From assembly GCA_002269645.1 (NCBI GenBank), contig NIVC01002696.1, forward strand, positions 18,278-82,277: 64,000 nucleotides of DNA. The letters are read 5' to 3'. Shown one piece after another: positions 1 to 64,000 of the stretch; within the stretch, counting starts at the first letter, position 1, and each line of letters starts with the position of its first letter. The notes beneath the pieces are model-generated. The model was not told the origin of the DNA and searched no databases. It saw nothing but the letters and a program-made list of their open reading frames with translations. The DNA comes from Macrostomum lignano (Eukaryota). The translations under genes were made by a program, and so were the position numbers.

Positions 1-900
1 TTGGCGCCATCTCTATTTGGTTCGATCTCTTTTTGGTTCCATCTCTATTTGGCGCCATCTCTGTTTGGTTCAATCTCTTTTTGGTTCCATCTCTATTTGG
101 CGCCATCTCTATTTGGTTCGATCTCTTTTTGGTTCCATCTCTATTTGGCGCCATCTCTATTTGGTTCGATCTCTTTTTGGTTCCATCTCTTTTTGGCGCC
201 ATCTCTGTTTGGTTCAATCTCTTTTTGGTTCCATCTCTATTTGGCGCCATCTCTATTTGGTTCGATCTCTTTTTGGTTCCATCTCTTTTTGGCGCCATCT
301 CTGTTTGGTTCAATCTCTTTTTGGTTCCATCTCTATTTGGCGCCATCTCTATTTGGTTCGATCTCTTTTTGGTTCCATCTCTATTTGGCGCCATCTCTAT
401 TTGGTTCGATCTCTTTTTGGTTCCATCTCTATTTGGCGCCATCTCTATTTGGTTCGATCTCTTTTTGGTTCCATCTCTATTTGGCGCCATCTCTATTTGG
501 TTCGATCTCTTTTTGGTTCCATCTCTATTTGGCGCCATCTCTATTTGGTTCGATCTCTTTTTGGTTCCATCTCTATTTGGCGCCATCTCTATTTGGTTCG
601 ATCTCTTTTTGGTTCCATCTCTATTTGGCGCCATCTCTATTTGGTTCGATCTCTTTTTGGTTCCATCTCTATTTGGCGCCATCTCTATTTGGCGCCATCT
701 GTTTGGTGCCCAGCTCGATTTGGCGTCATCTCTGTTTGGCGCCATCCCCGTTTAGCGCCATCTTTGTTTGGCGCCATCTTTGTTTGGCGCCATCTCTGCT
801 TGACACCCAGCGTGGATTTGGCGTCATCTCTGTTTGGTTTCATCTCTGTTTAGCCCCATCTCTGGCGCCCAGCTCGATTAGGCGCCATCTCTATTTGGCG
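1..900. repeat. Minisatellite, 16-bp monomers in a 48-bp higher-order unit
   Basis: ttggcgccatctctat/ttggttcgatctcttt/ttggttccatctctat recurring with 48-bp period; the overlapping ORFs are 16-aa repeat artefacts. Confidence 0.95.
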
Positions 901-1371
901 CCATCTCAGCATTCTTATTACCAGTTTGCACTAAAGGAGAATATTGCTGTCTTCTTGTCAATCTCGTAATGGAAGCTGCACGTTTAGGGAAGGAGACAGA
1001 AAAAAACTTGAAGCAATTTCCCAAATTGATTTTTCCCCTTCTCTTCTACTTTAGCCAGCCTACCCTCTGGAAGGATGTGTCGAGAAGGATGAAGAGCAAT
1101 TATGAGCACTTAAAGATGGAGCCAAGCATCCAGCTAAGCATCCTGAGGTTATTCCTGCTGAATATTTTAGCAATTCTAGTTGCCTGTAGATACTAAATAG
1201 GCTCAGCACTATACTAATTATCTTTTCGGTTGTTTAAGGCCAATGCAGTTTATTCTTTAGAACCTCTGATCAATCCATTAATCGCATAGAAGTCTGTTTG
1301 AATTGGTTTTGCAATGAATAGCAAGTGACTTGATGCGCTCAGCAAAAAAGTAGATAAATAGATTGAGACTA

Positions 1372-2290
1372 GATAGAATGAGATTGGATAGGGTGAGATT
1401 GGATAGAGTGAGATCGGATAGAGTGAGATTGGATAGGGTGTGATTTGATAGAGTGAGATTGGATAGAGTGAGATTGGATAGGGTGAGATTGGATAGGGTG
1501 AGATTGGATAGGGTGAGATTGGAGGGTGAGATTGGATAGGGTGGGGTTGGATAGGGTGAGATTGGAGGGTGAGATTGGATAGGGTGGGGTTGGATAGGGT
1601 GAGATTGGATAGAGTGAGATTGGATAGGGTGAGATTGGATAGGGTAAGACTGGATAGGGTGAGATTGGATAGGGTGAGATTGGATAGAGTGAGATAGGAT
1701 TTTTTTAATTAGAGGCAGGGGGTTGTGTGCACCCTGGCGCACTTTAAGCGACATTGGCACACAACCGGCGAGAGGCATTGCTGCCCATTCCGCCGACTCC
1801 CCTGAGCAGGCATACAAGCGCACGCGTACGCAGGCACACACTCAGGTACAGGTAGGTACAGGTACAGCTGTACCGCAGGTACAGCGGCCCTAACTTTATT
1901 TTATCGTCAGGCATGTACACCTCACTGTGCCTTGAGGGGTTGGCTCTCAAGGCCGTTAATTGCACGAGCAGAGCCAAGCCGAGATTCCAATTCAGCCCCA
2001 AATTAATGTGACTGCACTTGGAATCGAGCCTGGGTCGCTGGCACACCAGAGCCTGCGCTAGACCGCTTGGCTACGGCCTCCCGAGTGAGATTGGATAGGG
2101 TGAGATTGGATAGGGTGAGATTGGAAAGGGTGAGATTGGATAGGGATAAGATTAGATAGAATGAGATAAGAAAGGTTGAGATTGGAAAGGCTGATATTGG
2201 ATGGTGCGAGATCAGATAGGATGGGATTGGATAAGGGTGAGATTGGATAGGATGAGATTGGATAGATTGCGATCTGAAAGGATGAGGTTG
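1372..2290. repeat. 15-bp minisatellite (gagattggatagggt) in two blocks, ~1372-1700 and ~2085-2290
   Basis: Direct tandem copies visible. Confidence 0.9.
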
Positions 2291-4067
2291 GATGAAATAT
2301 TCCCAGCAGCTAGGATTAGCATAGCCGCAGTCGAATCAGCCTCATTGACAGCAGACAGATCCGCTTCATCAGCATTCATATTTTTCGATTTCCACATCGG
2401 GGCAAAGAAACTAATAGCAATTTCCAAGAAACGGGACTGGCCTCGAGGAAGTGGAAAAGAAGAGAAATTAACTAAATTTAGCATTTCTGCAGCCGCATGA
2501 GGATCGAGGTACGAGCTTGAGCATGAGAATCAAGCAGGACTATCATAATTCCCCAGATACCGAGTGCTGGGCTCCTTCTTCCTCCTCGCTCTATCAGGCG
2601 GCGCCCACTTTGATCGGTCGAATTCCACGATAATTGGGAAAGTGATGAGGCGGAGGAGAAGAGGGATGCTGGGCTGAGTTGTCGGCTTCAATCTATCCCC
2701 TACCTATCATATTTCTTGAAGTTGAACCAGCCAAGCCACGCCCATCGCGTGTAATTTTAGTCCCACTTTTTCATGTGTGTGTGTGTGCTACTAACCAGTG
2801 AATTTGTATTCCACGAATATGCTGCATCTGATCACGCAGCATCGTCTTTTTATGCCGATCTAACTAAAAATATATCCATGGCAACGCTTTAGTAACTATA
2901 CCATAGCAACCAACTAGTAACCGCACCCTAGCAACCCCCAGCAAAGCATACCCTAGCAACTCTGAACCTAGCTCATGGTATCCATTCCCTCATTGAGAAT
3001 CGCCCCTTAGTCAATCACTGAGAATCGCCCCTTAGTCATTGAGAATCGCCTCTTAGTAGCAACTACCTAGTAACTATTCCCTAGTAACCACCTAGTAACT
3101 ATACCCTAGTAAACACCTAGTAACAATTCCCTAGCAACCCCCTAGTAACTATTCCCTAACATCTACCTAGTAACTATACCGTAGCAACCACCTAGTAACT
3201 ATACCCTAGCAACCACCTAGTAACTATACCCTAGCAACCACCTGGTAAACACCTGGTAACCATACCTAGTAACCACACAGTAAGCATCATCCTAACAAAA
3301 TCTAGAAGCCATACCCTACCCTACCTTATGGGATATAATTATAATCCGACTCTATAAGTACACGCTTCTTACTGAACCAACACCTACAGAATGCATGCAT
3401 TCCGCGTGGTTAAGCATATGTAACGATTTATCGCCGAAGCGTTCACAAGTGCGAGCTATCACAGAAATGGCACAGATAATTATCACTAACTCAGCGAACC
3501 CAATCATCAAGCGCGTCAAGTTTGATCTGAAAAAGCTCAACTCGATGAAGCAGACTTCATTCTCCTGGAGGCTGGATCCAACTGTCTTATCCAGCTGTAG
3601 AAGACAAAACAAGCAAAGGAAGATGAAGAGAGAGAGAGAGAGAGAGAGAGGGATAGATGAATGCTTGACCTCGCCGGGTGAAACATCCCCCCTGTTCGAT
3701 ATGCATCGCTTCTACTGTCGCAGATCCTTCAACTGTAACCCTCGCCTCTCAATTCCCTATCTCAGAGCAGCCGGAATAATTAATTCAATTCCCAAAAGGC
3801 GAGAAGGCGAGAAAGCGAGAGCGGAAGAGCGGGTCGGGAGAACAGAGAGTAGCAGCAAGAGGAGGGGGCGGGTTATTAGATATTTGGTAGCTGGATGGCC
3901 ACTCAACCTATTTTTGGAGACGTCTTGCGGCTAAAGAGAAGGGGTTTACGTGAATCCAACGACCTATCGCTTAAACATCTTGATAAACAAGTATATTCTT
4001 CAATTGTTATATCACTCGTGAATTCCAGGAGAATAAAGAAGTACGACCTCCAACGAGCGACTCAGCC

Positions 4068-4385
4068 AGTGACCAACCCATCGAGTGACCAACCCATCGA
4101 GTGACCAACCCATCGAGTGACCAACCCATCGAGTGACCAACCCATCGAGTGACCAACCCATCGAGTGACCAACCCATCGAGTGACCAACCCATCGAGTGA
4201 CCAACCCATCGAGTGACCAACCCATCGAGTGACCAACCCATCGAGTGACCAACCCATCGAGTGACCAACCCATCGAGTGACCAACCCATCGAGTGACCAA
4301 CCCATCGAGTGACCAACCCATCGAGTGACCAACCCATCGAGTGACCAACCCATTGAGTTACCAAACCATCCAGTGACCAACCCAT
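4068..4385. repeat. 16-bp minisatellite (gtgaccaacccatcga)
   Basis: About 19 near-perfect tandem copies. Confidence 0.95.
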
Positions 4386-4480
4386 CAAATTTTTAACTAA
4401 TCAATGGACTAACAGAAAAAATCAGGCCAGCACAACTTAACAAAACCTTTTGACTCTAATTGAAAACAATAAACAAAAAT

Positions 4481-7400
4481 ATGGCTACAACTCGCGCTCT
4501 GGGCACAATATTCATGCTAATTGGTATTCTGGCATCAATAGTGAGTCTGGCCACTTCATCTTGGCGCAATATTCACGTGCACTATGGGCAAGGCAGATCT
4601 ACAGAAGTCCAGCCGTTGTCAGACGGTATTCAGATTAAAGAGCACGACAATTATCAAAACACAAATGGTTAGTACTGTGGCTTTATTATAATCCTACATA
4701 AAACCTACTCGCAGTAATTGGATTAAAATCCGCAGTCATTCGCATTGTGCTCAGCCTGGCGGCTCTTGGCACCGGACTCGCTTGCGTTGCATTCTGCCTG
4801 GAGATCGTTCGAATACTCCGCCGCGACGGTCAAGCTTCCGACTGCATTCTGATGATTGAGTTTGTCTGCTCGGCTATTGCTGGTAAAGTTACATTTTCCT
4901 GTATATATTTTAATTCTCGCTTTGAGAATGGTCACAATTTAATGAAGTTTGGATTTTGTCTACCCAAACTCCAAGTGTATTAACTTGTGGTTGGTTTATG
5001 AAGTGACTTGTTTAAGAAGTGTATTGTTAAGTAAGTGTCGTGTTTGGTAAGTGTCTTGTTTGGTAAGTGTCTTGTTTGGTAAGTGTCTTGTTTGGTAAGT
5101 GTCTTGTTTGGTAAGTGTCTTGTTTGGTAAGTGTCTTGTTTGGTAAGTGTCGTGTTTGGTAAGTGTCTTGTTTGGTAAGTGTCTTGTTTGGTAAGTGTCT
5201 TGTTTGGTAAGTGTCTTGTTTGGTAAGTGTCTTGTTTGGTAAGTGTCTTGTTTGGTAAGTGTCTTGTTTGGTAAGTGTCTTGTTTGGTAAGTGTCTTGTT
5301 TGGTAAGTGTCTTGTTTGGTAAGTGTCTTGTTTGGTAAGTGTCTTGTTTGGTAAGTGTCTTGTTTGGTAAGTGTCTTGTTTGGTAAGTGTCTTGTTTAGT
5401 AAGTGTCTTGTTTGGTAAGTGTCTTGTTTGGTAAGTGTCTTGTTTGGTAAGTGTCTTGTTTGGTAAGTGTCTTGTTTGGTAAGTGTCTTGTTTGGTAAGT
5501 GTCTTGTTTGGTAAGTGTCTTGTTTGGTAAGTGTCTTGTTTGGTAAGTGTCTTGTTTGGTAAGTGTCTTGTTTGGTAAGTGTCTTGTTTGGTAAGTGTCT
5601 TGTTTGGTAAGTGTCTTGTCTGGTAAGTGACTTGTTTGGTAAGTGACTTGTTTGGTAAGTGACTTGTTTGGTAAGTGACTTGTTTGGTAAGTGACTTGTT
5701 TGGTAAGTGACTTGTTTGGTAAGTGTCTTGTTTGGTAAGTGACTTGTTTGGTAAGTGACTTGTTTGGTAAGTGACTTGTTTGGTAAGTGACTTGTTTGGT
5801 AAGTGTCTTGTTTGGTAAGTGTCTTGTTTGGTAAGTGTCTTGTTTGGTAAGTGTCTTGTCTGGTAAGTGACTTGTTTGGTAAGTGACTTGTCTGGTAAGT
5901 GACTTGTTTGGTAAGTGACTTGTTTGGTAAGTGACTTGTTTGGTAAGTGACTTGTTTGGTAAGTGACTTGTTTGGTAAGCCTTGTTTGGTAAGTGACTTG
6001 TTTGGTAAGTGACTTGTTTGGTAAGTGACTTGTTTGGTAAGTGACTTGTTTGGTAAGTGTCTTGTTTGGTAAGTGTCTTGTTTGGTAAGTGACTTGTTTG
6101 GTAAGTGTCTTGTCTGGTAAGTGACTTGTTTGGTAAGTGACTTGTTTGGTAAGTGACTTGTTTGGTAAGTGACTTGTTTGGTAAGTGACTTGTTTGGTAA
6201 GTGACTTGTTTGGTAAGTGACTTGTTTGGTAAGCCTTGTTTGGTAAGTGACTTGTTTGTGTAAGTGACTTGTTTGGTAAGTGACTTGTTTGGTAAGTGAC
6301 TTGTTTGGTAAGTTACTTGTTTGGTAAGTGCCTTGTTTGGTAAGTGACTTGTTTGGTAAGTGTCTTGTTTGGTAAGTGTCTTGTTTGGTAAGTGTCTTGT
6401 TTGGTAAGTGACTTGTTTGGTAAGTGACTTGTTTGGTAAGTGACTTGTTTGGTAAGCCTTGTTTGGTAAGTGACTTGTTTGGTAAGTGACTTGTTTGGTA
6501 AGTGACTTGTTTGGTAAGTGTCTTGTTTGGTAAGTGTCTTGTTTGGTAAGTGTCTTGTTTGGTAAGTGACTTGTTTGGTAAGTGTCTTGTCTGGTAAGTG
6601 ACTTGTTTGGTAAGTGACTTGTTTGGTAAGTGACTTGTTTGGTAAGTGACTTGTTTGGTAAGTGACTTGTTTGGTAAGTGACTTGTTTGGTAAGTGACTT
6701 GTTTGGTAAGCCTTGTTTGGTAAGTGACTTGTTTGTGTAAGTGACTTGTTTGGTAAGTGACTTGTTTGGTAAGTGACTTGTTTGGTAAGTTACTTGTTTG
6801 GTAAGTGCCTTGTTTGGTAAGTGACTTGTTTGGTAAGTGCCTTGTTTGGTAAGTGACTTGTTTGGTAAGTGCCTTGTTTGGTAAGTGCCTTGTTTGGTAA
6901 GTGACTTGTTTGGTAAGTGACTTGTTTGCTAAGTGACTTGTTTGGTAAGTGACTTGTTTGGTAAGTGATCGACTTGTTAGTGAAGTGTGTTGTTTGGAAA
7001 GCGTCTAGTTTGCAAAGTCAGCAGTTCTTTGATTCTTCGGCTTTGAGATGTCTTAAGCATCGCATGAGTCATCCAAGAAAAAACCTCCTTATCCTCGTCG
7101 TTCAGCTCCAAGTCAGATCGGAGCCGTGTCCGTCTTCGCCTACTTCTTCGTTGTACACGCTTCGTCGGCGGCTCTCCAGGCCGAGGCAGAGCCGCGCCTG
7201 TCGCACCTGCTGAACCTGGTGGTCATCGGAGCCACCAGCTGGCGAGCCGTGCCGGGGTTCAGCTTCTACCTGATGCTGTGCAGCATACTGTGCCTAACCA
7301 TCGCCGCCTGCGTGCTCTGCTACGAGCTCTGCCACCGGGAAGAGCGTCGCAGGCGACGAATCGAGCTTCAGCAGCTTCATCAGCAGCAGCTGCTTCAGCG

Positions 7401-7947
7401 TCGGCGAAGCAGCGCTAAGCGCGCCTCGCTGGCCCCGTCGCATAACCAGCTGCCGCCACTGCCCGACCTGTTCGTCACCGAGGAGCTGCCGGTGCCGCAC
7501 TGCTTGGTCCGACGCTCGCGCTCGTCGTCGATCAATTCGCAGCGCAGCGTCAGCCAGAATTCGCAGCGCAGCGGCTCCGTGTCCACCGCCGGCGGAGCCA
7601 CAGTCGGCTGTCCGCACAGACGGTGCAATTCCGTCCGCTCGAGTCCCGGCACAAATCGGACGCCTGGAAGCCGGCGCGCCAGTCGAGCGAGCGCCGGTGC
7701 CGGCGCTAGCGGACGCAGCCGAGAGTCGAGCATCTGCTGCTCCGGCGCTGGAGAGTCGGCGATGCTGCTGCTGCCTCACCAGCATCAGTACCAGCACCAG
7801 CACCAGCTCCAGCATCAGCACCAGCACCAGCATCAGGCGAGCGAAAATCTGCTCACTGTACCGCATGCCTATGCCGCAGCTGTACAGTTCACCGAAGGTG
7901 GCGGTGGAGACAGTGAAGATGACAACCCGGAACCAGTGCACCTGTGA
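4481..7947 (+). CDS. Claudin/PMP22-like four-TM protein; exons ~4481-4667, 4715 (or 4736)-4882, 7106-7947
   Basis: Phase-1 GT-AG junctions join four hydrophobic helices, with W after TM1 and a GFSFYL motif at TM4, then a long R/S/Q/H-rich tail. Confidence 0.65.
5030..6990. repeat. 16-bp intronic satellite (tgtttggtaagtgtct / ...gtgact)
   Basis: About 2 kb of tandem copies filling the intron. Confidence 0.97.
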
Positions 7948-7977
7948 CTCAGTTGCTGACGCAACTTGTCTTAGGCT

Positions 7978-9372
7978 TGACCCATGAAGCTTGACCCAGT
8001 ACTGACCCATTTTCAATGAAGCTTGACCCAGAACTGACCCATTTTCAATGAAGCTTGACCCAGTACTGATCCATTTTTAATGAGGCTTGACCCAGTACTG
8101 ACCCATTTTCAATGAAGCTTAATTGACCCAGTACTGACCCATTTTCAATGAAGCCTAATTGACCCAGTACTGACCCATTTTCAATGAAGCTTAATTGATC
8201 CAGTACTGACCCATTTTCAATGAAGCTCGACCCAGTACTGACCCATTTTAATGAGGCTTAATTGATCCAGTACTGACCCATTTTCAATGAAGCTTGACCC
8301 AGTACTGACCCATTTTTAATGAGGCTTGACCCAAAACTGACCCATTTCAATGAAGCTTGACCCAGTACTGACCCATTTTAATGAGGCTTAATTGATCCAG
8401 TACTGACCCATTTTTAATGAGGCTTGACCCAAAACTGACCCATTTTCAATGAAGCTTGACCCAGTACTGACCCATTTTCAATGAAGCTCGACCCAGTACT
8501 GACCCATTTTAATGAGGCTTAATTGATCCAGTACTGACCCATTTTCAATGAAGCTTGACCCAGTACTGACCCATTTTTAATGAGGCTTGACCCAAAACTG
8601 ACCCATTTCAATGAAGCTTGACCCAGTACTGACCCATTTTAATGAGGCTTAATTGATCCAGTACTGACCCATTTTTAATGAGGCTTGACCCAAAACTGAC
8701 CCATTTTCAATGAAGCTTGACCCAGTACTGACCCATTTTCAATGAAGCTCGACCCAGTACTGACCCATTTTAATGAGGCTTAATTGATCCAGTACTGACC
8801 CATTTTCAATGAAGCTTGACCCAGTACTGACCCATTTTTAATGAGGCTTGACCCAAAACTGACCCATTTCAATGAAGCTTGACCCAGTACTGACCCATTT
8901 TAATGAGGCTTAATTGATCCAGTACTGACCCATTTTTAATGAGGCTTGACCCAAAACTGACCCATTTTCAATGAAGCTTGACCCAGTACTGACCCATTTT
9001 TAATGAAGCTTGACCCAGTACTGACACATTTTCAATAAAGCTTGACCCAGTACTGACCCATTTTTAATGAGGCTTGACCCAAAACTGACCAATTTCAATG
9101 AAGCTTGACCCAGTACTGACCCATTTTAATGAAGCTTGACCCAGTACTGACCCATTTTAATGAGGCTTAATTGATCCAGTGCTGACCCATTTTTAATGAG
9201 GCTTGACCCAAAACTGACCCATTTTCAATGAAGCTTGACCCAGTACTGACCCATTTTTAATGAAGCTTGACCCAGTACTGACACATTTTCAATAAAGCTT
9301 GACCCAGTACTGACCTATTTTTAATGAGGCTTGACCCAAAACTGACCCATTTTAAATGAAGCTTGACCCAGT
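7978..9372. repeat. ~32-bp minisatellite (atgaagcttgacccagtactgacccattttca)
   Basis: Tandem copies with length variants. Confidence 0.95.
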
Positions 9373-10063
9373 AATGTTGTTTCTAATTTGTCCGAGACTG
9401 ACCAACTATTTTGACACATCGCGATTCGAACTTGACTTGATTTCAGCAGCCGGCTCTCCGTTACTCATTCTATAATTCATATTTTTATCATCGAGCCATC
9501 AAAATATTCATTTCAAAATTTCAAACGAAATTTACAGACATTGATAGACTTTCCTAGAAATAATTGGCTTGCTGTGACCCTTCTGTTATTGTCCAATTTT
9601 GTTGTAAATATAGCTCCTCTACTACTCGTCATGACCAGTAGTATCTATGGTTCTATGGCCAAGCGTTTAAATAAACTGGAAAAAGGTTATAAGACAAGTC
9701 GATGAGTTCCATATTACAACACAAAGCGAGTTGTCTATGGCCTGTTTCTCGAGATAAATCCAACTCTTGGATTTTACAAAGACTTAAGTCTCTCTTTTAG
9801 GTTAGAGTGGAAATTAAACATTTATTGTCTCGAAATATAATTATTAATATAATTTGACAACTGTTCTACTGCTTATATTCTCAACTAAGTCCTACTCAAA
9901 CAAAACGCGTAAATAGTTGGGACAGGACTAGAAGTAATTTTGTGTTACGAAGTATATATCAAAAATATAATAAAATAGAAAGAAATAGAAGGCAAGTAGA
10001 ATATAAGACTACATAAACACTTTTAGCATCACCCCCTTGTCAGCAGACATCAGTGGGATATAG

Positions 10064-10345
10064 CAACTGGGATTAAAGCAACTGGGATTAAAGCAACTGG
10101 GATTAAAGCAACTGGGATTAAAGCAACTGGGATTAAAGCAACTGGGATTAAAGCAACTGGGATTAAAGCAACTGGGATTAAAGCAACTGGGATTAAAGCA
10201 ACTGGGATTAAAGCAACTGGGATTAAAGCAACTGGGATTAAAGCAACTGGGATTAAAGCAACTGGGATTAAAACAACTGGGATTAAAGCAACTGGGATTA
10301 AAGCAACTGGGATTAAAGCAACTGGGATTAAAGCAACTGGGATTA
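10064..10345. repeat. 15-bp minisatellite (gcaactgggattaaa)
   Basis: Perfect tandem copies. Confidence 0.95.
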
Positions 10346-10395
10346 TTTATAGCCTTCATAGTTCCGACTCAATTCAACCAGTTTTCACCAGAATT

Positions 10396-10464
10396 TCAGC
10401 GCACAAGACCGAAGAAGCTGCGGATCTCAGCCTCGGTCATTGTGTCGTTCATGACGGCCACCAC
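10396..10464 (-). CDS. Possible terminal exon of an unidentified host gene (VVAVMNDTMTEAEIRSFFGLVR*)
   Basis: GC-rich island after a ctgcag acceptor ending in TGA; protein not recognised. Confidence 0.3.
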   Translation of the reverse strand: MVAVMNDTMTEAEIRSFFGLVR

Positions 10465-11289
10465 CTGCAGAGTGGTGTCTCAAAAACTCAAAAACTCAAA
10501 AACTCCATTTTTGGTTGACAGCGGCACGTTTTGAAGGAGAGGTGCTCAATTCCTGCTGCAGCAAGATTTTGTGAGCTAGCGGAAACTGCAAATTACTTCT
10601 TAAGCTATAGACAGCACTGAATCATTGTGCTTTTATTGAAAAAATGAAAAAACTTCGTCTCATTTAAGTGTGTAGTCACTGTAGTGTGTGATGCTCCAGC
10701 TTCTCAACTAACTATAGTTCTGAATCACACGGGTAGCTTCTTTCTGCACCCCACCCCCACTGCACGTGAGTCAGCTGTCAAAAAAGCATTGCCTTTTTTT
10801 ACCCCATCACCTCCGCCCATCATACTTCTAAATAGCTATAACAGCTTGACCGGCAAGGGTTTTGGGCCCCTTGCAAGATGAGGCCTGTTTTTCTAGACTC
10901 GAGTGCGATAGACTCGTAGCTTTAGGGCCTATAGCAGTTTTGCATTGAAGCTGAACAGAAACACAGTATTAGCTCGTAACTGGGAAGTGGAATGCTCTAT
11001 AGTTTTTTTGATATCGCAAACAATTTAAAGCTTTTTAAAAAACATTTATTTCTGAAAGTTTCTTTTCACTAACTTCGTAAACGAATATAGTAATTAATTC
11101 AATGTATTGAAACGCGCATAGACGTGAACGATTCAAAAACTGGGAGGGGGGCAGGTTCAGTGGCGGATTTATGGGGGGGGGTGGCGCACAGGGGGCACGC
11201 CCCCCCGTCGAGTTAGATTTTTTTATTTTTTTGTATGGAAAATGAACAGCATGTATGTACCAATAATTTTTGAATCGGTGTTGTCAGCA

Positions 11290-12329
11290 CTCATTTTAGC
11301 GCCGCAGGCACTCATTTTAGCGCCGCAGGCACTCATTTTAGCGCCGCAGGCACTCATTTTAGCGCCGCAGGCACTCATTTTAGCGCCGCAGGCACTCATT
11401 TTAGCGCCGCAGGCACTCATTTTGGCGCCGCAGGCACTCATTTTAGCGCCGCAGGCACTCATTTTGGCGCCGCAGGCATTCAGTTTGGCGCCGCAGGCAC
11501 TATTTTAGCGCCGACGGCACTCATTTTAGCGCCGTAGGCACTCATTTTGGCGCCGCAGGCACTATTTTAGCGCCGCAGGCACTCAATTTAGTGCCGCAGG
11601 CACTCATTTTGGCGCCGCAGGCACTCATTTTAGCGCCGCAGGCACTCATTTTAGCGCCGCAGGCACTATTTTAGCGCCACATGCACTATTTTAGCGCCGC
11701 GGGCACTCATTTTGGCGCCGCAGTCACTCATTTTAGTGCCGCAGGCACTCATTTTAGCGCCGAAGGCACTCATTTTGGCGCCGCAGTCACTCATTTTAGT
11801 GCCGCAGGCACTCATTTTAGCGCCGAAGGCACTCATTTTAGCGCCGTAGGCACTCATTTTGGCGCCGCAGGCACTATTTTAGCGCCGCAGGCACTCATTT
11901 TGGCGCCGCAGGCACTCATTTTAGCGCCGCAGGCACTCATTTTGGCGCCGCAGGCATTCAGTTTGGCGCCGCAGGCACTCATTTTAGCGCCGAAGGCACT
12001 CATTTTAGCGCCGTAGGCACTCATTTTGGCGCCGCAGTCACTATTTTAGCGCCGCAGGCACTCATTTTAGCGCCGTAGGCACTCATTTTGGCGCCGCAGG
12101 CATTCATTTTAGCGCCGCAGGCACTCATTTTAGCGCCGCAGGCACTATTTTAGCGCCACATGCACTATTTTAGCGCCGCGGGCACTCATTTTAGCGCCGC
12201 AGGCACTCATTTTAGCGCCGCAGGCACTCATTTTGGCGCCGCAGGCACTCATTTTAGCGCCGCAGGCACTCATTTTAGCGCCGAAGGCACTCATTTTGGC
12301 GCCGCAGTCACTCATTTTAGTGCCGCAGG
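11290..12329. repeat. 21-bp satellite (gcactcattttagcgccgcag), left part of the array interrupted by the Polinton
   Basis: Tandem copies; the array resumes at 30144. Confidence 0.95.
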
Positions 12330-12905
12330 AGTAGTAGTATGTTATAAAGGGTTGCGCCACACTTATTGCTCGGGCGCATTGCGCGCCAGCTCGCTGGATG
12401 ACTCAACCCTTTATAACATACTACTACTACCATGAGGTCATGGGTTCAAGTGGGGTGTGATAAATATAAAAATATATAAATATACATATATCTGTGACTG
12501 AGGGTGTTGAGGGTGAGGGCATGTGGGGGGCATTGGCCTGTGGTATATTTCTCAGAAGACAGAATTTCCGGATTTTTTATACTTTTAAAAAGGGGGGGTG
12601 CCCTCGCCCTCATGCCCTCACTCATTTTGAAAATCACTAAAAATAAGTGAAAAATGACTAAAAACAGGCGAAAATGGTCTGAAAACAGCGATTTTTTGTG
12701 ATTTTCAAAAATTTTGAAAAAGTGCAATTTTCACGATTCCAGCTCTAAAACCATGAGAAAAGTTGGATTCACGGGTCAATTTAATGCAATTTCAGGTATA
12801 TACAATATGAAAGTGTCATCCAATTCAACGATAGTAAATTATATATATATAAAATGGCCTTCAGTAAACCATTATTTCTAGGAAATGCTTTAGATATTCA
12901 GTCAG
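12330..12905 (+). repeat. Left terminal inverted repeat (576 bp) with a 99-nt terminal hairpin
   Basis: Near-identical reverse complement of 29568-30143; arms 12330-12354 and 12404-12428 are perfectly complementary. Confidence 0.95.
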
Positions 12906-15092
12906 CTATAACAAAACTACCACCCATCTTCGCCACTGGAAAATACCCAGGAGAACTTCATATTCCAGGGTATTCTTTTGCAGGTTACGTAGTGGCCTGA
13001 GTGAGGAAGTCAATGTCCTTGCTAGTCATCAAATAAGCACTTGTTAAAGTTTCTATAGTAAAAATGGAGCAAACAATTCGAGAAATTCTTCTGAAACCAA
13101 TTGATGATAAGGTTGGGCATGATCAAATTCTTCATGATCTTTTCCAAGAAGAGTTAATAATTTCACACAAGATTAAAGTTATTCAAATGAGACTAGGCAG
13201 ACTATATGAAATATTAGCAGAAAATTATTTTGGATTCGAGAAGGTAAAAAAGATAGACCTGGTTCACGTTGAGCGAAAGATTGCATTAGAGCTTAAATCT
13301 TCTGATAACACGGACAATTCATCAAGTCGTGAAAGGAATTATCAGAAACTATTAGACTATAAAAATTCTTATCCCACCTATCAGTTGTATTATGTATGCA
13401 TCAATAAAACTACAAAGGAACCTAAGAATATTTTACTAGACAATGGAATCACCCTTATAACAGGAGAATTTGCATTGAAATTTCTTTATGGTGATCAATA
13501 CAAAAACATTATAACCAACATTAAACAAGTGCTTAGTGATTGGCGACACCTTCAAATTGCGGGAACTCCGTCCGATTCTAGTACGTCAATAACAGCCTCA
13601 AGTACCACTTCAGTTGAGAAATCTTCTGAAGGAACACAGGTAATTCCTGTTCCCAATCGGACTTCGTCCGCGAACCTATGGTTCGATGGTAACAAGCTTG
13701 AGGACATGGTGGAAATCCGCAGCCAAGCTCCTAAGTCCGAACGAAGTTGACAAGGATATGGAGAAGGTTCAGAGACTTAATGGGGGTGGGGCTGAAGGAT
13801 CTGGTCAATCCTGATGAAGCCTTAAGATAAAGTCCAGCCTCTTTCGAAAGATTGAGGAACAACTGCCGGGTACAAATTTAGACAAGAGACTCAATCCAAT
13901 TACAGACCGGCCTCGGTATGACAGTCTACCAATTAACCCAATCGATTGGACTGCTTACTATCATGACAAAAACTATAGAGATGCTGAAAACACTTCTTCA
14001 AATCCAGAGGAAGCTCTAGCAAAGAAGCATATAGCTGATGAAAAAATGATAGCTGATTTAGATGCTATTCCAACCAGTGACTTGTCTGTGAAAGAGAGAC
14101 TCATTCGAAATCTAGTAAAGCGTATTATCAAGGCTAAAGTTCGGTTTGGATTAGGCATTCATACTCACAACCCCAACAATTGTATAGACTGTCTAACAAT
14201 TTATGGTAAGGGTCTTAGCTATGAAGATGCAGTAAAATTGCATAAAGAATATCGAAAGCCAAGAGTATTTAGAAAAATGATTCACTATGCAAAAGACACA
14301 ATTTGGCATGCAGATATCATTATCCTTCCTCCTGAAAGAGGTTACAAATATGCTCTCACTATCATAGATGGTTTTACACGTTACGCCTGGGCAGTTCCTT
14401 TGAAAACAAAGACGGGAGCGGAAGTTGCAGAAGCTTTCCAAAAAGTATTTAAGGAATCAGGAAGACGACCAGAGAGACTTTGTGTAGATGAAGGCAAGGA
14501 GTTTTATAATCAGCATATGTACAAGCTATATTCGTTTTCAAAAGACAACATTAGAAAGAAGGATGAAAAGGGTGAATATATAAACAAGATGTTTTCAATT
14601 TATGGCGAGTCCAAGAATGCAATGATTGAGAGGTTCAATCGTACTCTCACAAATAAACTCTGGTTTGAATTTGATCTACAGGGTAATCAGAAGTGGCTCC
14701 ACACATTGCCAGCTATTGTTGAAAAATACAACAACACAATCCATTCTGAGATTCTGATAACTCCTTCAGAAGCATCTAAACATCCTGAGCGAGTACCAAA
14801 GCCAACTTTCGAGTATTCAAATGAGAAACCAAACTTCAAAGTAGGTGACAAAGTTCATATCTATAGATATAAGGAGCACTTTGAAAAGGGTCGAAGAGGA
14901 TATTGGAAAATTTCAGAAGTGTTTAGGATAAAGAAAATAGTTTACTCAAATCCCATAACTTACATAATTGAGGATGAGAATGGAGAAGAAATCATTGGAT
15001 CATTTTACAAATCCCAGCTTCTACCAGCAAATTTTTCAACTAAAAATGAGCGCCTATCGAACAAACTGCAAACGGGCGAAAGGTCAGATTGA
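12854..15092 (+). CDS. Parvovirus-type PLA2 fused to rve (DDE) integrase; exons 12854-12985 + 13866-15092, ~452 aa after group I splicing
   Basis: Joining GCA GGT|CCG GGT restores GELHIPGYSFAGPGTNLDKRL, followed by PINPID..AYYHD..Y (PLA2 catalytic HD). The same frame continues into integrase motifs WHAD, VDEGKEF and IERFNRTL. Confidence 0.92.
12986..13865 (+). ncRNA. Group I self-splicing intron (IC1-like), 880 nt
   Basis: 5' exon ends in U12985, paired with G12995 in P1 (CAGGU/GCCUG); terminal G13865. P AAUUGCGGGAA 13555-65, Q AAUCCGCAGC 13714-23, R GUUCAGAGACUU 13767-78, S AAGAUAAAGUC 13824-34. P3 CACCUUCA/UGGGGGUG, P4 UGCGGG/UCCGCA, P7 GACUU/AAGUC, P8 GGGCU/AGCCU, P9 CCUC/GAGG, P9.0 AG/CU; large P5abc-like insert. 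Confidence 0.95.
13064..13750 (+). CDS. Intron-encoded PD-(D/E)xK endonuclease resembling the Eco47II/Sau96I restriction enzyme family (putative homing endonuclease)
   Basis: GRLYE helix, KIDL...ALELKS catalytic motif and NTDNSSS (cf. EIKNKxNTxNSS), then YYVCI and ITGEFAL. Starts in the loop closed by the stem 13034-45/13524-35. Confidence 0.75.
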   Translation: MEQTIREILLKPIDDKVGHDQILHDLFQEELIISHKIKVIQMRLGRLYEILAENYFGFEKVKKIDLVHVERKIALELKSSDNTDNSSSRERNYQKLLDYKNSYPTYQLYYVCINKTTKEPKNILLDNGITLITGEFALKFLYGDQYKNIITNIKQVLSDWRHLQIAGTPSDSSTSITASSTTSVEKSSEGTQVIPVPNRTSSANLWFDGNKLEDMVEIRSQAPKSERS

Positions 15093-15468
15093 AACGTCTG
15101 ATTCACAACTACTAGCTGATAAAGAGGGTGAAGGAATTGGTGATATGATCAGTGGTGTCACAAACTTTTTATCAAATCATGGAAGTAAAATTGTGAGTGG
15201 AGCTGATGCAATAGGTAAAACAGCTACCACAGCGAAGAACATATTCGATGCGAAGAAATCATACAGTGACATGTCTAAAGCAGGTGAGGAACTGGAATAT
15301 ATTAAAAAGAAACGTAGAGATAAAGAAGCAAAGAAAATAATGGAAGAAGAGCAACAGATAGCTTCTCAATCAAATAAGGCTATTCAAGATATTGTTAAAA
15401 AGGCTCTAGGAACAGCAGAACAGTCTCAAGTGTCTTTGAGACAAGGCAATGGTTTGAAGAAATTCTGA
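15046..15468 (+). CDS. Putative basic virion core protein with GxG motifs
   Basis: TAAAAATG start; EGEGIG and RQGNGL motifs; position in the structural module. Confidence 0.55.
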   Translation: MSAYRTNCKRAKGQIETSDSQLLADKEGEGIGDMISGVTNFLSNHGSKIVSGADAIGKTATTAKNIFDAKKSYSDMSKAGEELEYIKKKRRDKEAKKIMEEEQQIASQSNKAIQDIVKKALGTAEQSQVSLRQGNGLKKF

Positions 15469-15476
15469 CCTTAAAA

Positions 15477-15928
15477 ATGAGCGAGAAAAACACTGAAGCA
15501 AGACTCAATCGATATGTTCGAGAGGGAAAACCAAGATATGTTACTGTAAATAAGCAAAAGCAATATCTTTCTAAAGAGAAGATTCGAGAATTGCAAGAGA
15601 AACAGAAAGAACATGAAGGTGGAATAATTCCTCTATTAGGCTTGCTACCAGCAATTTTGGGTGGTATTGGAGCAGCCTCGGAGTTGGTACAATGATTGCA
15701 AAAAGTGTTAATACAGCCAACAATGCTAAGCATAATAAGACAATAGAAAGCATTGAACGGCAAAAACTAGAAGAGTTGAAAAAGGCTCAAGGGAGTGGAG
15801 TATTAGTTGATGCGGCTAAAAGAGTCGAACAAGTACCCAGCGAAGCAGTCAAGTGGCTGCTAAAGACGTTTAAAGTTGAAAAGGAGAAACAGGGTAATGG
15901 GATAATTCTTAGACCTCATGAAGCTTAG
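15477..15928 (+). CDS. Putative core/membrane-lytic (pVI-like) protein, frameshifted at 15680-15681
   Basis: EGGIIPLLGLLPAILGGIGAAS continues as GVGTMIAKSVN if one G is added, joining two ORFs into ~150 aa with GG/GxG motifs. Confidence 0.6.
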
Positions 15929-15948
15929 TTGAAATTTCTCTTATAAAA

Positions 15949-17313
15949 ATGGAGAACAAAAAGGATATACTGAGCATATATGAGGACAAAACTTTTAGCT
16001 TTTTCAAAAAGAAAGAAGACTATATTAAGATTTCTCCAACTCCAGGTAGCACTAATAATCTCAATGTTGCAGGAGGTCAAATAGTTCATGAAGTCAATTC
16101 AACAGAGTCATACATTCTCATGTCAGAGGCATTCGGTTGTATAAAATACTCAATAACACAACGAGATAACACCGACTTGAATACGAACATTACTCTAGAA
16201 CATAATTGGCCTATGAGACTTTTCTCTCAACTCATAGTTGACATTGGAGGAACAAAGAAAGTCTATAATGATCCTGGAGAGTATGACACAATCTTAAAGT
16301 CCGTAATGTACTCAAAATTAATGAATGAAGTTGGAGAAGCATACGGATGGATTCCAGACACTGGAGATGCTGGGACTGTTTCTGATATACCTCTAGCAAA
16401 CAACGCAGATGCTGAAGCTGTGAGAACTGCAGCAATCGCTATGAAAAATAGACTCAATAAGAAGGATTCGAATACTGGATACATTAGGAGGCTTGAAAAT
16501 TACAATAATGTCACTAATGCTCCAAACAGAGGTGGAACAATCAAACTATCATTAACACCCCTCATTGGGTTCCTTGATTGGCAGAAGATTAGCAAAGGAA
16601 TTAAATATAAATTCACATGGACAAGAAAGACTAACGATGCTGAAATTTTCTTTGGAGCTGCCGGGACGGAAGCTAAGTTAACTATTAATAGCTTTGAGAT
16701 TTGGATCCCTGCTATTACTTTGTCACCCAGTGCTGAAGCAGCTTTTCTAAAATCACTCAACAAGGACATTACAGTATCATTTCCAGAGAGGGTAACGGTT
16801 CCACCACAACTCATTCAAGGAAGTCCATATACATGGAACATAGCCAACATCTCCAATATGCCACTTGCAATCTTTGTAGCTTTCAAATATGACGTAAACA
16901 ACCCATCATATATAGTTAATGATCACAAGTATGTGTCTTACAAAACTGGAGCAAATTCAGTGAAAATAACCCAGCTTCAAGTCAGATTAAATCAGGTGAT
17001 GTATCCGAATGATTATGTTGAAATTGATCCAGTAGCTCAAGACATTCACAGAGCGTATGAAATGTACGAAGACATCTGCAGCCGTTTCGGTGTAACTCCT
17101 CCATTCAATAAACAAGACTTTCTAACCATCTATCCAATCTTTTGCTTTGATCTAACAGCTCAAGATGAGTTTCTGGTCAAGAGTGGAGTGAATATTCAAT
17201 TATTTATCAAGAAGTCAACAAATGTTGAGCTGACTGCTTTTGCACTAATTCTTGAACAAACAAAGAATGTAATAAAAGTTACCAGTGAATATCAAATGAC
17301 CCGCGTCGAATAA
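15949..17313 (+). CDS. Double jelly-roll major capsid protein (454 aa)
   Basis: Polinton MCP pattern: YIKISP..G..LN..G, LEHNWPMRLFSQ, PGEYDT, GYIRR, QVRLNQVMYP, YPIFCFDLT. Confidence 0.85.
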   Translation: MENKKDILSIYEDKTFSFFKKKEDYIKISPTPGSTNNLNVAGGQIVHEVNSTESYILMSEAFGCIKYSITQRDNTDLNTNITLEHNWPMRLFSQLIVDIGGTKKVYNDPGEYDTILKSVMYSKLMNEVGEAYGWIPDTGDAGTVSDIPLANNADAEAVRTAAIAMKNRLNKKDSNTGYIRRLENYNNVTNAPNRGGTIKLSLTPLIGFLDWQKISKGIKYKFTWTRKTNDAEIFFGAAGTEAKLTINSFEIWIPAITLSPSAEAAFLKSLNKDITVSFPERVTVPPQLIQGSPYTWNIANISNMPLAIFVAFKYDVNNPSYIVNDHKYVSYKTGANSVKITQLQVRLNQVMYPNDYVEIDPVAQDIHRAYEMYEDICSRFGVTPPFNKQDFLTIYPIFCFDLTAQDEFLVKSGVNIQLFIKKSTNVELTAFALILEQTKNVIKVTSEYQMTRVE

Positions 17314-17334
17314 GGTCATTTTTTCTTTTTTTAA

Positions 17335-18108
17335 ATGCCCAAAGTAAAATTTCGGCATGATCCTATTTTCCCTAATCCTCTTTTATGTTGTATTATCGGC
17401 GCTACAAATACGGGTAAAACATATTTACTATTCCATATTCTTACAAGTCCTGAAAAACTAGTTGACTTTAATGAGTTAGTTTTATATGTTCCCAGAGCAT
17501 CTCAAATGGATCCAGAGTATCAGTTTCTAAAGCATGGCTTTGAAAATGGTCTCCCACCTTCTCTTATCAACTCACTCTATCATGTCTACCAGGTGAGTGA
17601 GGATGCATCTCCTGAAGATATTAAGCATATTTGTAACGAGGCAGCCGACCTTGGTGGAGTGCAAAGCACATCAGAAAATTCAGAAGTAATAGAGAAAATT
17701 TCTGTCACTCTTTCCCATACTCCAAATGAAGAAATTTTTCATAATGGACTAAAGACATGTGTGATATTGGACGATGTTTTGGGAGAGGCTAATCAAACAT
17801 TTCAGGAAAGTCTGTTTCAGAGAGGCAGGCATGGAAACTGTTGTGGTTTTTATCTAGCTCAAAATTTTACCAAACTAGATCGCAATACTGTCAGGGAGAA
17901 TACGACATGTTACATAATCTTTAAACAAAAAGATACAAACTTAAATCACATTGCTAGAAATATAGAAACGAATTATGAACCCGCTATATTCAAGGCTAAA
18001 TGTAGAGAGGCTTGGAAAAAGAAGTATGGCTATATCTATATAAATACAAGAGCTGATGAGGATGAGCAAGATTTGTATAAGGATGTTCTAACTAAAATCC
18101 CATTGTAA
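17335..18108 (+). CDS. A32/FtsK-like genome packaging ATPase
   Basis: Walker A GATNTGKT, Walker B VILDD, RGRH, LAQ. Confidence 0.92.
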   Translation: MPKVKFRHDPIFPNPLLCCIIGATNTGKTYLLFHILTSPEKLVDFNELVLYVPRASQMDPEYQFLKHGFENGLPPSLINSLYHVYQVSEDASPEDIKHICNEAADLGGVQSTSENSEVIEKISVTLSHTPNEEIFHNGLKTCVILDDVLGEANQTFQESLFQRGRHGNCCGFYLAQNFTKLDRNTVRENTTCYIIFKQKDTNLNHIARNIETNYEPAIFKAKCREAWKKKYGYIYINTRADEDEQDLYKDVLTKIPL

Positions 18109-18110
18109 AA

Positions 18111-18842
18111 ATGACTAATGAATATATAAGAGAACTCATTAATTTAGCAAAGCAGCGAGAAATGTACAAATCCAGAAATGATGCTCAACGCTATTTGAAA
18201 ATTGGAGAAGAGAGTTTATATGCAAGAGTGGCTCCATTAGCTCAAAAACCTGTCACAGAAAAGCTCGATGAATTTATTGATGTCAATGCCAACCTTGTTG
18301 ATAAACTTCAGAATCAAAAAGTTCCAGTTCCGCAATCAAGTACACCAAAAGGCCGATTTGAACCCCTAGAAGTATTTGACAAAATAATTGAAGAAATTGG
18401 AAAGATTCCAATAACTCAAAGACCAGCGCCTAGTATACGGATTCAAAAAACTGATGCTGGATATATATTTGGATCATCTGTAATAGATGTTGAATTCCAT
18501 GAACAAGGTCGAGACATCATTGTCAATGAATTCCGAATGCCATTTTCTGAAGATCTTGAAGAGTTGTTCAAAATGCCTAAAGTAACTGAAAATGGTGAAG
18601 AGCTGAAGCAATTCAAGATGCAAACATTGCAGGATTATGTTAACCTCATTGAACATTGTAAAAATCCAGCGGCCAAATCAAGTGGGAATTATAAGCAAGC
18701 AGTAAGGATATTGAAAGATAATCCACCAGGATATCGAGTAAAACCGGGATCTGGACTCAGTGAAAGAGTGTTGACATTACTAGCCGCAAAAGCAGAGGGA
18801 CATAACAATGTTGATAAAGAGCTAGTAGAATTACTTGCTTAA
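18111..18842 (+). CDS. Conserved Polinton structural/core protein
   Basis: C-terminal GSGL...LL.AKAEGHNN..KEL motif typical of Polinton core proteins. Confidence 0.6.
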   Translation: MTNEYIRELINLAKQREMYKSRNDAQRYLKIGEESLYARVAPLAQKPVTEKLDEFIDVNANLVDKLQNQKVPVPQSSTPKGRFEPLEVFDKIIEEIGKIPITQRPAPSIRIQKTDAGYIFGSSVIDVEFHEQGRDIIVNEFRMPFSEDLEELFKMPKVTENGEELKQFKMQTLQDYVNLIEHCKNPAAKSSGNYKQAVRILKDNPPGYRVKPGSGLSERVLTLLAAKAEGHNNVDKELVELLA

Positions 18843-18844
18843 AA

Positions 18845-19637
18845 ATGGAAAAAGAAATAGAAAAAGTCAACATCCTCTTGAGTAAAAAGTTTCAACGCAC
18901 ATTTGACTTCTTTTCAATTAAAAACCCATTTCGACAAACTCTAGGCACTCCGATAAATTTGTATGAAGATCGAGAATACGAAGCTGGTATAAAAAAGTTT
19001 GCAGTCTTTGATGCTATTAACAATATTGAAGGAGGCAATAATGAGTTGCGATACTCGAGGGATAGTGGTAGAACATGGAAAAAAAATAAAGATTCAAGCG
19101 GGATCTTGGGAAGTTAAAAGTCTGTCAAGCGAGATTCAAAGATTGCTAACAGCTGCAAATGATTGGAAAGAGGGGGCTATTGTTTTCAGTGCAAGCCTAG
19201 ACACGCGTAGGGTTGAGTTACGGTTATCCACAGAGTATCAAGTTGATTTCAGGGATGCACATTCCAATAACTTTAGAAGACTGTTGGGATTCAATTCGGA
19301 AGTGTATTTGAAACCATTTGAGAGAGCTCCAAATCCAGCTCGGATAGACGGAGCTAGAAGTGCGATCATGGTTCGTTGTCTCAATATCAAAGGGGGTTTT
19401 ATCACTGATCCAGCCAATGGAGATCATTTAATTGATAAGCAAATACTTCTTTCAATTCCATCGTTCTCTGTCCCAATGGGAAGTAAAATTATTCAAGAAC
19501 CTGCAAATCCTGTGTACCTACCACTAACTACAAACATGTTGAGCACATTCGACTTTGTCATCGAAGATGAGTCTGGTGTTCTATACGACTTTGATGGCGA
19601 GGAAATATTTATAAATCTACACGTACGACAAATATGA
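18845..19637 (+). CDS. Minor capsid protein (penton), frameshifted in the A8 run 19079-19086
   Basis: PINL..REYEAG..INNI..NNELRYS.D.G.TWKK joins IKIQAGSWEV if one A is removed; C-terminal RCLNI, YLP and DFDGEEI motifs; ~263 aa. Confidence 0.85.
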
Positions 19638-19646
19638 GTGTTAAAA

Positions 19647-20077
19647 ATGAGCGAAGCTGAGACATGGAATGCATTTAAACAAAAGTTTGGGACTGACACT
19701 ACGACTAATATTGATCTGATAAATTGGGCAAAATATCTCAAGTTAAAACCATTTCGCTATGCCATGAGAGATGAAATTGTTGATTTACCACAGTATGGTT
19801 ACTTTATGACAAATATTCACACTTCGAAAGAACGGGGTATACATCATTCAGCTATATTTTCAGCTCCTGATAAGGTTTATTTTTTTGATTCCTATGCACT
19901 ACCACCCACACTGGAAATTATGGAAAAGTTTAATCACACAAAAATAGAATATGTGGAGACATGGAAGAACAAATTCAAACTTTTGATAAGAAATATTGTG
20001 GTCAAATGTCGCTGTACTTTTTACACCGAATCGATAAAGGAGATAGCTATAATGAAATTTTGCAGCAATTAAAATGA
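19647..20077 (+). CDS. Adenain-like cysteine protease, frameshifted in the A5 run 19940-19944
   Basis: GIH (His) and FFDSY (Asp); the alternative frame gives EQIQTFDKKYCG (Gln and catalytic Cys). Confidence 0.88.
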
Positions 20078-21423
20078 GTTACAAGAATACTGCCAATCAA
20101 TTTGGTTACTCGTCAAATTCAAATGATATAGCGCCTGGAATAACAATAGCGTTAGCTGATGATCGATACATCAATGAAAATGAAGGATATAAGAGAGAGG
20201 AAATAGATAATTTATTGTTAGCAAAGAGAAATGTTTCAGACTCTTATTCAAAGGAAGATAGTGACGCAATGAATATCACCATGCTACAATTAATTGACGA
20301 TGCTCATGGGCGCGTAAACAATGTCTACACAAAAACCGAAATTGACACTAAGATGTATTCTAAAACCGAAATTGACACTTTGTTAGCAGAAAGGCAAGGT
20401 ACTGTGGGGGGTACAGAGAGTTCGAAATTAGTCAATATTCTTTCATTACTGACTTCAAACGCTTCCGATCCTGACATGAAAGTGACCGCTTCTCATAACT
20501 CTTCAGCAGCATATCATGTTGCAGATTCAAACCCAGCTTCAGAATGGAGCAGTGTAGATGACTCAGACAAGTGGATACGAGTTCAATTTCTGAAAAGAGC
20601 TAGGAAAGTTGTAGAGATAAAGTTGGAAGGAGAGGTGTGGCCTGGTTGGTCTGTTAGTGTTAGTCTAAATGGAACAAACTGGACACCTGTTGAACAAAGT
20701 GCACCCATTGAACTACGAAGGGGCAATGCACATCTTAGGAAAAAAATACCCAATCCCTCATATTATTTTCATTATTCTCTTAATTTTTCTGGTTCCGTAA
20801 AGCTTACAAAAGTTGAATTACTTGAGAGACAAACAGTGGTTAATGATTTAGTGTGGCCTATAGATAGACTTCAAGCTGTACCAAAGCTATACGTAGACAA
20901 TGCACTTGAATCAGTGGAGCTGCGACTAAGGCGGGGACTAGGTTTCAAATCTTATACAGGATATATCCCCTCACTAGCAACACGTCAAAACTATAGAGAA
21001 AGGGGTTTCAATGTAGCGTCATCAGGAGCATTTGAAACGTCAGATAATTGGGGTTATATAGTATTTAATTCAGAATGGGCATCGAGGAATGAACCCAATT
21101 CTTACATTGAAGTACAACTTCCTGAATCTATTCAAATTTGGAAATTCGGATTGAAAGGAACCAAAGCAGTAGGTAGTGAAATTATAAAAAATCAACCAAA
21201 AAGTTTTATTCTGAAAGGGAGCAATAACAAGAGAGACTTTAGGAATATTTTTTCTACCGAAAATGCTGGTTTAGTTCCTGGAGTGATGAAATATTTTGAA
21301 GTAGCTTCCACCGAAAAATTCTCCGGTTATAGAGTGCATATTAATTCAGCCACTGAAGGATCAACTGTTCTTATTGTTTCAGGCTTTCAACTTTATCCGA
21401 TTTTAGACATAATTGTCACATAA
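20074..21423 (+). CDS. Putative fibre/receptor-binding protein with YTKTEID repeats and two discoidin (F5/8C)-like domains
   Basis: YSKEDSD/YTKTEID/YSKTEID shaft repeats; two SEW.S...W/Y-I-x-V-Q beta domains. Confidence 0.6.
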   Translation: MSYKNTANQFGYSSNSNDIAPGITIALADDRYINENEGYKREEIDNLLLAKRNVSDSYSKEDSDAMNITMLQLIDDAHGRVNNVYTKTEIDTKMYSKTEIDTLLAERQGTVGGTESSKLVNILSLLTSNASDPDMKVTASHNSSAAYHVADSNPASEWSSVDDSDKWIRVQFLKRARKVVEIKLEGEVWPGWSVSVSLNGTNWTPVEQSAPIELRRGNAHLRKKIPNPSYYFHYSLNFSGSVKLTKVELLERQTVVNDLVWPIDRLQAVPKLYVDNALESVELRLRRGLGFKSYTGYIPSLATRQNYRERGFNVASSGAFETSDNWGYIVFNSEWASRNEPNSYIEVQLPESIQIWKFGLKGTKAVGSEIIKNQPKSFILKGSNNKRDFRNIFSTENAGLVPGVMKYFEVASTEKFSGYRVHINSATEGSTVLIVSGFQLYPILDIIVT

Positions 21424-21514
21424 TTAGACATAATACCATAGTCACCATTAAAACACAACATAAGTACAAAAACTCCCAACGGGGTCAATAAACAAAAAAT
21501 TACTATCTTAGGAA

Positions 21515-21965
21515 GCTGGCAAGTAGGCAAACTTCACTCAGTGACTAACGCAGGAATTCGGGGTTGTATATTTTTCATCTACTTTTGCTACACACAGAAG
21601 CAATCTCGCAGAGCAATAATATGGTCGGCTATTGTCCGACCAAGATAGCAAAGCAAGTAGGCAAACTTCACTCGATGACTAACACAGGAATTCGGGGTTT
21701 TATATTTTTCATCTACTCTTGCTACACAGAAGCAAGCTCGCACCGCAACAATATGGTCGGCTATTGTTCGACCAAGATAGCAAAGCAAGTCTTTTTTTAG
21801 AGGCAAACTTCACTCGATGACTAACACAGGAATTCGGGGTTTTATATTTTTCATCTACTATTGCTACACAAAAGCAAGCTCGCACCGCAACAATATGGTC
21901 GGCTATTGTCCAACCAAAATAGCAAAGCAAGTAGGCAAACTTCACTCGATGACTAACGCAGGAAT
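21515..21965. repeat. Internal ~135-140-bp tandem repeat (three and a bit copies) in the element's intergenic region
   Basis: gcaagtaggcaaacttcactc...caggaattcgggg recurs at ~21519, 21653, 21785 and 21926. Confidence 0.9.
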
Positions 21966-22199
21966 TTGCCTCGACAAGAATTTGCCAAAATTTTGCCAGA
22001 AAAAAATATTTTTATTTTTTGTGCCACTTGGCACAGAATTGGCACCAATGAGAGGTTTCCGTTGTGCATTGTAAGTAAACCAACCAATAGGATTTAAGAC
22101 ACCGAAAAAATTGTTCTAGCAGCATTTAAAGCAGCATACAAATGGTTTCATCCAACCATCTATACATCCATCTTTTAAGCTAAATCTTATCTCTTAATC

Positions 22200-22631
22200 A
22201 TGCCAGGCCAGCCAACCTTGCGAGGTAGATTGCTTGCTATTAGAGCCGAGGAAAACAATATTAAGGGTATTTTCTATACAGAATACGCTAGGTCGTCATT
22301 TGCTCGCCTAATCCCAGATCCAACTGCGTTCGTCGATCATTATCGACAAAATCAGGAACGAATTTCTGATGATGCTCGTCTTCTTAAGTTACTTAAGAAG
22401 ATGTTGGCTAAGGAACGGACTGGGCGGCAATTACAGCGAGAAATCGCTGCTGCCGAGCAATTGAATAATGTGGCCATTCCTGATGCGCCACCAACCTATG
22501 AAGAGGCTCACGCTCAGCAGGCTCAGCAGGCGCAGGCTCACGCTCAGCAGGCTCAGCAGGCGCAGGCTCATGCTCAGCAGGATCATGAGATGGACGAACT
22601 TGTCCAACTAAACCAAGGCATTGGACAATGA
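22200..22631 (+). CDS. Hypothetical protein with PPxY motif and AHAQQAQQ repeats
   Basis: 143-aa ORF inside the element; PPTYEEA. Confidence 0.6.
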   Translation: MPGQPTLRGRLLAIRAEENNIKGIFYTEYARSSFARLIPDPTAFVDHYRQNQERISDDARLLKLLKKMLAKERTGRQLQREIAAAEQLNNVAIPDAPPTYEEAHAQQAQQAQAHAQQAQQAQAHAQQDHEMDELVQLNQGIGQ

Positions 22632-22843
22632 AGACTTGAGTTTCCACTGTATAAGTGTTTAAAGTAGTTATAACATCTCTAGAAATAAAATGAATTACTA
22701 TCATGCTAAATCTCTTTAAGCCAGGCCACAGAATGCTCCGCGGAGCCTGGCCATTTGTGTCTGAAAATATTTTCTTTTGTGTTCCCCCTTATTGTAAACT
22801 TCCACTCGAATCAGATTGTGACTGTTAAATTTTCCATAGAAAA

Positions 22844-23188
22844 ATGGAAGCTAATAACCCAAATGTTCGAAATGCTCTGCCACAAAAATATTATGATTCT
22901 ATTATAAATTTCTCTCAAATAAAAACACCCATTCGAAAGGCTCGACTAATTGCAGAAATTGATAAAGCTTACGATGAATATAAAGCAGAAATATTAAAAC
23001 ACACCGATTGTAAATGCCCCCCATATTTGTATTCATTCAGAGTATATCTTGCACATGTTGATAAATGGGCATTGATTTCGAGACAGCACATAAGGAATGA
23101 TGAATTTTTCGTCATGCTTAAGTTGAACATTTTCAAACTCCCCATAACCCTTGAGAAGTACATTGAAACTAATGAATTATATTGTTAA
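22844..23188 (+). CDS. Hypothetical protein (114 aa)
   Basis: AAAAATG start, co-oriented with the helicase; no recognised motif. Confidence 0.5.
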   Translation: MEANNPNVRNALPQKYYDSIINFSQIKTPIRKARLIAEIDKAYDEYKAEILKHTDCKCPPYLYSFRVYLAHVDKWALISRQHIRNDEFFVMLKLNIFKLPITLEKYIETNELYC

Positions 23189-23204
23189 ATTTATTTTAAA
23201 TAAA

Positions 23205-25670
23205 ATGGAAAGAAAAAATCAAAACGATTCAAGTTTCTCTCCTGTGATCGTACAGGATCCGCTTCAAAAACATGATGCCCCACCACCAAGATTGACAAAT
23301 TTAAAACAAACAAAATCGTACGATAAACTAATTAATCTCTATGGAGAACTTAATTTTAAATTCGGAAGTTGCAGTGTAACATGGAATAGTAAAACAAAGA
23401 AAAAAATACCGTCAGGAATGCCAAACAAAGCAGATAGGAATTCAACCTCCCCACCATTTCGACCAGAGGTAGACAACATGATTTGGATAGATACTAGAAA
23501 CTCAAATATAACCGTAATCGATATTGATAATGCTGACCTATGCCCTGAGTTGAATGAACTGTGTATGACTCATTGTGATTGGGTTGTTCAGACAAACAAG
23601 GGACACCACTTTTACTTTAACAAGGTAGATGGATTGAAAGTAACGATTCAACAAAGTGTGGGTTTTGATATTCCCGCCTTAGTATTTGCTCCACCAGGTT
23701 TCTATTATGTCGATGGTGAAATTAAGGAATACAAACGTATAAAGCCCGAAAGGTTAATAGACATGCCAGATGTAATTTTTAATGAGATAAATAGATTAAT
23801 TAAGCCACAGGATAAAAATGAAATCCAAGAACAAGATAAACAGGCACTAAAAAGCACCGTTCCACCACCCACTTGTGAAGGAGCTTCAAAGTTGTTAAGT
23901 ATAATACAACACAAAAACCAAGACTATGATTCTTGGTACAAGGTAGCACTTATACTCCGCGACATAGACAGTGGTGATGAAATGTACAAAGTATTCACTG
24001 ATTGGTCAAAAGTAAATTATGATAAGTTCGATTCCGAATCATGTAAAAAGGTGTGGAATAGCACCAATACCAGCTCTGCTGATGCACAGGACAGACTTAC
24101 TATCGGTACGTTGAAGAAATGGGCTAGTGAAGAAAATTATTGTAAATATAAGGAATGGAAAAGCAAATATGATTATTATGGTAGGATTGAGTATCTTGAT
24201 GATAATTTCACTGACGTTAACATAACCAACTTTGTTTATGAATATAAGAAGAATAATATAATTTACAATAGCGATGGTGTTTACTATTTTGATGATGATA
24301 AGTGGAGAGAACTAAGTAGTATAAATGACATATTTCTTAAAATATCAGACCTTGTTAGCGGTGAGTTAAACCACCGAAAGACTAGACTCGAAATTGCAAT
24401 TAAGAAGGCGGCTGATGATAAAGAAAAGTTAAAAGCACTTGAAAAGAAACTACAGAGTACAATCAAGAATATAAATTCAATACAAGGAGCCAACAAACTC
24501 AAACAGGTAACTACTTTGTTCAAAGAGAGGTTTACTAACAATGAAATTGAATTCGACATGAAATGGAATTTGCTAGGGTTTGATGATGGAGTATATGACC
24601 TCGATACAAGTGAGTTTCGCAAGCATAGATATGACGATTACGTTACTAAATCAGTGGGATATTATTACTCGGATGTACTTAGAGTGAGTGATGACGACTA
24701 TGACTTCATTGTTAATCTGCATAACCAAATTCATCCCGATCCAGAAAATAGAAAGAGTTGGGAATCCGTTATAGCCACAGCTCTAATGGGTAAGAATGTT
24801 GAAAACTTTATAATGTTTGATGGCGCTGGTGGAAATGGGAAGGGGGTTGAGGACAACCTACTTCTTAGAACTCTAGGATCTGATTATGCAGCACCACTGA
24901 GTCCTGATGTTTTGAATTTACCAATAAGAATAGACAGGCCACAACCAGCCCTAGCACAAATTAATAAAAAGAGGTTGGTTATCAGTCAAGAAGTAAGTGG
25001 TGTCTTGAACAATGCATCAATAAAATTACTAACTGGTGGTGGGGTTATCCAAGCTAGAAATTTATATTCAAGCCAGTGTAATGTCGTTTTACACGCAACC
25101 CTAATAGTCGAATGCAACAACAAGCCTGACTTTAGACAAAATATTGGAGATGCAGAAAAAAGACGAATTATAAATATTAATTACCCATGTAAATATACAA
25201 CAGATACCGACATCATTGATCATGCGAAACACATTTATAAAGCCGATTCATATCTTAAAACCGAGGAATTTAAGAATAAATATAAGTTTGCTGAGATGAA
25301 ACACCTACTAGAAATTTTCAAGCAAACAAAGGGTGAAATATATCTATCTCAAAATGTAATTCAAAACACTAATAAATTCATACAAAATTGTAATTGGTTT
25401 TCTCGCTTCTTTGAAGAGAATTATGAATTTTTAGAAACTGAGGAAAAAACATTTTTGCTTATTAGAGAAATTTACACTGCCGCAACAGAGAGTGAATACT
25501 ATAGGACTCTAGCCCAACGTGAGAAACGTGAATTCCAACAACAATACATAACAGATTTCTTCAAGAAACACAAAGACTATTTTAAGTATTATAAGGATAG
25601 ATATAGGCGTAGGATAGATGGTAAACAGCAAGAAACTAGAAATGTTCTGTTTTACTGTGTAAAAAAATAA
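23205..25670 (+). CDS. AEP/Prim-Pol primase - PriCT-2 - D5-like SF3 helicase
   Basis: TVIDID and TNKGHHFYF primase motifs; YDSWYKV...WS...KKVW...IGTLKKWA (PriCT-2); LLGFDDGVYDL (D5_N); Walker A GAGGNGKG; IKLLTGG, CNNKP. Confidence 0.88.
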   Translation: MERKNQNDSSFSPVIVQDPLQKHDAPPPRLTNLKQTKSYDKLINLYGELNFKFGSCSVTWNSKTKKKIPSGMPNKADRNSTSPPFRPEVDNMIWIDTRNSNITVIDIDNADLCPELNELCMTHCDWVVQTNKGHHFYFNKVDGLKVTIQQSVGFDIPALVFAPPGFYYVDGEIKEYKRIKPERLIDMPDVIFNEINRLIKPQDKNEIQEQDKQALKSTVPPPTCEGASKLLSIIQHKNQDYDSWYKVALILRDIDSGDEMYKVFTDWSKVNYDKFDSESCKKVWNSTNTSSADAQDRLTIGTLKKWASEENYCKYKEWKSKYDYYGRIEYLDDNFTDVNITNFVYEYKKNNIIYNSDGVYYFDDDKWRELSSINDIFLKISDLVSGELNHRKTRLEIAIKKAADDKEKLKALEKKLQSTIKNINSIQGANKLKQVTTLFKERFTNNEIEFDMKWNLLGFDDGVYDLDTSEFRKHRYDDYVTKSVGYYYSDVLRVSDDDYDFIVNLHNQIHPDPENRKSWESVIATALMGKNVENFIMFDGAGGNGKGVEDNLLLRTLGSDYAAPLSPDVLNLPIRIDRPQPALAQINKKRLVISQEVSGVLNNASIKLLTGGGVIQARNLYSSQCNVVLHATLIVECNNKPDFRQNIGDAEKRRIININYPCKYTTDTDIIDHAKHIYKADSYLKTEEFKNKYKFAEMKHLLEIFKQTKGEIYLSQNVIQNTNKFIQNCNWFSRFFEENYEFLETEEKTFLLIREIYTAATESEYYRTLAQREKREFQQQYITDFFKKHKDYFKYYKDRYRRRIDGKQQETRNVLFYCVKK

Positions 25671-25691
25671 ACGAAGATGTTATCAATGAGA

Positions 25692-28600
25692 TTACATTGG
25701 CTGATGAGGAATAGATCTGATAGGATCCAAATAATATCTTTTATCATCTAACGGACTCATTGTTTGTTTCATAATCTCACGAATATATATTTTATTTTTT
25801 TCAGATACAGTCATACTTACTCTACCTCTTTGAATATCTTTGTAATCTGTCAATAGTATGTTTTTAAAAGTTTCAAACTTTATATTTGTACTGCTTTTAT
25901 CAACCCCCTTGATCGTAACACACTCTCCTGAAACTGTAGTGAAAGCATACTCCTTTGACCGCAAGAATACAGCTTCGGAAATTATTGAACCATTCATTTC
26001 ATCTTTCAACTTTCCAATTACTTTCTTATTCTTCTCGGAGTATAGTGGATGCTCTCTTGGATAATCCGATGTGTCTAAGTGTTCTTTAACTTTTCCAAGA
26101 TCCTCATAAACATCCTGAGTAATCACTGAGAATATTAGCGAATCACAATCAGAATAGTGCAATTGACAGCTTTTCCAATTCTTCTCAATAAAATTGTAAT
26201 AGCAATCGTACATTAGCATTTTTGCATAATCCAGAATGGCCATCCCTAAATAAATTGGCTTGTCACACGCAATTGTCTTTTTGTACATTTGGATACCAAC
26301 TGCATCCTCACTAAACATAATGAAATCTTTGAAATTTGGTTTAGAAAAATAACGCCTTGCAGTTTTTTCTTCAGCTACAAGATGAAAGTTCGACCTATTC
26401 TTTACATTTTCGATTGTTTTACCGTAGAATGAGTTGTTTAGTAGTTTCCACAGGTCTTTCTCAAATTTAGTTTTTGCTTCTATTCTCCGCCTGGTATTAA
26501 ATTCGATGTATTTACTCAACCAGTTTGATTCTTTGAATGAAATAATTCTATGAACTCTCATAACTCGCATGCCCATCTTCTCATAAAACTCAAGTAGTCT
26601 GTGATGTAAAACATATTTCTCCTTGTTGTAAAATGTCAACATCAACTTGGATTGAACAAACTTTTTCTTTTCGACTTCGAGGTATTGCTTCTGTATGTCA
26701 GATAAATCCTCAAATCTAGTTGTTCGTTTCTCAGGAGCCAGTGGATATTTACTTGTAGCTTTCTTACATTCCTCTGTATATTGAAGGTCAACTTCAAGAA
26801 AACAACCCCTGCCATTAGGAATATTCTTGTGATACTCTAGATCATTTTCAAACTTGAAATCTCCCACAGGTAGATTTTTCATCATTGCTTCACCATATAA
26901 ATTATTCTTGTCCAAGTATAGCATGTACGACGATTCAGAATTGCTGTCATAACTTTCTAAATACTTGTTATTCATTTTTTTATATCGATCTCCAAGAACT
27001 CCAGAGAAACCGCCGCGAATACCACTTTCTACCATGGATATCATTTCTTTATCACCAAGTAATTCCAATTCCACATTAGTATATTTCAACCCACATGCCC
27101 ACGATAATCCAGAAAGGGAAAAGCAATACGCAGGATCTATCTTGAAATATTTCAAAAATGTTGATCGAAACTTCTCAAAAGCATTGACAAATGAGTAAAT
27201 CTTTCTAATTACTGCTGTTGTATCACTGGGTGGCAAATATTTTATTTCTTCTTCAGAGAGTGTAAATGGTGGTTCCAAAAACCTAGATCCATCTAAAAAC
27301 ACAACACCACTGGTATAATTCCCCACTTGATTGCAACATGGTCTTCAGATGTTTTAGAAATGAAATCCAATTTATACGCTGTATTCTTTATTCGTGTTAA
27401 TGGAACTATCAAATAGTTTAGATCTTTTCCAGATTCATTCAGAAGAAACAACGGTACTGTTTGATTCGCCTTGCCCTCCTTGGTATTACATGATTGACAT
27501 GCTGCGCCGCGATATTTACCATTGTAGTGATTATGCTCTCGAATTTTTTTACTATCTACAAATGGCCTTGAGCAGAGAAAACATTGTTCTGCCGCTTTGT
27601 AATCAGTCTCTTCGACATCACTTAAACTTGGATGTTTATATCTATCCATTTCATTTTTTATATGCTCAAACTTTTTTATTACGGTTTCAACGAATGATTC
27701 CACTGTAGTATTTGAAATAATATTTGATTTTATAATGTCCTCATAGTCGGAACTAGTAAAAAGTGTCCATTGTGATAGCTCTAGTGATTTATCATCCATC
27801 GTTACATAATCTAATATTGCATGAAACACAAATGGTTTTCTTACACTCATGTGGTAGTTTTTAAACTTTAATATCCTCTTATCAATCTTTGGAACTTCAA
27901 TTGACACTTTGAAGTCATTACAGATTGCTTTATGATTATCCAGTGCATCCTGGGAGTATTTGACTTGAAGACACTTTCGACAAAGAAAAACCCTGTTGTA
28001 ATTTTGGGACGTGAGGAATAAACACAAGTCTGTTATTAAGCAATAATGATTTTCAACAAGTAGTAAATCAATAACATTGGGGTTGTCGTAATCTTCTGTC
28101 AGACGAATAGAATATATTGACTCTTTAGTATTTATATCCCTCAATCCAAACACATTTATATGAAGACTGTTCAACTTTTCAATCTCAGAGATATCTCGAA
28201 TGTCCACTGGAAATTTAACGTCTCCTAAGTTTATTTCATTTATATACTGTGTATACTTACCAACTCTATATCTATGTTCCTTCACAGGATGGAGCTTTGC
28301 TAAAATAGACCAGAGAAAGCACCTATTGTCTGTAGTGTTCTTAACATTTACTAATGCGTTTGATTTAATTCGAATTTGAATATAAGTTCCTCCTTTCAAC
28401 TGATTAATGCCAACAACTTTCAACACAATCTTTACTAACTTAACAAAATAATATCCTGATCCCCTTTCATTAAAGCTATCCTTCCATCCATCGAATTCAT
28501 CCAGAATATCCTGAATTGTACTTTCTATACTAGTTTCCACTTGGAGAAGATTTAACAAAGTTCGATACTTTGAATGATATTGGAACTCAATCCAACTGTC

Positions 28601-28759
28601 GGTAGTTCCTTTATAAAATTCTGCGACAAAGGAAATTCTGTATTTTATTGAATCTCTAGCCATCAAATATTCGGAAAGAATTGGGGAGATTAAACCGCGA
28701 ATTTCTTCAACGGAGTCGAGATCAAATTCATAAGAGGCCGCTGGTATTTTCCTTTCCAT
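25692..28759 (-). CDS. Protein-primed family B DNA polymerase, frameshifted at 27321-27324
   Basis: N-terminal GSGY...NVKN..DNRCFLW region, EndoVII-like C..C...HNH..G.YRG.AC..CN, motif A YLDKNNLYG, B KLLNNSFYG, C YSDCDS, KxY LRSKEY; one added G fuses the two ORFs into ~1022 aa. Confidence 0.92.
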
Positions 28760-28784
28760 TTTTAAGAAAAAAAATTAAACAGAC

Positions 28785-29525
28785 TCAAGCATAGGGGGGT
28801 GCACTTGGAGCATTTGATTGAAGATTGAGTGTTGCCGAGTACTCTTTTGGCTTATCGGCTAGACCCAATTTTTCTCTCAGATCTTTCTCCAGCAGTTCCT
28901 TTTTAATTTTTTCCTTCGCTGAATGACCAAGTCTACTCTCTTTGAGAATTTTATCAACGACTTCCGAATGGTTAACATCTTCAGGCGCAACACAGGCGTC
29001 TAACAATTGGTCTCTTTTCTCTCTGTATTCTGAATAAATTGCAGCAGCTGCTTGAACCTCTTCAAGAGTTAATCTATAATCATCAACTGCTTTTTGGGAG
29101 TAAATATACAATCTCTCTCTGTATTTATTGGCCAGATCTCTGAGAACAATGTATTTTGCCTTCTGCTTTTGGCAATGAATTTTCACAGTTGCAAACAACG
29201 ACGTGGATTTTACAGCTTCAAAACCACTCATTGCCCCGATTACTACTCCAATGACTAAGGGATTCAATGTCAGTATCGATGTTGCTATGCCAATTCCTGT
29301 AGCAGCCAAGAGACTTACATTTCCTGTCACAATGTTGATCCAATTTATCCTGCTACTTTGTCGTTTGTACTTTTTTACCTTTTTGCTATAAATTGTAAGA
29401 TCTTTCGTAATGCATTCAATACTGCCTTTGATTTCACCCTTTCTCTGATTGAAATAGTCCCGCTCCCTCAAATCTGCTTCATGCAGCTCAACCACAGGAT
29501 AGATGTGTTCATTTTTATCATTCAT
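28785..29525 (-). CDS. Conserved Polinton protein with a central hydrophobic hairpin and C-terminal PSAP
   Basis: TAAAAATG at 29525; KKY...hydrophobic segment...KY..L.DLA...AVDD..LT.EE pattern; ends PSAPPYA. Confidence 0.6.
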   Translation of the reverse strand: MNDKNEHIYPVVELHEADLRERDYFNQRKGEIKGSIECITKDLTIYSKKVKKYKRQSSRINWINIVTGNVSLLAATGIGIATSILTLNPLVIGVVIGAMSGFEAVKSTSLFATVKIHCQKQKAKYIVLRDLANKYRERLYIYSQKAVDDYRLTLEEVQAAAAIYSEYREKRDQLLDACVAPEDVNHSEVVDKILKESRLGHSAKEKIKKELLEKDLREKLGLADKPKEYSATLNLQSNAPSAPPYA

Positions 29526-29567
29526 TTTTATATGGCGATTATGCCTAATTGTCAATTATGTCTATAC

Positions 29568-30143
29568 CTGACTGAATATCTAAAGCATTTCCTAGAAATA
29601 ATGGTTTACTGAAGGCCATTTTATATATATATAATTTACTATCGTTGAATTGGATGACACTTTCATATTGTATATACCTGAAATTGCATTAAATTGACCC
29701 GTGAATCCAACTTTTCTCATGGTTTTAGAGCTGGAATCGTGAAAATTGCACTTTTTCAAAATTTTTGAAAATCACAAAAAATCGCTGTTTTCAGACCATT
29801 TTCACCTGTTTTTAGTCATTTTTCAGTTATTTTTAGTGATTTTCAAAATGAGTGAGGGCATGAGGGCGAGGGCACCCCCCCTTTTTAAAAGTATAAAAAA
29901 TCCGGAAATTCTGTCTTCTGAGAAATATACCACAGGCCAATGCCCCCCACATGCCCTCACCCTCAACACCCTCAGTCACAGATATATGTATATTTATATA
30001 TTTTTATATTTATCACACCCCACTTGAACCCATGACCTCCTGATAGTAGTAGTATGTTATAAGGGGTTGAGTCATCCAGCGAGCTGGCGCGCAATGCGCC
30101 CGAGCAATAAGTGTGGCGCAACCCCTTATAACATACTACTACT
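29568..30143 (-). repeat. Right terminal inverted repeat (576 bp)
   Basis: Reverse complement of 12330-12905 with a few mismatches. Confidence 0.95.
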
Positions 30144-30400
30144 CGCAGGCACTCATTTTAGCGCCGAAGGCACTCATTTTAGCGCCGTAGGCACTCATTT
30201 TGGCGCCGCAGGCACTATTTTAGCGCCGCAGGCACTCATTTTGGCGCCGCAGGCATTCAGTTTGGCGCCGCAGGCACTATTTTAGCGCCACAGGCACTAT
30301 TTTGGCGCCTCAGGCACTCATTTTGGCGCAGCAGGCACTCATTTTGGCGCCGCAGGCACTCATTTTGGCGCCGCAGGCCCATTTTAGCGCCAGAGGCGCT
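30144..30400. repeat. 21-bp satellite, right part of the interrupted array
   Basis: Same unit as 11290-12329, resuming at the TSD. Confidence 0.93.
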
Positions 30401-33400
30401 ATTTTTTGTCGCCCTGCAACAAAATACATTTATGCAAAGCAGAAAAAATAAAAATAAGAGTAAAAAATAAGCAAAAAGTCTACATCTTGCATTTAAAATG
30501 TGGAGGGGCCAGACACCATTACTGCCCCCCCCACTTTTCAAGGTGGGGGGGGGGCCATGGCCCCACTGTCTCCCCCCGTTCCTACGCCTATGGAAACGCG
30601 TTCATAATTGTATAGAAGTAAACACAACAGAAACGGATGTTGATACGTACGCTCAAGTATATTATAGATTACAGTATGCAGTGCTGCTTTCTGATGAGGG
30701 TGGGTTTCACAAACGCGAAACTTCACAACCGCTAAAAAGACTGCCGTATATAAAAGTCCAGAAATTTTAGCGGTTATGAAGTTTCGCGTTTATGAAAGCA
30801 ACACTCAGCTCTGTCTGCTGACAGGTCTTTCGAAAAGGAAAATTTAACAGAGGAAAAATCTAAAGAGATACTTGTGAGTGGAAATGCAGAGGAACACTGC
30901 CTTTTGTAGGTTAGGGATTCGGGAATGAGTACGCTAGTCTGGTTTCAGTATTTTTCCCCTATTTCCTATAACAGGTTTTATTTTCCTGCTATCTTCTGTT
31001 CACAAGTCAGAAAGACTTTCTAACTCACTGGCCTCCAAGGGCCCTTTTATGAGTAAGTGAGGCTCACATCTCCGAATTCGCTCTGTACCGCAAATTATTC
31101 AAGATAGTGTATTTTCAAGTCCAGTCAAGCAAGAAAACTGGTTTAGTCGAAAAAATGCACAGTAATGCATAGTTAGAGCGGTGCAGGGATATCACTCGAG
31201 CAGTTTCTCTGTGTGCCGTTGTTAGGCAGCCATATCACCCCCCCCCCAAAGCATTGCTGCGAGTCTATACTGTGTCACGCGTCCGCAGGCTGCTGGCTTG
31301 GCCCTCAAACCTCGGCCTTTGTTATTTTTTCTTTTGTGTAGAGCTGGTCTGGCTGGATAGCCCCGGTCGAGATGAGAGGAGGCCGTTGTTTTTTTCGCTT
31401 TGATGTATGAGCACAATTCCAGTGCTTCCATTCCCATGCAAAAGCTGGCCTCATCATTCATTCAAAAAACTATGATTCATCTTTTTCCTTCCACTCCAGT
31501 TGTCATCTTTAAAGCTCTCTGAATTTTTTAGTTTGAGCGACTCACCCCCTATTGGTTGCCAAAATCCAGAACCAAAAACCAAAGCTAAAACGTTTTTGGT
31601 CGCGAGATTTGGTCAGAAGGGAATGTTGAGTGGGTGGGGTAGAACCTCTACTACAGTATCTAAGAATGATAATATTGAAGTGGCCAGTCTATGATGGTCA
31701 GACAATTGAATAGCTGGTCATTGTTGCGGTGCGAGCTTCTTTTGTGTGTAGCGCGATTAGATGGATAGCTAATAGAGAACCCCGAATTCCTGTGTTAGTC
31801 ATCAAGCAAAGTTTGTCTACTTGCGAGCTGCCTAATTGACTCAGTTGGGGGTTTTCGGATTTCGGGCTTTCGTCACACCGCCATCAAATGAGGCCAATTT
31901 TCGAGTTGATCCCACAAAATTTCAGTTGATGATTAACGAATCTTTGACAATCACATCCAGTTTTTCACGCCATCAACTGACTTTTGCGACTGCAATCAAC
32001 TGACATATGACAACTGACAACTGACAACTGACTGAGGAGAATGACTGGTCTGGAGTTTAGAGGAGGGTGATGCAGGTTTTACAATTTGTTTGTAAAGATT
32101 TGCACATATCTCCAGCTGAGCCTAAATTGTACATATTTTCAGCACGTTTGAGAAAACTATTTTGTGCTTTAAATTCAATACCAGTGTACAGTCTATATCA
32201 GAGTACAAAGGCCAGCGCTCTTATTGATATAACTGGCGCGTGCTAACGAGAAACCTAGCATATTGAACTTTTCTGATCGTCCTTTTTCCTGGTATTTCGA
32301 TTGTCAGAGTGCCGAAGGTCGTATAGAATAGGATTTTCTTGCACTTTGTTTACACCAGGGGTTCCAGTGGCAACCAAAGGGGAATAAAAAAGAAAAGAGA
32401 TAGGTGAGAAGAGAGAAGAGATGAGAAGAGAGGAGAGAAGAGAGAAGAGCGCTGAAAGGAGACAAACATTGAGCGGGCCTAATTACTATTGTGGAGTTTC
32501 TAAGGCCGGAGTTTACCGACCCCCGGCTCATGTGATGAAAAATAATAAAATAGTTAGTAACCTGACTGGTGTGATGACCAATCAATTTTGAAGCGACAGT
32601 CAGACTAGACGGAGAGTGTTAAAATAGAGTGGCTTGAGTTGAGTTTTGCATGTTGCGCAACTTGGAGTGCTGTGTAAGAGGCAAACGATCATTGTACAGC
32701 GTTTTAGTTGATCAACTGGCCCTCGCGTTATTGACTTTGTCGCTGAATTTGAAAATTTTCTAAGTTAGCTGAGATTTCAAGTGATCACAGGCAAATTTAG
32801 AAATTCTGTGACTGTGTGGTCAAACGAGTTGTTTGACTTGGTCTTTCATTTGATTGCAGTGTGAATGAGCCTTTGAGAAATGAGAAATGGTGCTTATGGT
32901 GTGCGTTTGTTTGTTTTGTGTTTGGTAACTACGGTTTGTTCTTGTTGTGTACAAATCTAAAACACCATTAAAGCCAAATTGTTGTCTTTTGTAGAAGCAT
33001 TGTATGGCTAGAGTAAATAAGGTACAAGTCATACTCGTAATGTTTATGCATACAAGGTAGCTTGGAAAGATGAATGATGGTGTATGAAGGGGTATGATTG
33101 GTTTATTGAAGGGCGTTACGCGATAGAATAAATGACTATTATTAAATTAGATGGTACTTTTAAAATGTTTATACCTAAAAATAGATTATTTTAACCCACG
33201 AATCAGACATTTCCTATGGTTTTAATGGTCACGAAATTGCGCAAAAAGAAATTTTTCAAAAATTTTGGAAATTCACTAAAATCGCTGTTTTTAGAGCATT
33301 TTCACCTGTTTTTAGTCGATTTTCATCTGTTTTTGGTCATTTTTTTGAAATTTTAGCGCTTAAACTACTTTTTCCTATACTATACTACTGTCATAGATGT

Positions 33401-33770
33401 CGATAGACGTTGGGAACGTCGGCTCAGACATCTTCGAGGTCAGATTGCAGTACGGGCTAGGTACAATGTCCAAAATTGGGTCTATTCAGCTTCCGAGTAA
33501 AGATTCAGATCTACAAAAGGAAAGAGAGAAGACAGAGAGGACAGAGAAAATTGGCATGGGTTCATTCACATGCGTTACTCTTTCTCTGAAATAACGGGGT
33601 GGCTCCATTGATTAGGGCAACCAACCAATGACAAGACACAGCTGTGTGAGTTGGTACCTTGTATCCAGTCCGTACTATATAAGAGCCCTTTCTGTTTCAT
33701 TTTTATGCTGCGAAAGGAAGAAGGAAGGTAATGCTACATTGTCGATGGTTTTGAAGTCAGACAATGAGAC

Positions 33771-36700
33771 ATGTCCAATGAACCCGAGCAGATTGAGCTG
33801 CGGCTTCACTACCGCGTGGAGACGCAGTCGGTCGATGCAGAGTCTAAATGTGTCGTCTCGCTAGCAGGTAAGAAGTACCAGCTTCATCAAAAAGACACTC
33901 TTGAAGGTGGAAAAGTGTTTGTCACAGCTGATTTTGATGTCGGATTGCAAGCTGAAAGAGACGAGTCGGCGGTTCCGTGCCTGCAAGCCGAAATGAGGTC
34001 CGGTGGAGAATTCCTGATTCTGCCTGACAGAACCCCGTTGGAGTTCGCAGTGACCGTCAATAGTCAGAGTGAGCTGAAATTTTCTAAAGAGAATGTAATA
34101 AAAATTTTAAATGGGCAACATGCACTGAACAACGTTGTGGAAGTTCTCGTGTTAATTGTTGAGAGACAAAACACGTGGACGGTGTCTGCACATCAAGTAA
34201 TACCTGTGCAGCTGCAGTTTCGAGCTCTCGCTCATTCAGGCGTCGAGGTTTTTGTGCTCGGCAACTGTGAGGAGCTGTGTCAGCAGACGCATCAAAACAG
34301 AATGGTTGCTGACGGCAGCGGTGTAAAGCTTCAAGGTGCACTTCGCGTGAGGCTCGCGTGTCTTGGAAAAAGCTACACTGCGTACAGGTATTCGGACCAA
34401 CAGATTGAAACTTCCGAGACTGTGAATCAGGGCGAAGACAAAAGCATCCGCACACCAGATGGAGATCCTCTGAAGGTTCGCCTGAAGGTAAACGACGAGC
34501 TGAACGAGTTGCATGACGACATGCCAAGCCAAACAGTGCCGCTGTCGTGTGAGTCATCAGAGTCCATGCTGCAGAGCTCAGGATTCATTGTCGACTTCGA
34601 CCATGTGGGCGTGAACGTCCACCAGATCGTAAACTGGAGAGTCAGCTTCTTTGTAGACGGCCTGGAAGATCAGGTCACTGACATCAGGTTGACTGGCCTG
34701 TGTGAAACCGAACTGAAACTTTCCAAGAAAGAAAATTCAGCATGGCACACTGACTGCCTGCTTGTAGTAGCTACCGCTGAAGATTGCCGCGGTGACTGGC
34801 TGCTGAAGACACTGGATGGCGAATATTTTGAGTGCGAGATGACGGTGACAGTTGAAGAAAAGCCTGAAAAGACGAAACTGAAAATGAGTTTGTACCCTCG
34901 AGTGAGTAAAGTATGGCTTAACACGAAATTCGAGGCTCACGTGACCCTTTGGCAAAACAAAGATACGAACTCCGAGTTTTCAGAGTCCGAGTCTTCAGAC
35001 CCGCCCATATTCTTCAGCCTTGAAATGCGTCAGTTTGACTGCGATTTTCTATCTTGGCGAAGGGACTCGGTGCTGAAAAACCTATTCGATACAGTTACTA
35101 GAGAGACAGTTAAGAGACAGCTACAGCTGGAAAGAAAACCCATTGACTTCGATACCGTCAAATCTATTTACGCTCAGCTGCTGGTGCCTCTTATCAAAAA
35201 GGACGGCTCATACGACGGCAGAACCAAGGAAACGTCTGGAAATCCCTCCAAGTGGCACAACATCTGGGGAGAAGCTGACGGAACAGACTCAGTTGGCAAT
35301 CCAAACCAAACAAAAGAGTCCGCCATTCAGTGCGTGCACAGAATCGTCAGTGATTCAACGTTGACTGTTGAAGAAGCGAGGAATTTGGTATTTAACAGAC
35401 TGCGAAAAGCGTACAGTAACCGAGAGAAGAAAGTTTATGAACTACTCGGTGTCACAGAAGACTTGGATGCTGTGACAGAAGAGCAGCTGCTAGCAGCAGA
35501 GCAGCACTCCAAGTCTCTACTTGAACACGCAGCCGCTATCGTTCGAGGTCGGATGGAAGCAGCTCTGGTGCTGCCCAAGAAGACTGACAGAGAGTCGCAC
35601 GTGGGAGAAGCAATCGAATGGTTTGTGTTTCTCATGCGAATCTGGTGCAGATTTAGACACCAGAATCCCAGTGGCAATGAGCCGGAGCGGTTCAGGGAGT
35701 TGATTACCGAAGATCAGAAGTCACCATCTGATATCGTTGCTGCAGACACTAAAATCTACACCACGAAGGACACCAAGGCTTCATCAGCGGCTTTTGATCG
35801 CGTTAAGATTTTTAGCAAATTTACAAACGCTCTCACCAGATACCATCTCAGCAGTCGAGGCTTACCTATTCGCTTTGTCGACGTCAAATCTACGTACGCT
35901 CAGCTGCTGGTGCCTCTTATCAAAAAGGACGGCTCATACGACGGCAGAACCAAGAAAACGTCTGGAAATCCATCCAAGTGGCACAACATCTGGGGAGAAG
36001 CTGACGGAACAGACCCAGTTGGCAATCCCAACCAAACAAAAGAGTCCGCCATTCAGTGTGTGCACAGAATCGTCAGCGATTCAACGTTGAATGTTGAAGA
36101 CGCAAGGAATTTGGTATTTAACAGACTGCAAAAAACATACATTAATCGAGAGGAGAATGTCTTCAAACTACTCGGGGTCACAGAAGACTTGAATGCTGTG
36201 ACGGAACAGCAGCTGCTTGCAGCAGAGCAGCACTACAAGTCGCTGCTTGAACACGCAGCCGCTATCGTTCGCGGTCGAATGGAAGCAGCTCTGGTGCTGC
36301 CCATGGAGACTGATAGAGAGTCGCACGTGGGAGAAGCAACCGAATGGTTTGTGTTTCTCATGCGAGTCTGGTGGAGATTCAGAAAGCTGAATCCCAGTGG
36401 CGACGAGCAGTATCGGTTCAGAGAGTCGATTACTGAAGTTCAGAAGTCACCAGCTGATGTCGTTGCTGCAGGCACTTTGACCTACAGCACTAAGGACACC
36501 AAAGCTTCATCACCGACTTTTGATCGCGTTGAGATTCTAAACGAATTTACAAACGCTCTCACCAGATACCATCTTAGCAGTCGAGGCTCACCCATTCGCT
36601 TTGTCGACGTCAAATCTACGTACGCTCAGCTGCTGGTGCCTCTTATCAAAAAGGACGGCTCATACGACGGCAGAACCAAGGAAACGTCTGGAAATCCTTC

Positions 36701-39700
36701 CAGGTGGCACAACATCTGGGGAGAAGCTGACGGAACAGACTCAGTTGGCAATCCCAACCAAACAAAAGAGTCCGCCATTCAGTGCGTGCACAGAATCGTC
36801 AGCGATTCAACGTTGAATGTTGAAGAAGCGAGGAATTCGGTATTTACCAGACTGCGAAAAACGTACAGTATTCGAGGCGAGAAAGTCTTTGAACTACTCG
36901 GTGTCACAGAAGACTTGGATGCTGTGACAGAAGAGCAGCTTCTAGCAGCAGAGCAGCACTACAAGTCTCTGCTTGAACACGCAGCCGCTATCGTTCGTGG
37001 TCGGATGGAAGCAGCTCTGGTGCTGCCCAAGAAGACTGATAGAGAGTCGCACATGGGAGAAGCAACCGAATGGTTTGTGTTTCTCATGCGAGTCTGGTGC
37101 AGATTCAGGCAGCTGGATCCCAGTGGCGATGAGCAAGAGCGGTTCAGGGAGTCGATTTCAGAGCCGTCTGCTGCTTCAGCATCAATGAGTGACCCGGACA
37201 GCTTAAAACCACCGGAGAAAGTGCAACAGTTGCTGCAGCTGAGCTTTCAATTTGATGGGAACGCTGTCAGAGAAAGAGCTGTGGTTGAATTTGATGGAGA
37301 AACTTTCTCAACGTCTAAGATCGTAAAAGTACAAGACGCTCAGCGGAAAGATGCAGTGTGGACTAGAAATGGTGAAGCCATTAAATTCAAAGCAAAGACA
37401 AAGTCATCAGACGAATTCGAAGAATTTCAGCTGGCATGTTCCGAAGACTTCAATTTTGTAGAAGAAGTCATTTCGTACAAGATTATAGTTACAAACAAGG
37501 TGCAAATTCTGCGCCAAATGCCGGACCAGGTTGGCGAACGGATCGGCGACTTTGTCGTCAAAGTTTGCAAAGGTGAGGTGGCAGTCGAGCAGTTCACTTC
37601 CATCACCCTCCGGTTCAAGGTCGAACACTGCGAAGGCATGTCGGCAGTCTGGGTTTCGAACTTGAGTATTGGGAATCTGCATTTGAGACTTGATGATCAA
37701 AAGCGTGAGTGGCAGTCACCCGTTCATGTACCTCTTGTTTATATAGACTCAAAACAAAATTTTAAGGTTCAGCCACTTGTGCAAGCAGTGATCAACAACA
37801 AGTTGTACAACTGCAGCCTCAGCATGCAGAAAGACAAACCGGATGGAGCCCAGCTGGTCACTGATGGAGCTGACCTCATCGCAACCGTATCTGAGTTGCC
37901 GACAGAGGATAAAAAGTGGGACATTTGCGAATGCACTCACGAATCAGAAGACTCACTTATGCCAGTGGAAGTGCATCTCAGAGTAAGAGGAAAGTTGGAA
38001 AATCGTACAGTGGAACTCATAAGTCAGAAAGGAAATTCAGTAACGGCAGGAGAGTCCATGTCAGTGGCGACTAGAGTCCTGCCAGATGGAAGTATTTCGG
38101 GACTCAATGAGTTAAAGGTAGTGATTGACGAGCAGCCAGTAGCAGTTGAGCAGAAATTGATAGGTGCGACGGTGTCTAAGGTTGTGGTTCTCGTTTACCT
38201 GGACTGTAGCCAGCCAATCGCTCATATTCTGCCTGTGATAGACGTGCCAATGGTATTCTCAGCAGAGGAAGAAGGCGTTCATGTGCTCAGCAACTGCCCC
38301 GAACTCGGCCACGAACCTACTAGCTCAAACAAGCTGACCAAAGACAGCAGCGCGGGTCGGTGGGTCAAATGGCAGCGACTCCAGTTGGCAGTCATCAACG
38401 GGGAATTCAAAATTCTTGACGGCCAGCCTGTGACTGTGTGGAGACGAAAAAATAGAAAAAAAGTGCACCATTGGCCTCTGCGGCTGCTGTGCCACAATTC
38501 AGCAGCATCTGAAATTGGATTCAGCATCCAGTTTAATAAGGACACAGCCGAACCGATGGTACACAGATCCGTTCGCACCCTGCTGCAGATCCGTGCCGGA
38601 CATCAGGAGGGCATGACGTCCCTGTGCGCTAAGGGTGTCGTTTTGACGGACAGTCCGTTCAGCTATGAAAGTGAGCCGTGCGTCATTCATAGCTTCGCCA
38701 AAGAAGGCTGCAAAGACTGCAGTAGCAAAGACAGAGAGTTCTGGGACGGCACAGTCGAGCTGGCGGTTGCTGTGCCCGTGCCTACAGAGGGAATGGGCTT
38801 TGAACTGCGGCATCCAGATGGTCGCAGTTTGGAGTTCGAACTACACGCTGAAAAGAGCAATAAAGCAAAGAGAATGCCGGTGCATTTTGTGCTGAAAGTG
38901 GAGAGCCCGATTCAGCATGTTGCTTTCTTTTGCGAGGAACTTGTGTATAAAAATCCGGTCACGGATATTGAGAAAAGGGAGCTAGAAGAGCATTTTAGCA
39001 AGCTTGCAAAAGGAGAGGGGATGTTTCAAACTTTAAAGGAAAGGTTTTTTCCTGAAAATGATTCCAACCAACCAAACTGTCCACCAGTTTCGCTAAGAGA
39101 CATATTGCAAATGAAGGAGGAGCCGACAAGTAAAAAAGCAAAAAATACGGCTACAAAAATGTCTCCGCGTAACGCAAAGAATACAAAGAAAATCAACGAC
39201 AAGTTGAAAAGGAACCCGGAACTTTCTGAAGAATTCAAGCTTAGAAAAATAGTATTTGACCTTCTTGTGCCAAGATTCAAACGTTGCGGCGCATACGCTG
39301 AGCCTACATGTGACAATCCTGAGTTTCATACATGTATTTGGGCTTCAGTGAAGGATGTCGCGAAAGCGCTGGGTGAATTGCAGCAAAGGAATATGGAAAA
39401 CGGTACAGTCAATGACATAGAAGAGGATAAACTACAGAAACTGGAAAGCTTTTTGCGGAGTGAGAAATTATTTGAACCAAGATGCTTCAAACTTAATGAC
39501 GCTGTCGCATGCAGCAGCAGTGCGCAATATCTTTTGAGGAGAGTTGAACATCCATTTGGTTGGCAGCACTTGCAAAATGACCCACTTGGCGTCAATGCGA
39601 CACTGGCCGCAAAACAAATCAGGAGGCGGCTGAGAACGCTTTACCATTTGAAGAGACAGCGAGAAATCTTTGAAAAATTAAACATCGACTTGGAAGGCAT

Positions 39701-40106
39701 TAACGACTATTTTGATATTGTTCCCCTATTGTGGGAGCGATGCGTCCAATTGCGTAATCCACGCCACCTATTGAAGCCAGCGTTAGAAGAGCTCTTCAAA
39801 TTCCTGATTTCGACCGCCGCAGCGATCGCCCGTGGCAGAGCTGAAGCCCACATGCTGCCGCTGGTCGCTACTGATGAAAATCATTTACGCGCTGCGGTAG
39901 CGTGGTTGGAGTGCACATTCAATGCTTTCAGGGAGTATTTGCGGGAAAATACTCAGTCGAAGTTGGACTTGGCTGATGAAATAGAAGGTCTCTTAAAAGA
40001 AAGCAACTGCCCGGAACCGAACTTTTACAACTGGCCCTGCACATGCAAGCTACCTTGCTGCAAAAACAACTCATCACCCAAAAAACCAAGAAAACCCAAA
40101 AAGTGA
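33771..40106 (+). CDS. Giant intronless hypothetical protein (2111 aa) with three 242-aa tandem repeats and a diverged fourth copy
   Basis: 6.3-kb open frame; 726-bp repeat period (anchors 35171, 35897, 36623); TATATAAG at ~33675 and CCAAT upstream. Confidence 0.75.
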   Translation: MSNEPEQIELRLHYRVETQSVDAESKCVVSLAGKKYQLHQKDTLEGGKVFVTADFDVGLQAERDESAVPCLQAEMRSGGEFLILPDRTPLEFAVTVNSQSELKFSKENVIKILNGQHALNNVVEVLVLIVERQNTWTVSAHQVIPVQLQFRALAHSGVEVFVLGNCEELCQQTHQNRMVADGSGVKLQGALRVRLACLGKSYTAYRYSDQQIETSETVNQGEDKSIRTPDGDPLKVRLKVNDELNELHDDMPSQTVPLSCESSESMLQSSGFIVDFDHVGVNVHQIVNWRVSFFVDGLEDQVTDIRLTGLCETELKLSKKENSAWHTDCLLVVATAEDCRGDWLLKTLDGEYFECEMTVTVEEKPEKTKLKMSLYPRVSKVWLNTKFEAHVTLWQNKDTNSEFSESESSDPPIFFSLEMRQFDCDFLSWRRDSVLKNLFDTVTRETVKRQLQLERKPIDFDTVKSIYAQLLVPLIKKDGSYDGRTKETSGNPSKWHNIWGEADGTDSVGNPNQTKESAIQCVHRIVSDSTLTVEEARNLVFNRLRKAYSNREKKVYELLGVTEDLDAVTEEQLLAAEQHSKSLLEHAAAIVRGRMEAALVLPKKTDRESHVGEAIEWFVFLMRIWCRFRHQNPSGNEPERFRELITEDQKSPSDIVAADTKIYTTKDTKASSAAFDRVKIFSKFTNALTRYHLSSRGLPIRFVDVKSTYAQLLVPLIKKDGSYDGRTKKTSGNPSKWHNIWGEADGTDPVGNPNQTKESAIQCVHRIVSDSTLNVEDARNLVFNRLQKTYINREENVFKLLGVTEDLNAVTEQQLLAAEQHYKSLLEHAAAIVRGRMEAALVLPMETDRESHVGEATEWFVFLMRVWWRFRKLNPSGDEQYRFRESITEVQKSPADVVAAGTLTYSTKDTKASSPTFDRVEILNEFTNALTRYHLSSRGSPIRFVDVKSTYAQLLVPLIKKDGSYDGRTKETSGNPSRWHNIWGEADGTDSVGNPNQTKESAIQCVHRIVSDSTLNVEEARNSVFTRLRKTYSIRGEKVFELLGVTEDLDAVTEEQLLAAEQHYKSLLEHAAAIVRGRMEAALVLPKKTDRESHMGEATEWFVFLMRVWCRFRQLDPSGDEQERFRESISEPSAASASMSDPDSLKPPEKVQQLLQLSFQFDGNAVRERAVVEFDGETFSTSKIVKVQDAQRKDAVWTRNGEAIKFKAKTKSSDEFEEFQLACSEDFNFVEEVISYKIIVTNKVQILRQMPDQVGERIGDFVVKVCKGEVAVEQFTSITLRFKVEHCEGMSAVWVSNLSIGNLHLRLDDQKREWQSPVHVPLVYIDSKQNFKVQPLVQAVINNKLYNCSLSMQKDKPDGAQLVTDGADLIATVSELPTEDKKWDICECTHESEDSLMPVEVHLRVRGKLENRTVELISQKGNSVTAGESMSVATRVLPDGSISGLNELKVVIDEQPVAVEQKLIGATVSKVVVLVYLDCSQPIAHILPVIDVPMVFSAEEEGVHVLSNCPELGHEPTSSNKLTKDSSAGRWVKWQRLQLAVINGEFKILDGQPVTVWRRKNRKKVHHWPLRLLCHNSAASEIGFSIQFNKDTAEPMVHRSVRTLLQIRAGHQEGMTSLCAKGVVLTDSPFSYESEPCVIHSFAKEGCKDCSSKDREFWDGTVELAVAVPVPTEGMGFELRHPDGRSLEFELHAEKSNKAKRMPVHFVLKVESPIQHVAFFCEELVYKNPVTDIEKRELEEHFSKLAKGEGMFQTLKERFFPENDSNQPNCPPVSLRDILQMKEEPTSKKAKNTATKMSPRNAKNTKKINDKLKRNPELSEEFKLRKIVFDLLVPRFKRCGAYAEPTCDNPEFHTCIWASVKDVAKALGELQQRNMENGTVNDIEEDKLQKLESFLRSEKLFEPRCFKLNDAVACSSSAQYLLRRVEHPFGWQHLQNDPLGVNATLAAKQIRRRLRTLYHLKRQREIFEKLNIDLEGINDYFDIVPLLWERCVQLRNPRHLLKPALEELFKFLISTAAAIARGRAEAHMLPLVATDENHLRAAVAWLECTFNAFREYLRENTQSKLDLADEIEGLLKESNCPEPNFYNWPCTCKLPCCKNNSSPKKPRKPKK

Positions 40107-40704
40107 CGAAACGACACAAGCGAAAGCGCTAAAATTTCTTTGGAAAAACTTTCTTTTTAAAGGAAAGCGCTTTTTGCTTACGCTTTGACAATTTTTTATT
40201 ACAAATATTCTAGCAGCGAAAACTACTCGAGGTAATATTTGTTTATTCTTATAACGGAAGATATGACTATGACGTCATCTTTTTTCAAATGGTAATTCTA
40301 TCCAAATTTATAATCTTACGTTTTCGTGTTTTATCTACAATCTTTCTTAAGCGCAACTACATATATCCAGATAGCATGTGACAGAATATCCTTGACAACA
40401 TTATCCTGATATTGATAAGTGGCCCTAGAGGCTGAACTTTCTACTGATTAGTAGTGCAGACTTCATCTGTCTGTACGCGGCACTGACATTTCTCAGAAAT
40501 CAAAGTCATCTCTTCCAGCTGCTCTTGCTGACTAAATTCTCAAACTGACTTTGCTCACTTTTGCATCCTGCCTTGCACTCTGTGCCGGTAAACTGACTGT
40601 CAGTCTGTCAGTTTTACTATGTCAAGAATCCTCTGTCACTGCCATATTGATGTTTGAGCCGTTTAAAAAACAAAAAAAATTGCCTTGTTTTACTGGATTC
40701 ACTT

Positions 40705-41110
40705 GTTTTGACTTTTTGATTCACGTTATAATCCCTGAGTTTTGTGCTGCTCTCCCTGATTCAGTATGATTTGGTTTTTGATTCACGTTTTAATCCCTGA
40801 GTTTTGTGCTGCTGTCCCTGATTCAATATGATTTGGTTTTTGATTCACGTTTTAGCCCTGAGTTTTGTGCTGCCTTCCCTGATTCAATATGATTTGGTTT
40901 TTGATTCACGTTTTAGCCCTGAGTTTTGTGCTGCCTTCCCTGATTCAATATGATTTGGTTTTTGATTCACGTTTTAGCCCTGAGTTTTGTGCTGCTCTCC
41001 CTGATTCAATATGATTTGGTTTTTGATTCACGTTATAATCCCTGAGTTTTGTGCTGCTCTCCCTGATTCAATATGATTTGGTTTTTGATTCACGTTTTAC
41101 CCCTGAGTTT
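40705..41110. repeat. ~56-bp minisatellite
   Basis: tttttgattcacg...ccctgagttttgtgctgc...tgattcaatatgatttgg repeated. Confidence 0.9.
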
Positions 41111-41322
41111 TGTGCATCCTTTTCTTAATTCAATGTCATTTTTTTCGTTTATTCTCTCTTTAATCCAAATGTTTTGTGCTGCTTTCTCTGATTAAAAATA
41201 ATTTTGGTTTTTGATTCACGTTTTCGTTTTTTGCACTTGCTAAGCCTATATAATCCATTCGCTTTACAAAACATTTATTCGAAAAAAACTAATCCTCATG
41301 GCTTTTTGTAAACTCTTTTGTC

Positions 41323-41629
<307 letters not shown>

Positions 41630-41989
41630 AGTAGTTATTGTTATGATTGAAGTTAACACAACACTGTGAAAGGCGCAGTTCTGTGAGCACGAGTAGCTTT
41701 TGTTAGCAATATGAGACAGCTAAGTCCAGCTGATATGAGTCCAGCTGAGACATATAATCGGCTTATTTGTGGCAAGCATGGATACTCTCTACCTGTTGTT
41801 CTTCTTACTACTTTACTAAGCAATAAAGTTCTGCATAATTATAATTGATAGTTTTGGGTAGTTGCCTTCACGCTCCCCAAACGTAAATGCTAAAACAATT
41901 TATAAAACAAGCTAGAAAAGAAACGTTTGATTTGCAATGCAGATAAGAAAATACAACAAAAACAAAAAATGCCGCTGAGCGAGACAAAA

Positions 41990-42680
41990 GAAAGGGAGAG
42001 AAGGAGAGCCGGGGAGAAGGGAGGAGGAAAGAGGGAGACAAAGAGGGAGAGAGAAGAGGGAAGAGAAGAGAGGGAGAGAAATAGGAAGAGGAGAAGAGGA
42101 GAGGGAGGGGAAGAGGGAGAGACGGGAGGGGAAGAGGGAGAGACGGGAGGGGAAGAGGGAGAGAGGGAGAGACGGAAGGAGAAGAGGGAGAGACGGAAGG
42201 AGAAAGAGGGAGAGACGGAAGGAGAAGAGGGAGAGACGGAAGGAGAAGAGGGAGAGACGGAGAGAAGAGGGAGAGACAGGAGGAGAAGAGGGAGAGACGG
42301 GAGGAGAAGAGGGAGAGACGGGAGGAGAAGAGGGAGAGACGGGAGGAGAAGAGAGAGAGACGGGAGGAGAAGAGGGAGAGACGGGAGGAGAAGAGAGAGA
42401 CGGGAGGAGAAGAGGGAGAGATGGGAGGAGAAGAGGGAGAGACGGGAGGAGAAGAGGGAGAGACGGGAGGAGAAGAGGGAGAGATGGGAGGAGAAGAGGG
42501 AGAGACGGGAGGAGAAGAGGGAGAGACGGGAGGAGAAGAGGGAGAGACGTGAGGAGAAGAGGGAGAGACGGGAGGAGAAGAGGGAGAGACGGGAGGAGAA
42601 GAGGGAGAGACGGGAGGAGAAGAGGGAGAGACGGGAGGAGAAGAGGGAGAGACGGGAGGAGAAGAGAGAGAGAGAGATTA
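41990..42680. repeat. Polypurine (GA-rich) minisatellite
   Basis: gggagagacgggaggagaaga-type units; overlapping ORFs are artefacts. Confidence 0.93.
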
Positions 42681-44455
42681 AGTAAGAGCTCAGTGAGAAG
42701 TGGTGCCAGAGCATATCAGAAAGTGCGATGAGAAGTCGGACATGAGTAAATTTGCGAGCATTTTGAGGCGAATAAGAATTTGCTTGGAATTTAAATTTCC
42801 CAAGTCATAAGCCTAGATGCAGCTCGTGGATGCTAGAAATACATTGAACTGTTCACAATGGACCCTGATTAGAGTGTTATCAAAATAGAGAGCTGATATG
42901 CGCTATTTAGGTACTTTCAGATAAACCTCGATGCTTCATCTATCTATCTAGAGATAGAGCTCAATAAAGTGTTTTTGAGCAGCTCTGATTGGTCGTTTAG
43001 GCGCTCGTAATAAATCCACTTTTGGCAACTATATTTTTGAGCACTGGCTGGTAAATTCGTTGAGTAGAGAGAGTGAAACTTCACTTTAACAGATTTGCGT
43101 TCGGTTTGAGTATAAAAATCTCCTTTCAATATACTCCTTTTGGTAAGTGTAGCATTGAAGTTTACATGATTTTATCCGACTTCTGATACCCTCCGATACC
43201 CTCCAATACCCTTAAATACCCCCAATACCGTTTGTTACCTCCAATACTCTTTAATACTCTCCGATACGGTCCTTTAAATAATCTCTAATATCCTCCCTCC
43301 GATACCCTCACATACCCTCCGATACCTTTCCAATACCCTCCAATACCCTTCAATACCCGCCAATACCCTTCAATACCCGCCAATACCCTCCAATACCCTT
43401 AAATACCCCCAATACCCTCTAATACTCACAGATACGGTCCAATACCCTTAAATAACCTCTAATATCCTCACATACCCTCCGATACCCTAAAATACCCTCC
43501 GATACCTTCTGATGCAGTTTCGTTACCCTCAAGTATATTTACATGCTTCAGATGCCTTACTCAGAGCCTTCGCAGTGCATATCCGAGTGCATTATTTTCT
43601 AATACAAGCTTGCACCATCTACACTACAATTTCCTTAAGGTATCGGATGGCTGCATGGTTTCAAAAAACGCTAATTTCTCGAAGTCATATCACCATTTTT
43701 ACACACTCGCAGATGCCAACTGCACTTATACACTAAAGAGCTTGAACTACAGAAACTCGGAAAGCAACTTTCAGGGTATTCTCAGGGGACTTCGAGCCAA
43801 GGTTTTTTGCTGCTATCTGTTTTCAAGGGTTGGATTGCAACTACGAGCGTATAGGCACTTATACATGTATTTCAGTACATTTTCGATCCAGAAAAATGGT
43901 TACATTAGCTCAGCACCAGTAGCTTTCTTAGAAAGCTTCAATTATTTAGACGAGCCCCAGCCCTGGAGTAAAAATTTTACAATTCATTTTAATTAAAAGT
44001 ATACCGCGCCAATTTGAATTGCTAATTTTTTTTCTAGGAAACGAACGAGAGTGACGGTACTCGCTGAACTGGTTTCTGGTTAGAAAAATTTAATTTTTTT
44101 GTAGGATGTTTTAACAACGAAGATAAAGAGAGCTGCTGTGTGTGGACACGACTTGGCGTTTAAGTAAAATTGCTGCATGCAATTACAATAAGTCAAATTT
44201 TACAATAACTTAAACAAAATAATGATGCGAAAATAGCTCGTAGCGTCAAAATTCGTAGATAAAAATGGCCCCGAAATTCAAAAACAAAAATAGCGCGAAA
44301 ATTCATTACTGAAAATGGCGCCAAAATTCTTTGCTGAAAATGGCGCCAAAATTAATTGCTGAAAATGGCGCCAAAATTCATAGATTAAAGTGGCGTCAAA
44401 ATTTACCTCGTAATTTGCATCCATAGGCAGCCTGTGCTGGAGTCAAAAGTCACCC

Positions 44456-45805
44456 ATGGCCAGTTCCTCGGCACCTCCCACGTCAGCGCCTCCCTGCTGC
44501 TCTGCCGGGCTGACCGCCTGCTACGGTTGTCGTCCTTCCAGCCTCGACGAGCTGGTTCAACGCTCGAAGTTCAACCGCGACGAGTTGAAGCTGATGTACC
44601 GCGGATTCAAGACCGAGTGCCCGACTGGACTGCTTCATCGACAAGCGTTTAGGGAGATTTTCTCCCAGTTTTTCCCGCTGGGAGATGCGGCCTGCTATGC
44701 GGATCTGGTGTTCAACAGCTTTGATAGGGAGGGCCGAGGCTGGCTCTCCTTCGACTGCGTGATCGAGGGACTGTCGGTTGTGTGCAGGTAACTGCGGGTA
44801 ACCGATTCCCGAAACTTCACCGATTCCCGAAGCTTCACCGATTCCCGAAGCTTCACCGATTCCCGAGGCTTCACCGATTCCCGAAGCTTCACGATTCCCG
44901 AAGCTTCACGGTTCCCGAAGCTTCACCGATTCCCGAAGCTTCACCGATTCCCGAAACTTCACCGATTCCCGAAACTTCACCGATTCCCGAAACTTCACCG
45001 ATTCTCGAAACTTCACCGATTCCCGAAGCTTCACCGATTCCCGAAGCTTCACCGATTCCCGAAACTTCACCGATTCCCGAAGCTTCACGATTCCCGAAGC
45101 TTCACCGATTCCCAAAGCTTCACCGATTCCCGAAGCTTCACCGATTCCCGAAGCTTCACGATTCCCGAAGCTTCACCGATTCCCGAAACTTCACCGATTC
45201 CCGAAGCTTCACCGATTCCCGAAGCTTCACCGATTCCCGAAGCTTCACCAACTCGAAACTTCACCAATCCGAAACTCCATCAATCCGAAACTCCACCAAC
45301 CCGAAACTTAATCAACCCAAAACTTTACCAACCCGAAACTTCCCCAACCCGAAACTTCACCAATCCGAAACTCCACCAAACCGAAACTTAACCAACCGGA
45401 AACTTAACCAACCCGAAACTTCACGAACCCGAAACTTCACCAATCCGAAACTCCACCAAACCGAAACTTAACCAACCGAAACTTAACCAACCCGAAACTT
45501 CGCCTTGCAGAGGCACCACAAGCGAGCGACTGGCCTGGGCCTTCCGCCTCTATGACGCTGACGGTGACGGGTCCATCAGCCGCGGCGAGATGCTCCGCCT
45601 GGTGTCCGCCATCTACGATCTGCTCGGTTGCTGCGTGTCGCCTCGAGTCGGTCAGCTCGACGTGAGACGTCGCGCCGAGCAAGTGTTCGAAATGATGGAC
45701 GCCGACAAAGACGGCTCCGTCAGTTTCGCGGAATTCGAGACCGCCTGTCGGTCTGGGGAGCGCGACATCGACAGGGAGCTGGCCTGCTTCGACACCCTGC
45801 TGTGA
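44456..45805 (+). CDS. KCNIP: Kv channel-interacting protein (neuronal calcium sensor); exons 44456-44787 + 45511-45805
   Basis: RPSSLDELVQRSKFNRDELKLMYRGFKTECPTG...FFPLGD; phase-2 intron; GTTSERLAWAFRLYDADGDGSI and MDADKDGSVSFAEF EF-hands. Confidence 0.9.
44798..45500. repeat. 18-bp minisatellite filling the KChIP intron
   Basis: cttcaccgattcccgaa(g/a) tandem copies. Confidence 0.93.
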
Positions 45806-45829
45806 CTTTTGGGAGCTGGGGATGTTGGG

Positions 45830-46510
45830 ATTTGAGAATGTCAAGATCTAGGGATGTCGGGATCGGGAAATTTCGCAATCTGGAGATGTCGGGAATCGAT
45901 ATCTGGGGATGTGGGATGGGAATCTGGGAATGTCGGGATCTGGGGATTTCGGGATCTGCGGATGTCGGGATCTAAAAATGTCGGGATCTGGTGATGTGGG
46001 AATCTGGGAATGTTGGGATCTGCGGATTTCGGGATCTAAGAGTGTCGGGATCTGGGAATGTGGGGATCTGGGGATATCGGAATCTGGGGACGTCGGGAGT
46101 TGGGGATGTCGGGATCTGGGATGTCGGGATCTGGAGATGAGGGAATCTGGAGATGTCGGAATCTGGGAGTGTTGGGATCTGGGAATGTCGGAATCTGGGG
46201 ATGTCGGAATCTGGGGACGTCGGAGTTGGGGATGTCGGGATCTGGGATGTCGGGATCTGGAGATGTGGGAATCTGGAGATGTTGGGATCTGGGGATGTCG
46301 GAGTCTGAGGATGTCGGAATCTGGGGATGTTGGGATCTGGAGATGTCGGGATCTGGTGATGTGGTAATCTGGGAATGTCGGGATCTGCGGATGTTTGGAT
46401 CTAAGAATGTCGGATCTGGGAATGTCGGGAGTTGGGTATGTCGGGATCTGGGGATGTCGGAATCTGGAGGTGTTGGGATCTGGGGATGTCGGGATCTAGG
46501 GATGTCGTGA
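45830..46510. repeat. Degenerate gggatgtcgggatct-type minisatellite
   Basis: Short degenerate tandem units 3' of KChIP. Confidence 0.85.
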
Positions 46511-48442
46511 CTTCAGACTTGGGGCCCTGGGATTTTGGGAATTGGGCGGGACCCGGGAGTTCCTTGCAATAGAATCCATTATTATCGACCTTTTTTATCC
46601 TGTGCACGATCTGTACGTTCTTTAGAGGCACAGAAATGTAGCATTACATTCAGCACTGAAAATAATATTATATACTGCATGTATGCAAAATTATAATTTT
46701 CCTTCAACTGGCATGGCGTTCTGCATTTGGTTCATGGTTAAACAAATTAAGTTCGGGCAGAACATACTATTTATCAGCTGCATCAGTGGCGCGTGCCATC
46801 TATTGCCATCAATCCAGCTGCTATCAATCGCTAAAGAAAAAAATAAATTCACTAATTAATTTATCGCGTGATAAACGGGGCTTTGCTGGCGTTAAGAACA
46901 CGAAACTCTTAATGAAAAAAAATTCTCGAGTAAGCTGTCTGTGTTTACTCACATGGATTTTTCAGCTGGTTTGAAATCTATCTGGGGTCATGGCGGCATT
47001 GCATGGCGCTGCCTGCTGAACCCAAGGATTGCATGGGCTTCTTCTGCTTCTACGCTTAACGAGATTCTCCTTTCATAGTGTGGGTGAGAGGCTGAGAGAA
47101 GAATCAGAGTGAGATGGTGAGATGGAGAATAAGAGAGAAAAGGGGCAGAGGGGAAAGAAGGAGAGGAAAGGGAGTGAGGAGACTGGAGAGGGGGAGGGAG
47201 AGGGATAGAGGAAGAGGGAAAGAGGAGAGACAGAGAGAGAGAGAGGGGGGGAGAGCGAGAGGGAGATAGTGAGATAGGGAGAGAGGGGGATAGAGGGGGA
47301 TGGGAGAGGGAGAGAGGGGAGGGAGATAGGGAGATAGGGAGAGGAGATAGGGGGAGAGAGGCAGACGGGACAGAAGGGGGATAAGGAGGACAGAGATACA
47401 AAGGGAGAAAGGGGGGAAGAGAGAAGAGAGGTGGCGAAACGATCACTTGTCAATCAGTTTCAATAGCTTAGAAAAGCTATTTAATTTCCTGGTGCCGAGA
47501 GTAAAAATGAGAAAAAAACGTGTTCCACTACTACTAAGCCAGTACTATCAAAGGCGTATTGCACAGTGCTTTAGTAGCGCAGCATTTTTACTGCAAAAAA
47601 ATCCTGTATAATTCTGCTCCGATCGAGCCGAAACAGATATTCGCATAGGCTATGCAGTCAATCGATAAAAATACTGCATTAAAATGAAATAATTAGCCAA
47701 TAGACTATTTGCCTCTGTAGGTATAGCACCTATAGAATATGCAGCATGCATACCATTAATGAGACTCCAATCCTAACTACAGGTAAAATGGCGCCTCGCA
47801 ATGTACCAATGCTAATTGCTAGTTGGCCCACAGGTGTCTAGATAACCCTATTACTAGTATTGCCATATTCCAAGCCAAAACAAACACACCTTTTACAAAG
47901 CCGGTGTCTAAAATATGCTATAAATAGAAACAAGAAAAGCTCTCGCAATAACCTCGGGTGAAAAGGCTAAGGAAAATGTAGTATATTATGGATTAAAATT
48001 GCTACATTAAGGCTAAGTTTATAGAATTGAAACTGCGCACATGGCTTAAAATTTATAATAAGCGAAATTTTGGGACATTCTTACTACTGATTAATGCACA
48101 AATAAAAAACAAAATTACTTTGGGCATTCAATTTGTCTTTTTTTTCAACTTGCTAAACTAAAATCCTCCTGTTTGATATGCATCGTTTATTTAAGCTGGA
48201 GAATTGTTTCTTGTTAATTCTTATTCAAAGCATGCAAACTGGGTCTTGTTTGGTGCAGAGATTATACAGAATTACACGACAGCTAATGCCGACACAATTG
48301 TAAGTAGGATAGCATAGCAGCAAAATCAAGGCTGCACTTTTAACAGTGCGTACAGACTATTAATCTCATGATTGAGAGCGAGGCTAAGGCAGACTCAATA
48401 TAACACATCTGCTAGAGGGGCATGCAGTGGAGACAGAGGAGT

Positions 48443-48482
<40 letters not shown>

Positions 48483-48541
48483 GGCAGACAGGCAGGCAGA
48501 CAGGCAGACAGACAGACAGACAGGCAGGCAGGCAGGCAGGC

Positions 48542-48594
<53 letters not shown>

Positions 48595-48820
48595 CACACT
48601 AAGACAGATAGACAGATACAGACAGAAAGACAGACAGACAAACAGAAAGACATACTGACAGACAGACAGACACTAAGACAGATAGACAGATACAGACAGA
48701 AAGACAGACAGACAAACAGAAAGACATACTGACAGACAGACAGACACTAAGACATTCAGACAGACAGAGACAGACAGACAAACAGACACACACTAAGACA
48801 GACAGTAAGACAGACACGGA
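48443..48820. repeat. (GACA)n microsatellite
   Basis: Direct observation. Confidence 0.95.
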
Positions 48821-49432
48821 CAGTAAATACGAAGGCAATAAGCAGTCCACAGTGCAGCAATAAATAGTAGAGATTTGAGAAGTTTGAGAAGAGACAATTC
48901 AATAAAATCAAATACAATTAAGCACAAAATAGTATGAAAAAATATTAATTCTCGTATATCTATTCTCACACACAGGTAGGATACAGTGAGAACAATTAAC
49001 CAAAAACAGTTAGTCCAGAATTTATAAGCACACGGGAGCAATGAAAATGAAAATTACACAAGTTAAAGAAATCAATCAGGAAATGTTCCGCACAAGCTGG
49101 GAATGGATTGAAAATATTTATAAATATTTCACTAATACAAAACTGTAGATAGAAGGCTGCAGACAAATCCAACCCTGTTTCATAGGCAAGTAAGTGAAAA
49201 TGTGCAGAGAATTAGAAAAATTCAAACACTTGGATTTACTGAAAATAAGTTTACAGCCATAACATTACACAGATTAAATAAAGTCACTGGAATACCAAAA
49301 AATTTTTAGGTTGTAAGTAAAATAATAACTCGATAGAGATAAATATTAATTGGCAGAAACTGTTCAACAGTTGCGTGGGAATGTGCTGGATTAGTAAAGG
49401 ACGCTATTTGAAATTGAACGCCAAAATCTGTG

Positions 49433-50260
49433 TCTCTTCAAAATCTCACCCCTATAGACAGAAGTGTCTCTTCAAATCTCACCCCTTTAGACAGAAGTGT
49501 CTCTTCAAAATCTCACCCCTATAGACAGAAGTGTCTCTTCAAATCTCACCCCTTTAGACAGAAGTGTCTCTTCAAAATCTCACCCCTATAGACAGAAGTG
49601 TCTCTTCAAAATCTCACCCCTATAGACCGAAGTGTCTTTTCAAAGTCTCACCCCTTTAGACAGAAGTGTCTCTTCAAAATCTCACCCCTATAGACCGAAG
49701 TGTCTTTTCAAAGTCTCACCCCTTTAGACAGAAGTGTCTTCAAAGTTTCACCCCTTTAGACAGAAGTGTCTGTTCAAAATCTCACCCCTATAGACCGAAG
49801 TGTCTTTTCAAAGTCTCACCCCTTTAGACCGAAGTGTCTTTTCAAAGTCTCACCCCTATAGACAGAAGTGTCTCTTCAAAATCTCACCCTTTAGACAGAA
49901 GTGTCTGTTTAAAATCTCACCCCTATAGACAGAAGTGTCTTTTCAAAATCTCACCCCTTTAGACAGAAGTGTCTGTTTAAAATCTCACCCCTATAGACAG
50001 AAGTGTCTTTTCAAAGTCTCACCCCTTTAGACAGAAGTGTCTTCAAAGTTTCACCCCTTTAGACAGAAGTGTCTTTTCAAAGTCTCACCCCTTTAGACAG
50101 AAGTGTCTGTTCAAAGTCTCACCCCTATAGACAGAAGTGTCTTTTCAAAGTCTCACCCCTTTAGACAGAAGTGTCTGTTCAAAGTCTCACCCCTTTAGAC
50201 AGAAGTGTCTCTTCAAAATCTCACCCCATTAAACAGAAGTGTCTCTTCAAAATCTCACCT
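49433..50260. repeat. ~33-bp minisatellite (ctcacccctttagacagaagtgtct...)
   Basis: Tandem copies. Confidence 0.93.
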
Positions 50261-50673
50261 ATCTCCCTTGGAAGGATTAAGCGCTTCAAAATCACATTCT
50301 CATTCCGTAAGAATTTACCACTAATTAAAAAAACGTGATGCGACTAATTAAGAGAACCCAGTACCTCTTATGACTTCACTAGATAAGATAATTTATAAAA
50401 GTGCATCGACTGACTACATAAGCTGGACAGCTATTAACATACAACTAGACATTATGCAACTATATTATATATAAGCAAGACAGTGTAGATTCCGATAAAA
50501 AAATGGTTTAACAAAAAAATCAACTCTAAATTACAATTGATAACCATCGGCATCATCAGAAGGTGCTACATTTGTAAAAATAAACAATATTATAGGATAA
50601 TTTTAAGATAATTAATGGAATGAATTTACATTATTTTTAAGCGTCAATCAACATCTAATCAACCAGCACAGCA

Positions 50674-52859
50674 TCACAGGGTGTCATCCGGTGCACCGTA
50701 GGCAGCCGCCGTTGGCAATGAGCCACTGTGTGCGTGATGACGAGGTACTCCGGGCGCCGCGGCTGCTGACGCCTGCACCTGACGATAGCTGCCGGCTCCG
50801 ATGCCGCCTCGAGAGATGCCGCCGCTGTCGCTATGGTAACTGCGAGCGTCCGAGTTGGATTCGTGCGACAATTGGCTGGCGCGAGAACGGCGGTTTGTTT
50901 GCAGACAGGTGCTCTGATTCACTGGCTTTGTAGTGAGGATTAGATTGGAGCTGTTTGCCACCATCATGTCCGTTACCTGAGGGCGGGTGCGGATTGCCTT
51001 TGGATTAATCTGCTACCTGGTGGGATTAATTGAGATAATCGGCTACCTGATACGGATTAATTAGGATAATCTGCTACCTGGTGGGGATTAATTAGGATAA
51101 TCTGCTACCTGGTGGGTGATTAATTAGGATAATCTGCTACCTGGTGGGGATTAATAAGGATAATCTGCTACCTGGTGGGGATTAATAAGGATAATCTGCT
51201 ACCTGGTGGGGATTAATAAGGATAATCTGCTACCTGGTGGGGATTATTAAGGATAATCTGCCACCTGATGAGTGATTAATTAGGATAATCTGCTACCTGA
51301 TGAGTGATTAATTAGGATAATCTGCTACCTGATGAGTGATTAATTAGGATAATCTGCTACCTGATCCAAGGTCTTGCCGGTGACCTCGATCCCGTTGACC
51401 TCAATAACCTCATCGTTCACAGCCAGCAGTCCGGTGCTCTCGGCTAAGCCGCCCTGCATAAGGCGTGATATAAAAATTGCCGGCACTTTTTCTATGCCGT
51501 TCGGCGTCACGCGGATCGACGTGCCGTCGCGAATGTAGAATCCCAGCGGCTTCGAGCTGCTGCGCATCAGCTTCACGCGGCGATAGGACTCCGGCACAAT
51601 GTCTACATCAATAATTGAGGACACTTTGCGGAAATCTTCCAGCACGGTGATTCGACGGTTGGGCGCAGGCGCAGCGGCGCTAGACGAAGAGGATGACGCG
51701 AAAGGGCCGACGGCGAAACGGGATTTCTGATGACGCCGGGTCTGCGGTAGATCTGACAGGTAGCCGGTGTACTCTTCTTTGCGGAATACCTGCGGGGGTT
51801 TCCAGGGAACTCGGACGGTTTTAGACTGTACAATTGCAGATGTACATTGCTGTAGATACCCAGTGTACAATGCTGTAAATACCCAGTGTACATTGCTGTA
51901 AATACCCAGTGCACATTGCTGTAAATACTCAGTGTACATTGCTGTAAATACCCAGTGTACATTGCTGTAAATACTCAGTGTACATTGCTGTAAATACCCA
52001 GTGTACATTGCTGTAAATACTCAGTGTACATTGCTGTAAATACCCAGTGTACATTGCTGTAAATACTCAGTGTACATTGCTGTAAATACCCAGTGTACAT
52101 TGCTGTAAATACCCAGTGTACATTGCTGTAAATACTCAGTGTACGTTGCTGTAAATACCCAGTGTACATTGCTGTAAATACTCAGTGTACGTTGCTGTAA
52201 ATACCCAGTGTACATTGCTGTAAATACTCAGTGTACGTTGCTGTAAATACCCACTCTCAATTGCTGTAAATACCCACTCTCAATTGCTGTAAATACCCAC
52301 TCTCAATTGCTGTAAATACCCAAGCGCACAATGATGCAATGCCCAGTTTACATTGCTCTAAATACCTACTGTACGTGCCATAAATACCCACTGTATATTA
52401 TCGTACATACCTAGTGTACATTGCTATAATTATTCATACATCTATTTATACTTATAAGTACAAAGCCCACTGAATATTGCTACAAACACCAAGTGTGTAC
52501 AATTCTGTAAAAATCCACTGTAAATTACTGTAAACAATGTACACTGCTCTATATTTATTGTCAGTCTTGAATGTTTAGGGTTTAAATTTGGTCATAGTAG
52601 ACCCTGTGTGTGAAGCACTCACTTGCAACCTGAGCAGACCGTTTGCATTGGACACAGCATGTGCCAGATTGTCGGCATTGTTAATTGGCAAAACATCATC
52701 ATCTCGGGCAGAATAGAATATTAGAAATGGCTGATCAGAGAGCAGGTGCAACTGTTGCAATAGGAGGTAGAATTTGTTGAATGGATCGATGCTGCTGTTG
52801 CTGCTGCCAAAGCTGTACTCTGCCTTGGTTATTGAGAATCGACGGAACTCAGCGCCAAA
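50674..52859 (-). CDS. PARD6: Par-6 polarity protein; exons 52859-52623, ~51825-51361, 50976-50674 (first exon not located)
   Basis: PB1 FGAEFRRF...[11 protein letters not shown]; semi-[20 protein letters not shown]; [13 protein letters not shown]...[24 protein letters not shown]|[12 protein letters not shown]; GT-AG junctions. Confidence 0.93.
51005..51360. repeat. ~29-bp intronic minisatellite (Par-6)
   Basis: ggataatctgctacctggtggggattaat tandem copies. Confidence 0.9.
51840..52330. repeat. 22-bp intronic minisatellite (Par-6)
   Basis: cagtgtacattgctgtaaatac(c/t) tandem copies. Confidence 0.92.
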
Positions 52860-53168
52860 CTGTTTAAAAATAGAATTTTTGTTTATTCTTCAACATTTTA
52901 TTTTAATGCATAAAAATCAAGGATTTATTATCAACACTTGTTTCAATATCAATAATTTTGGTTGGGATGGTGGGGGCTTAAGTTAAGACAAATAAAGCCA
53001 ATAAGGAAGCTGCCCAGCATTTGCCACTATCAAAAAACTAGATTGCAAAGGAGGCTTCTTGGAAATCAACTGATAAGTAGGCCATTGCCCTCACAGAAGA
53101 TCTTGGTAAAACTTGGAGATTTTGTTACTTTAGTTACTTGAACAATTTAAGAAAAGATTTGTTAGGAG

Positions 53169-53888
53169 TAGAGATGTTCCGAAATTTCAATTTTGATTTC
53201 AATTTTCCAAAATTTGGATTTTTTTAGAACAAATTTTGATTTTGAAAAAATTTTGGAAGTCAAAATTTTGGAAGTGCCTACTTCCGATATTTTTTATCCA
53301 ATTTTAGTTTTTTTAGTACTTTGTTACTGTCTTTTATCGGTGATACCAGGGTATTATTACAATTTTTACATGTAAAACTATTTGAATTTGTTAAAACTAT
53401 TCCATGCATGTAGGACATGTAACATGTAGTTTGTGGAACTGTAAATTTTTGTAAATTTTGTTGCACTTTAAAGCTGCAAAAGCATCTGCAGATTATTGCA
53501 TATTTTTCGCATTTTACAGTACATATATGTACATTTACTGTACATGTACATGCATTATCATTTACACAATATCAGTTATTGCTAGTCATGCAGTGATAAT
53601 TGTACATTTTAACTGTACATTTTATACACGTACAACTCAGTATGTGGTTTTCGTGTCAAAATTTTTTTTGCATTTAAAAGTGGCAATGAGGGATTCTACT
53701 TATTTAGTGGCTGAAAATGAACAAACTTTTGCTAAATATACATGTATTTTGTTTTGTATGAGCAGTAAATCGAAAGTAGAAAAGTGAGTGTCGGTTTTAC
53801 TAAACTTTGTTTTTCTGAATTTTGATTTTGGAAAATTTCAATTTCGATTTCAATTTTGACAAAAAATTTGCTTTTTGGAACATCTCTA
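53169..53888. mobile_element. Non-autonomous hAT-type DNA transposon (720 bp)
   Basis: TIRs TAGAGATGTTCC/GGAACATCTCTA; 8-bp TSD GTTAGGAG/GTTAGGAA (7 of 8). Confidence 0.75.
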
Positions 53889-56079
53889 GTTAGGAAAGAG
53901 AAAAAGAAAGGAAGAGAAGAAAGAAAATAGGGAAAAGGGAAGAAAGGAGAGAGAAGAAAAAAGGGGCAATGAAGAGAGGGAAAAGAAAAGAGGAGGGAAA
54001 AGGGAATAGAAAAGAGTAGAAAAGAGAGAGAGAATAATCAAAAAGGTCTAGGGGTTGGATAAGATCTTGATCTTATTCTTAATCATCAAGGTCTTGGCAC
54101 TTTTTTAAATCTTAATCTTAGTTTTGATATTTCAAAAAGTCAAGATCTTGATCTTATTCTTAATCATCAAGGTCTTGGCACTTTTTTAAATCTTAATCTT
54201 AGTTTTAAGATTTCAAAAAGTCAAGATTTGTTATTTATATGACTATTTGGGACTATGATATTATGGCAATCTTCTAGTTTGTTATGGGATATTTTAATGT
54301 TTGAATTGGTGTTGCAACATAGTGCCATGGTAGAAAATAATGTTTAGGGCTAAAAAGGATAAGAAATGGTATCAGAAAATGCTCTAGCCTCTAGCTCTAC
54401 TTATTGCCTTATTTATTGCTCTATCTGATATAGTCTACTAGCATTAGTCTAGATATGGGTATAGATATAGGAAACTTTGGTTATGGTAGAACTTTATTCT
54501 ACTCATTCTAGACTCCAGATAGTATGCATATACATTAGAAAATTCTAATGAATAGAAGGACTTAGAATATATAATTGGAATACAATTTGGCATACAGAGG
54601 GGCCTAGCCCAAGTATGTATCTTGGTATACAAAGATTGCCAAGATAGTAGTTAGGACCAAGTTCAGAGTCTCAACCAATGTATACAACTAGTAAACAAAC
54701 TAGTAAACAAAGAGGACCAAGTTTAAGTAGTTTAGCAAAGTCTCTACATGCATAGTTGGGATAGCTAAATTTTGATAAAAAAAATATAACTCCCAAAAAA
54801 TTATTGTATAATTAAATTAAAAATTGGATTCAATTTTTTTAGAAAGTTGAAAATAAAACAAAAATGATTTAAATAAAACTAGTTCTTTATAGTTTGCAAA
54901 ATACTAATGAGTTTCTATTTACCTTTTTTGCAAAAATGAAAAAATAATTGGCTAAAATATAATTTGACACTTATCCTTTTTGTTTTAGCATTTTCATATG
55001 GGATAACAAATCTAATGGTATACATTGATGTATAAGATATTCTAGTATATACCACACTCCAGATCATATACACCCAAAAATTTGAGTATACATTGGCCTT
55101 GCACACCTAAATTAGGCATGCACAGTTGGCATGTACTTTATAGAATCACACTACACATGCATTAAGAGTTATTATAAAGTAGAAAAAATGAAAGAAGTTT
55201 ATTTTTAAGCATAAATTTCAAGCTTTCTGGTCTTTTTAAGCTTGCAATAAAGCATTTAAACAAATCTTTACATGTATCAATTTTCCACTATAAATAAATT
55301 TCCAAAAAAGCATAAAAATCAACCAAATTATTTGCTAATTAAGGTTTATTAAGCAATTTAAAAAGGTCATTTATTGTCACAATGTAAAAAGGTCATTTAT
55401 TATTTCAACATTGGCATATTTTTGAGAATGGGCATGCACACACTTTTTATTGGCATGCATTTATACTAATTCAATTTTTGTTCAGGCATATACCTAGCAT
55501 GATCCAGACTATGGAGTATATATTGGTATGTAGCGTATTCATTATATTATAAGTATTGAAGCGTATTTCTATTTTCTATAATATTCTATAACATGTTTAA
55601 ATCTTCATATTCTAGAAAGTTTTCCAACTGAACAATGTGCGTATACGGTATAAGATAGCATACTATAAGTACAATACTTATATTCTAGAAACTTCCGCGT
55701 AAACACGCACTTTCTATATTTGGTATTTTGAACTCCCGCGCACCTCTTTCTAAAAACCGCTTCTCGAACTTTCCGGATTCCGGAATGTTCTATCAACACA
55801 TATATAAATATATAGCACCCTAACACGCAATTACTCAATTCTCTCTATTCTTTTCCACACGGAAAACAATCAAAGAAAAATTAAAGCAAATGAACCACCG
55901 CATTTCACGCCTTAATTATTTTCGCAATCCTACAACTGGTCCGGTGAGGCATTCACTGTCAAACAGCAACAATGTCAATAGAAGCAACATCTGGTACTGC
56001 ACAGACTGCCAATGCAGGGAATGCTCCAATGGCTTCAAACTCAGCATCAGTGGAACATCCGAACCCGATTGAGGAGTCA

Positions 56080-56510
56080 TCACTAGCCACGGTAAGCCTC
56101 AAAATACCTTCTTTTTACAGAAACAACCCTGAAGCCTGGTTTTAGATGCTGGACGCCCAGTTTAAGCTGCGGAACATCACGTCGGAGAAGACTCACTTCA
56201 GTCATCTCATCTGCTAGCTCCCGGAAGACATCGCGTCCATTTTCATCTCTACGACCACGCCAGCAAACTACAGCGACTTGAAGAAAGCCATGCTTGCCAT
56301 GCTCCAGAAAAGCAAGCAGGACAAAATCAACGAGGTCATAAACACATCGGACCTGGGTGGCGACAAACCATCTGTTTTCGTCAAGCGTCTGACATCTAAG
56401 ATGGCTCAGTGTGGCCTACAAGATAATCCAGATATGGTAAAGGCCACGCTGATTCGTTGTCTACCACCCGAACTGCAACGCCATCTGGCCTGCTTTCAAG
56501 AGATTCTTTG
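56080..56510 (+). pseudogene. Decayed Ty3/Gypsy gag fragment
   Basis: VSLKIPSFYRNNPEAWF*MLDAQFKLRNITSEETHFSHLIC*LPED...LGGDKPS with in-frame stops. Confidence 0.75.
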
Positions 56511-59500
56511 CATGACAAGTTTGGAACAAAAAGTTGCGCACATTTTTTTTCGCGCAAGTTTTTTACCTGTAAATGCGCAAGTTGTTAGCCACTTGAATTT
56601 TTTAACTACTTTTTTATGATGTTTTATAAAAGTTTAAATAAATCCTTAAAAATTAATAAATTTTTATTTTATTATTTTCAGTTTGATGTAGTTCTTGATA
56701 GCTTTGTTTTTAAAGTTATAATAACTTTGTTTTACTGTGACAAGTGCAATATTCAAACTTTCAATGAAATTATGCATGATTTCTAAGAATATTAAGCTGC
56801 CTGCACATAAGCTTTTTAAAGTTGCGCAAGTTCGCTAGAAATGTGCGCCCATATGCGCAAGTTTTTGTTAGCGTGCACAGAACGCGTCCAGGATTTTGTA
56901 CAAAAATTCCATCCTAGCACATTTTGATACTAGTAGTTATTAAATATTAAAGCTATATAGGATTTCAACTAAGCTTTTTTGCATTTAGTAGATAACAAAC
57001 TATTTAAATAATTGATTTAAAATATTATGAATTTTATACAAAAAAAATAAATAAAATGAAAATGAAAAATTGCAAATTATAAATGAAATCAATACTTACT
57101 CTACTCTTAACTTCAAGAACATTTCCAGGAAGAGTCATTGCTGACAAAAAGGTAGAAAATTAAGATTTGAACAAAACAGTTTCTTAAATCTTGTTAGGGG
57201 GGCCTATAGACTTTTTAGTTACTTCTTTCTTTGAAACTTTGGCTAAAAGTTTACAGCAATTTAAATGGACAAATAGCTAATTGGATGAGTGCTTAACAAA
57301 CAACTATAACTATCTAAGAGTAAGACTCTAAGTGAACATCTTATTGGTTGATTTTTCTTTGAAATTAAAAAAGGCAATTTTAAAGATAGGAATTGTGTGG
57401 TGTGCCAATGCTAAGCCAAGGCAAATTATTGTGAATTTAAAATCAATACTATTTCTAGCAAGCAACCTTAGCCTTTAAGCAATAAAAGTTTTACAGTAAT
57501 TTCCATTGTCACTGGCATAAAGAAAGAATACTAGTATTAATGGGCCTACTTCCCTTATCACTGCATCTCCATCAGTCAGGGCTCAGGTCTGTATTTTTCC
57601 TGTCTGGCAAGGACTAGACTAGAGAAGCCACAAAATATTACAACCTAAACTAAAGTTGGATTTGTCTTATAATTTATCTGAGCAAACCAAAACCTTTATT
57701 CAAGCTTTAATTGACAGAATGAGGCAGCCTGAATGCAATCACTGATTAAACGGATGTTGTTCGAGATCTACAATTTAAAACTCACGAAAATTTAAAGTTT
57801 TTTCTTAGAACCTTCTAGATTCCGCAAAAGGAAGTGTTAACAAAAGTATTAAAGATGGTTTGTTTCAGCAAACCTTTAAAACATAATTGTTCTTTTTAAG
57901 AGTTTTTAAAAGAACTTTTAACATAATTTTTTATTTTTTGGTCTTCTAATACATTTAATATTAATACAAATAAGCATATTTCAAAATTACAAGTAACGTG
58001 TACACTTTTTATAGTCCATGTTATAAAGAAAACTAATTTGATTTTCATGTTTAGTTTAACGGGTTCTAATCTACGTAGTAAATTTTGTCTCGAAATAAGG
58101 GTTGCAGAGATCAGAGAATTTTCAAGGAGTTTTTAACACTAAGATTACCATGATGGAATCAAAACATGCATTTTACGAATACCTGCATTAAACCCAAAAC
58201 TGGGCGTAGCTAGGAGCCATAAAATCTTAGAAATCTGCCAAAATTTCAATGCTTCCCCATTTTGGTGTCTTTTAATCTTTTATTAAATCAGGGAATATAT
58301 TCCAGCAGATTTTCGACATGAGCCCCTTTATTGATCATACTTTATCCTAGCTACTCGATCCACTAGCCCTATTTTTTTCGAAATCCACCCCACAAAAGAT
58401 CGCACCCCAGTAACACCACGGGTTAACCTACTTAATTCTTTGTTATCTTACACAAGAAGTGAATTAGTATACAGCAACAAATAATAAATATTAATTACAA
58501 GCAATCCTGCTCGAAGTTGTTAATATTGCAATACTGGTGCGACGAAGCAACGTGCCATTAAAATTCCCTTTTCGGCAATAGTTCAATTTTTAAAGACATT
58601 TTGAATTTATTCCGATAGTATATATTATATATAATAGTCTATATATTATCGTATATTTATAACTGTTGAATTTATTTGGTCATGTGCCAATCGTTAGTGC
58701 AGAAACAGATTTTTTAACAATACTCGTACATACATTAACTTATTTTACTTATTCGGCGCTCAATATAAGGTACAATTATGTTTCATCTAATCATGCTGTT
58801 CGATCTGGCTTGAAAATTGATTAGAAATTATAGCTGGGGCAAAAAATCATACACTATAAGCCAGGTACAGAAAAAACCATGCATAATTCTTGTGTATAAT
58901 TCTTGCTTTTTAGACTCATCCCAGAAAAATGGATAGGCATATAAGGGGGCATATTTACTGGTTAATAGCGCATATAGTCTGAATGATACAATTTATAATT
59001 CGTATTGCTATAAGAATGTTATACTTTTTGTAATAGCTTACTAAAATATTACCGATATAGAAACAAATCAAACATTACAAAAACTAAAAAAAAGGTGTAC
59101 AATTAGAGCGTACTTAGGGAGGGACAAAGATGATTAAAAAAAGTCGATACAGCAGGTTGTTTTGGGCAAAACAGTTGATAAATCTTGGATTGTTATAAAT
59201 TGATAAATTTTCATTAATGCATGCGATTAAATACATGTAATCAGTAAGAACTACATTTTTGCAAATTGTTGGTAACAAAACACTGTAAACACTGACTATA
59301 TCGATGCACGTCAAGAAAAATTGAAAATACAGCCAATAGTATTTGTTTAAATAGACCAGAAAATGTGCATTTTATTCATGTACGCTCATATTATTATAGA
59401 AATATATAATCTGAATTTAACTTTGTCACTAAATGTTATTGTGCGTGTAAAGTGCAATTATAGTAATACAAAAGGTGGAAACATCTGATTAAAATATACA

Positions 59501-60180
59501 CCATGAAGTCTTTGAAAGTTGTCTGACCAGCAAGGATTACGACAGACAATAATGAAGCTTTCTGAACCGCAGGACGAGGTTGCCTTACAGTCGCTGCTGA
59601 AGTGCTCAGAGAACCAAGAAACGAACAATTACATTTAATGTATAAGTAAATGAAGACATGTTTTATAAGGTATAAAATATAAAGCAAAGTTGAAGTCCTA
59701 GCTGAATAATATATCGAATTATAATAAGCTTACTGCCGGCATGCAATGTTGCATAAATTTATAGAATAGCAAAATGATATATAAATATGACATATTAGCT
59801 TATTATAATTAGTATAAATTTAAACAAAAACAGGAAAGATTATATAGAGAGAACTGGTGTATTTGGAAAATCAGAGCATAAGTGAGATAGAGAGGCAGAC
59901 AAATTTGTATTAGGCAAACCTGTTTAATGATATTTGTTAGACTCGGGTCGATTTTATAAGCAAAGCCTATTAAAAAAAGTTCGAATTCACAAACATTAAA
60001 ACTTATTATTAATATCATACTTGTAGTTAACTATAATTATTCTTCTTATTTAAAGAAAAGCCATAAGAAGCTCGGCTTGAATTACTTTAGTCTTTGTTCA
60101 GTTAATTAATAAATCACAATCAGTCAATCGTACGTGCAATAATATATAATGGAGTTCAAATAGGATTTTGAATCTGCATC

Positions 60181-63100
60181 TCAATACAATCCGCAGCCGC
60201 GCAAGTTATTAGCAATAATTACATCCGTGACAGCGTCGAACACGAACTGGATGTTGTTAGTGTCCGTGGCGCAGGTCTGGTGGCAGTAGATCTCTTTGTT
60301 CGGCGACTTGTTTTTCGCTTCGAATTGCGCCTGAATGTAGGCGGCCGCTTCTTCGTAGGTCTGTTTGCCTGTGTGATGCATAATTTGTTGTTTTATTGGA
60401 AACTGCGGTACAGGTGTTTAGAGTCTAATTGTTGTCGATCGTGTCTTGCAGGTCACAAATCCGAAATCTATTAGGTACCACATCCTGAATCTATACGTAC
60501 TTAATCTAACAACTCTTACAGGTGATCAGGGGCGTCGCCATGAATTTTATGGTGTGAGGGGACGAAGCCCCTTTTTAGCACCGCAGGCACTCATTTTAGC
60601 ACCGCAGGCACTCATTTTAGCGCCACAGGCACTCATTTTAGCGCCGCAGGAACTCATTTTAGCGCCGCAGGCACTCATTTTAGCGCCGCAGGCACTCATT
60701 TTAGCGCCGCAGGCACTCATTTTAGCGCCGCAGGCACTCATTTTAGCGCCGCAGGCACTCATTTTAGCGCCACAGGAACTCATTTTAGCGACGCAGGCGC
60801 TATGTTCCTTCGCCATGAAGCAAAATTGTTGATTTCAATAATAGGTCAAACAAAGGTGGTTGTTGTGGGGGACAAAGCAGTGACATGTCCCCTCATAACT
60901 ATTACGGGGGTTGGCGACACGCCTGCAGGTGATACATCCTTAATCTTACAGTCAATTAACTGCTGTAAAAGAAGCTAAACTTACTACATGCTCAAGTTAG
61001 TACGTGCAATAAGATATTTTAGCACCAATCGCACTACTTACCACAGTACTCGGTGAAGCAAATTGTCAACGGCGATTTCTTGATTTTCTCTTCAAACAAA
61101 TCTTTTTTGTTAAGAAACAAAATGATTGACGTTTCGGTGAACCATTTGTTGTTGCAGATGCTGTCAAAGAGTTTCAAGGACTCTTGCATACGGTTCTGCG
61201 GGGTGCAAAGATGAGTTCCATGTCCTTAGTCATTGTTTGGACTTTTTAGAAACAAATCCGTTTCTCGTGGCAACCAGGAGACCTATCTAGCTAGCGTTTC
61301 CGTGGCAACCAGTTGATTTATTTAGTGTCTCCATGGCAACCAGTAGATCTAGCTAGCGTTTCCATGGCGACCAGTAGACCTATCTAGCGTTTCCATGGCG
61401 ACCAGTAGGCCTATTTAGCCTTTTCTATATAAACCAAGTAAGCTATATAGATTTATATTCAGCGTTAAAGTTCCTACGTTAACGTTTTCTACGTTGACAA
61501 CCTCGAAAAACTATATCGAGCTTAAAACTCACTGTGGTCTCGTCCTCATGCAGCACTTGATCGTACTCGCTCATGGCCACGCAAAATATGATAGCTGTGA
61601 CGTCTTCGAAGCAGTGGATCCACTTCTTGCGTTCAGAGCGTTGGCCGCCCACGTCGAATAGCCTGAGTGACAGGGAGTGATGGTTGAGACAGGTGTGCAT
61701 AATATTGCATATTATTTGTTGTTTGACCTTGCAATAACTATTCATTTAACTGTGCCTTTTAATTAGCACTTTGAAAATGTCACTTCTCAACTATCACTCA
61801 TCAATTGTCACTCATCAATCGTGACTCATCAATTGTCACTCATCAATTGTCACTCATCAATTGTCACTCATCGGTTGTCACTCTTCAATCGTCACTCTTC
61901 AATCGTCACTCATCAATTGTCACTCATCAATTGCCACTCATCAATTGTCACTCACATATTGTAACTCCAAAATTTTCACTCTTCAATCGTCACTCATCAA
62001 TTGTCACTCTTCAATCGTCACTCTTCAATCGTCACTCATCAATTGTCACTCTTCAATCGTCACTCATCAATTGTCACTCATCGGTTGTCACTCCAAAATT
62101 GTCACTCATAACTTCTGACCCTCAGTTAATAGTTAGCAAGCAGAACTGCAATAAAGGTGTACATTTCAAGTTTGGCACTAGATGGCGGGGGTGAAAACGC
62201 AGCATTTAAACTGCTTGCCTAAGAGGCTTAGCTACAATAAAATCGACCGATGTGTCGACTGATAATTTTCTGTTCCTGTTTTGTACTCAATAATCTACAT
62301 GAAGTCAGCTGTCAATCTAAATTCAGGAATACTTTTTGTGTACACAAAATTTTCTTTTTTTCTATCCAATTATAACAGTCGTTATTGCAAACTACAAAGA
62401 GCCTGATCAATACTGAACTGAGGGTGTGGTTAGACTTTGAGCAGATCAATAATTTTGGAGAGAATAGACATTGGTTAGAATTGAAGAGAGACTAGATCAT
62501 GGTCGGAGTGAGACTAGATCCCAGATAATGTAAGACTAGATCATGATTGGAGTGAGACTAGATCATGATTGGAGTGAGACTAGATCATGTTTAAAGTGAG
62601 ACTAGATCATGTTTATAATGGACTAGATCATGTTTAAAATGAGACTAGATCATGATTATAATGGACTAGATCATGTTTAAAGTGAGACTAGATCATGATT
62701 ATAATGGACTAGATCATGATTATAATGGACTAGATCATGTTTAAAGTGAGACTAGATCATGATTATAATGGACTAGATCATGTTTAAAGTGAGACTAGAT
62801 CATGATTATAATGAGACTAGATCATGTTTAAAGTGAGACTAGATCATGTTTAAAGTGAGACTAGATCATGTTTAAAGTGAGACTAGATCATGATTATAAT
62901 GGACTAGATCATGTTTAAAGTGAGACTAGATCATGATTATAATGAGACTAGATCATGTTTAAAGTGAGACTAGATCATGTTTAAAGTGAGACTAGATCAT
63001 GATTATAATGGACTAGATCATGTTTAAAGTGAGACTAGATCATGATTATAATGAGACTAGATCATGTTTAAAGTGAGACTAGATCATGTTTAAAGTGAGA

Positions 63101-63695
63101 CTATATCATGATTATAATGAGACTAGATCATGTTTAAAGTGAGACTAGATCATGATTATAATGAGACTAGATCATGTTTAAAGTGAGACTAGATCATGTT
63201 TAAAGTGAGACTAGATCATGTTTAAAGTGAGACTAGATCATGATTATAATGAGACTAGATCATGTTTAAAGTGAGACTAGATCATGATTATAATGAGACT
63301 AGATCATGTTTAAAGTGAGACTAGATCATATTTAAAGTGAGACTAGATCGCGATCGGGAGAGAGAGATTACATTAGAGACAATAAAATCAAGTACACGAA
63401 ACTCACTTGAAGTTGAGATTCTTAAAGATAAAATGCACCTCCACAATGCCAGTGGTTTTCACTCGGTGCGCAGTATGTCCTGCTCAGTGGGCATGTAGTC
63501 CTTGGCGCCCAAACGGTCAAGATCGTCTAAGAAGTACTTGGCCGAGTCGTTTAGTTGGTACTCGTTCGAACGGCCGAAGCACTCTTGAACTCCGGTGTCG
63601 GCCCAGAGGCGCTTCATGGCCAGGAGCAGCTCCTCGGAGAAGGGCTCCGTGTCCTCCATGCGGCCGATCACGTCGAACACAACCTTGGCGTCGGT
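60181..63695 (-). CDS. GNAO1: G protein alpha-o subunit, 3' exons 63695-63407, 61662-61533, 61195-61042, 60368-60181
   Basis: [65 protein letters not shown]; apparent 1-nt deletion at 63465-63466. Confidence 0.95.
60527..60925. mobile_element. hAT-type MITE carrying the 21-bp satellite
   Basis: TIRs CAGGGGCGTCGCCA/TGGCGACACGCCTG (12 of 14); perfect 8-bp TSD CAGGTGAT. Confidence 0.88.
61790..62105. repeat. 14-bp intronic minisatellite (tcactcatcaattg)
   Basis: Tandem copies. Confidence 0.88.
62505..63350. repeat. 22-bp intronic minisatellite (gagactagatcatgtttaaagt)
   Basis: Tandem copies with two alternating variants. Confidence 0.93.
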
Positions 63696-63734
63696 CTGAG
63701 AGTTTGAATATTCGGGTTGATGCAATTTTTGAAG

Positions 63735-63980
63735 GGTAGCGGCTGATCAAAGGAATTGGGTTGGCGGCTGATCAAAGGAATTGGGGGCGGCTGATCAAAG
63801 GAATTGGGTTGGCGGCTGATCAAAGGAATTGGGGTGGCGGCTGATCAAAGGAATTGGGTTGGCGGCTGATCAAAGGAATTGGGGTGGCGGCTGATCAAAG
63901 GAATTGGGGTGGCGGCTGATCAAAGGAATTGGGGTGGCGACTGATCAATGGAATGGGGTGAGGTTGGCGGCTGATCAAGG
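63735..63980. repeat. 25-bp intronic minisatellite (ggcggctgatcaaaggaattgggtt)
   Basis: Tandem copies. Confidence 0.9.
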
Positions 63981-64000
63981 AACGGAAGGGCAGTTATTAA

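Follow-up and report, generated by a model that had tools for sequence, protein, structure and literature searches.

A group I intron carrying an Eco47II-type nuclease gene in the PLA2-integrase gene of an animal Polinton

The 64-kb window analysed here (the whole stretch of 64,000 nucleotides from Macrostomum lignano) contains a Polinton whose PLA2-integrase gene is split by an 880-nt group I intron, and we regard it as almost certain both that the intron is genuine and that it lies in a nuclear Polinton of an animal. The structure and boundaries of the intron and its multicopy nuclear location were observed, as were the lack of GGNCC in intron-bearing elements and, in intron-free alleles, a single such site where the intron would be inserted. 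Most of the intron is occupied by a 228-codon open reading frame for a nuclease of the Eco47II family, which, like the GGNCC purge, had escaped the first-pass annotation. We find it reasonably probable that the intron is a mobile one in an actively copied element, and that the whole chain of events proposed below, homing included, would hold.

The assignment of the element to the Polintons, made earlier from the letters, was borne out by its terminal inverted repeats (TIRs), AGTAGT ends, 6-bp target-site duplication, rve integrase, double jelly-roll capsid, A32 ATPase, primase-helicase and pPolB. The element is 17,814 bp (17.8 kb) in length. Its left TIR (12330-12910, forward strand) begins AGTAGTAG and differs from its right partner (29563-30143, reverse strand) by 7 mismatches in 582; outside them lie the 6-bp duplications, CGCAGG at 12324-12329 within a 21-bp satellite and its counterpart at 30144-30149 (both forward). 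The major capsid protein (15949-17313, PF21738), the A32-like packaging ATPase (17335-18108, PF04665) and a primase/D5-type helicase (23172-25670, domain match) are encoded on the forward strand, and the protein-primed DNA polymerase B region on the reverse strand (25692-28759), where it is split in this copy into two ORFs (27293-28759 and 25692-27044). The candidates for an adenovirus-like protease and a minor capsid protein (ORFs 19647-20072 and 18845-19637) had no Pfam or PHROGs match, and no methylase was found among the 19 window ORFs scanned against Pfam. A capsid family search revealed a third Polinton family in the genome; a Pox_A32 search of the genome returned 0 matches, and in IMG/VR no Polinton relative was confirmed by nuclease, ATPase alignment or PLA2-integrase alignment.

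Exon 1 of the PLA2-integrase gene (12854-12985, forward; 132 nt, 44 codons, phase 0) ends in F-A-G, and exon 2 (13866-15092, forward) starts with P-G-T and holds the remainder of the PLA2-like domain fused to the rve integrase. As had been proposed, removal of the intron rejoins F-A-G to P-G-T and keeps the PLA2-like and rve domains of exon 2 in frame; a natural intron-free copy matches PF08398 with an E value of 1.3e-8, and the PLA2 part had no sequence match in the PDB. Intronless copies, sought as the first-pass annotation had advised, were found at 10 of the 30 exon-2 loci, with zero insert between the exons, and their junctions coincide with the predicted intron boundaries. Exon-2 haplotypes are common to intron-bearing and intron-free alleles, and the last bases of exon 1 follow intron status, as short co-conversion would give. 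Apart from the Gly-Pro core, the sequence flanking the junction varies from one intron-free allele to another.

The intron itself (12986-13865, forward strand) matches Rfam RF00028 at 13473-13856 with 88.9 bits (E 2.2e-21), well above the cut-off of 50, in the covariance search that had been suggested, and this core is the sole Rfam match within the window. The fold reproduced the predicted U12985.G12995 pair at the 5' splice site in P1 (12981-12999), a stability that 3 of 200 shuffled sequences reached; among copies the stem is kept and the loop is variable. The P2 hairpin and the 5' strand of P2.1 follow (13000-13028), the partner strand of P2.1 being 13537-13543. The 8-bp P3 is present (13547-13554/13781-13788) and encloses P4 (13557-13562/13717-13722), P5abc (about 13596-13703) and P6/P6a (13723-13767), a block (13547-13788) placed by the Rfam match, the located helices and covariation. 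P7 was found as GACUU/AAGUC (13774-13778/13830-13834), with P8 (13789-13822) between its strands (P7 and P8 together, 13774-13834), and P9.0, a short P9 hairpin and the terminal G13865 (13836-13865) were located in the sequence, P9 also by covariation; all of these helices lie on the forward strand. The IC1-like label stood in part: P2, P2.1, P5abc and a tetraloop with a receptor-like motif are there, whereas the P9.1/P9.2 extensions were not found in the intron, and the label stays "IC1-like" because the sequence holds just the short P9. L5b, located by hand, has a GNRA loop with an 11-nt-receptor-like motif, in agreement with the IC1 label.

In a second Polinton family of this genome (family B, the window element being family A) the corresponding site is occupied by an intron that lacks an ORF, and some copies carry a free-standing nuclease gene next to the intron; where family A houses the nuclease gene in the P2.1 loop, family B has a short hairpin. 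Three different intron states, including ORF-less ones and an IE-like one, were seen at the single family B position. An independent metagenomic contig, L074, has the same intron and nuclease at the same F-T-G/P-G site. In a ribozyme tree with 40 distinct viral cores from 80 loci, family A and B introns formed one clade (100/99) among nucleocytovirus introns, and a single clade of all Polinton introns including L074 was neither supported nor rejected (p-AU 0.33); the free-standing nucleases of family B and the intronic ones of family A were sisters (95/91). An 18-nt core motif occurred in at least 122 viral-contig stretches, the genes inspected there including capsid, VLTF3 and Hsp70. None of the 80 viral ribozyme loci encodes an Eco47II-type nuclease, a PLA2-integrase or a Polinton capsid, and the two nearest tree rows inspected have GIY-YIG-like ORFs nearby (weak matches). 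Phage sequences gave no match to the ribozyme core, and L166 and L167, returned by a first pattern with 5 matches of which two were inspected, were discarded as chance matches.

The nuclease gene (13064-13750, forward strand) encodes a PD-(D/E)xK enzyme that matches PF09553 with 30.1 bits (E 4.6e-7; cut-off 25.9), and its homologues in family B and L074 score just below the cut-off. The protein consists of a folded domain (about aa 1-160) and a tail translated through the ribozyme core, a tail shared by 11 of 165 nuclease homologues. Its catalytic set (E49, D65, E76, K78) is invariant, with D65, E76 and K78 present in 15/15. A structure model (pLDDT 91.7) had EcoO109I as its best fold match (Z 9.7, rmsd 3.8, 160 aligned, Foldseek E 2e-4), AvaII was second among restriction enzymes in the Foldseek ranking, and hhalign aligned the nuclease to an annotated plasmid Eco47II-family member with a probability of 90.7%. 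A plasmid search with the nuclease gave no match, a fold search of BFVD turned up no clear relative, and no NCBIfam or PHROGs family was assigned; the listed homing-endonuclease families yielded no Pfam match and none appeared in the fold-match lists. A full-length ORF (defined as at least 211 aa) was found in 15 of 29 copies. The dN/dS ratio was 0.26-0.28 in comparisons with diverged family A copies, 0.15-0.19 in those with family B and L074, and near 1, with few changes, in the near-identical copies L015 and L017; judged by these ratios, the nuclease is under purifying selection. Distant viral relatives, about 30% identical, have a methylase-motif ORF alongside in 19 of the 20 long-flank loci examined, which were drawn from 90 loci. 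Two of these neighbouring ORFs were confirmed as PF00145, and the best plasmid matches of that methylase adjoin an annotated Eco47II-family enzyme in all three cases inspected. At the loci of distant relatives CCNGG was depleted more (0.40) than GGNCC (0.85), and family membership alone therefore does not fix specificity.

The whole element contains no GGNCC (12.9 expected). Of 256 gapped 5-mers no other fell below half its expectation, and the four variants of GGNCC were the four most depleted 5-mers in the element. Conditioned on protein sequence and codon use, 7.3 sites would still be expected in family A and 3.4 in family B, against none observed in either (P about 7e-4 and about 0.03, respectively). 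Family B stretches of 10,000, 3,770, 8,799 and 3,490 bp likewise had none (5.1, 1.5, 3.9 and 2.1 expected), and their host flanks were near expectation (8 vs 8.9; 18 vs 20.5). Around the window element, the satellite-rich left host flank was GGNCC-low too (6 vs 12.9), and the right one, of 33.9 kb, has 34 sites. In 10/10 intron-free family A alleles the junction holds the single GGNCC of the span examined (2-3 kb, in one allele 9.4 kb), and the junction site is present in 3/3 intron-free family B alleles; it is unavoidable, because Gly-Pro codons always read GGN-CCN. Over the span examined, none of the 15 copies with a full-length nuclease ORF has a GGNCC; the site is present in 5 of 30 intron-bearing loci, all five with a shortened nuclease ORF. 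Taken together with a passage of PMC10305163 that links Eco47II to GGNCC recognition, these counts suggest that the nuclease probably cuts GGNCC. Viral loci with related ribozymes and no nuclease were mildly low in the word (0.74). Loss of CpG was rejected as a cause of the purge, as GGNCC holds no CpG and the 4-mer GGCC is present 20 times; avoidance of Gly-Pro, with its count of zero, was rejected as stand-alone proof, the pair being generally rare in Polinton polymerases (0.38 of expectation in 120 relatives). Family B copies with an HNH/EndoVII-like gene in place of the Eco47II-type nuclease are also GGNCC-free, so that the site loss may be older than the nuclease or have arisen for a different reason.

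We propose that the ribozyme would remove itself from the transcript, and the PLA2-integrase protein would therefore be made. The nuclease would be produced from its own viral-type start and would cut GGNCC, and the element, having no recognisable methylase, would protect itself by the loss of every such site. The one site that it could not lose would be that of the Gly-Pro in the PLA2 loop, and the intron would shield it by splitting exactly that site. In a cell that holds both kinds of Polinton genome, the one lacking the intron would receive a single cut at the insertion point, and would then be either destroyed or mended with the intron-bearing genome as template (homing); a restriction site of 5 bp would thus serve as a unique homing site because the virus would have purged all others. 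As a 5-bp cutter would shred host DNA (witness the 34 sites of the right flank), its expression would have to be confined. The ribozyme may have come from nucleocytovirus introns and the nuclease from viral restriction-modification (R-M) pairs, the nuclease presumably having been first free-standing by an ORF-less intron (the family B state) and later inside the intron (the family A state). The best reading, in our view, is that of a restriction enzyme from a viral R-M system that lost its methylase and became a homing or exclusion nuclease. For the wider statement we see the balance as even: it would be restriction without modification, in which animal Polintons took a viral GGNCC enzyme, dropped the methylase, erased the sites and shield the essential Gly-Pro by self-splicing introns, the 5-bp cutter being both a homing and an exclusion device, with functional ribozymes in animal chromosomes that apparently entered more than once (IC1-like ending in G or A, and IE-like, at one position).

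One alternative, which we consider unlikely, is that the enzyme was a weapon first and homing is incidental. A viral enzyme would have been aimed at host chromatin, a helper virus or rival Polintons, site loss would replace methylation, and the intron would be mainly an antidote at Gly-Pro, spreading by selection and ordinary recombination and not by break repair. The restriction enzymes of chloroviruses, described in a passage of PMC7019647 as packaged and thought to degrade host chromatin, offer a precedent, and the several intron states of family B, the extension of the purge to copies with no nuclease, and the co-occurrence in family B (intron in 3/3 nuclease-bearing stretches, nuclease in 0/3 intron-free ones) are all compatible with it. 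The nuclease gene of family A and L074, however, lies inside the intron, like homing genes, and flank haplotypes are shuffled irrespective of intron status. The two readings overlap, and differ mainly in the driver of spread.

It is less probable still, and quite doubtful, that the nuclease is a conventional long-site PD-(D/E)xK homing endonuclease resembling I-Ssp6803I, with 15-25 bp around the junction as its target, and that the purge is due to an outside enzyme such as the restriction system of a helper virus. Such an enzyme would spare the host genome, long-site PD-(D/E)xK homing enzymes are described in the consulted part of PMC3424549, and large viruses in the same cell could plausibly carry GGNCC-type R-M pairs; yet the domain is small, at about 160 aa, and is accompanied by no further DNA-binding domain, the junction flanks of intron-free alleles differ outside the Gly-Pro core, and the match between the family's specificity and the purged word would have to be a coincidence.

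Returning to the proposed self-removal, the sequence makes it very probable that the intron is spliced from the transcript. Across 15 aligned cores, which represent only about three independent lineages, 96.3% of paired cells could pair and 14 of 51 core pairs (P8 excluded) had changed on both sides, a level matched by 0/500 shuffles, with slid controls pairing at 31-48%. Compensatory changes were seen in P3, P4, P5a, P5c, P6, P7 and P9; three P7 pairs are altered on both sides in family B, and the G-binding pair G13774-C13834 is invariant in 15/15 cores. At 30 loci found with an intron-bearing query the 5' U boundary is kept in 29, the 3' G boundary in 28 and both in 27, and the integrase has a dN/dS of about 0.1 in intron-bearing copies. 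These observations, with 13 copies at 99-100% identity, make it highly improbable that the intron is an unspliced relic knocking out the gene, with intron-free copies mobilising the intron-bearing ones in trans. In keeping with such a relic, the polymerase region is broken in the window copy, six of seven family B introns end in A and not G, and no spliced exon joint with intron-type flanks was seen in the contigs of X1, X4, X10 and X17, whose RNA status is uncertain. The sole exon-to-exon joint in those contigs has the letters of the intron-free DNA allele and, since it also occurs in X17, which is not flagged as RNA, carries no information on expression; none of the runs containing the stretch is on record as RNA.

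The genome contains at least 28 intron copies above the Rfam cut-off, a lower bound, as the gathering filter misses two family B introns; the five other family B introns scored 53-65 bits in E-value mode. A single misassembled contaminant contig, the concern raised in the first-pass annotation, does not account for 25 full-length copies of 83-100% identity on different contigs. Contig C67 has an intron-bearing copy and a Wnt exon, and contig C952 a family B intron about 23 kb from Wnt exons; these are copies other than the window's, and since Wnt genes share their contigs the host is an animal, which upholds the nuclear animal location claimed for the intron. An origin in a protist or algal symbiont or a co-assembled contaminant can be set aside almost entirely, for although the nearest ribozymes are in nucleocytovirus contigs, protists are known to have introns in Polinton-like viruses (PLVs) and no animal marker gene was seen on the window's own contig, intron-bearing copies share contigs with those Wnt exons and lie in contigs of several hundred kb, the target-site duplication falls in host satellite, and at least half of the stretch was found in 20 listed runs from 7 studies under a single organism label.

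If the proposed reading is true, a group I intron would occur naturally in a gene for a protein in animal chromosomes, and it would become testable whether such ribozymes splice from mRNA in animal cells; the nuclease would add a seventh kind to the homing nucleases, one descended from a type II restriction enzyme, and, as a compact (about 160 aa) predicted GGNCC cutter, would be easily assayed. Site erasure with intron shielding would be a new self/non-self logic replacing methylation, and the system would be evidence that the free genomes of these Polintons encounter one another and probably also those of large DNA viruses. The full-text literature, with most subscription journals outside the search, gave no report of a group I intron in animal nuclear DNA or an animal Polinton, nor of an Eco47II-type intron nuclease.

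Group I introns of protist PLVs have been published, and the portion of PMC12220804 consulted describes RF00028 introns in integrated Polinton-like elements of nuclear genomes, as here. Those belong to few protist groups only, and in Rhodomonas they are 309-376 bp long, lie upstream of the capsid gene and have no annotated endonuclease, whereas the present intron has an animal host, interrupts the PLA2-integrase gene and encodes a nuclease; the host and the nuclease are what is new. As in chloroviruses and other nucleocytoviruses, a DNA virus of eukaryotes here has a protein gene interrupted by a group I ribozyme, the PBCV-1 intron being classed as group IB (PMC7019647, in part). Animal group I introns are placed in mitochondria, and nuclear ones in the rDNA of fungi, plants and algae, in the sections of PMC3984707 and PMC5633667 consulted. 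The introns of hexacorals, sponges and placozoans (PMC5633667, same sections) are likewise animal, some with homing endonucleases, but are mitochondrial with LAGLIDADG enzymes, while the present one is nuclear, viral and apparently restriction-derived. From adintoviruses and the animal PLA2 Polintons, with which the element shares pPolB, rve integrase, capsid, ATPase and a parvovirus-type PLA2, it differs in that PLA2 is fused to the integrase and not to pX; the excerpt of PMC8502044 consulted makes no mention of a group I intron.

Restriction-fold nucleases in group I introns are represented by I-Ssp6803I and the EDxHD enzyme I-Bth0305I (excerpts of PMC3424549 and PMC3984707), which recognise long sites and come from bacteria and phages; the present nuclease is of the PF09553 Eco47II type, a family that those excerpts list among the type II restriction families, and its predicted site is 5 bp long. 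It has the Pfam family, catalytic motif and fold of the Eco47II type II R-M systems (GGNCC), from which the Polinton differs in the lack of a methylase among the window ORFs scanned and in its apparent protection by site loss. Collaborative homing in phages, as outlined in part of PMC3984707, likewise pairs a free-standing nuclease with an ORF-less intron at the same target, an arrangement proposed there as the precursor of composite introns; here both states, free-standing in family B and intronic in family A, occur with sister nucleases in one eukaryotic genome, which, if the reading is correct, would hold both stages of collaborative homing.

The group I intron that the first-pass annotation placed at 12986-13865 was recovered by the Rfam search, which returned RF00028 at 13473-13856 (88.9 bits, E 2.2e-21) as the sole RNA family detected across the window. 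Folding reproduced the P1 pairing, with U12985 opposite G12995; the core helices were found as claimed (P3 of 8 bp, P4 of 6 bp, P7 GACUU/AAGUC), and P9.0, a short P9 and the terminal G13865 are all present downstream of P7. The IC1 label held in part: P2, P2.1, P5abc, a GNRA loop and its receptor fit, but P9.1 and P9.2 are missing. Removal of the 880-nt insert restores the frame, exon 1 running for 132 nt from the ATG at 12854 and exon 2, from 13866, being in frame with PLA2-like and rve domains. These boundaries are fixed because natural intron-free alleles exist: ten of the 30 fetched loci with exon 2 have zero insert, and the other 20 carry one (864-894 nt in 19, 492 nt in one). A natural intron-free copy matched PF08398 at E 1.3e-8, compared to 0.003 for exon 2 alone. 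In 15 aligned cores pairing was kept in 96.3% of cells, with changes on both sides in 14 of 51 pairs; none of 500 shuffles came near the observed value, nor did any of the slid controls. Since the 15 rows stem from about three lineages, independent covariation events are few; they include three of the five P7 pairs.

The host element is, as had been proposed, a Polinton (12330-30143, 17,814 bp; family A), with 582-nt TIRs (7 mismatches), AGTAGT ends, genes for capsid, A32 ATPase and primase-helicase, and a polymerase region split in this copy into two ORFs. Its CGCAGG target duplication sits inside a 21-bp satellite that is found again elsewhere in the window (11287-12329, 30144-30405, 60573-60798). 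Other tandem arrays are dense in the window, and the Polinton itself has a 142-bp tandem repeat in non-coding sequence (21659-21932). Outside the element, an unbroken 2111-codon ORF (33771-40106, plus strand, GC 48%) has three internal repeats of ~270 aa and a weak Pfam match; near it, 33235-33343 is 78% like the Polinton TIR, and a similarity to the tandem unit at 21508-21932 is seen at 31771-31835. An exon-intron-exon query of the 764-Mb assembly gave at least 25 full-length matches at 83-100% identity, the window included (a lower bound, from 43 matches in 40 scored of 292 candidates), and the RF00028 cut-off was passed by all 28 scored candidates, also a lower bound. Some intron-free family A copies, such as L061 (G000:C2167), keep the structural half at about 98% but have had the replication module swapped, their polymerase module being 47% identical; polymerase matches lie on contigs C25, C176, C2071, C3459 and C4832. 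Three Polinton polymerase relatives (P0206, P0210, P0215) have intein/LAGLIDADG domains (PF14890, PF14528), and capsid matches with 432-aa open frames (e.g. on contigs C2541 and C1113 of G000) belong to a third, unrelated Polinton family of this genome.

An ORF at 13064-13750, overlooked in the first-pass annotation, takes up most of the intron; it lies in the P2.1 loop and extends into the ribozyme core. Its score to PF09553 (RE_Eco47II) exceeds the cut-off, and all 15 aligned homologues share its E49, D65, E76 and K78. The best fold match of the structure model (pLDDT 91.7) is EcoO109I (Z 9.7), the only chain with Z of at least 8 among 48,161; Foldseek returned EcoO109I (E 2e-4) and AvaII (E 9e-4), both of which recognise GG-N-CC-type sites. 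Comparison with four diverged copies of family A gave a dN/dS of 0.26-0.28, and comparison with family B and the metagenomic contig L074 gave 0.15-0.19; closer copies, where changes are few, gave 0.14-1.13. An ORF of at least 211 aa is kept in 15 of 29 copies having the 5' boundary. The start context, shared with most other element genes and the free-standing family B gene, suggests that the nuclease has its own viral-type start.

Gly-Pro codons necessarily read GGNCC, and the intron is inserted between that Gly and Pro; the available part of PMC10305163 ties Eco47II to this site. The window element has no GGNCC against 12.9 expected. Among 256 gapped 5-mers GGNCC alone fell below half its expectation, and the four most depleted 5-mers are its four variants. 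With protein sequence and codon use fixed, family A still shows 0 vs 7.3, and the right flank is not low (34 vs 27.8). All ten intron-free family A alleles have one GGNCC in the examined spans (over 9.4 kb in one allele), at the junction; the aligned span contains GGNCC at five of 30 intron-bearing loci, and the nuclease ORF is shortened in all five.

Family B, a second Polinton family of this genome, has an integrase 55-58% identical to that of family A. GGNCC is absent from four of its element stretches (26 kb in total, 12.6 expected), and the conditioned test on one copy gave 0 vs 3.4. Three of 12 stretches examined lack an intron and have GGNCC at the junction where family A has it, and seven have an ORF-less sister intron of ~300-330 nt there (53-65 bits in the five tested), ending in A in six (L062:1663-1996, L063, L161-L163, L165; P9.0 intact) and in G in one (L164). 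The remaining two, L159 (G000:C2097:55240-56700, minus strand) and L160 (G000:C87:152200-153720), carry a different group I intron after the same Gly codon, with no clear-cut 3' splice site and a core that we take to be IE-like; P1, P3, P4 and P7 (GACUG/CAGUC) could be paired by eye, and a search of this intron against Rfam gave no match. Directly upstream of the PLA2-integrase gene, three stretches have an Eco47II-like nuclease (about 67% identical to that of family A), eight an HNH/EndoVII-like gene and one nothing recognised. All three nuclease carriers have the intron, and none of the three intron-free stretches has the nuclease. The HNH/EndoVII-like gene, which includes a zinc finger and matches endonuclease VII in PHROGs at E 3.6e-8 (L063:670-1278, equivalents in L156-L161 and L164), occupies the slot that the Eco47II-like gene has in other stretches and is possibly a competing homing gene. 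Hairpin-like insertions of ~15-30 nt vary in the ribozyme loops (window 13576-13590 and 13656-13685; L015, L017, L023, L061), and similar words occur near family B gene starts.

Beyond this genome, the same gene is interrupted at the same site on contig L074, by the same intron (80.6 bits) with the nuclease (55%) encoded inside it. Translated ribozyme core ends 11 of 165 homologous proteins, and two integrase homologues start with read-through of the intron 3' end. A methylase adjoins nuclease relatives of ~30% identity in 19 of 20 long-flank loci, and an annotated Eco47II-family enzyme adjoins that methylase in the three plasmid matches inspected. Pairs of Eco47II-like nuclease and C5 methylase, mostly convergent, are common on viral and metagenomic contigs (L064-L153), many of them strongly CCNGG-poor; the two are fused in P0036. 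In a 45-row nuclease tree, grouped with 16 unlabelled rows left out, a supported branch sets apart each of three groups, the intron/Polinton nucleases, the viral R-M enzymes and three enzymes from bacteria; because the root is a midpoint, the direction of descent is inferential. Matches to the ribozyme motif number at least 122 stretches of viral contigs; where inspected, the interrupted gene is a nucleocytovirus gene for capsid, VLTF3 or Hsp70. None of 80 viral loci with the motif encodes the Eco47II-like nuclease. The introns of families A and B form one clade among viral ribozymes. Related viral introns lie in Hsp70, VLTF3 and major capsid genes (L176; L195/L196; L231/L180; L175/L177/L226); the L195/L196 flanks resemble tRNA halves by eye, and ARAGORN called only a separate nearby tRNA-Leu.

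We propose that the ribozyme excises itself from the transcript, allowing the PLA2-integrase to be produced, which we consider very probable, and that the nuclease cuts GGNCC, which is probable. An element with no methylase would survive through absence of GGNCC, its intron masking the single obligatory Gly-Pro site; an intron-free genome sharing the cell would receive one cut, at the insertion point, and be lost or converted. Host DNA is rich in GGNCC, and nuclease expression must therefore be confined to a productive phase or compartment; the available part of PMC7019647 offers a precedent in the restriction enzymes of chloroviruses, which reportedly break down host chromatin. Flank haplotypes are shuffled across copies and only the last exon-1 bases track the intron, a pattern that would fit conversion and also ordinary recombination. 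The nuclease and intron might instead be a weapon and its antidote with little homing, an unlikely though serious reading. A long-site enzyme, with GGNCC purged by an outside cause, is a more doubtful reading. Several observations count against GGNCC as the target: Gly-Pro is rare in general (0.38) among 120 relatives of the polymerase, GGNCC is low in the satellite-rich left flank too (6 vs 12.9) and stands at 0.74 in viral loci whose ribozymes are related, and at loci of distant nuclease relatives CCNGG (0.40) is depleted more than GGNCC (0.85); the junction-only sites of intron-free alleles speak for it. That the intron is an unspliced relic seems very improbable given the covarying core, even though no spliced exon junction was seen in contigs of four of 24 runs (no run on record as RNA), the sole exon-to-exon joint there carrying the letters of the intron-free DNA allele. 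Wnt, which is metazoan-specific, gave 86 matches in the assembly and none in 14 control genomes; contig C67 has a Wnt exon together with a family A intron copy, and on contig C952 a family B intron lies about 23 kb from Wnt exons. Named polymerase relatives come from mussel, bryozoan, spider and leafhopper. These results make the host an animal and place the intron copies in its chromosomes, which bears out a ribozyme-bearing Polinton in a metazoan nuclear genome, the marker genes having been seen on C67 and C952. Contamination, whereby the element would be foreign to this genome, can hardly be credited beside this linkage, although the window's own contig showed no such marker.

Our comparison drew on the available parts of PMC11296320, PMC3424549, PMC7019647, PMC8502044, PMC3984707, PMC10305163 and PMC5633667. 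In the literature covered, with most subscription journals outside its scope, we found neither a group I intron in an animal nuclear genome or animal Polinton nor an Eco47II-type intron nuclease. Group I introns in protist PLVs have been published (PMC12220804, available part), and tables S11/S12 of that paper could list further hosts. The present case adds to the known mobile group I introns a host compartment and a nuclease family that are both new, and its targeting logic is possibly new as well. The family B nuclease next to an ORF-less intron is the same arrangement as in phage collaborative homing, as described in the available part of PMC3984707; by this analogy family A would represent the stage that follows it.

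Follow-up and report, generated by a model that had tools for sequence, protein, structure and literature searches.

The window analyzed here is a stretch of 64,000 nucleotides from Macrostomum lignano (assembly GCA_002269645.1, contig NIVC01002696.1, positions 18,278 to 82,277 of the forward strand). It includes a young Polinton/Maverick-type element, in which the PLA2-integrase gene is split by a group I intron carrying an open reading frame related to restriction enzymes. The main features are as follows (window coordinates).
12330-30143 (no strand assigned), Polinton/Maverick-type element with termini AG...CT, inserted into a 21-nt satellite.
12854-12985 (+), exon 1 of the PLA2-integrase gene, ending ...TCT TTT GCA GGT (Gly).
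12986-13865 (+), group I intron of 880 nt, ending in G.
12981-12999 (+), P1 helix, in which exon CAGGU plus intron UAC pairs with the internal guide GUGGCCUG.
13043-13054 (+), promoter-like motif GTTAAAGTTTCT, about 10 nt upstream of the nuclease ATG.
13064-13561 (+), predicted nuclease domain (residues 1-166) of the intron ORF, which extends to 13750.
13562-13750 (+), C-terminal tail of this ORF (residues 167-228), read through ribozyme core helices and predicted to be disordered.
13545-13865 (+), ribozyme core, P3 to P9, up to the terminal G.
13866-15092 (+), exon 2 of the PLA2-integrase gene, starting CCG GGT (Pro-Gly) and carrying the HD PLA2 motif, the rve core and a C-terminal domain.

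The element is bounded by 582-nt terminal inverted repeats (12329-12910 and 29563-30144), which are 99% complementary, and by a 6-bp target-site duplication, CGCAGG (12324-12329 and 30144-30149). It encodes a double jelly-roll capsid protein, an A32-type ATPase, a primase-helicase, a protein-primed PolB, found in two overlapping ORFs, and an rve integrase. A 144-aa ORF sits in the position usually held by the protease, but it had no Pfam hit. The PolB bears an HNH, which suggests the pPolB2 group reported from nematodes, oomycetes and molluscs (PMC10748475), although this is only a hint. The ORFs flanking the element gave only a PDZ domain and a weak HUH-Rep match.

The intron is recognized by the Rfam covariance model RF00028 with 88.9 bits against a gathering score of 50 (model positions 1-253). 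Joining the two exons gives the junction GCA GGT|CCG GGT (intronless junction GCAGGTCCGGGT), inside the Gly-Pro codons, and an uninterrupted 452-aa PLA2-integrase reading ...GYSFAGPGTNL...YYHDKNY. If the intron is not removed, the exon-1 frame reaches a TGA 15 nt into the intron (ORF 12854-13000). Homologs of the integrase carry PF08398 plus PF00665. Homologous introns were found at the same GGT|CC in six further loci (L001, L002, L003, L007, L018 and L102, the L numbers designating the related loci collected for comparison). The introns of L001-L003 fall below the Rfam gathering score and lack or shorten P9, but they align and covary. Over the alignment, 27 of 73 core pairs show compensatory changes. 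A U12985-G12995 wobble sits at the 5' splice site, and all five complete introns end in G. Of note, P1 covaries with the exon sequence, since exon CAGGT goes with guide GCCTG in the window, L007 and L018, and exon TAGGT with guide GCCTA in L001, L002, L003 and L102.

The intron ORF (13064-13750, 228 aa, ATG start) matches only RE_Eco47II (PF09553) in Pfam, with 30.1 bits against a cutoff of 25.9 (E 4.6e-7), and no LAGLIDADG, HNH, GIY-YIG or His-Cys family was found. Among 16 homologs, 15 match this family at E <= 0.01 (best 2.6e-8), whereas NCBIfam gave no match for the nucleases. The residues D65, E76 and K78, which lie in the motifs IDL...ELK followed by TDNSSS, are invariant or nearly so across the 16 homologs, and the predicted PD-(D/E)xK fold also includes E49. 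The AF2 model is confident for residues 1-166 (pLDDT above 90), with pLDDT below 50 in the tail. The tail overlaps the Rfam core alignment, and the stop codon position varies among homologs. Sequence and profile searches of the PDB gave only chance hits, and no member of the family has a solved structure that sequence search can find. The best Foldseek match in the PDB is EcoO109I (PDB 1wtd/1wte; E 6.9e-5, probability 1.0, TM 0.54/0.47), an enzyme that cuts RG^GNCCY (PMC7337904), and the top matches are type II restriction enzymes. A dN/dS of 0.13-0.18 among homologs indicates purifying selection. The motif upstream of the ATG is shared with the capsid, ORF114 and PolB genes, but the pattern was derived after seeing these sites and is thus only suggestive.

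The element has no GGNCC, against 19.4 expected with a mononucleotide model, 20.8 with a dinucleotide model and 10-13 with a Markov-3 model. This is the lowest of all 256 XYNZW patterns. In contrast, CCNGG (20), GGCC (20) and GGNNCC (18) are at expected levels, on which basis a mutational bias was rejected. Synonymous-codon shuffles give 8.0 +/- 2.7 GGNCC, with a minimum of 2 in 500. The proteins of the element contain a single Gly-Pro dipeptide, the split one, against 9.1 expected, whereas Pro-Gly occurs 12 times. A GGWCC (AvaII-like) or RGGNCCY specificity was also considered and rejected, since GGSCC is absent as well and all flank contexts are purged. The host flanks carry 40 GGNCC sites in 46 kb and, like the distant Polintons L100 and L101, show no purge.

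Pooled intron-bearing elements contain 1 GGNCC against 35.4 expected, and intronless clade members 3 against 21.9, all 3 being the PLA2 Gly-Pro codons. L005 and L099 have changed the motif from GPG to GAQ. Expected counts in the AT-rich relatives are small (3-6 each), so that the strong statistics come from the window and from pooling. In addition, GGNCC is avoided in clade members that lack the window-type nuclease (L006, L098, L099). The purge therefore cannot be pinned to the resident gene alone and needs exposure to nuclease-bearing relatives. Interestingly, a sister nuclease subfamily (L004, L005) goes with a purge of a different pentamer of the same shape, AGNCT (2 against 35.6 expected and 0 against 29.1), which window-type elements do not avoid (63 against 62.7). 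L004 carries a family member and still has the GGGCC site, which is explained only if its divergent enzyme has another specificity. An attempt to link the loop after ExK to the avoided pentamer in giant-virus-like contigs failed: all share NTDN(S/A)SS, they are AT-rich, which leaves the test little power, and they are methylase-protected.

Seven intron-bearing and at least seven intronless loci were found. L003 (intron-bearing) is 92% identical in its integrase to L006 and L098, which are intronless and come from the same sample. It matches L006 at 97-100% from -150 to -31, but 10 differences are found in the last ~25 nt before the intron, where L003 matches other intron-bearing alleles. This looks like a co-conversion tract, although it is a single case and the direction (gain or loss) is inferred. 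Relatives of the nuclease outside Polintons have a C5 methylase within 120 nt in 38 of 38 cases, as against 0 of 9 Polinton loci (the window and eight related loci), and no MTase domain was detected in any element ORF of 114 aa or more. Scans of viral contigs with the single capsid and integrase proteins found no relatives, tblastn against plasmids gave nothing, and the cluster members examined for distant homologs carried no informative names.

The initial annotation had proposed that a GGNCC-type restriction enzyme serves as homing endonuclease, targets the invariant Gly-Pro codons of the PLA2 YxGPG motif, and has its site destroyed by the intron. The underlying observation is confirmed and each checkable part of this interpretation was supported. 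Three things were not foreseen, namely that the enzyme is a methylase-less offshoot of canonical R-M pairs, that the whole element genome is site-free, which is what makes a 5-bp cutter locus-specific, and that a sister subfamily goes with a purge of AGNCT.

The explanation that we consider likely is that the intron ORF encodes a dimeric, type IIP-like restriction endonuclease of the Eco47II/Sau96I family that recognizes GGNCC, without a partner methyltransferase. The element would protect itself by having no GGNCC anywhere, through purged synonymous sites and removal of Gly-Pro dipeptides from every protein. One site cannot be removed, because Gly-Pro codons always spell GGNCC: the Gly-Pro of the PLA2 YxGPG motif, which is split by the intron carrying the nuclease gene. 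When an intronless relative is present in the same cell, its only GGNCC would be this site. Cleavage there, followed by repair from the intron-bearing copy, would transfer the intron and the nuclease gene (homing). The same enzyme would also cut host DNA and unrelated rival DNA. GGNCC cleavage by this protein is inferred from family membership and site avoidance, and splicing in vivo and homing are likewise inferred. The window protein is only 28-37% identical to the methylase-linked relatives, a distance at which specificity can change. It is also unclear how an internal ORF in a group I intron would be expressed in a eukaryotic cell, and some integrated copies are decaying, with a stop codon in L001 and a frameshift in L002.

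A less likely alternative is that the nuclease is mainly a viral weapon against host DNA or competing viruses, as chlorovirus and marseillevirus restriction enzymes are thought to be, the intron being chiefly a self-immunity device that removes the last unavoidable site, with homing incidental or absent. The GGNCC sites in the host flanks, the canonical R-M pairs of the same family in giant-virus-like contigs, the free-standing family members in related Polintons (L004, L005) and the gene-like upstream motif are in line with this view. However, it does not by itself explain why the gene sits inside the intron in seven loci, nor the mosaic tract beside the intron in L003. L005 and L099 removed the site simply by changing GPG to GAQ, so that an intron is not needed for immunity. 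This view is compatible with homing rather than exclusive of it.

It appears unlikely that the ORF is a conventional homing endonuclease with a long, degenerate target centered on the junction, the purge being caused by some other nuclease from the host or another virus. The PD-(D/E)xK homing endonuclease I-Ssp6803I does seem to have a long target (reviewed in PMC3384342), and GGNCC avoidance extends to clade members without the window-type gene. Nevertheless, four independent pointers to GGNCC (the Pfam family, the EcoO109I fold match, the genome-wide purge and the insertion at GGT|CC) would have to coincide by chance. Exon sequences flanking the junction differ among intron-bearing lineages beyond GGTCC (TTTGCA-GGTCC-GGGT, TTTACA-GGTCC-AGGT and TATTTA-GGTCC-CGGT), the host flanks show no avoidance, and the nuclease subfamily tracks the purged pentamer. 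That the ORF is an inactive relic, inherited vertically in decaying elements, is very unlikely despite the lesions in L001 and L002, an LTR retrotransposon in L003 and the two overlapping PolB ORFs of the window, given the intact window ORF with invariant catalytic residues, the low dN/dS, the recent insertion indicated by the TIRs and intact target-site duplication, and the complete purge.

Several known systems can be compared. Eco47II and Sau96I, which are 33% identical homologs (PMC3045609), share the sequence family, the D...ExK motif and the inferred 5-bp interrupted palindrome GGNCC with the intron ORF, which differs by the lack of a cognate C5 methyltransferase, its location in a group I intron of a eukaryotic Polinton, and self-protection by total site avoidance rather than methylation. 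EcoO109I has a recognition sequence with a GGNCC core, but it belongs to a separate family (12-13% identity), has a permuted active site (EPD-XXK, PMC3424549) and reads the flanking R/Y bases, and the window junction AGGTCCG does not fit RGGNCCY. I-Ssp6803I is a restriction-like PD-(D/E)xK enzyme encoded in a group I intron, of a cyanobacterial tRNA, and cuts the intronless allele. No similarity to it was detected, either in the PDB profile search at E <= 10 or among the top 50 Foldseek matches; it is bacterial and appears to have a long target site, whereas here locus specificity would come from purging a short one. The situation also recalls collaborative homing, with F-CphI and the psbA intron of cyanophages (Bonocora and Shub model, cited in PMC11296320), since a family member is free-standing immediately upstream of the integrase gene in L005, while in other lineages the gene is inside an intron in that same gene. 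However, the free-standing copies are only 28-32% identical to the intron-borne ones and go with avoidance of AGNCT, so they are not direct precursors. Lastly, chloroviruses and marseilleviruses carry restriction enzymes but keep their methylases. Group I introns have already been recorded in polinton-like viruses (PMC12220804), but these are 309-376 nt, lie in another gene and have no annotated endonuclease. The supplements of that study contained no Rfam or Pfam identifiers.

A broader reading, which we hold as only slightly more likely than not, is that a methylase-less type II restriction enzyme has become the homing endonuclease of a group I intron in a lineage of eukaryotic Polinton viruses, with single-locus specificity arising not from a long recognition site but from purging every other GGNCC from the genome, Gly-Pro being eliminated from the whole proteome. 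The only site left in any relative is then the invariant Gly-Pro of the PLA2 motif. Sister enzymes in the same clade would impose the AGNCT purge, to our knowledge an unrecorded restriction specificity, and this implies a running nuclease arms race among co-resident Polintons. Practical leads are small (about 165-aa) methylase-independent enzymes and the candidate new specificity AGNCT.

Restriction enzymes and homing endonucleases share folds, but living intermediates between the two lifestyles are scarce, and this case would be one. The same protein family occurs as canonical R-M pairs in giant-virus-like contigs, as solitary free-standing genes in Polintons and as an intron-borne gene. The case would place a mobile group I intron with its own endonuclease in a protein-coding gene of a nuclear-integrating eukaryotic virus, such an endonuclease not being reported in the papers searched. 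It would also show a second route to homing specificity, through depletion of a short site from the genome instead of lengthening of the site, and give an unusually clean example of a nuclease shaping a proteome, through the loss of Gly-Pro dipeptides.

The integrase gene of the Polinton/Maverick-type element found in the window is split in two, and the main features of the element and of its surroundings are as follows.

11200-12329 and 30144-30500, 21-nt satellite (unit about GCGCCGCAGGCACTCATTTTA), which continues on both sides of the element.
12330-30143, Polinton/Maverick-type element.
12330-12430 and 30032-30156, imperfect palindrome of about 100-125 nt inside the TIR at each end of the element, which could form a terminal hairpin.
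12854-12985, exon 1 of the integrase gene.
12986-13865, group I intron, as placed here.
13064-13750, intron ORF.
13866-15092, exon 2 of the integrase gene.
25692-28759, minus strand, protein-primed PolB.
33771-40106, plus strand, uninterrupted 2111-aa ORF in higher-GC DNA.

The TIRs are 582 nt long and 99% complementary. The termini are AG...CT, and the element, inserted into the satellite, is flanked by a 6-bp target-site duplication, CGCAGG. Other long tandem arrays lie at about 10000-10360. The element encodes a double jelly-roll capsid protein, an A32-type ATPase, a primase-helicase, a protein-primed PolB and an rve integrase. Of note, PolB is found in two ORFs that overlap by 34 nt (27293-27326), which suggests a frameshift or a sequencing error, and its N-terminal part carries an Endonuclease VII/HNH insert (residues 389-434), as described for the pPolB2 Polintons of nematodes, oomycetes and molluscs. 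The 2111-aa ORF has only a weak, sub-threshold match to an HUH replication protein (Phage_CRI), and may be another mobile element. Once joined, the two integrase exons give a 452-aa protein, in which a parvovirus-type PLA2 motif (YSFAGPGTNL...YYHDKNY) is fused to the integrase. Most homologs carry PF08398 plus PF00665 in one uninterrupted ORF.

The intron is matched by Rfam RF00028 at 88.9 bits, the gathering score being 50. The P1 helix pairs exon CAGGU plus intron UAC with GUGGCCUG, with a U-G wobble at the splice site, and the intron ends in G. Without splicing, the exon-1 frame stops 15 nt into the intron. Homologous introns sit at exactly the same position, GGT|CC, in the related loci L002, L003, L007, L018 and L102, whereas a further one, L001, shows the 5' end only. 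These loci come from four different samples. P1 covaries with the exon sequence (CAGGT with GCCTG, or TAGGT with GCCTA), and 27 of 73 predicted core pairs show compensatory changes.

The intron ORF starts 79 nt into the intron, after P2. It is assigned by Pfam to RE_Eco47II (E 4.6e-7, above the gathering score), and 15 of 16 members of its close family also match. E49, D65, E76, K78 and the TDNSSS loop are invariant or nearly so. The AlphaFold model has a pLDDT above 90 for residues 1-166, whereas residues 167-228 are predicted to be disordered; they are simply the reading of the ribozyme core. No solved structure could be detected by sequence. By fold, the best PDB match is EcoO109I (E 6.9e-5, probability 1.0), which cuts RG^GNCCY (PMC7337904). 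Eco47II and Sau96I, which probably both recognise GGNCC, are 33% identical homologs (PMC3045609). The ORF is under purifying selection, with dN/dS 0.13-0.18 between L002, L003 and L102. Some integrated intron-bearing copies are decaying (L001 9809-10285, L002 7421-7924, L003 6343-9975): the L001 nuclease has an in-frame stop, L002 has a frameshift near codon 141, and the L003 element is interrupted by a Ty3/gypsy-type retrotransposon.

The key new result is the purge of GGNCC from the window element. No GGNCC is present in its 17.8 kb, compared with expected counts of 19.4 (mononucleotide model), 20.8 (dinucleotide model) and 10-13 (Markov-3). GGNCC is the most depleted of all 256 XYNZW patterns, the next lowest containing CpG and sitting at a ratio of 0.36. 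In contrast, control patterns are at expectation (CCNGG 20, GGCC 20, GGNNCC 18). With protein sequences held fixed, synonymous-codon shuffles give 8.0 +/- 2.7 sites, and never fewer than 2 in 500. Interestingly, Gly-Pro occurs only once in 5229 residues, against 9.1 expected, and this one is split by the intron, whereas the reverse dipeptide, Pro-Gly, occurs 12 times. Gly-Pro codons always spell GGNCC, and the purge has therefore reached the amino-acid sequence.

GGNCC sites, observed / expected, in the window element, in related and distant loci and in host flanks.
Intron-bearing elements (window, L002, L003, L007, L102): 1 / 35.4
Intronless clade members (L004, L005, L006, L098, L099): 3 / 21.9
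Distant Polinton, 41% identical integrase (L100): 11 / 16.1
Distant Polinton, 38% identical integrase (L101): 9 / 16.9
Host flanks of five related loci (L002, L005, L006, L098, L099): 43 / 40.2

The single site in the intron-bearing group is in L003, the copy disrupted by an LTR retrotransposon. All three sites in the intronless group are the PLA2 Gly-Pro codons (L004, L006, L098). In the two other intronless integrases, L005 (10001-11356) and L099 (8871-10280), the otherwise conserved PLA2 loop GPG has been changed to GAQ, which removes the GGNCC site at the level of the amino-acid sequence and may cost PLA2 activity. The target site exists therefore in three states: intact, split by the intron, or mutated away.

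Evidence for mobility was also obtained. Intron-bearing alleles occur in at least four integrase lineages, interleaved with intronless ones. L003, with the intron, is 92% identical in its integrase to L006 and L098, without it, all three being from sample ERZ25070786. L003 equals L006 at 97-100% across exon 1 from -150 to -31, but has ten differences in the last ~25 nt before the intron, where it matches other intron-bearing alleles. This looks like a co-conversion tract, although it is a single case and the direction (gain or loss) is inferred.

As regards the origin of the enzyme, 317 relatives were found by a profile search. Many lie on giant-virus MAG contigs or on contigs that look like giant viruses (among L008-L097, for example L020 9848-11544, L047 9385-11172 and L051 9857-11604). 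In 38 of 38 such loci with enough flanking sequence, the nuclease is paired with a convergent C5 cytosine methyltransferase within 120 nt. These are classical R-M pairs, and several of these contigs are rich in GGNCC. Many also strongly avoid CTNAG, GANTC, CANTG or GTNAC. In contrast, none of the nine Polinton loci has a C5 methylase.

A second, free-standing Eco47II-family subfamily occurs in related Polintons (L004 8135-8722, minus strand; L005 9441-9974, plus strand; also L099, L006 and L098). It is 28-32% identical to the window type (hhalign probability 99%), its TDNSSS loop is replaced, and in L005 it lies just upstream of the integrase gene. It coincides with a strong avoidance of AGNCT (2/35.6 in L004, 0/29.1 in L005 and 6/40.1 in L099); a restriction enzyme with this specificity would, to our knowledge, be unrecorded. 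Window-type elements do not avoid AGNCT (63/62.7). The nuclease subfamily therefore tracks the purged pentamer. One intronless relative, L006, also encodes an unrelated PD-(D/E)xK protein (19733-20116, plus strand; PF13366, E 1.7e-21). Nuclease genes therefore seem to be recurrent cargo in this Polinton clade.

Group I introns have already been noted in polinton-like viruses, but without endonucleases (PMC12220804), and PD-(D/E)xK homing endonucleases are known from bacteria (PMC3384342). No description of an Eco47II-family intron endonuclease, or of this site-purge logic, was found in our literature searches. The most economical reading is that the intron ORF encodes a methylase-less restriction enzyme that recognises GGNCC, although this specificity, like cleavage, splicing and homing, is inferred, and defence or offence, rather than homing, may be its main role. 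As regards its expression, a shared motif, GTTDAADTTTYY, lies about 10 nt upstream of the start codons of the nuclease (13043-13054), the capsid protein (15928-15939), ORF114 (22824-22835) and PolB (28769-28780); it is a candidate promoter or initiator element of the Polinton, but the pattern was derived post hoc. In this reading, the carriers of the enzyme survive by having no sites, and the last unavoidable site is both disarmed and exploited by an intron that carries the enzyme's gene.
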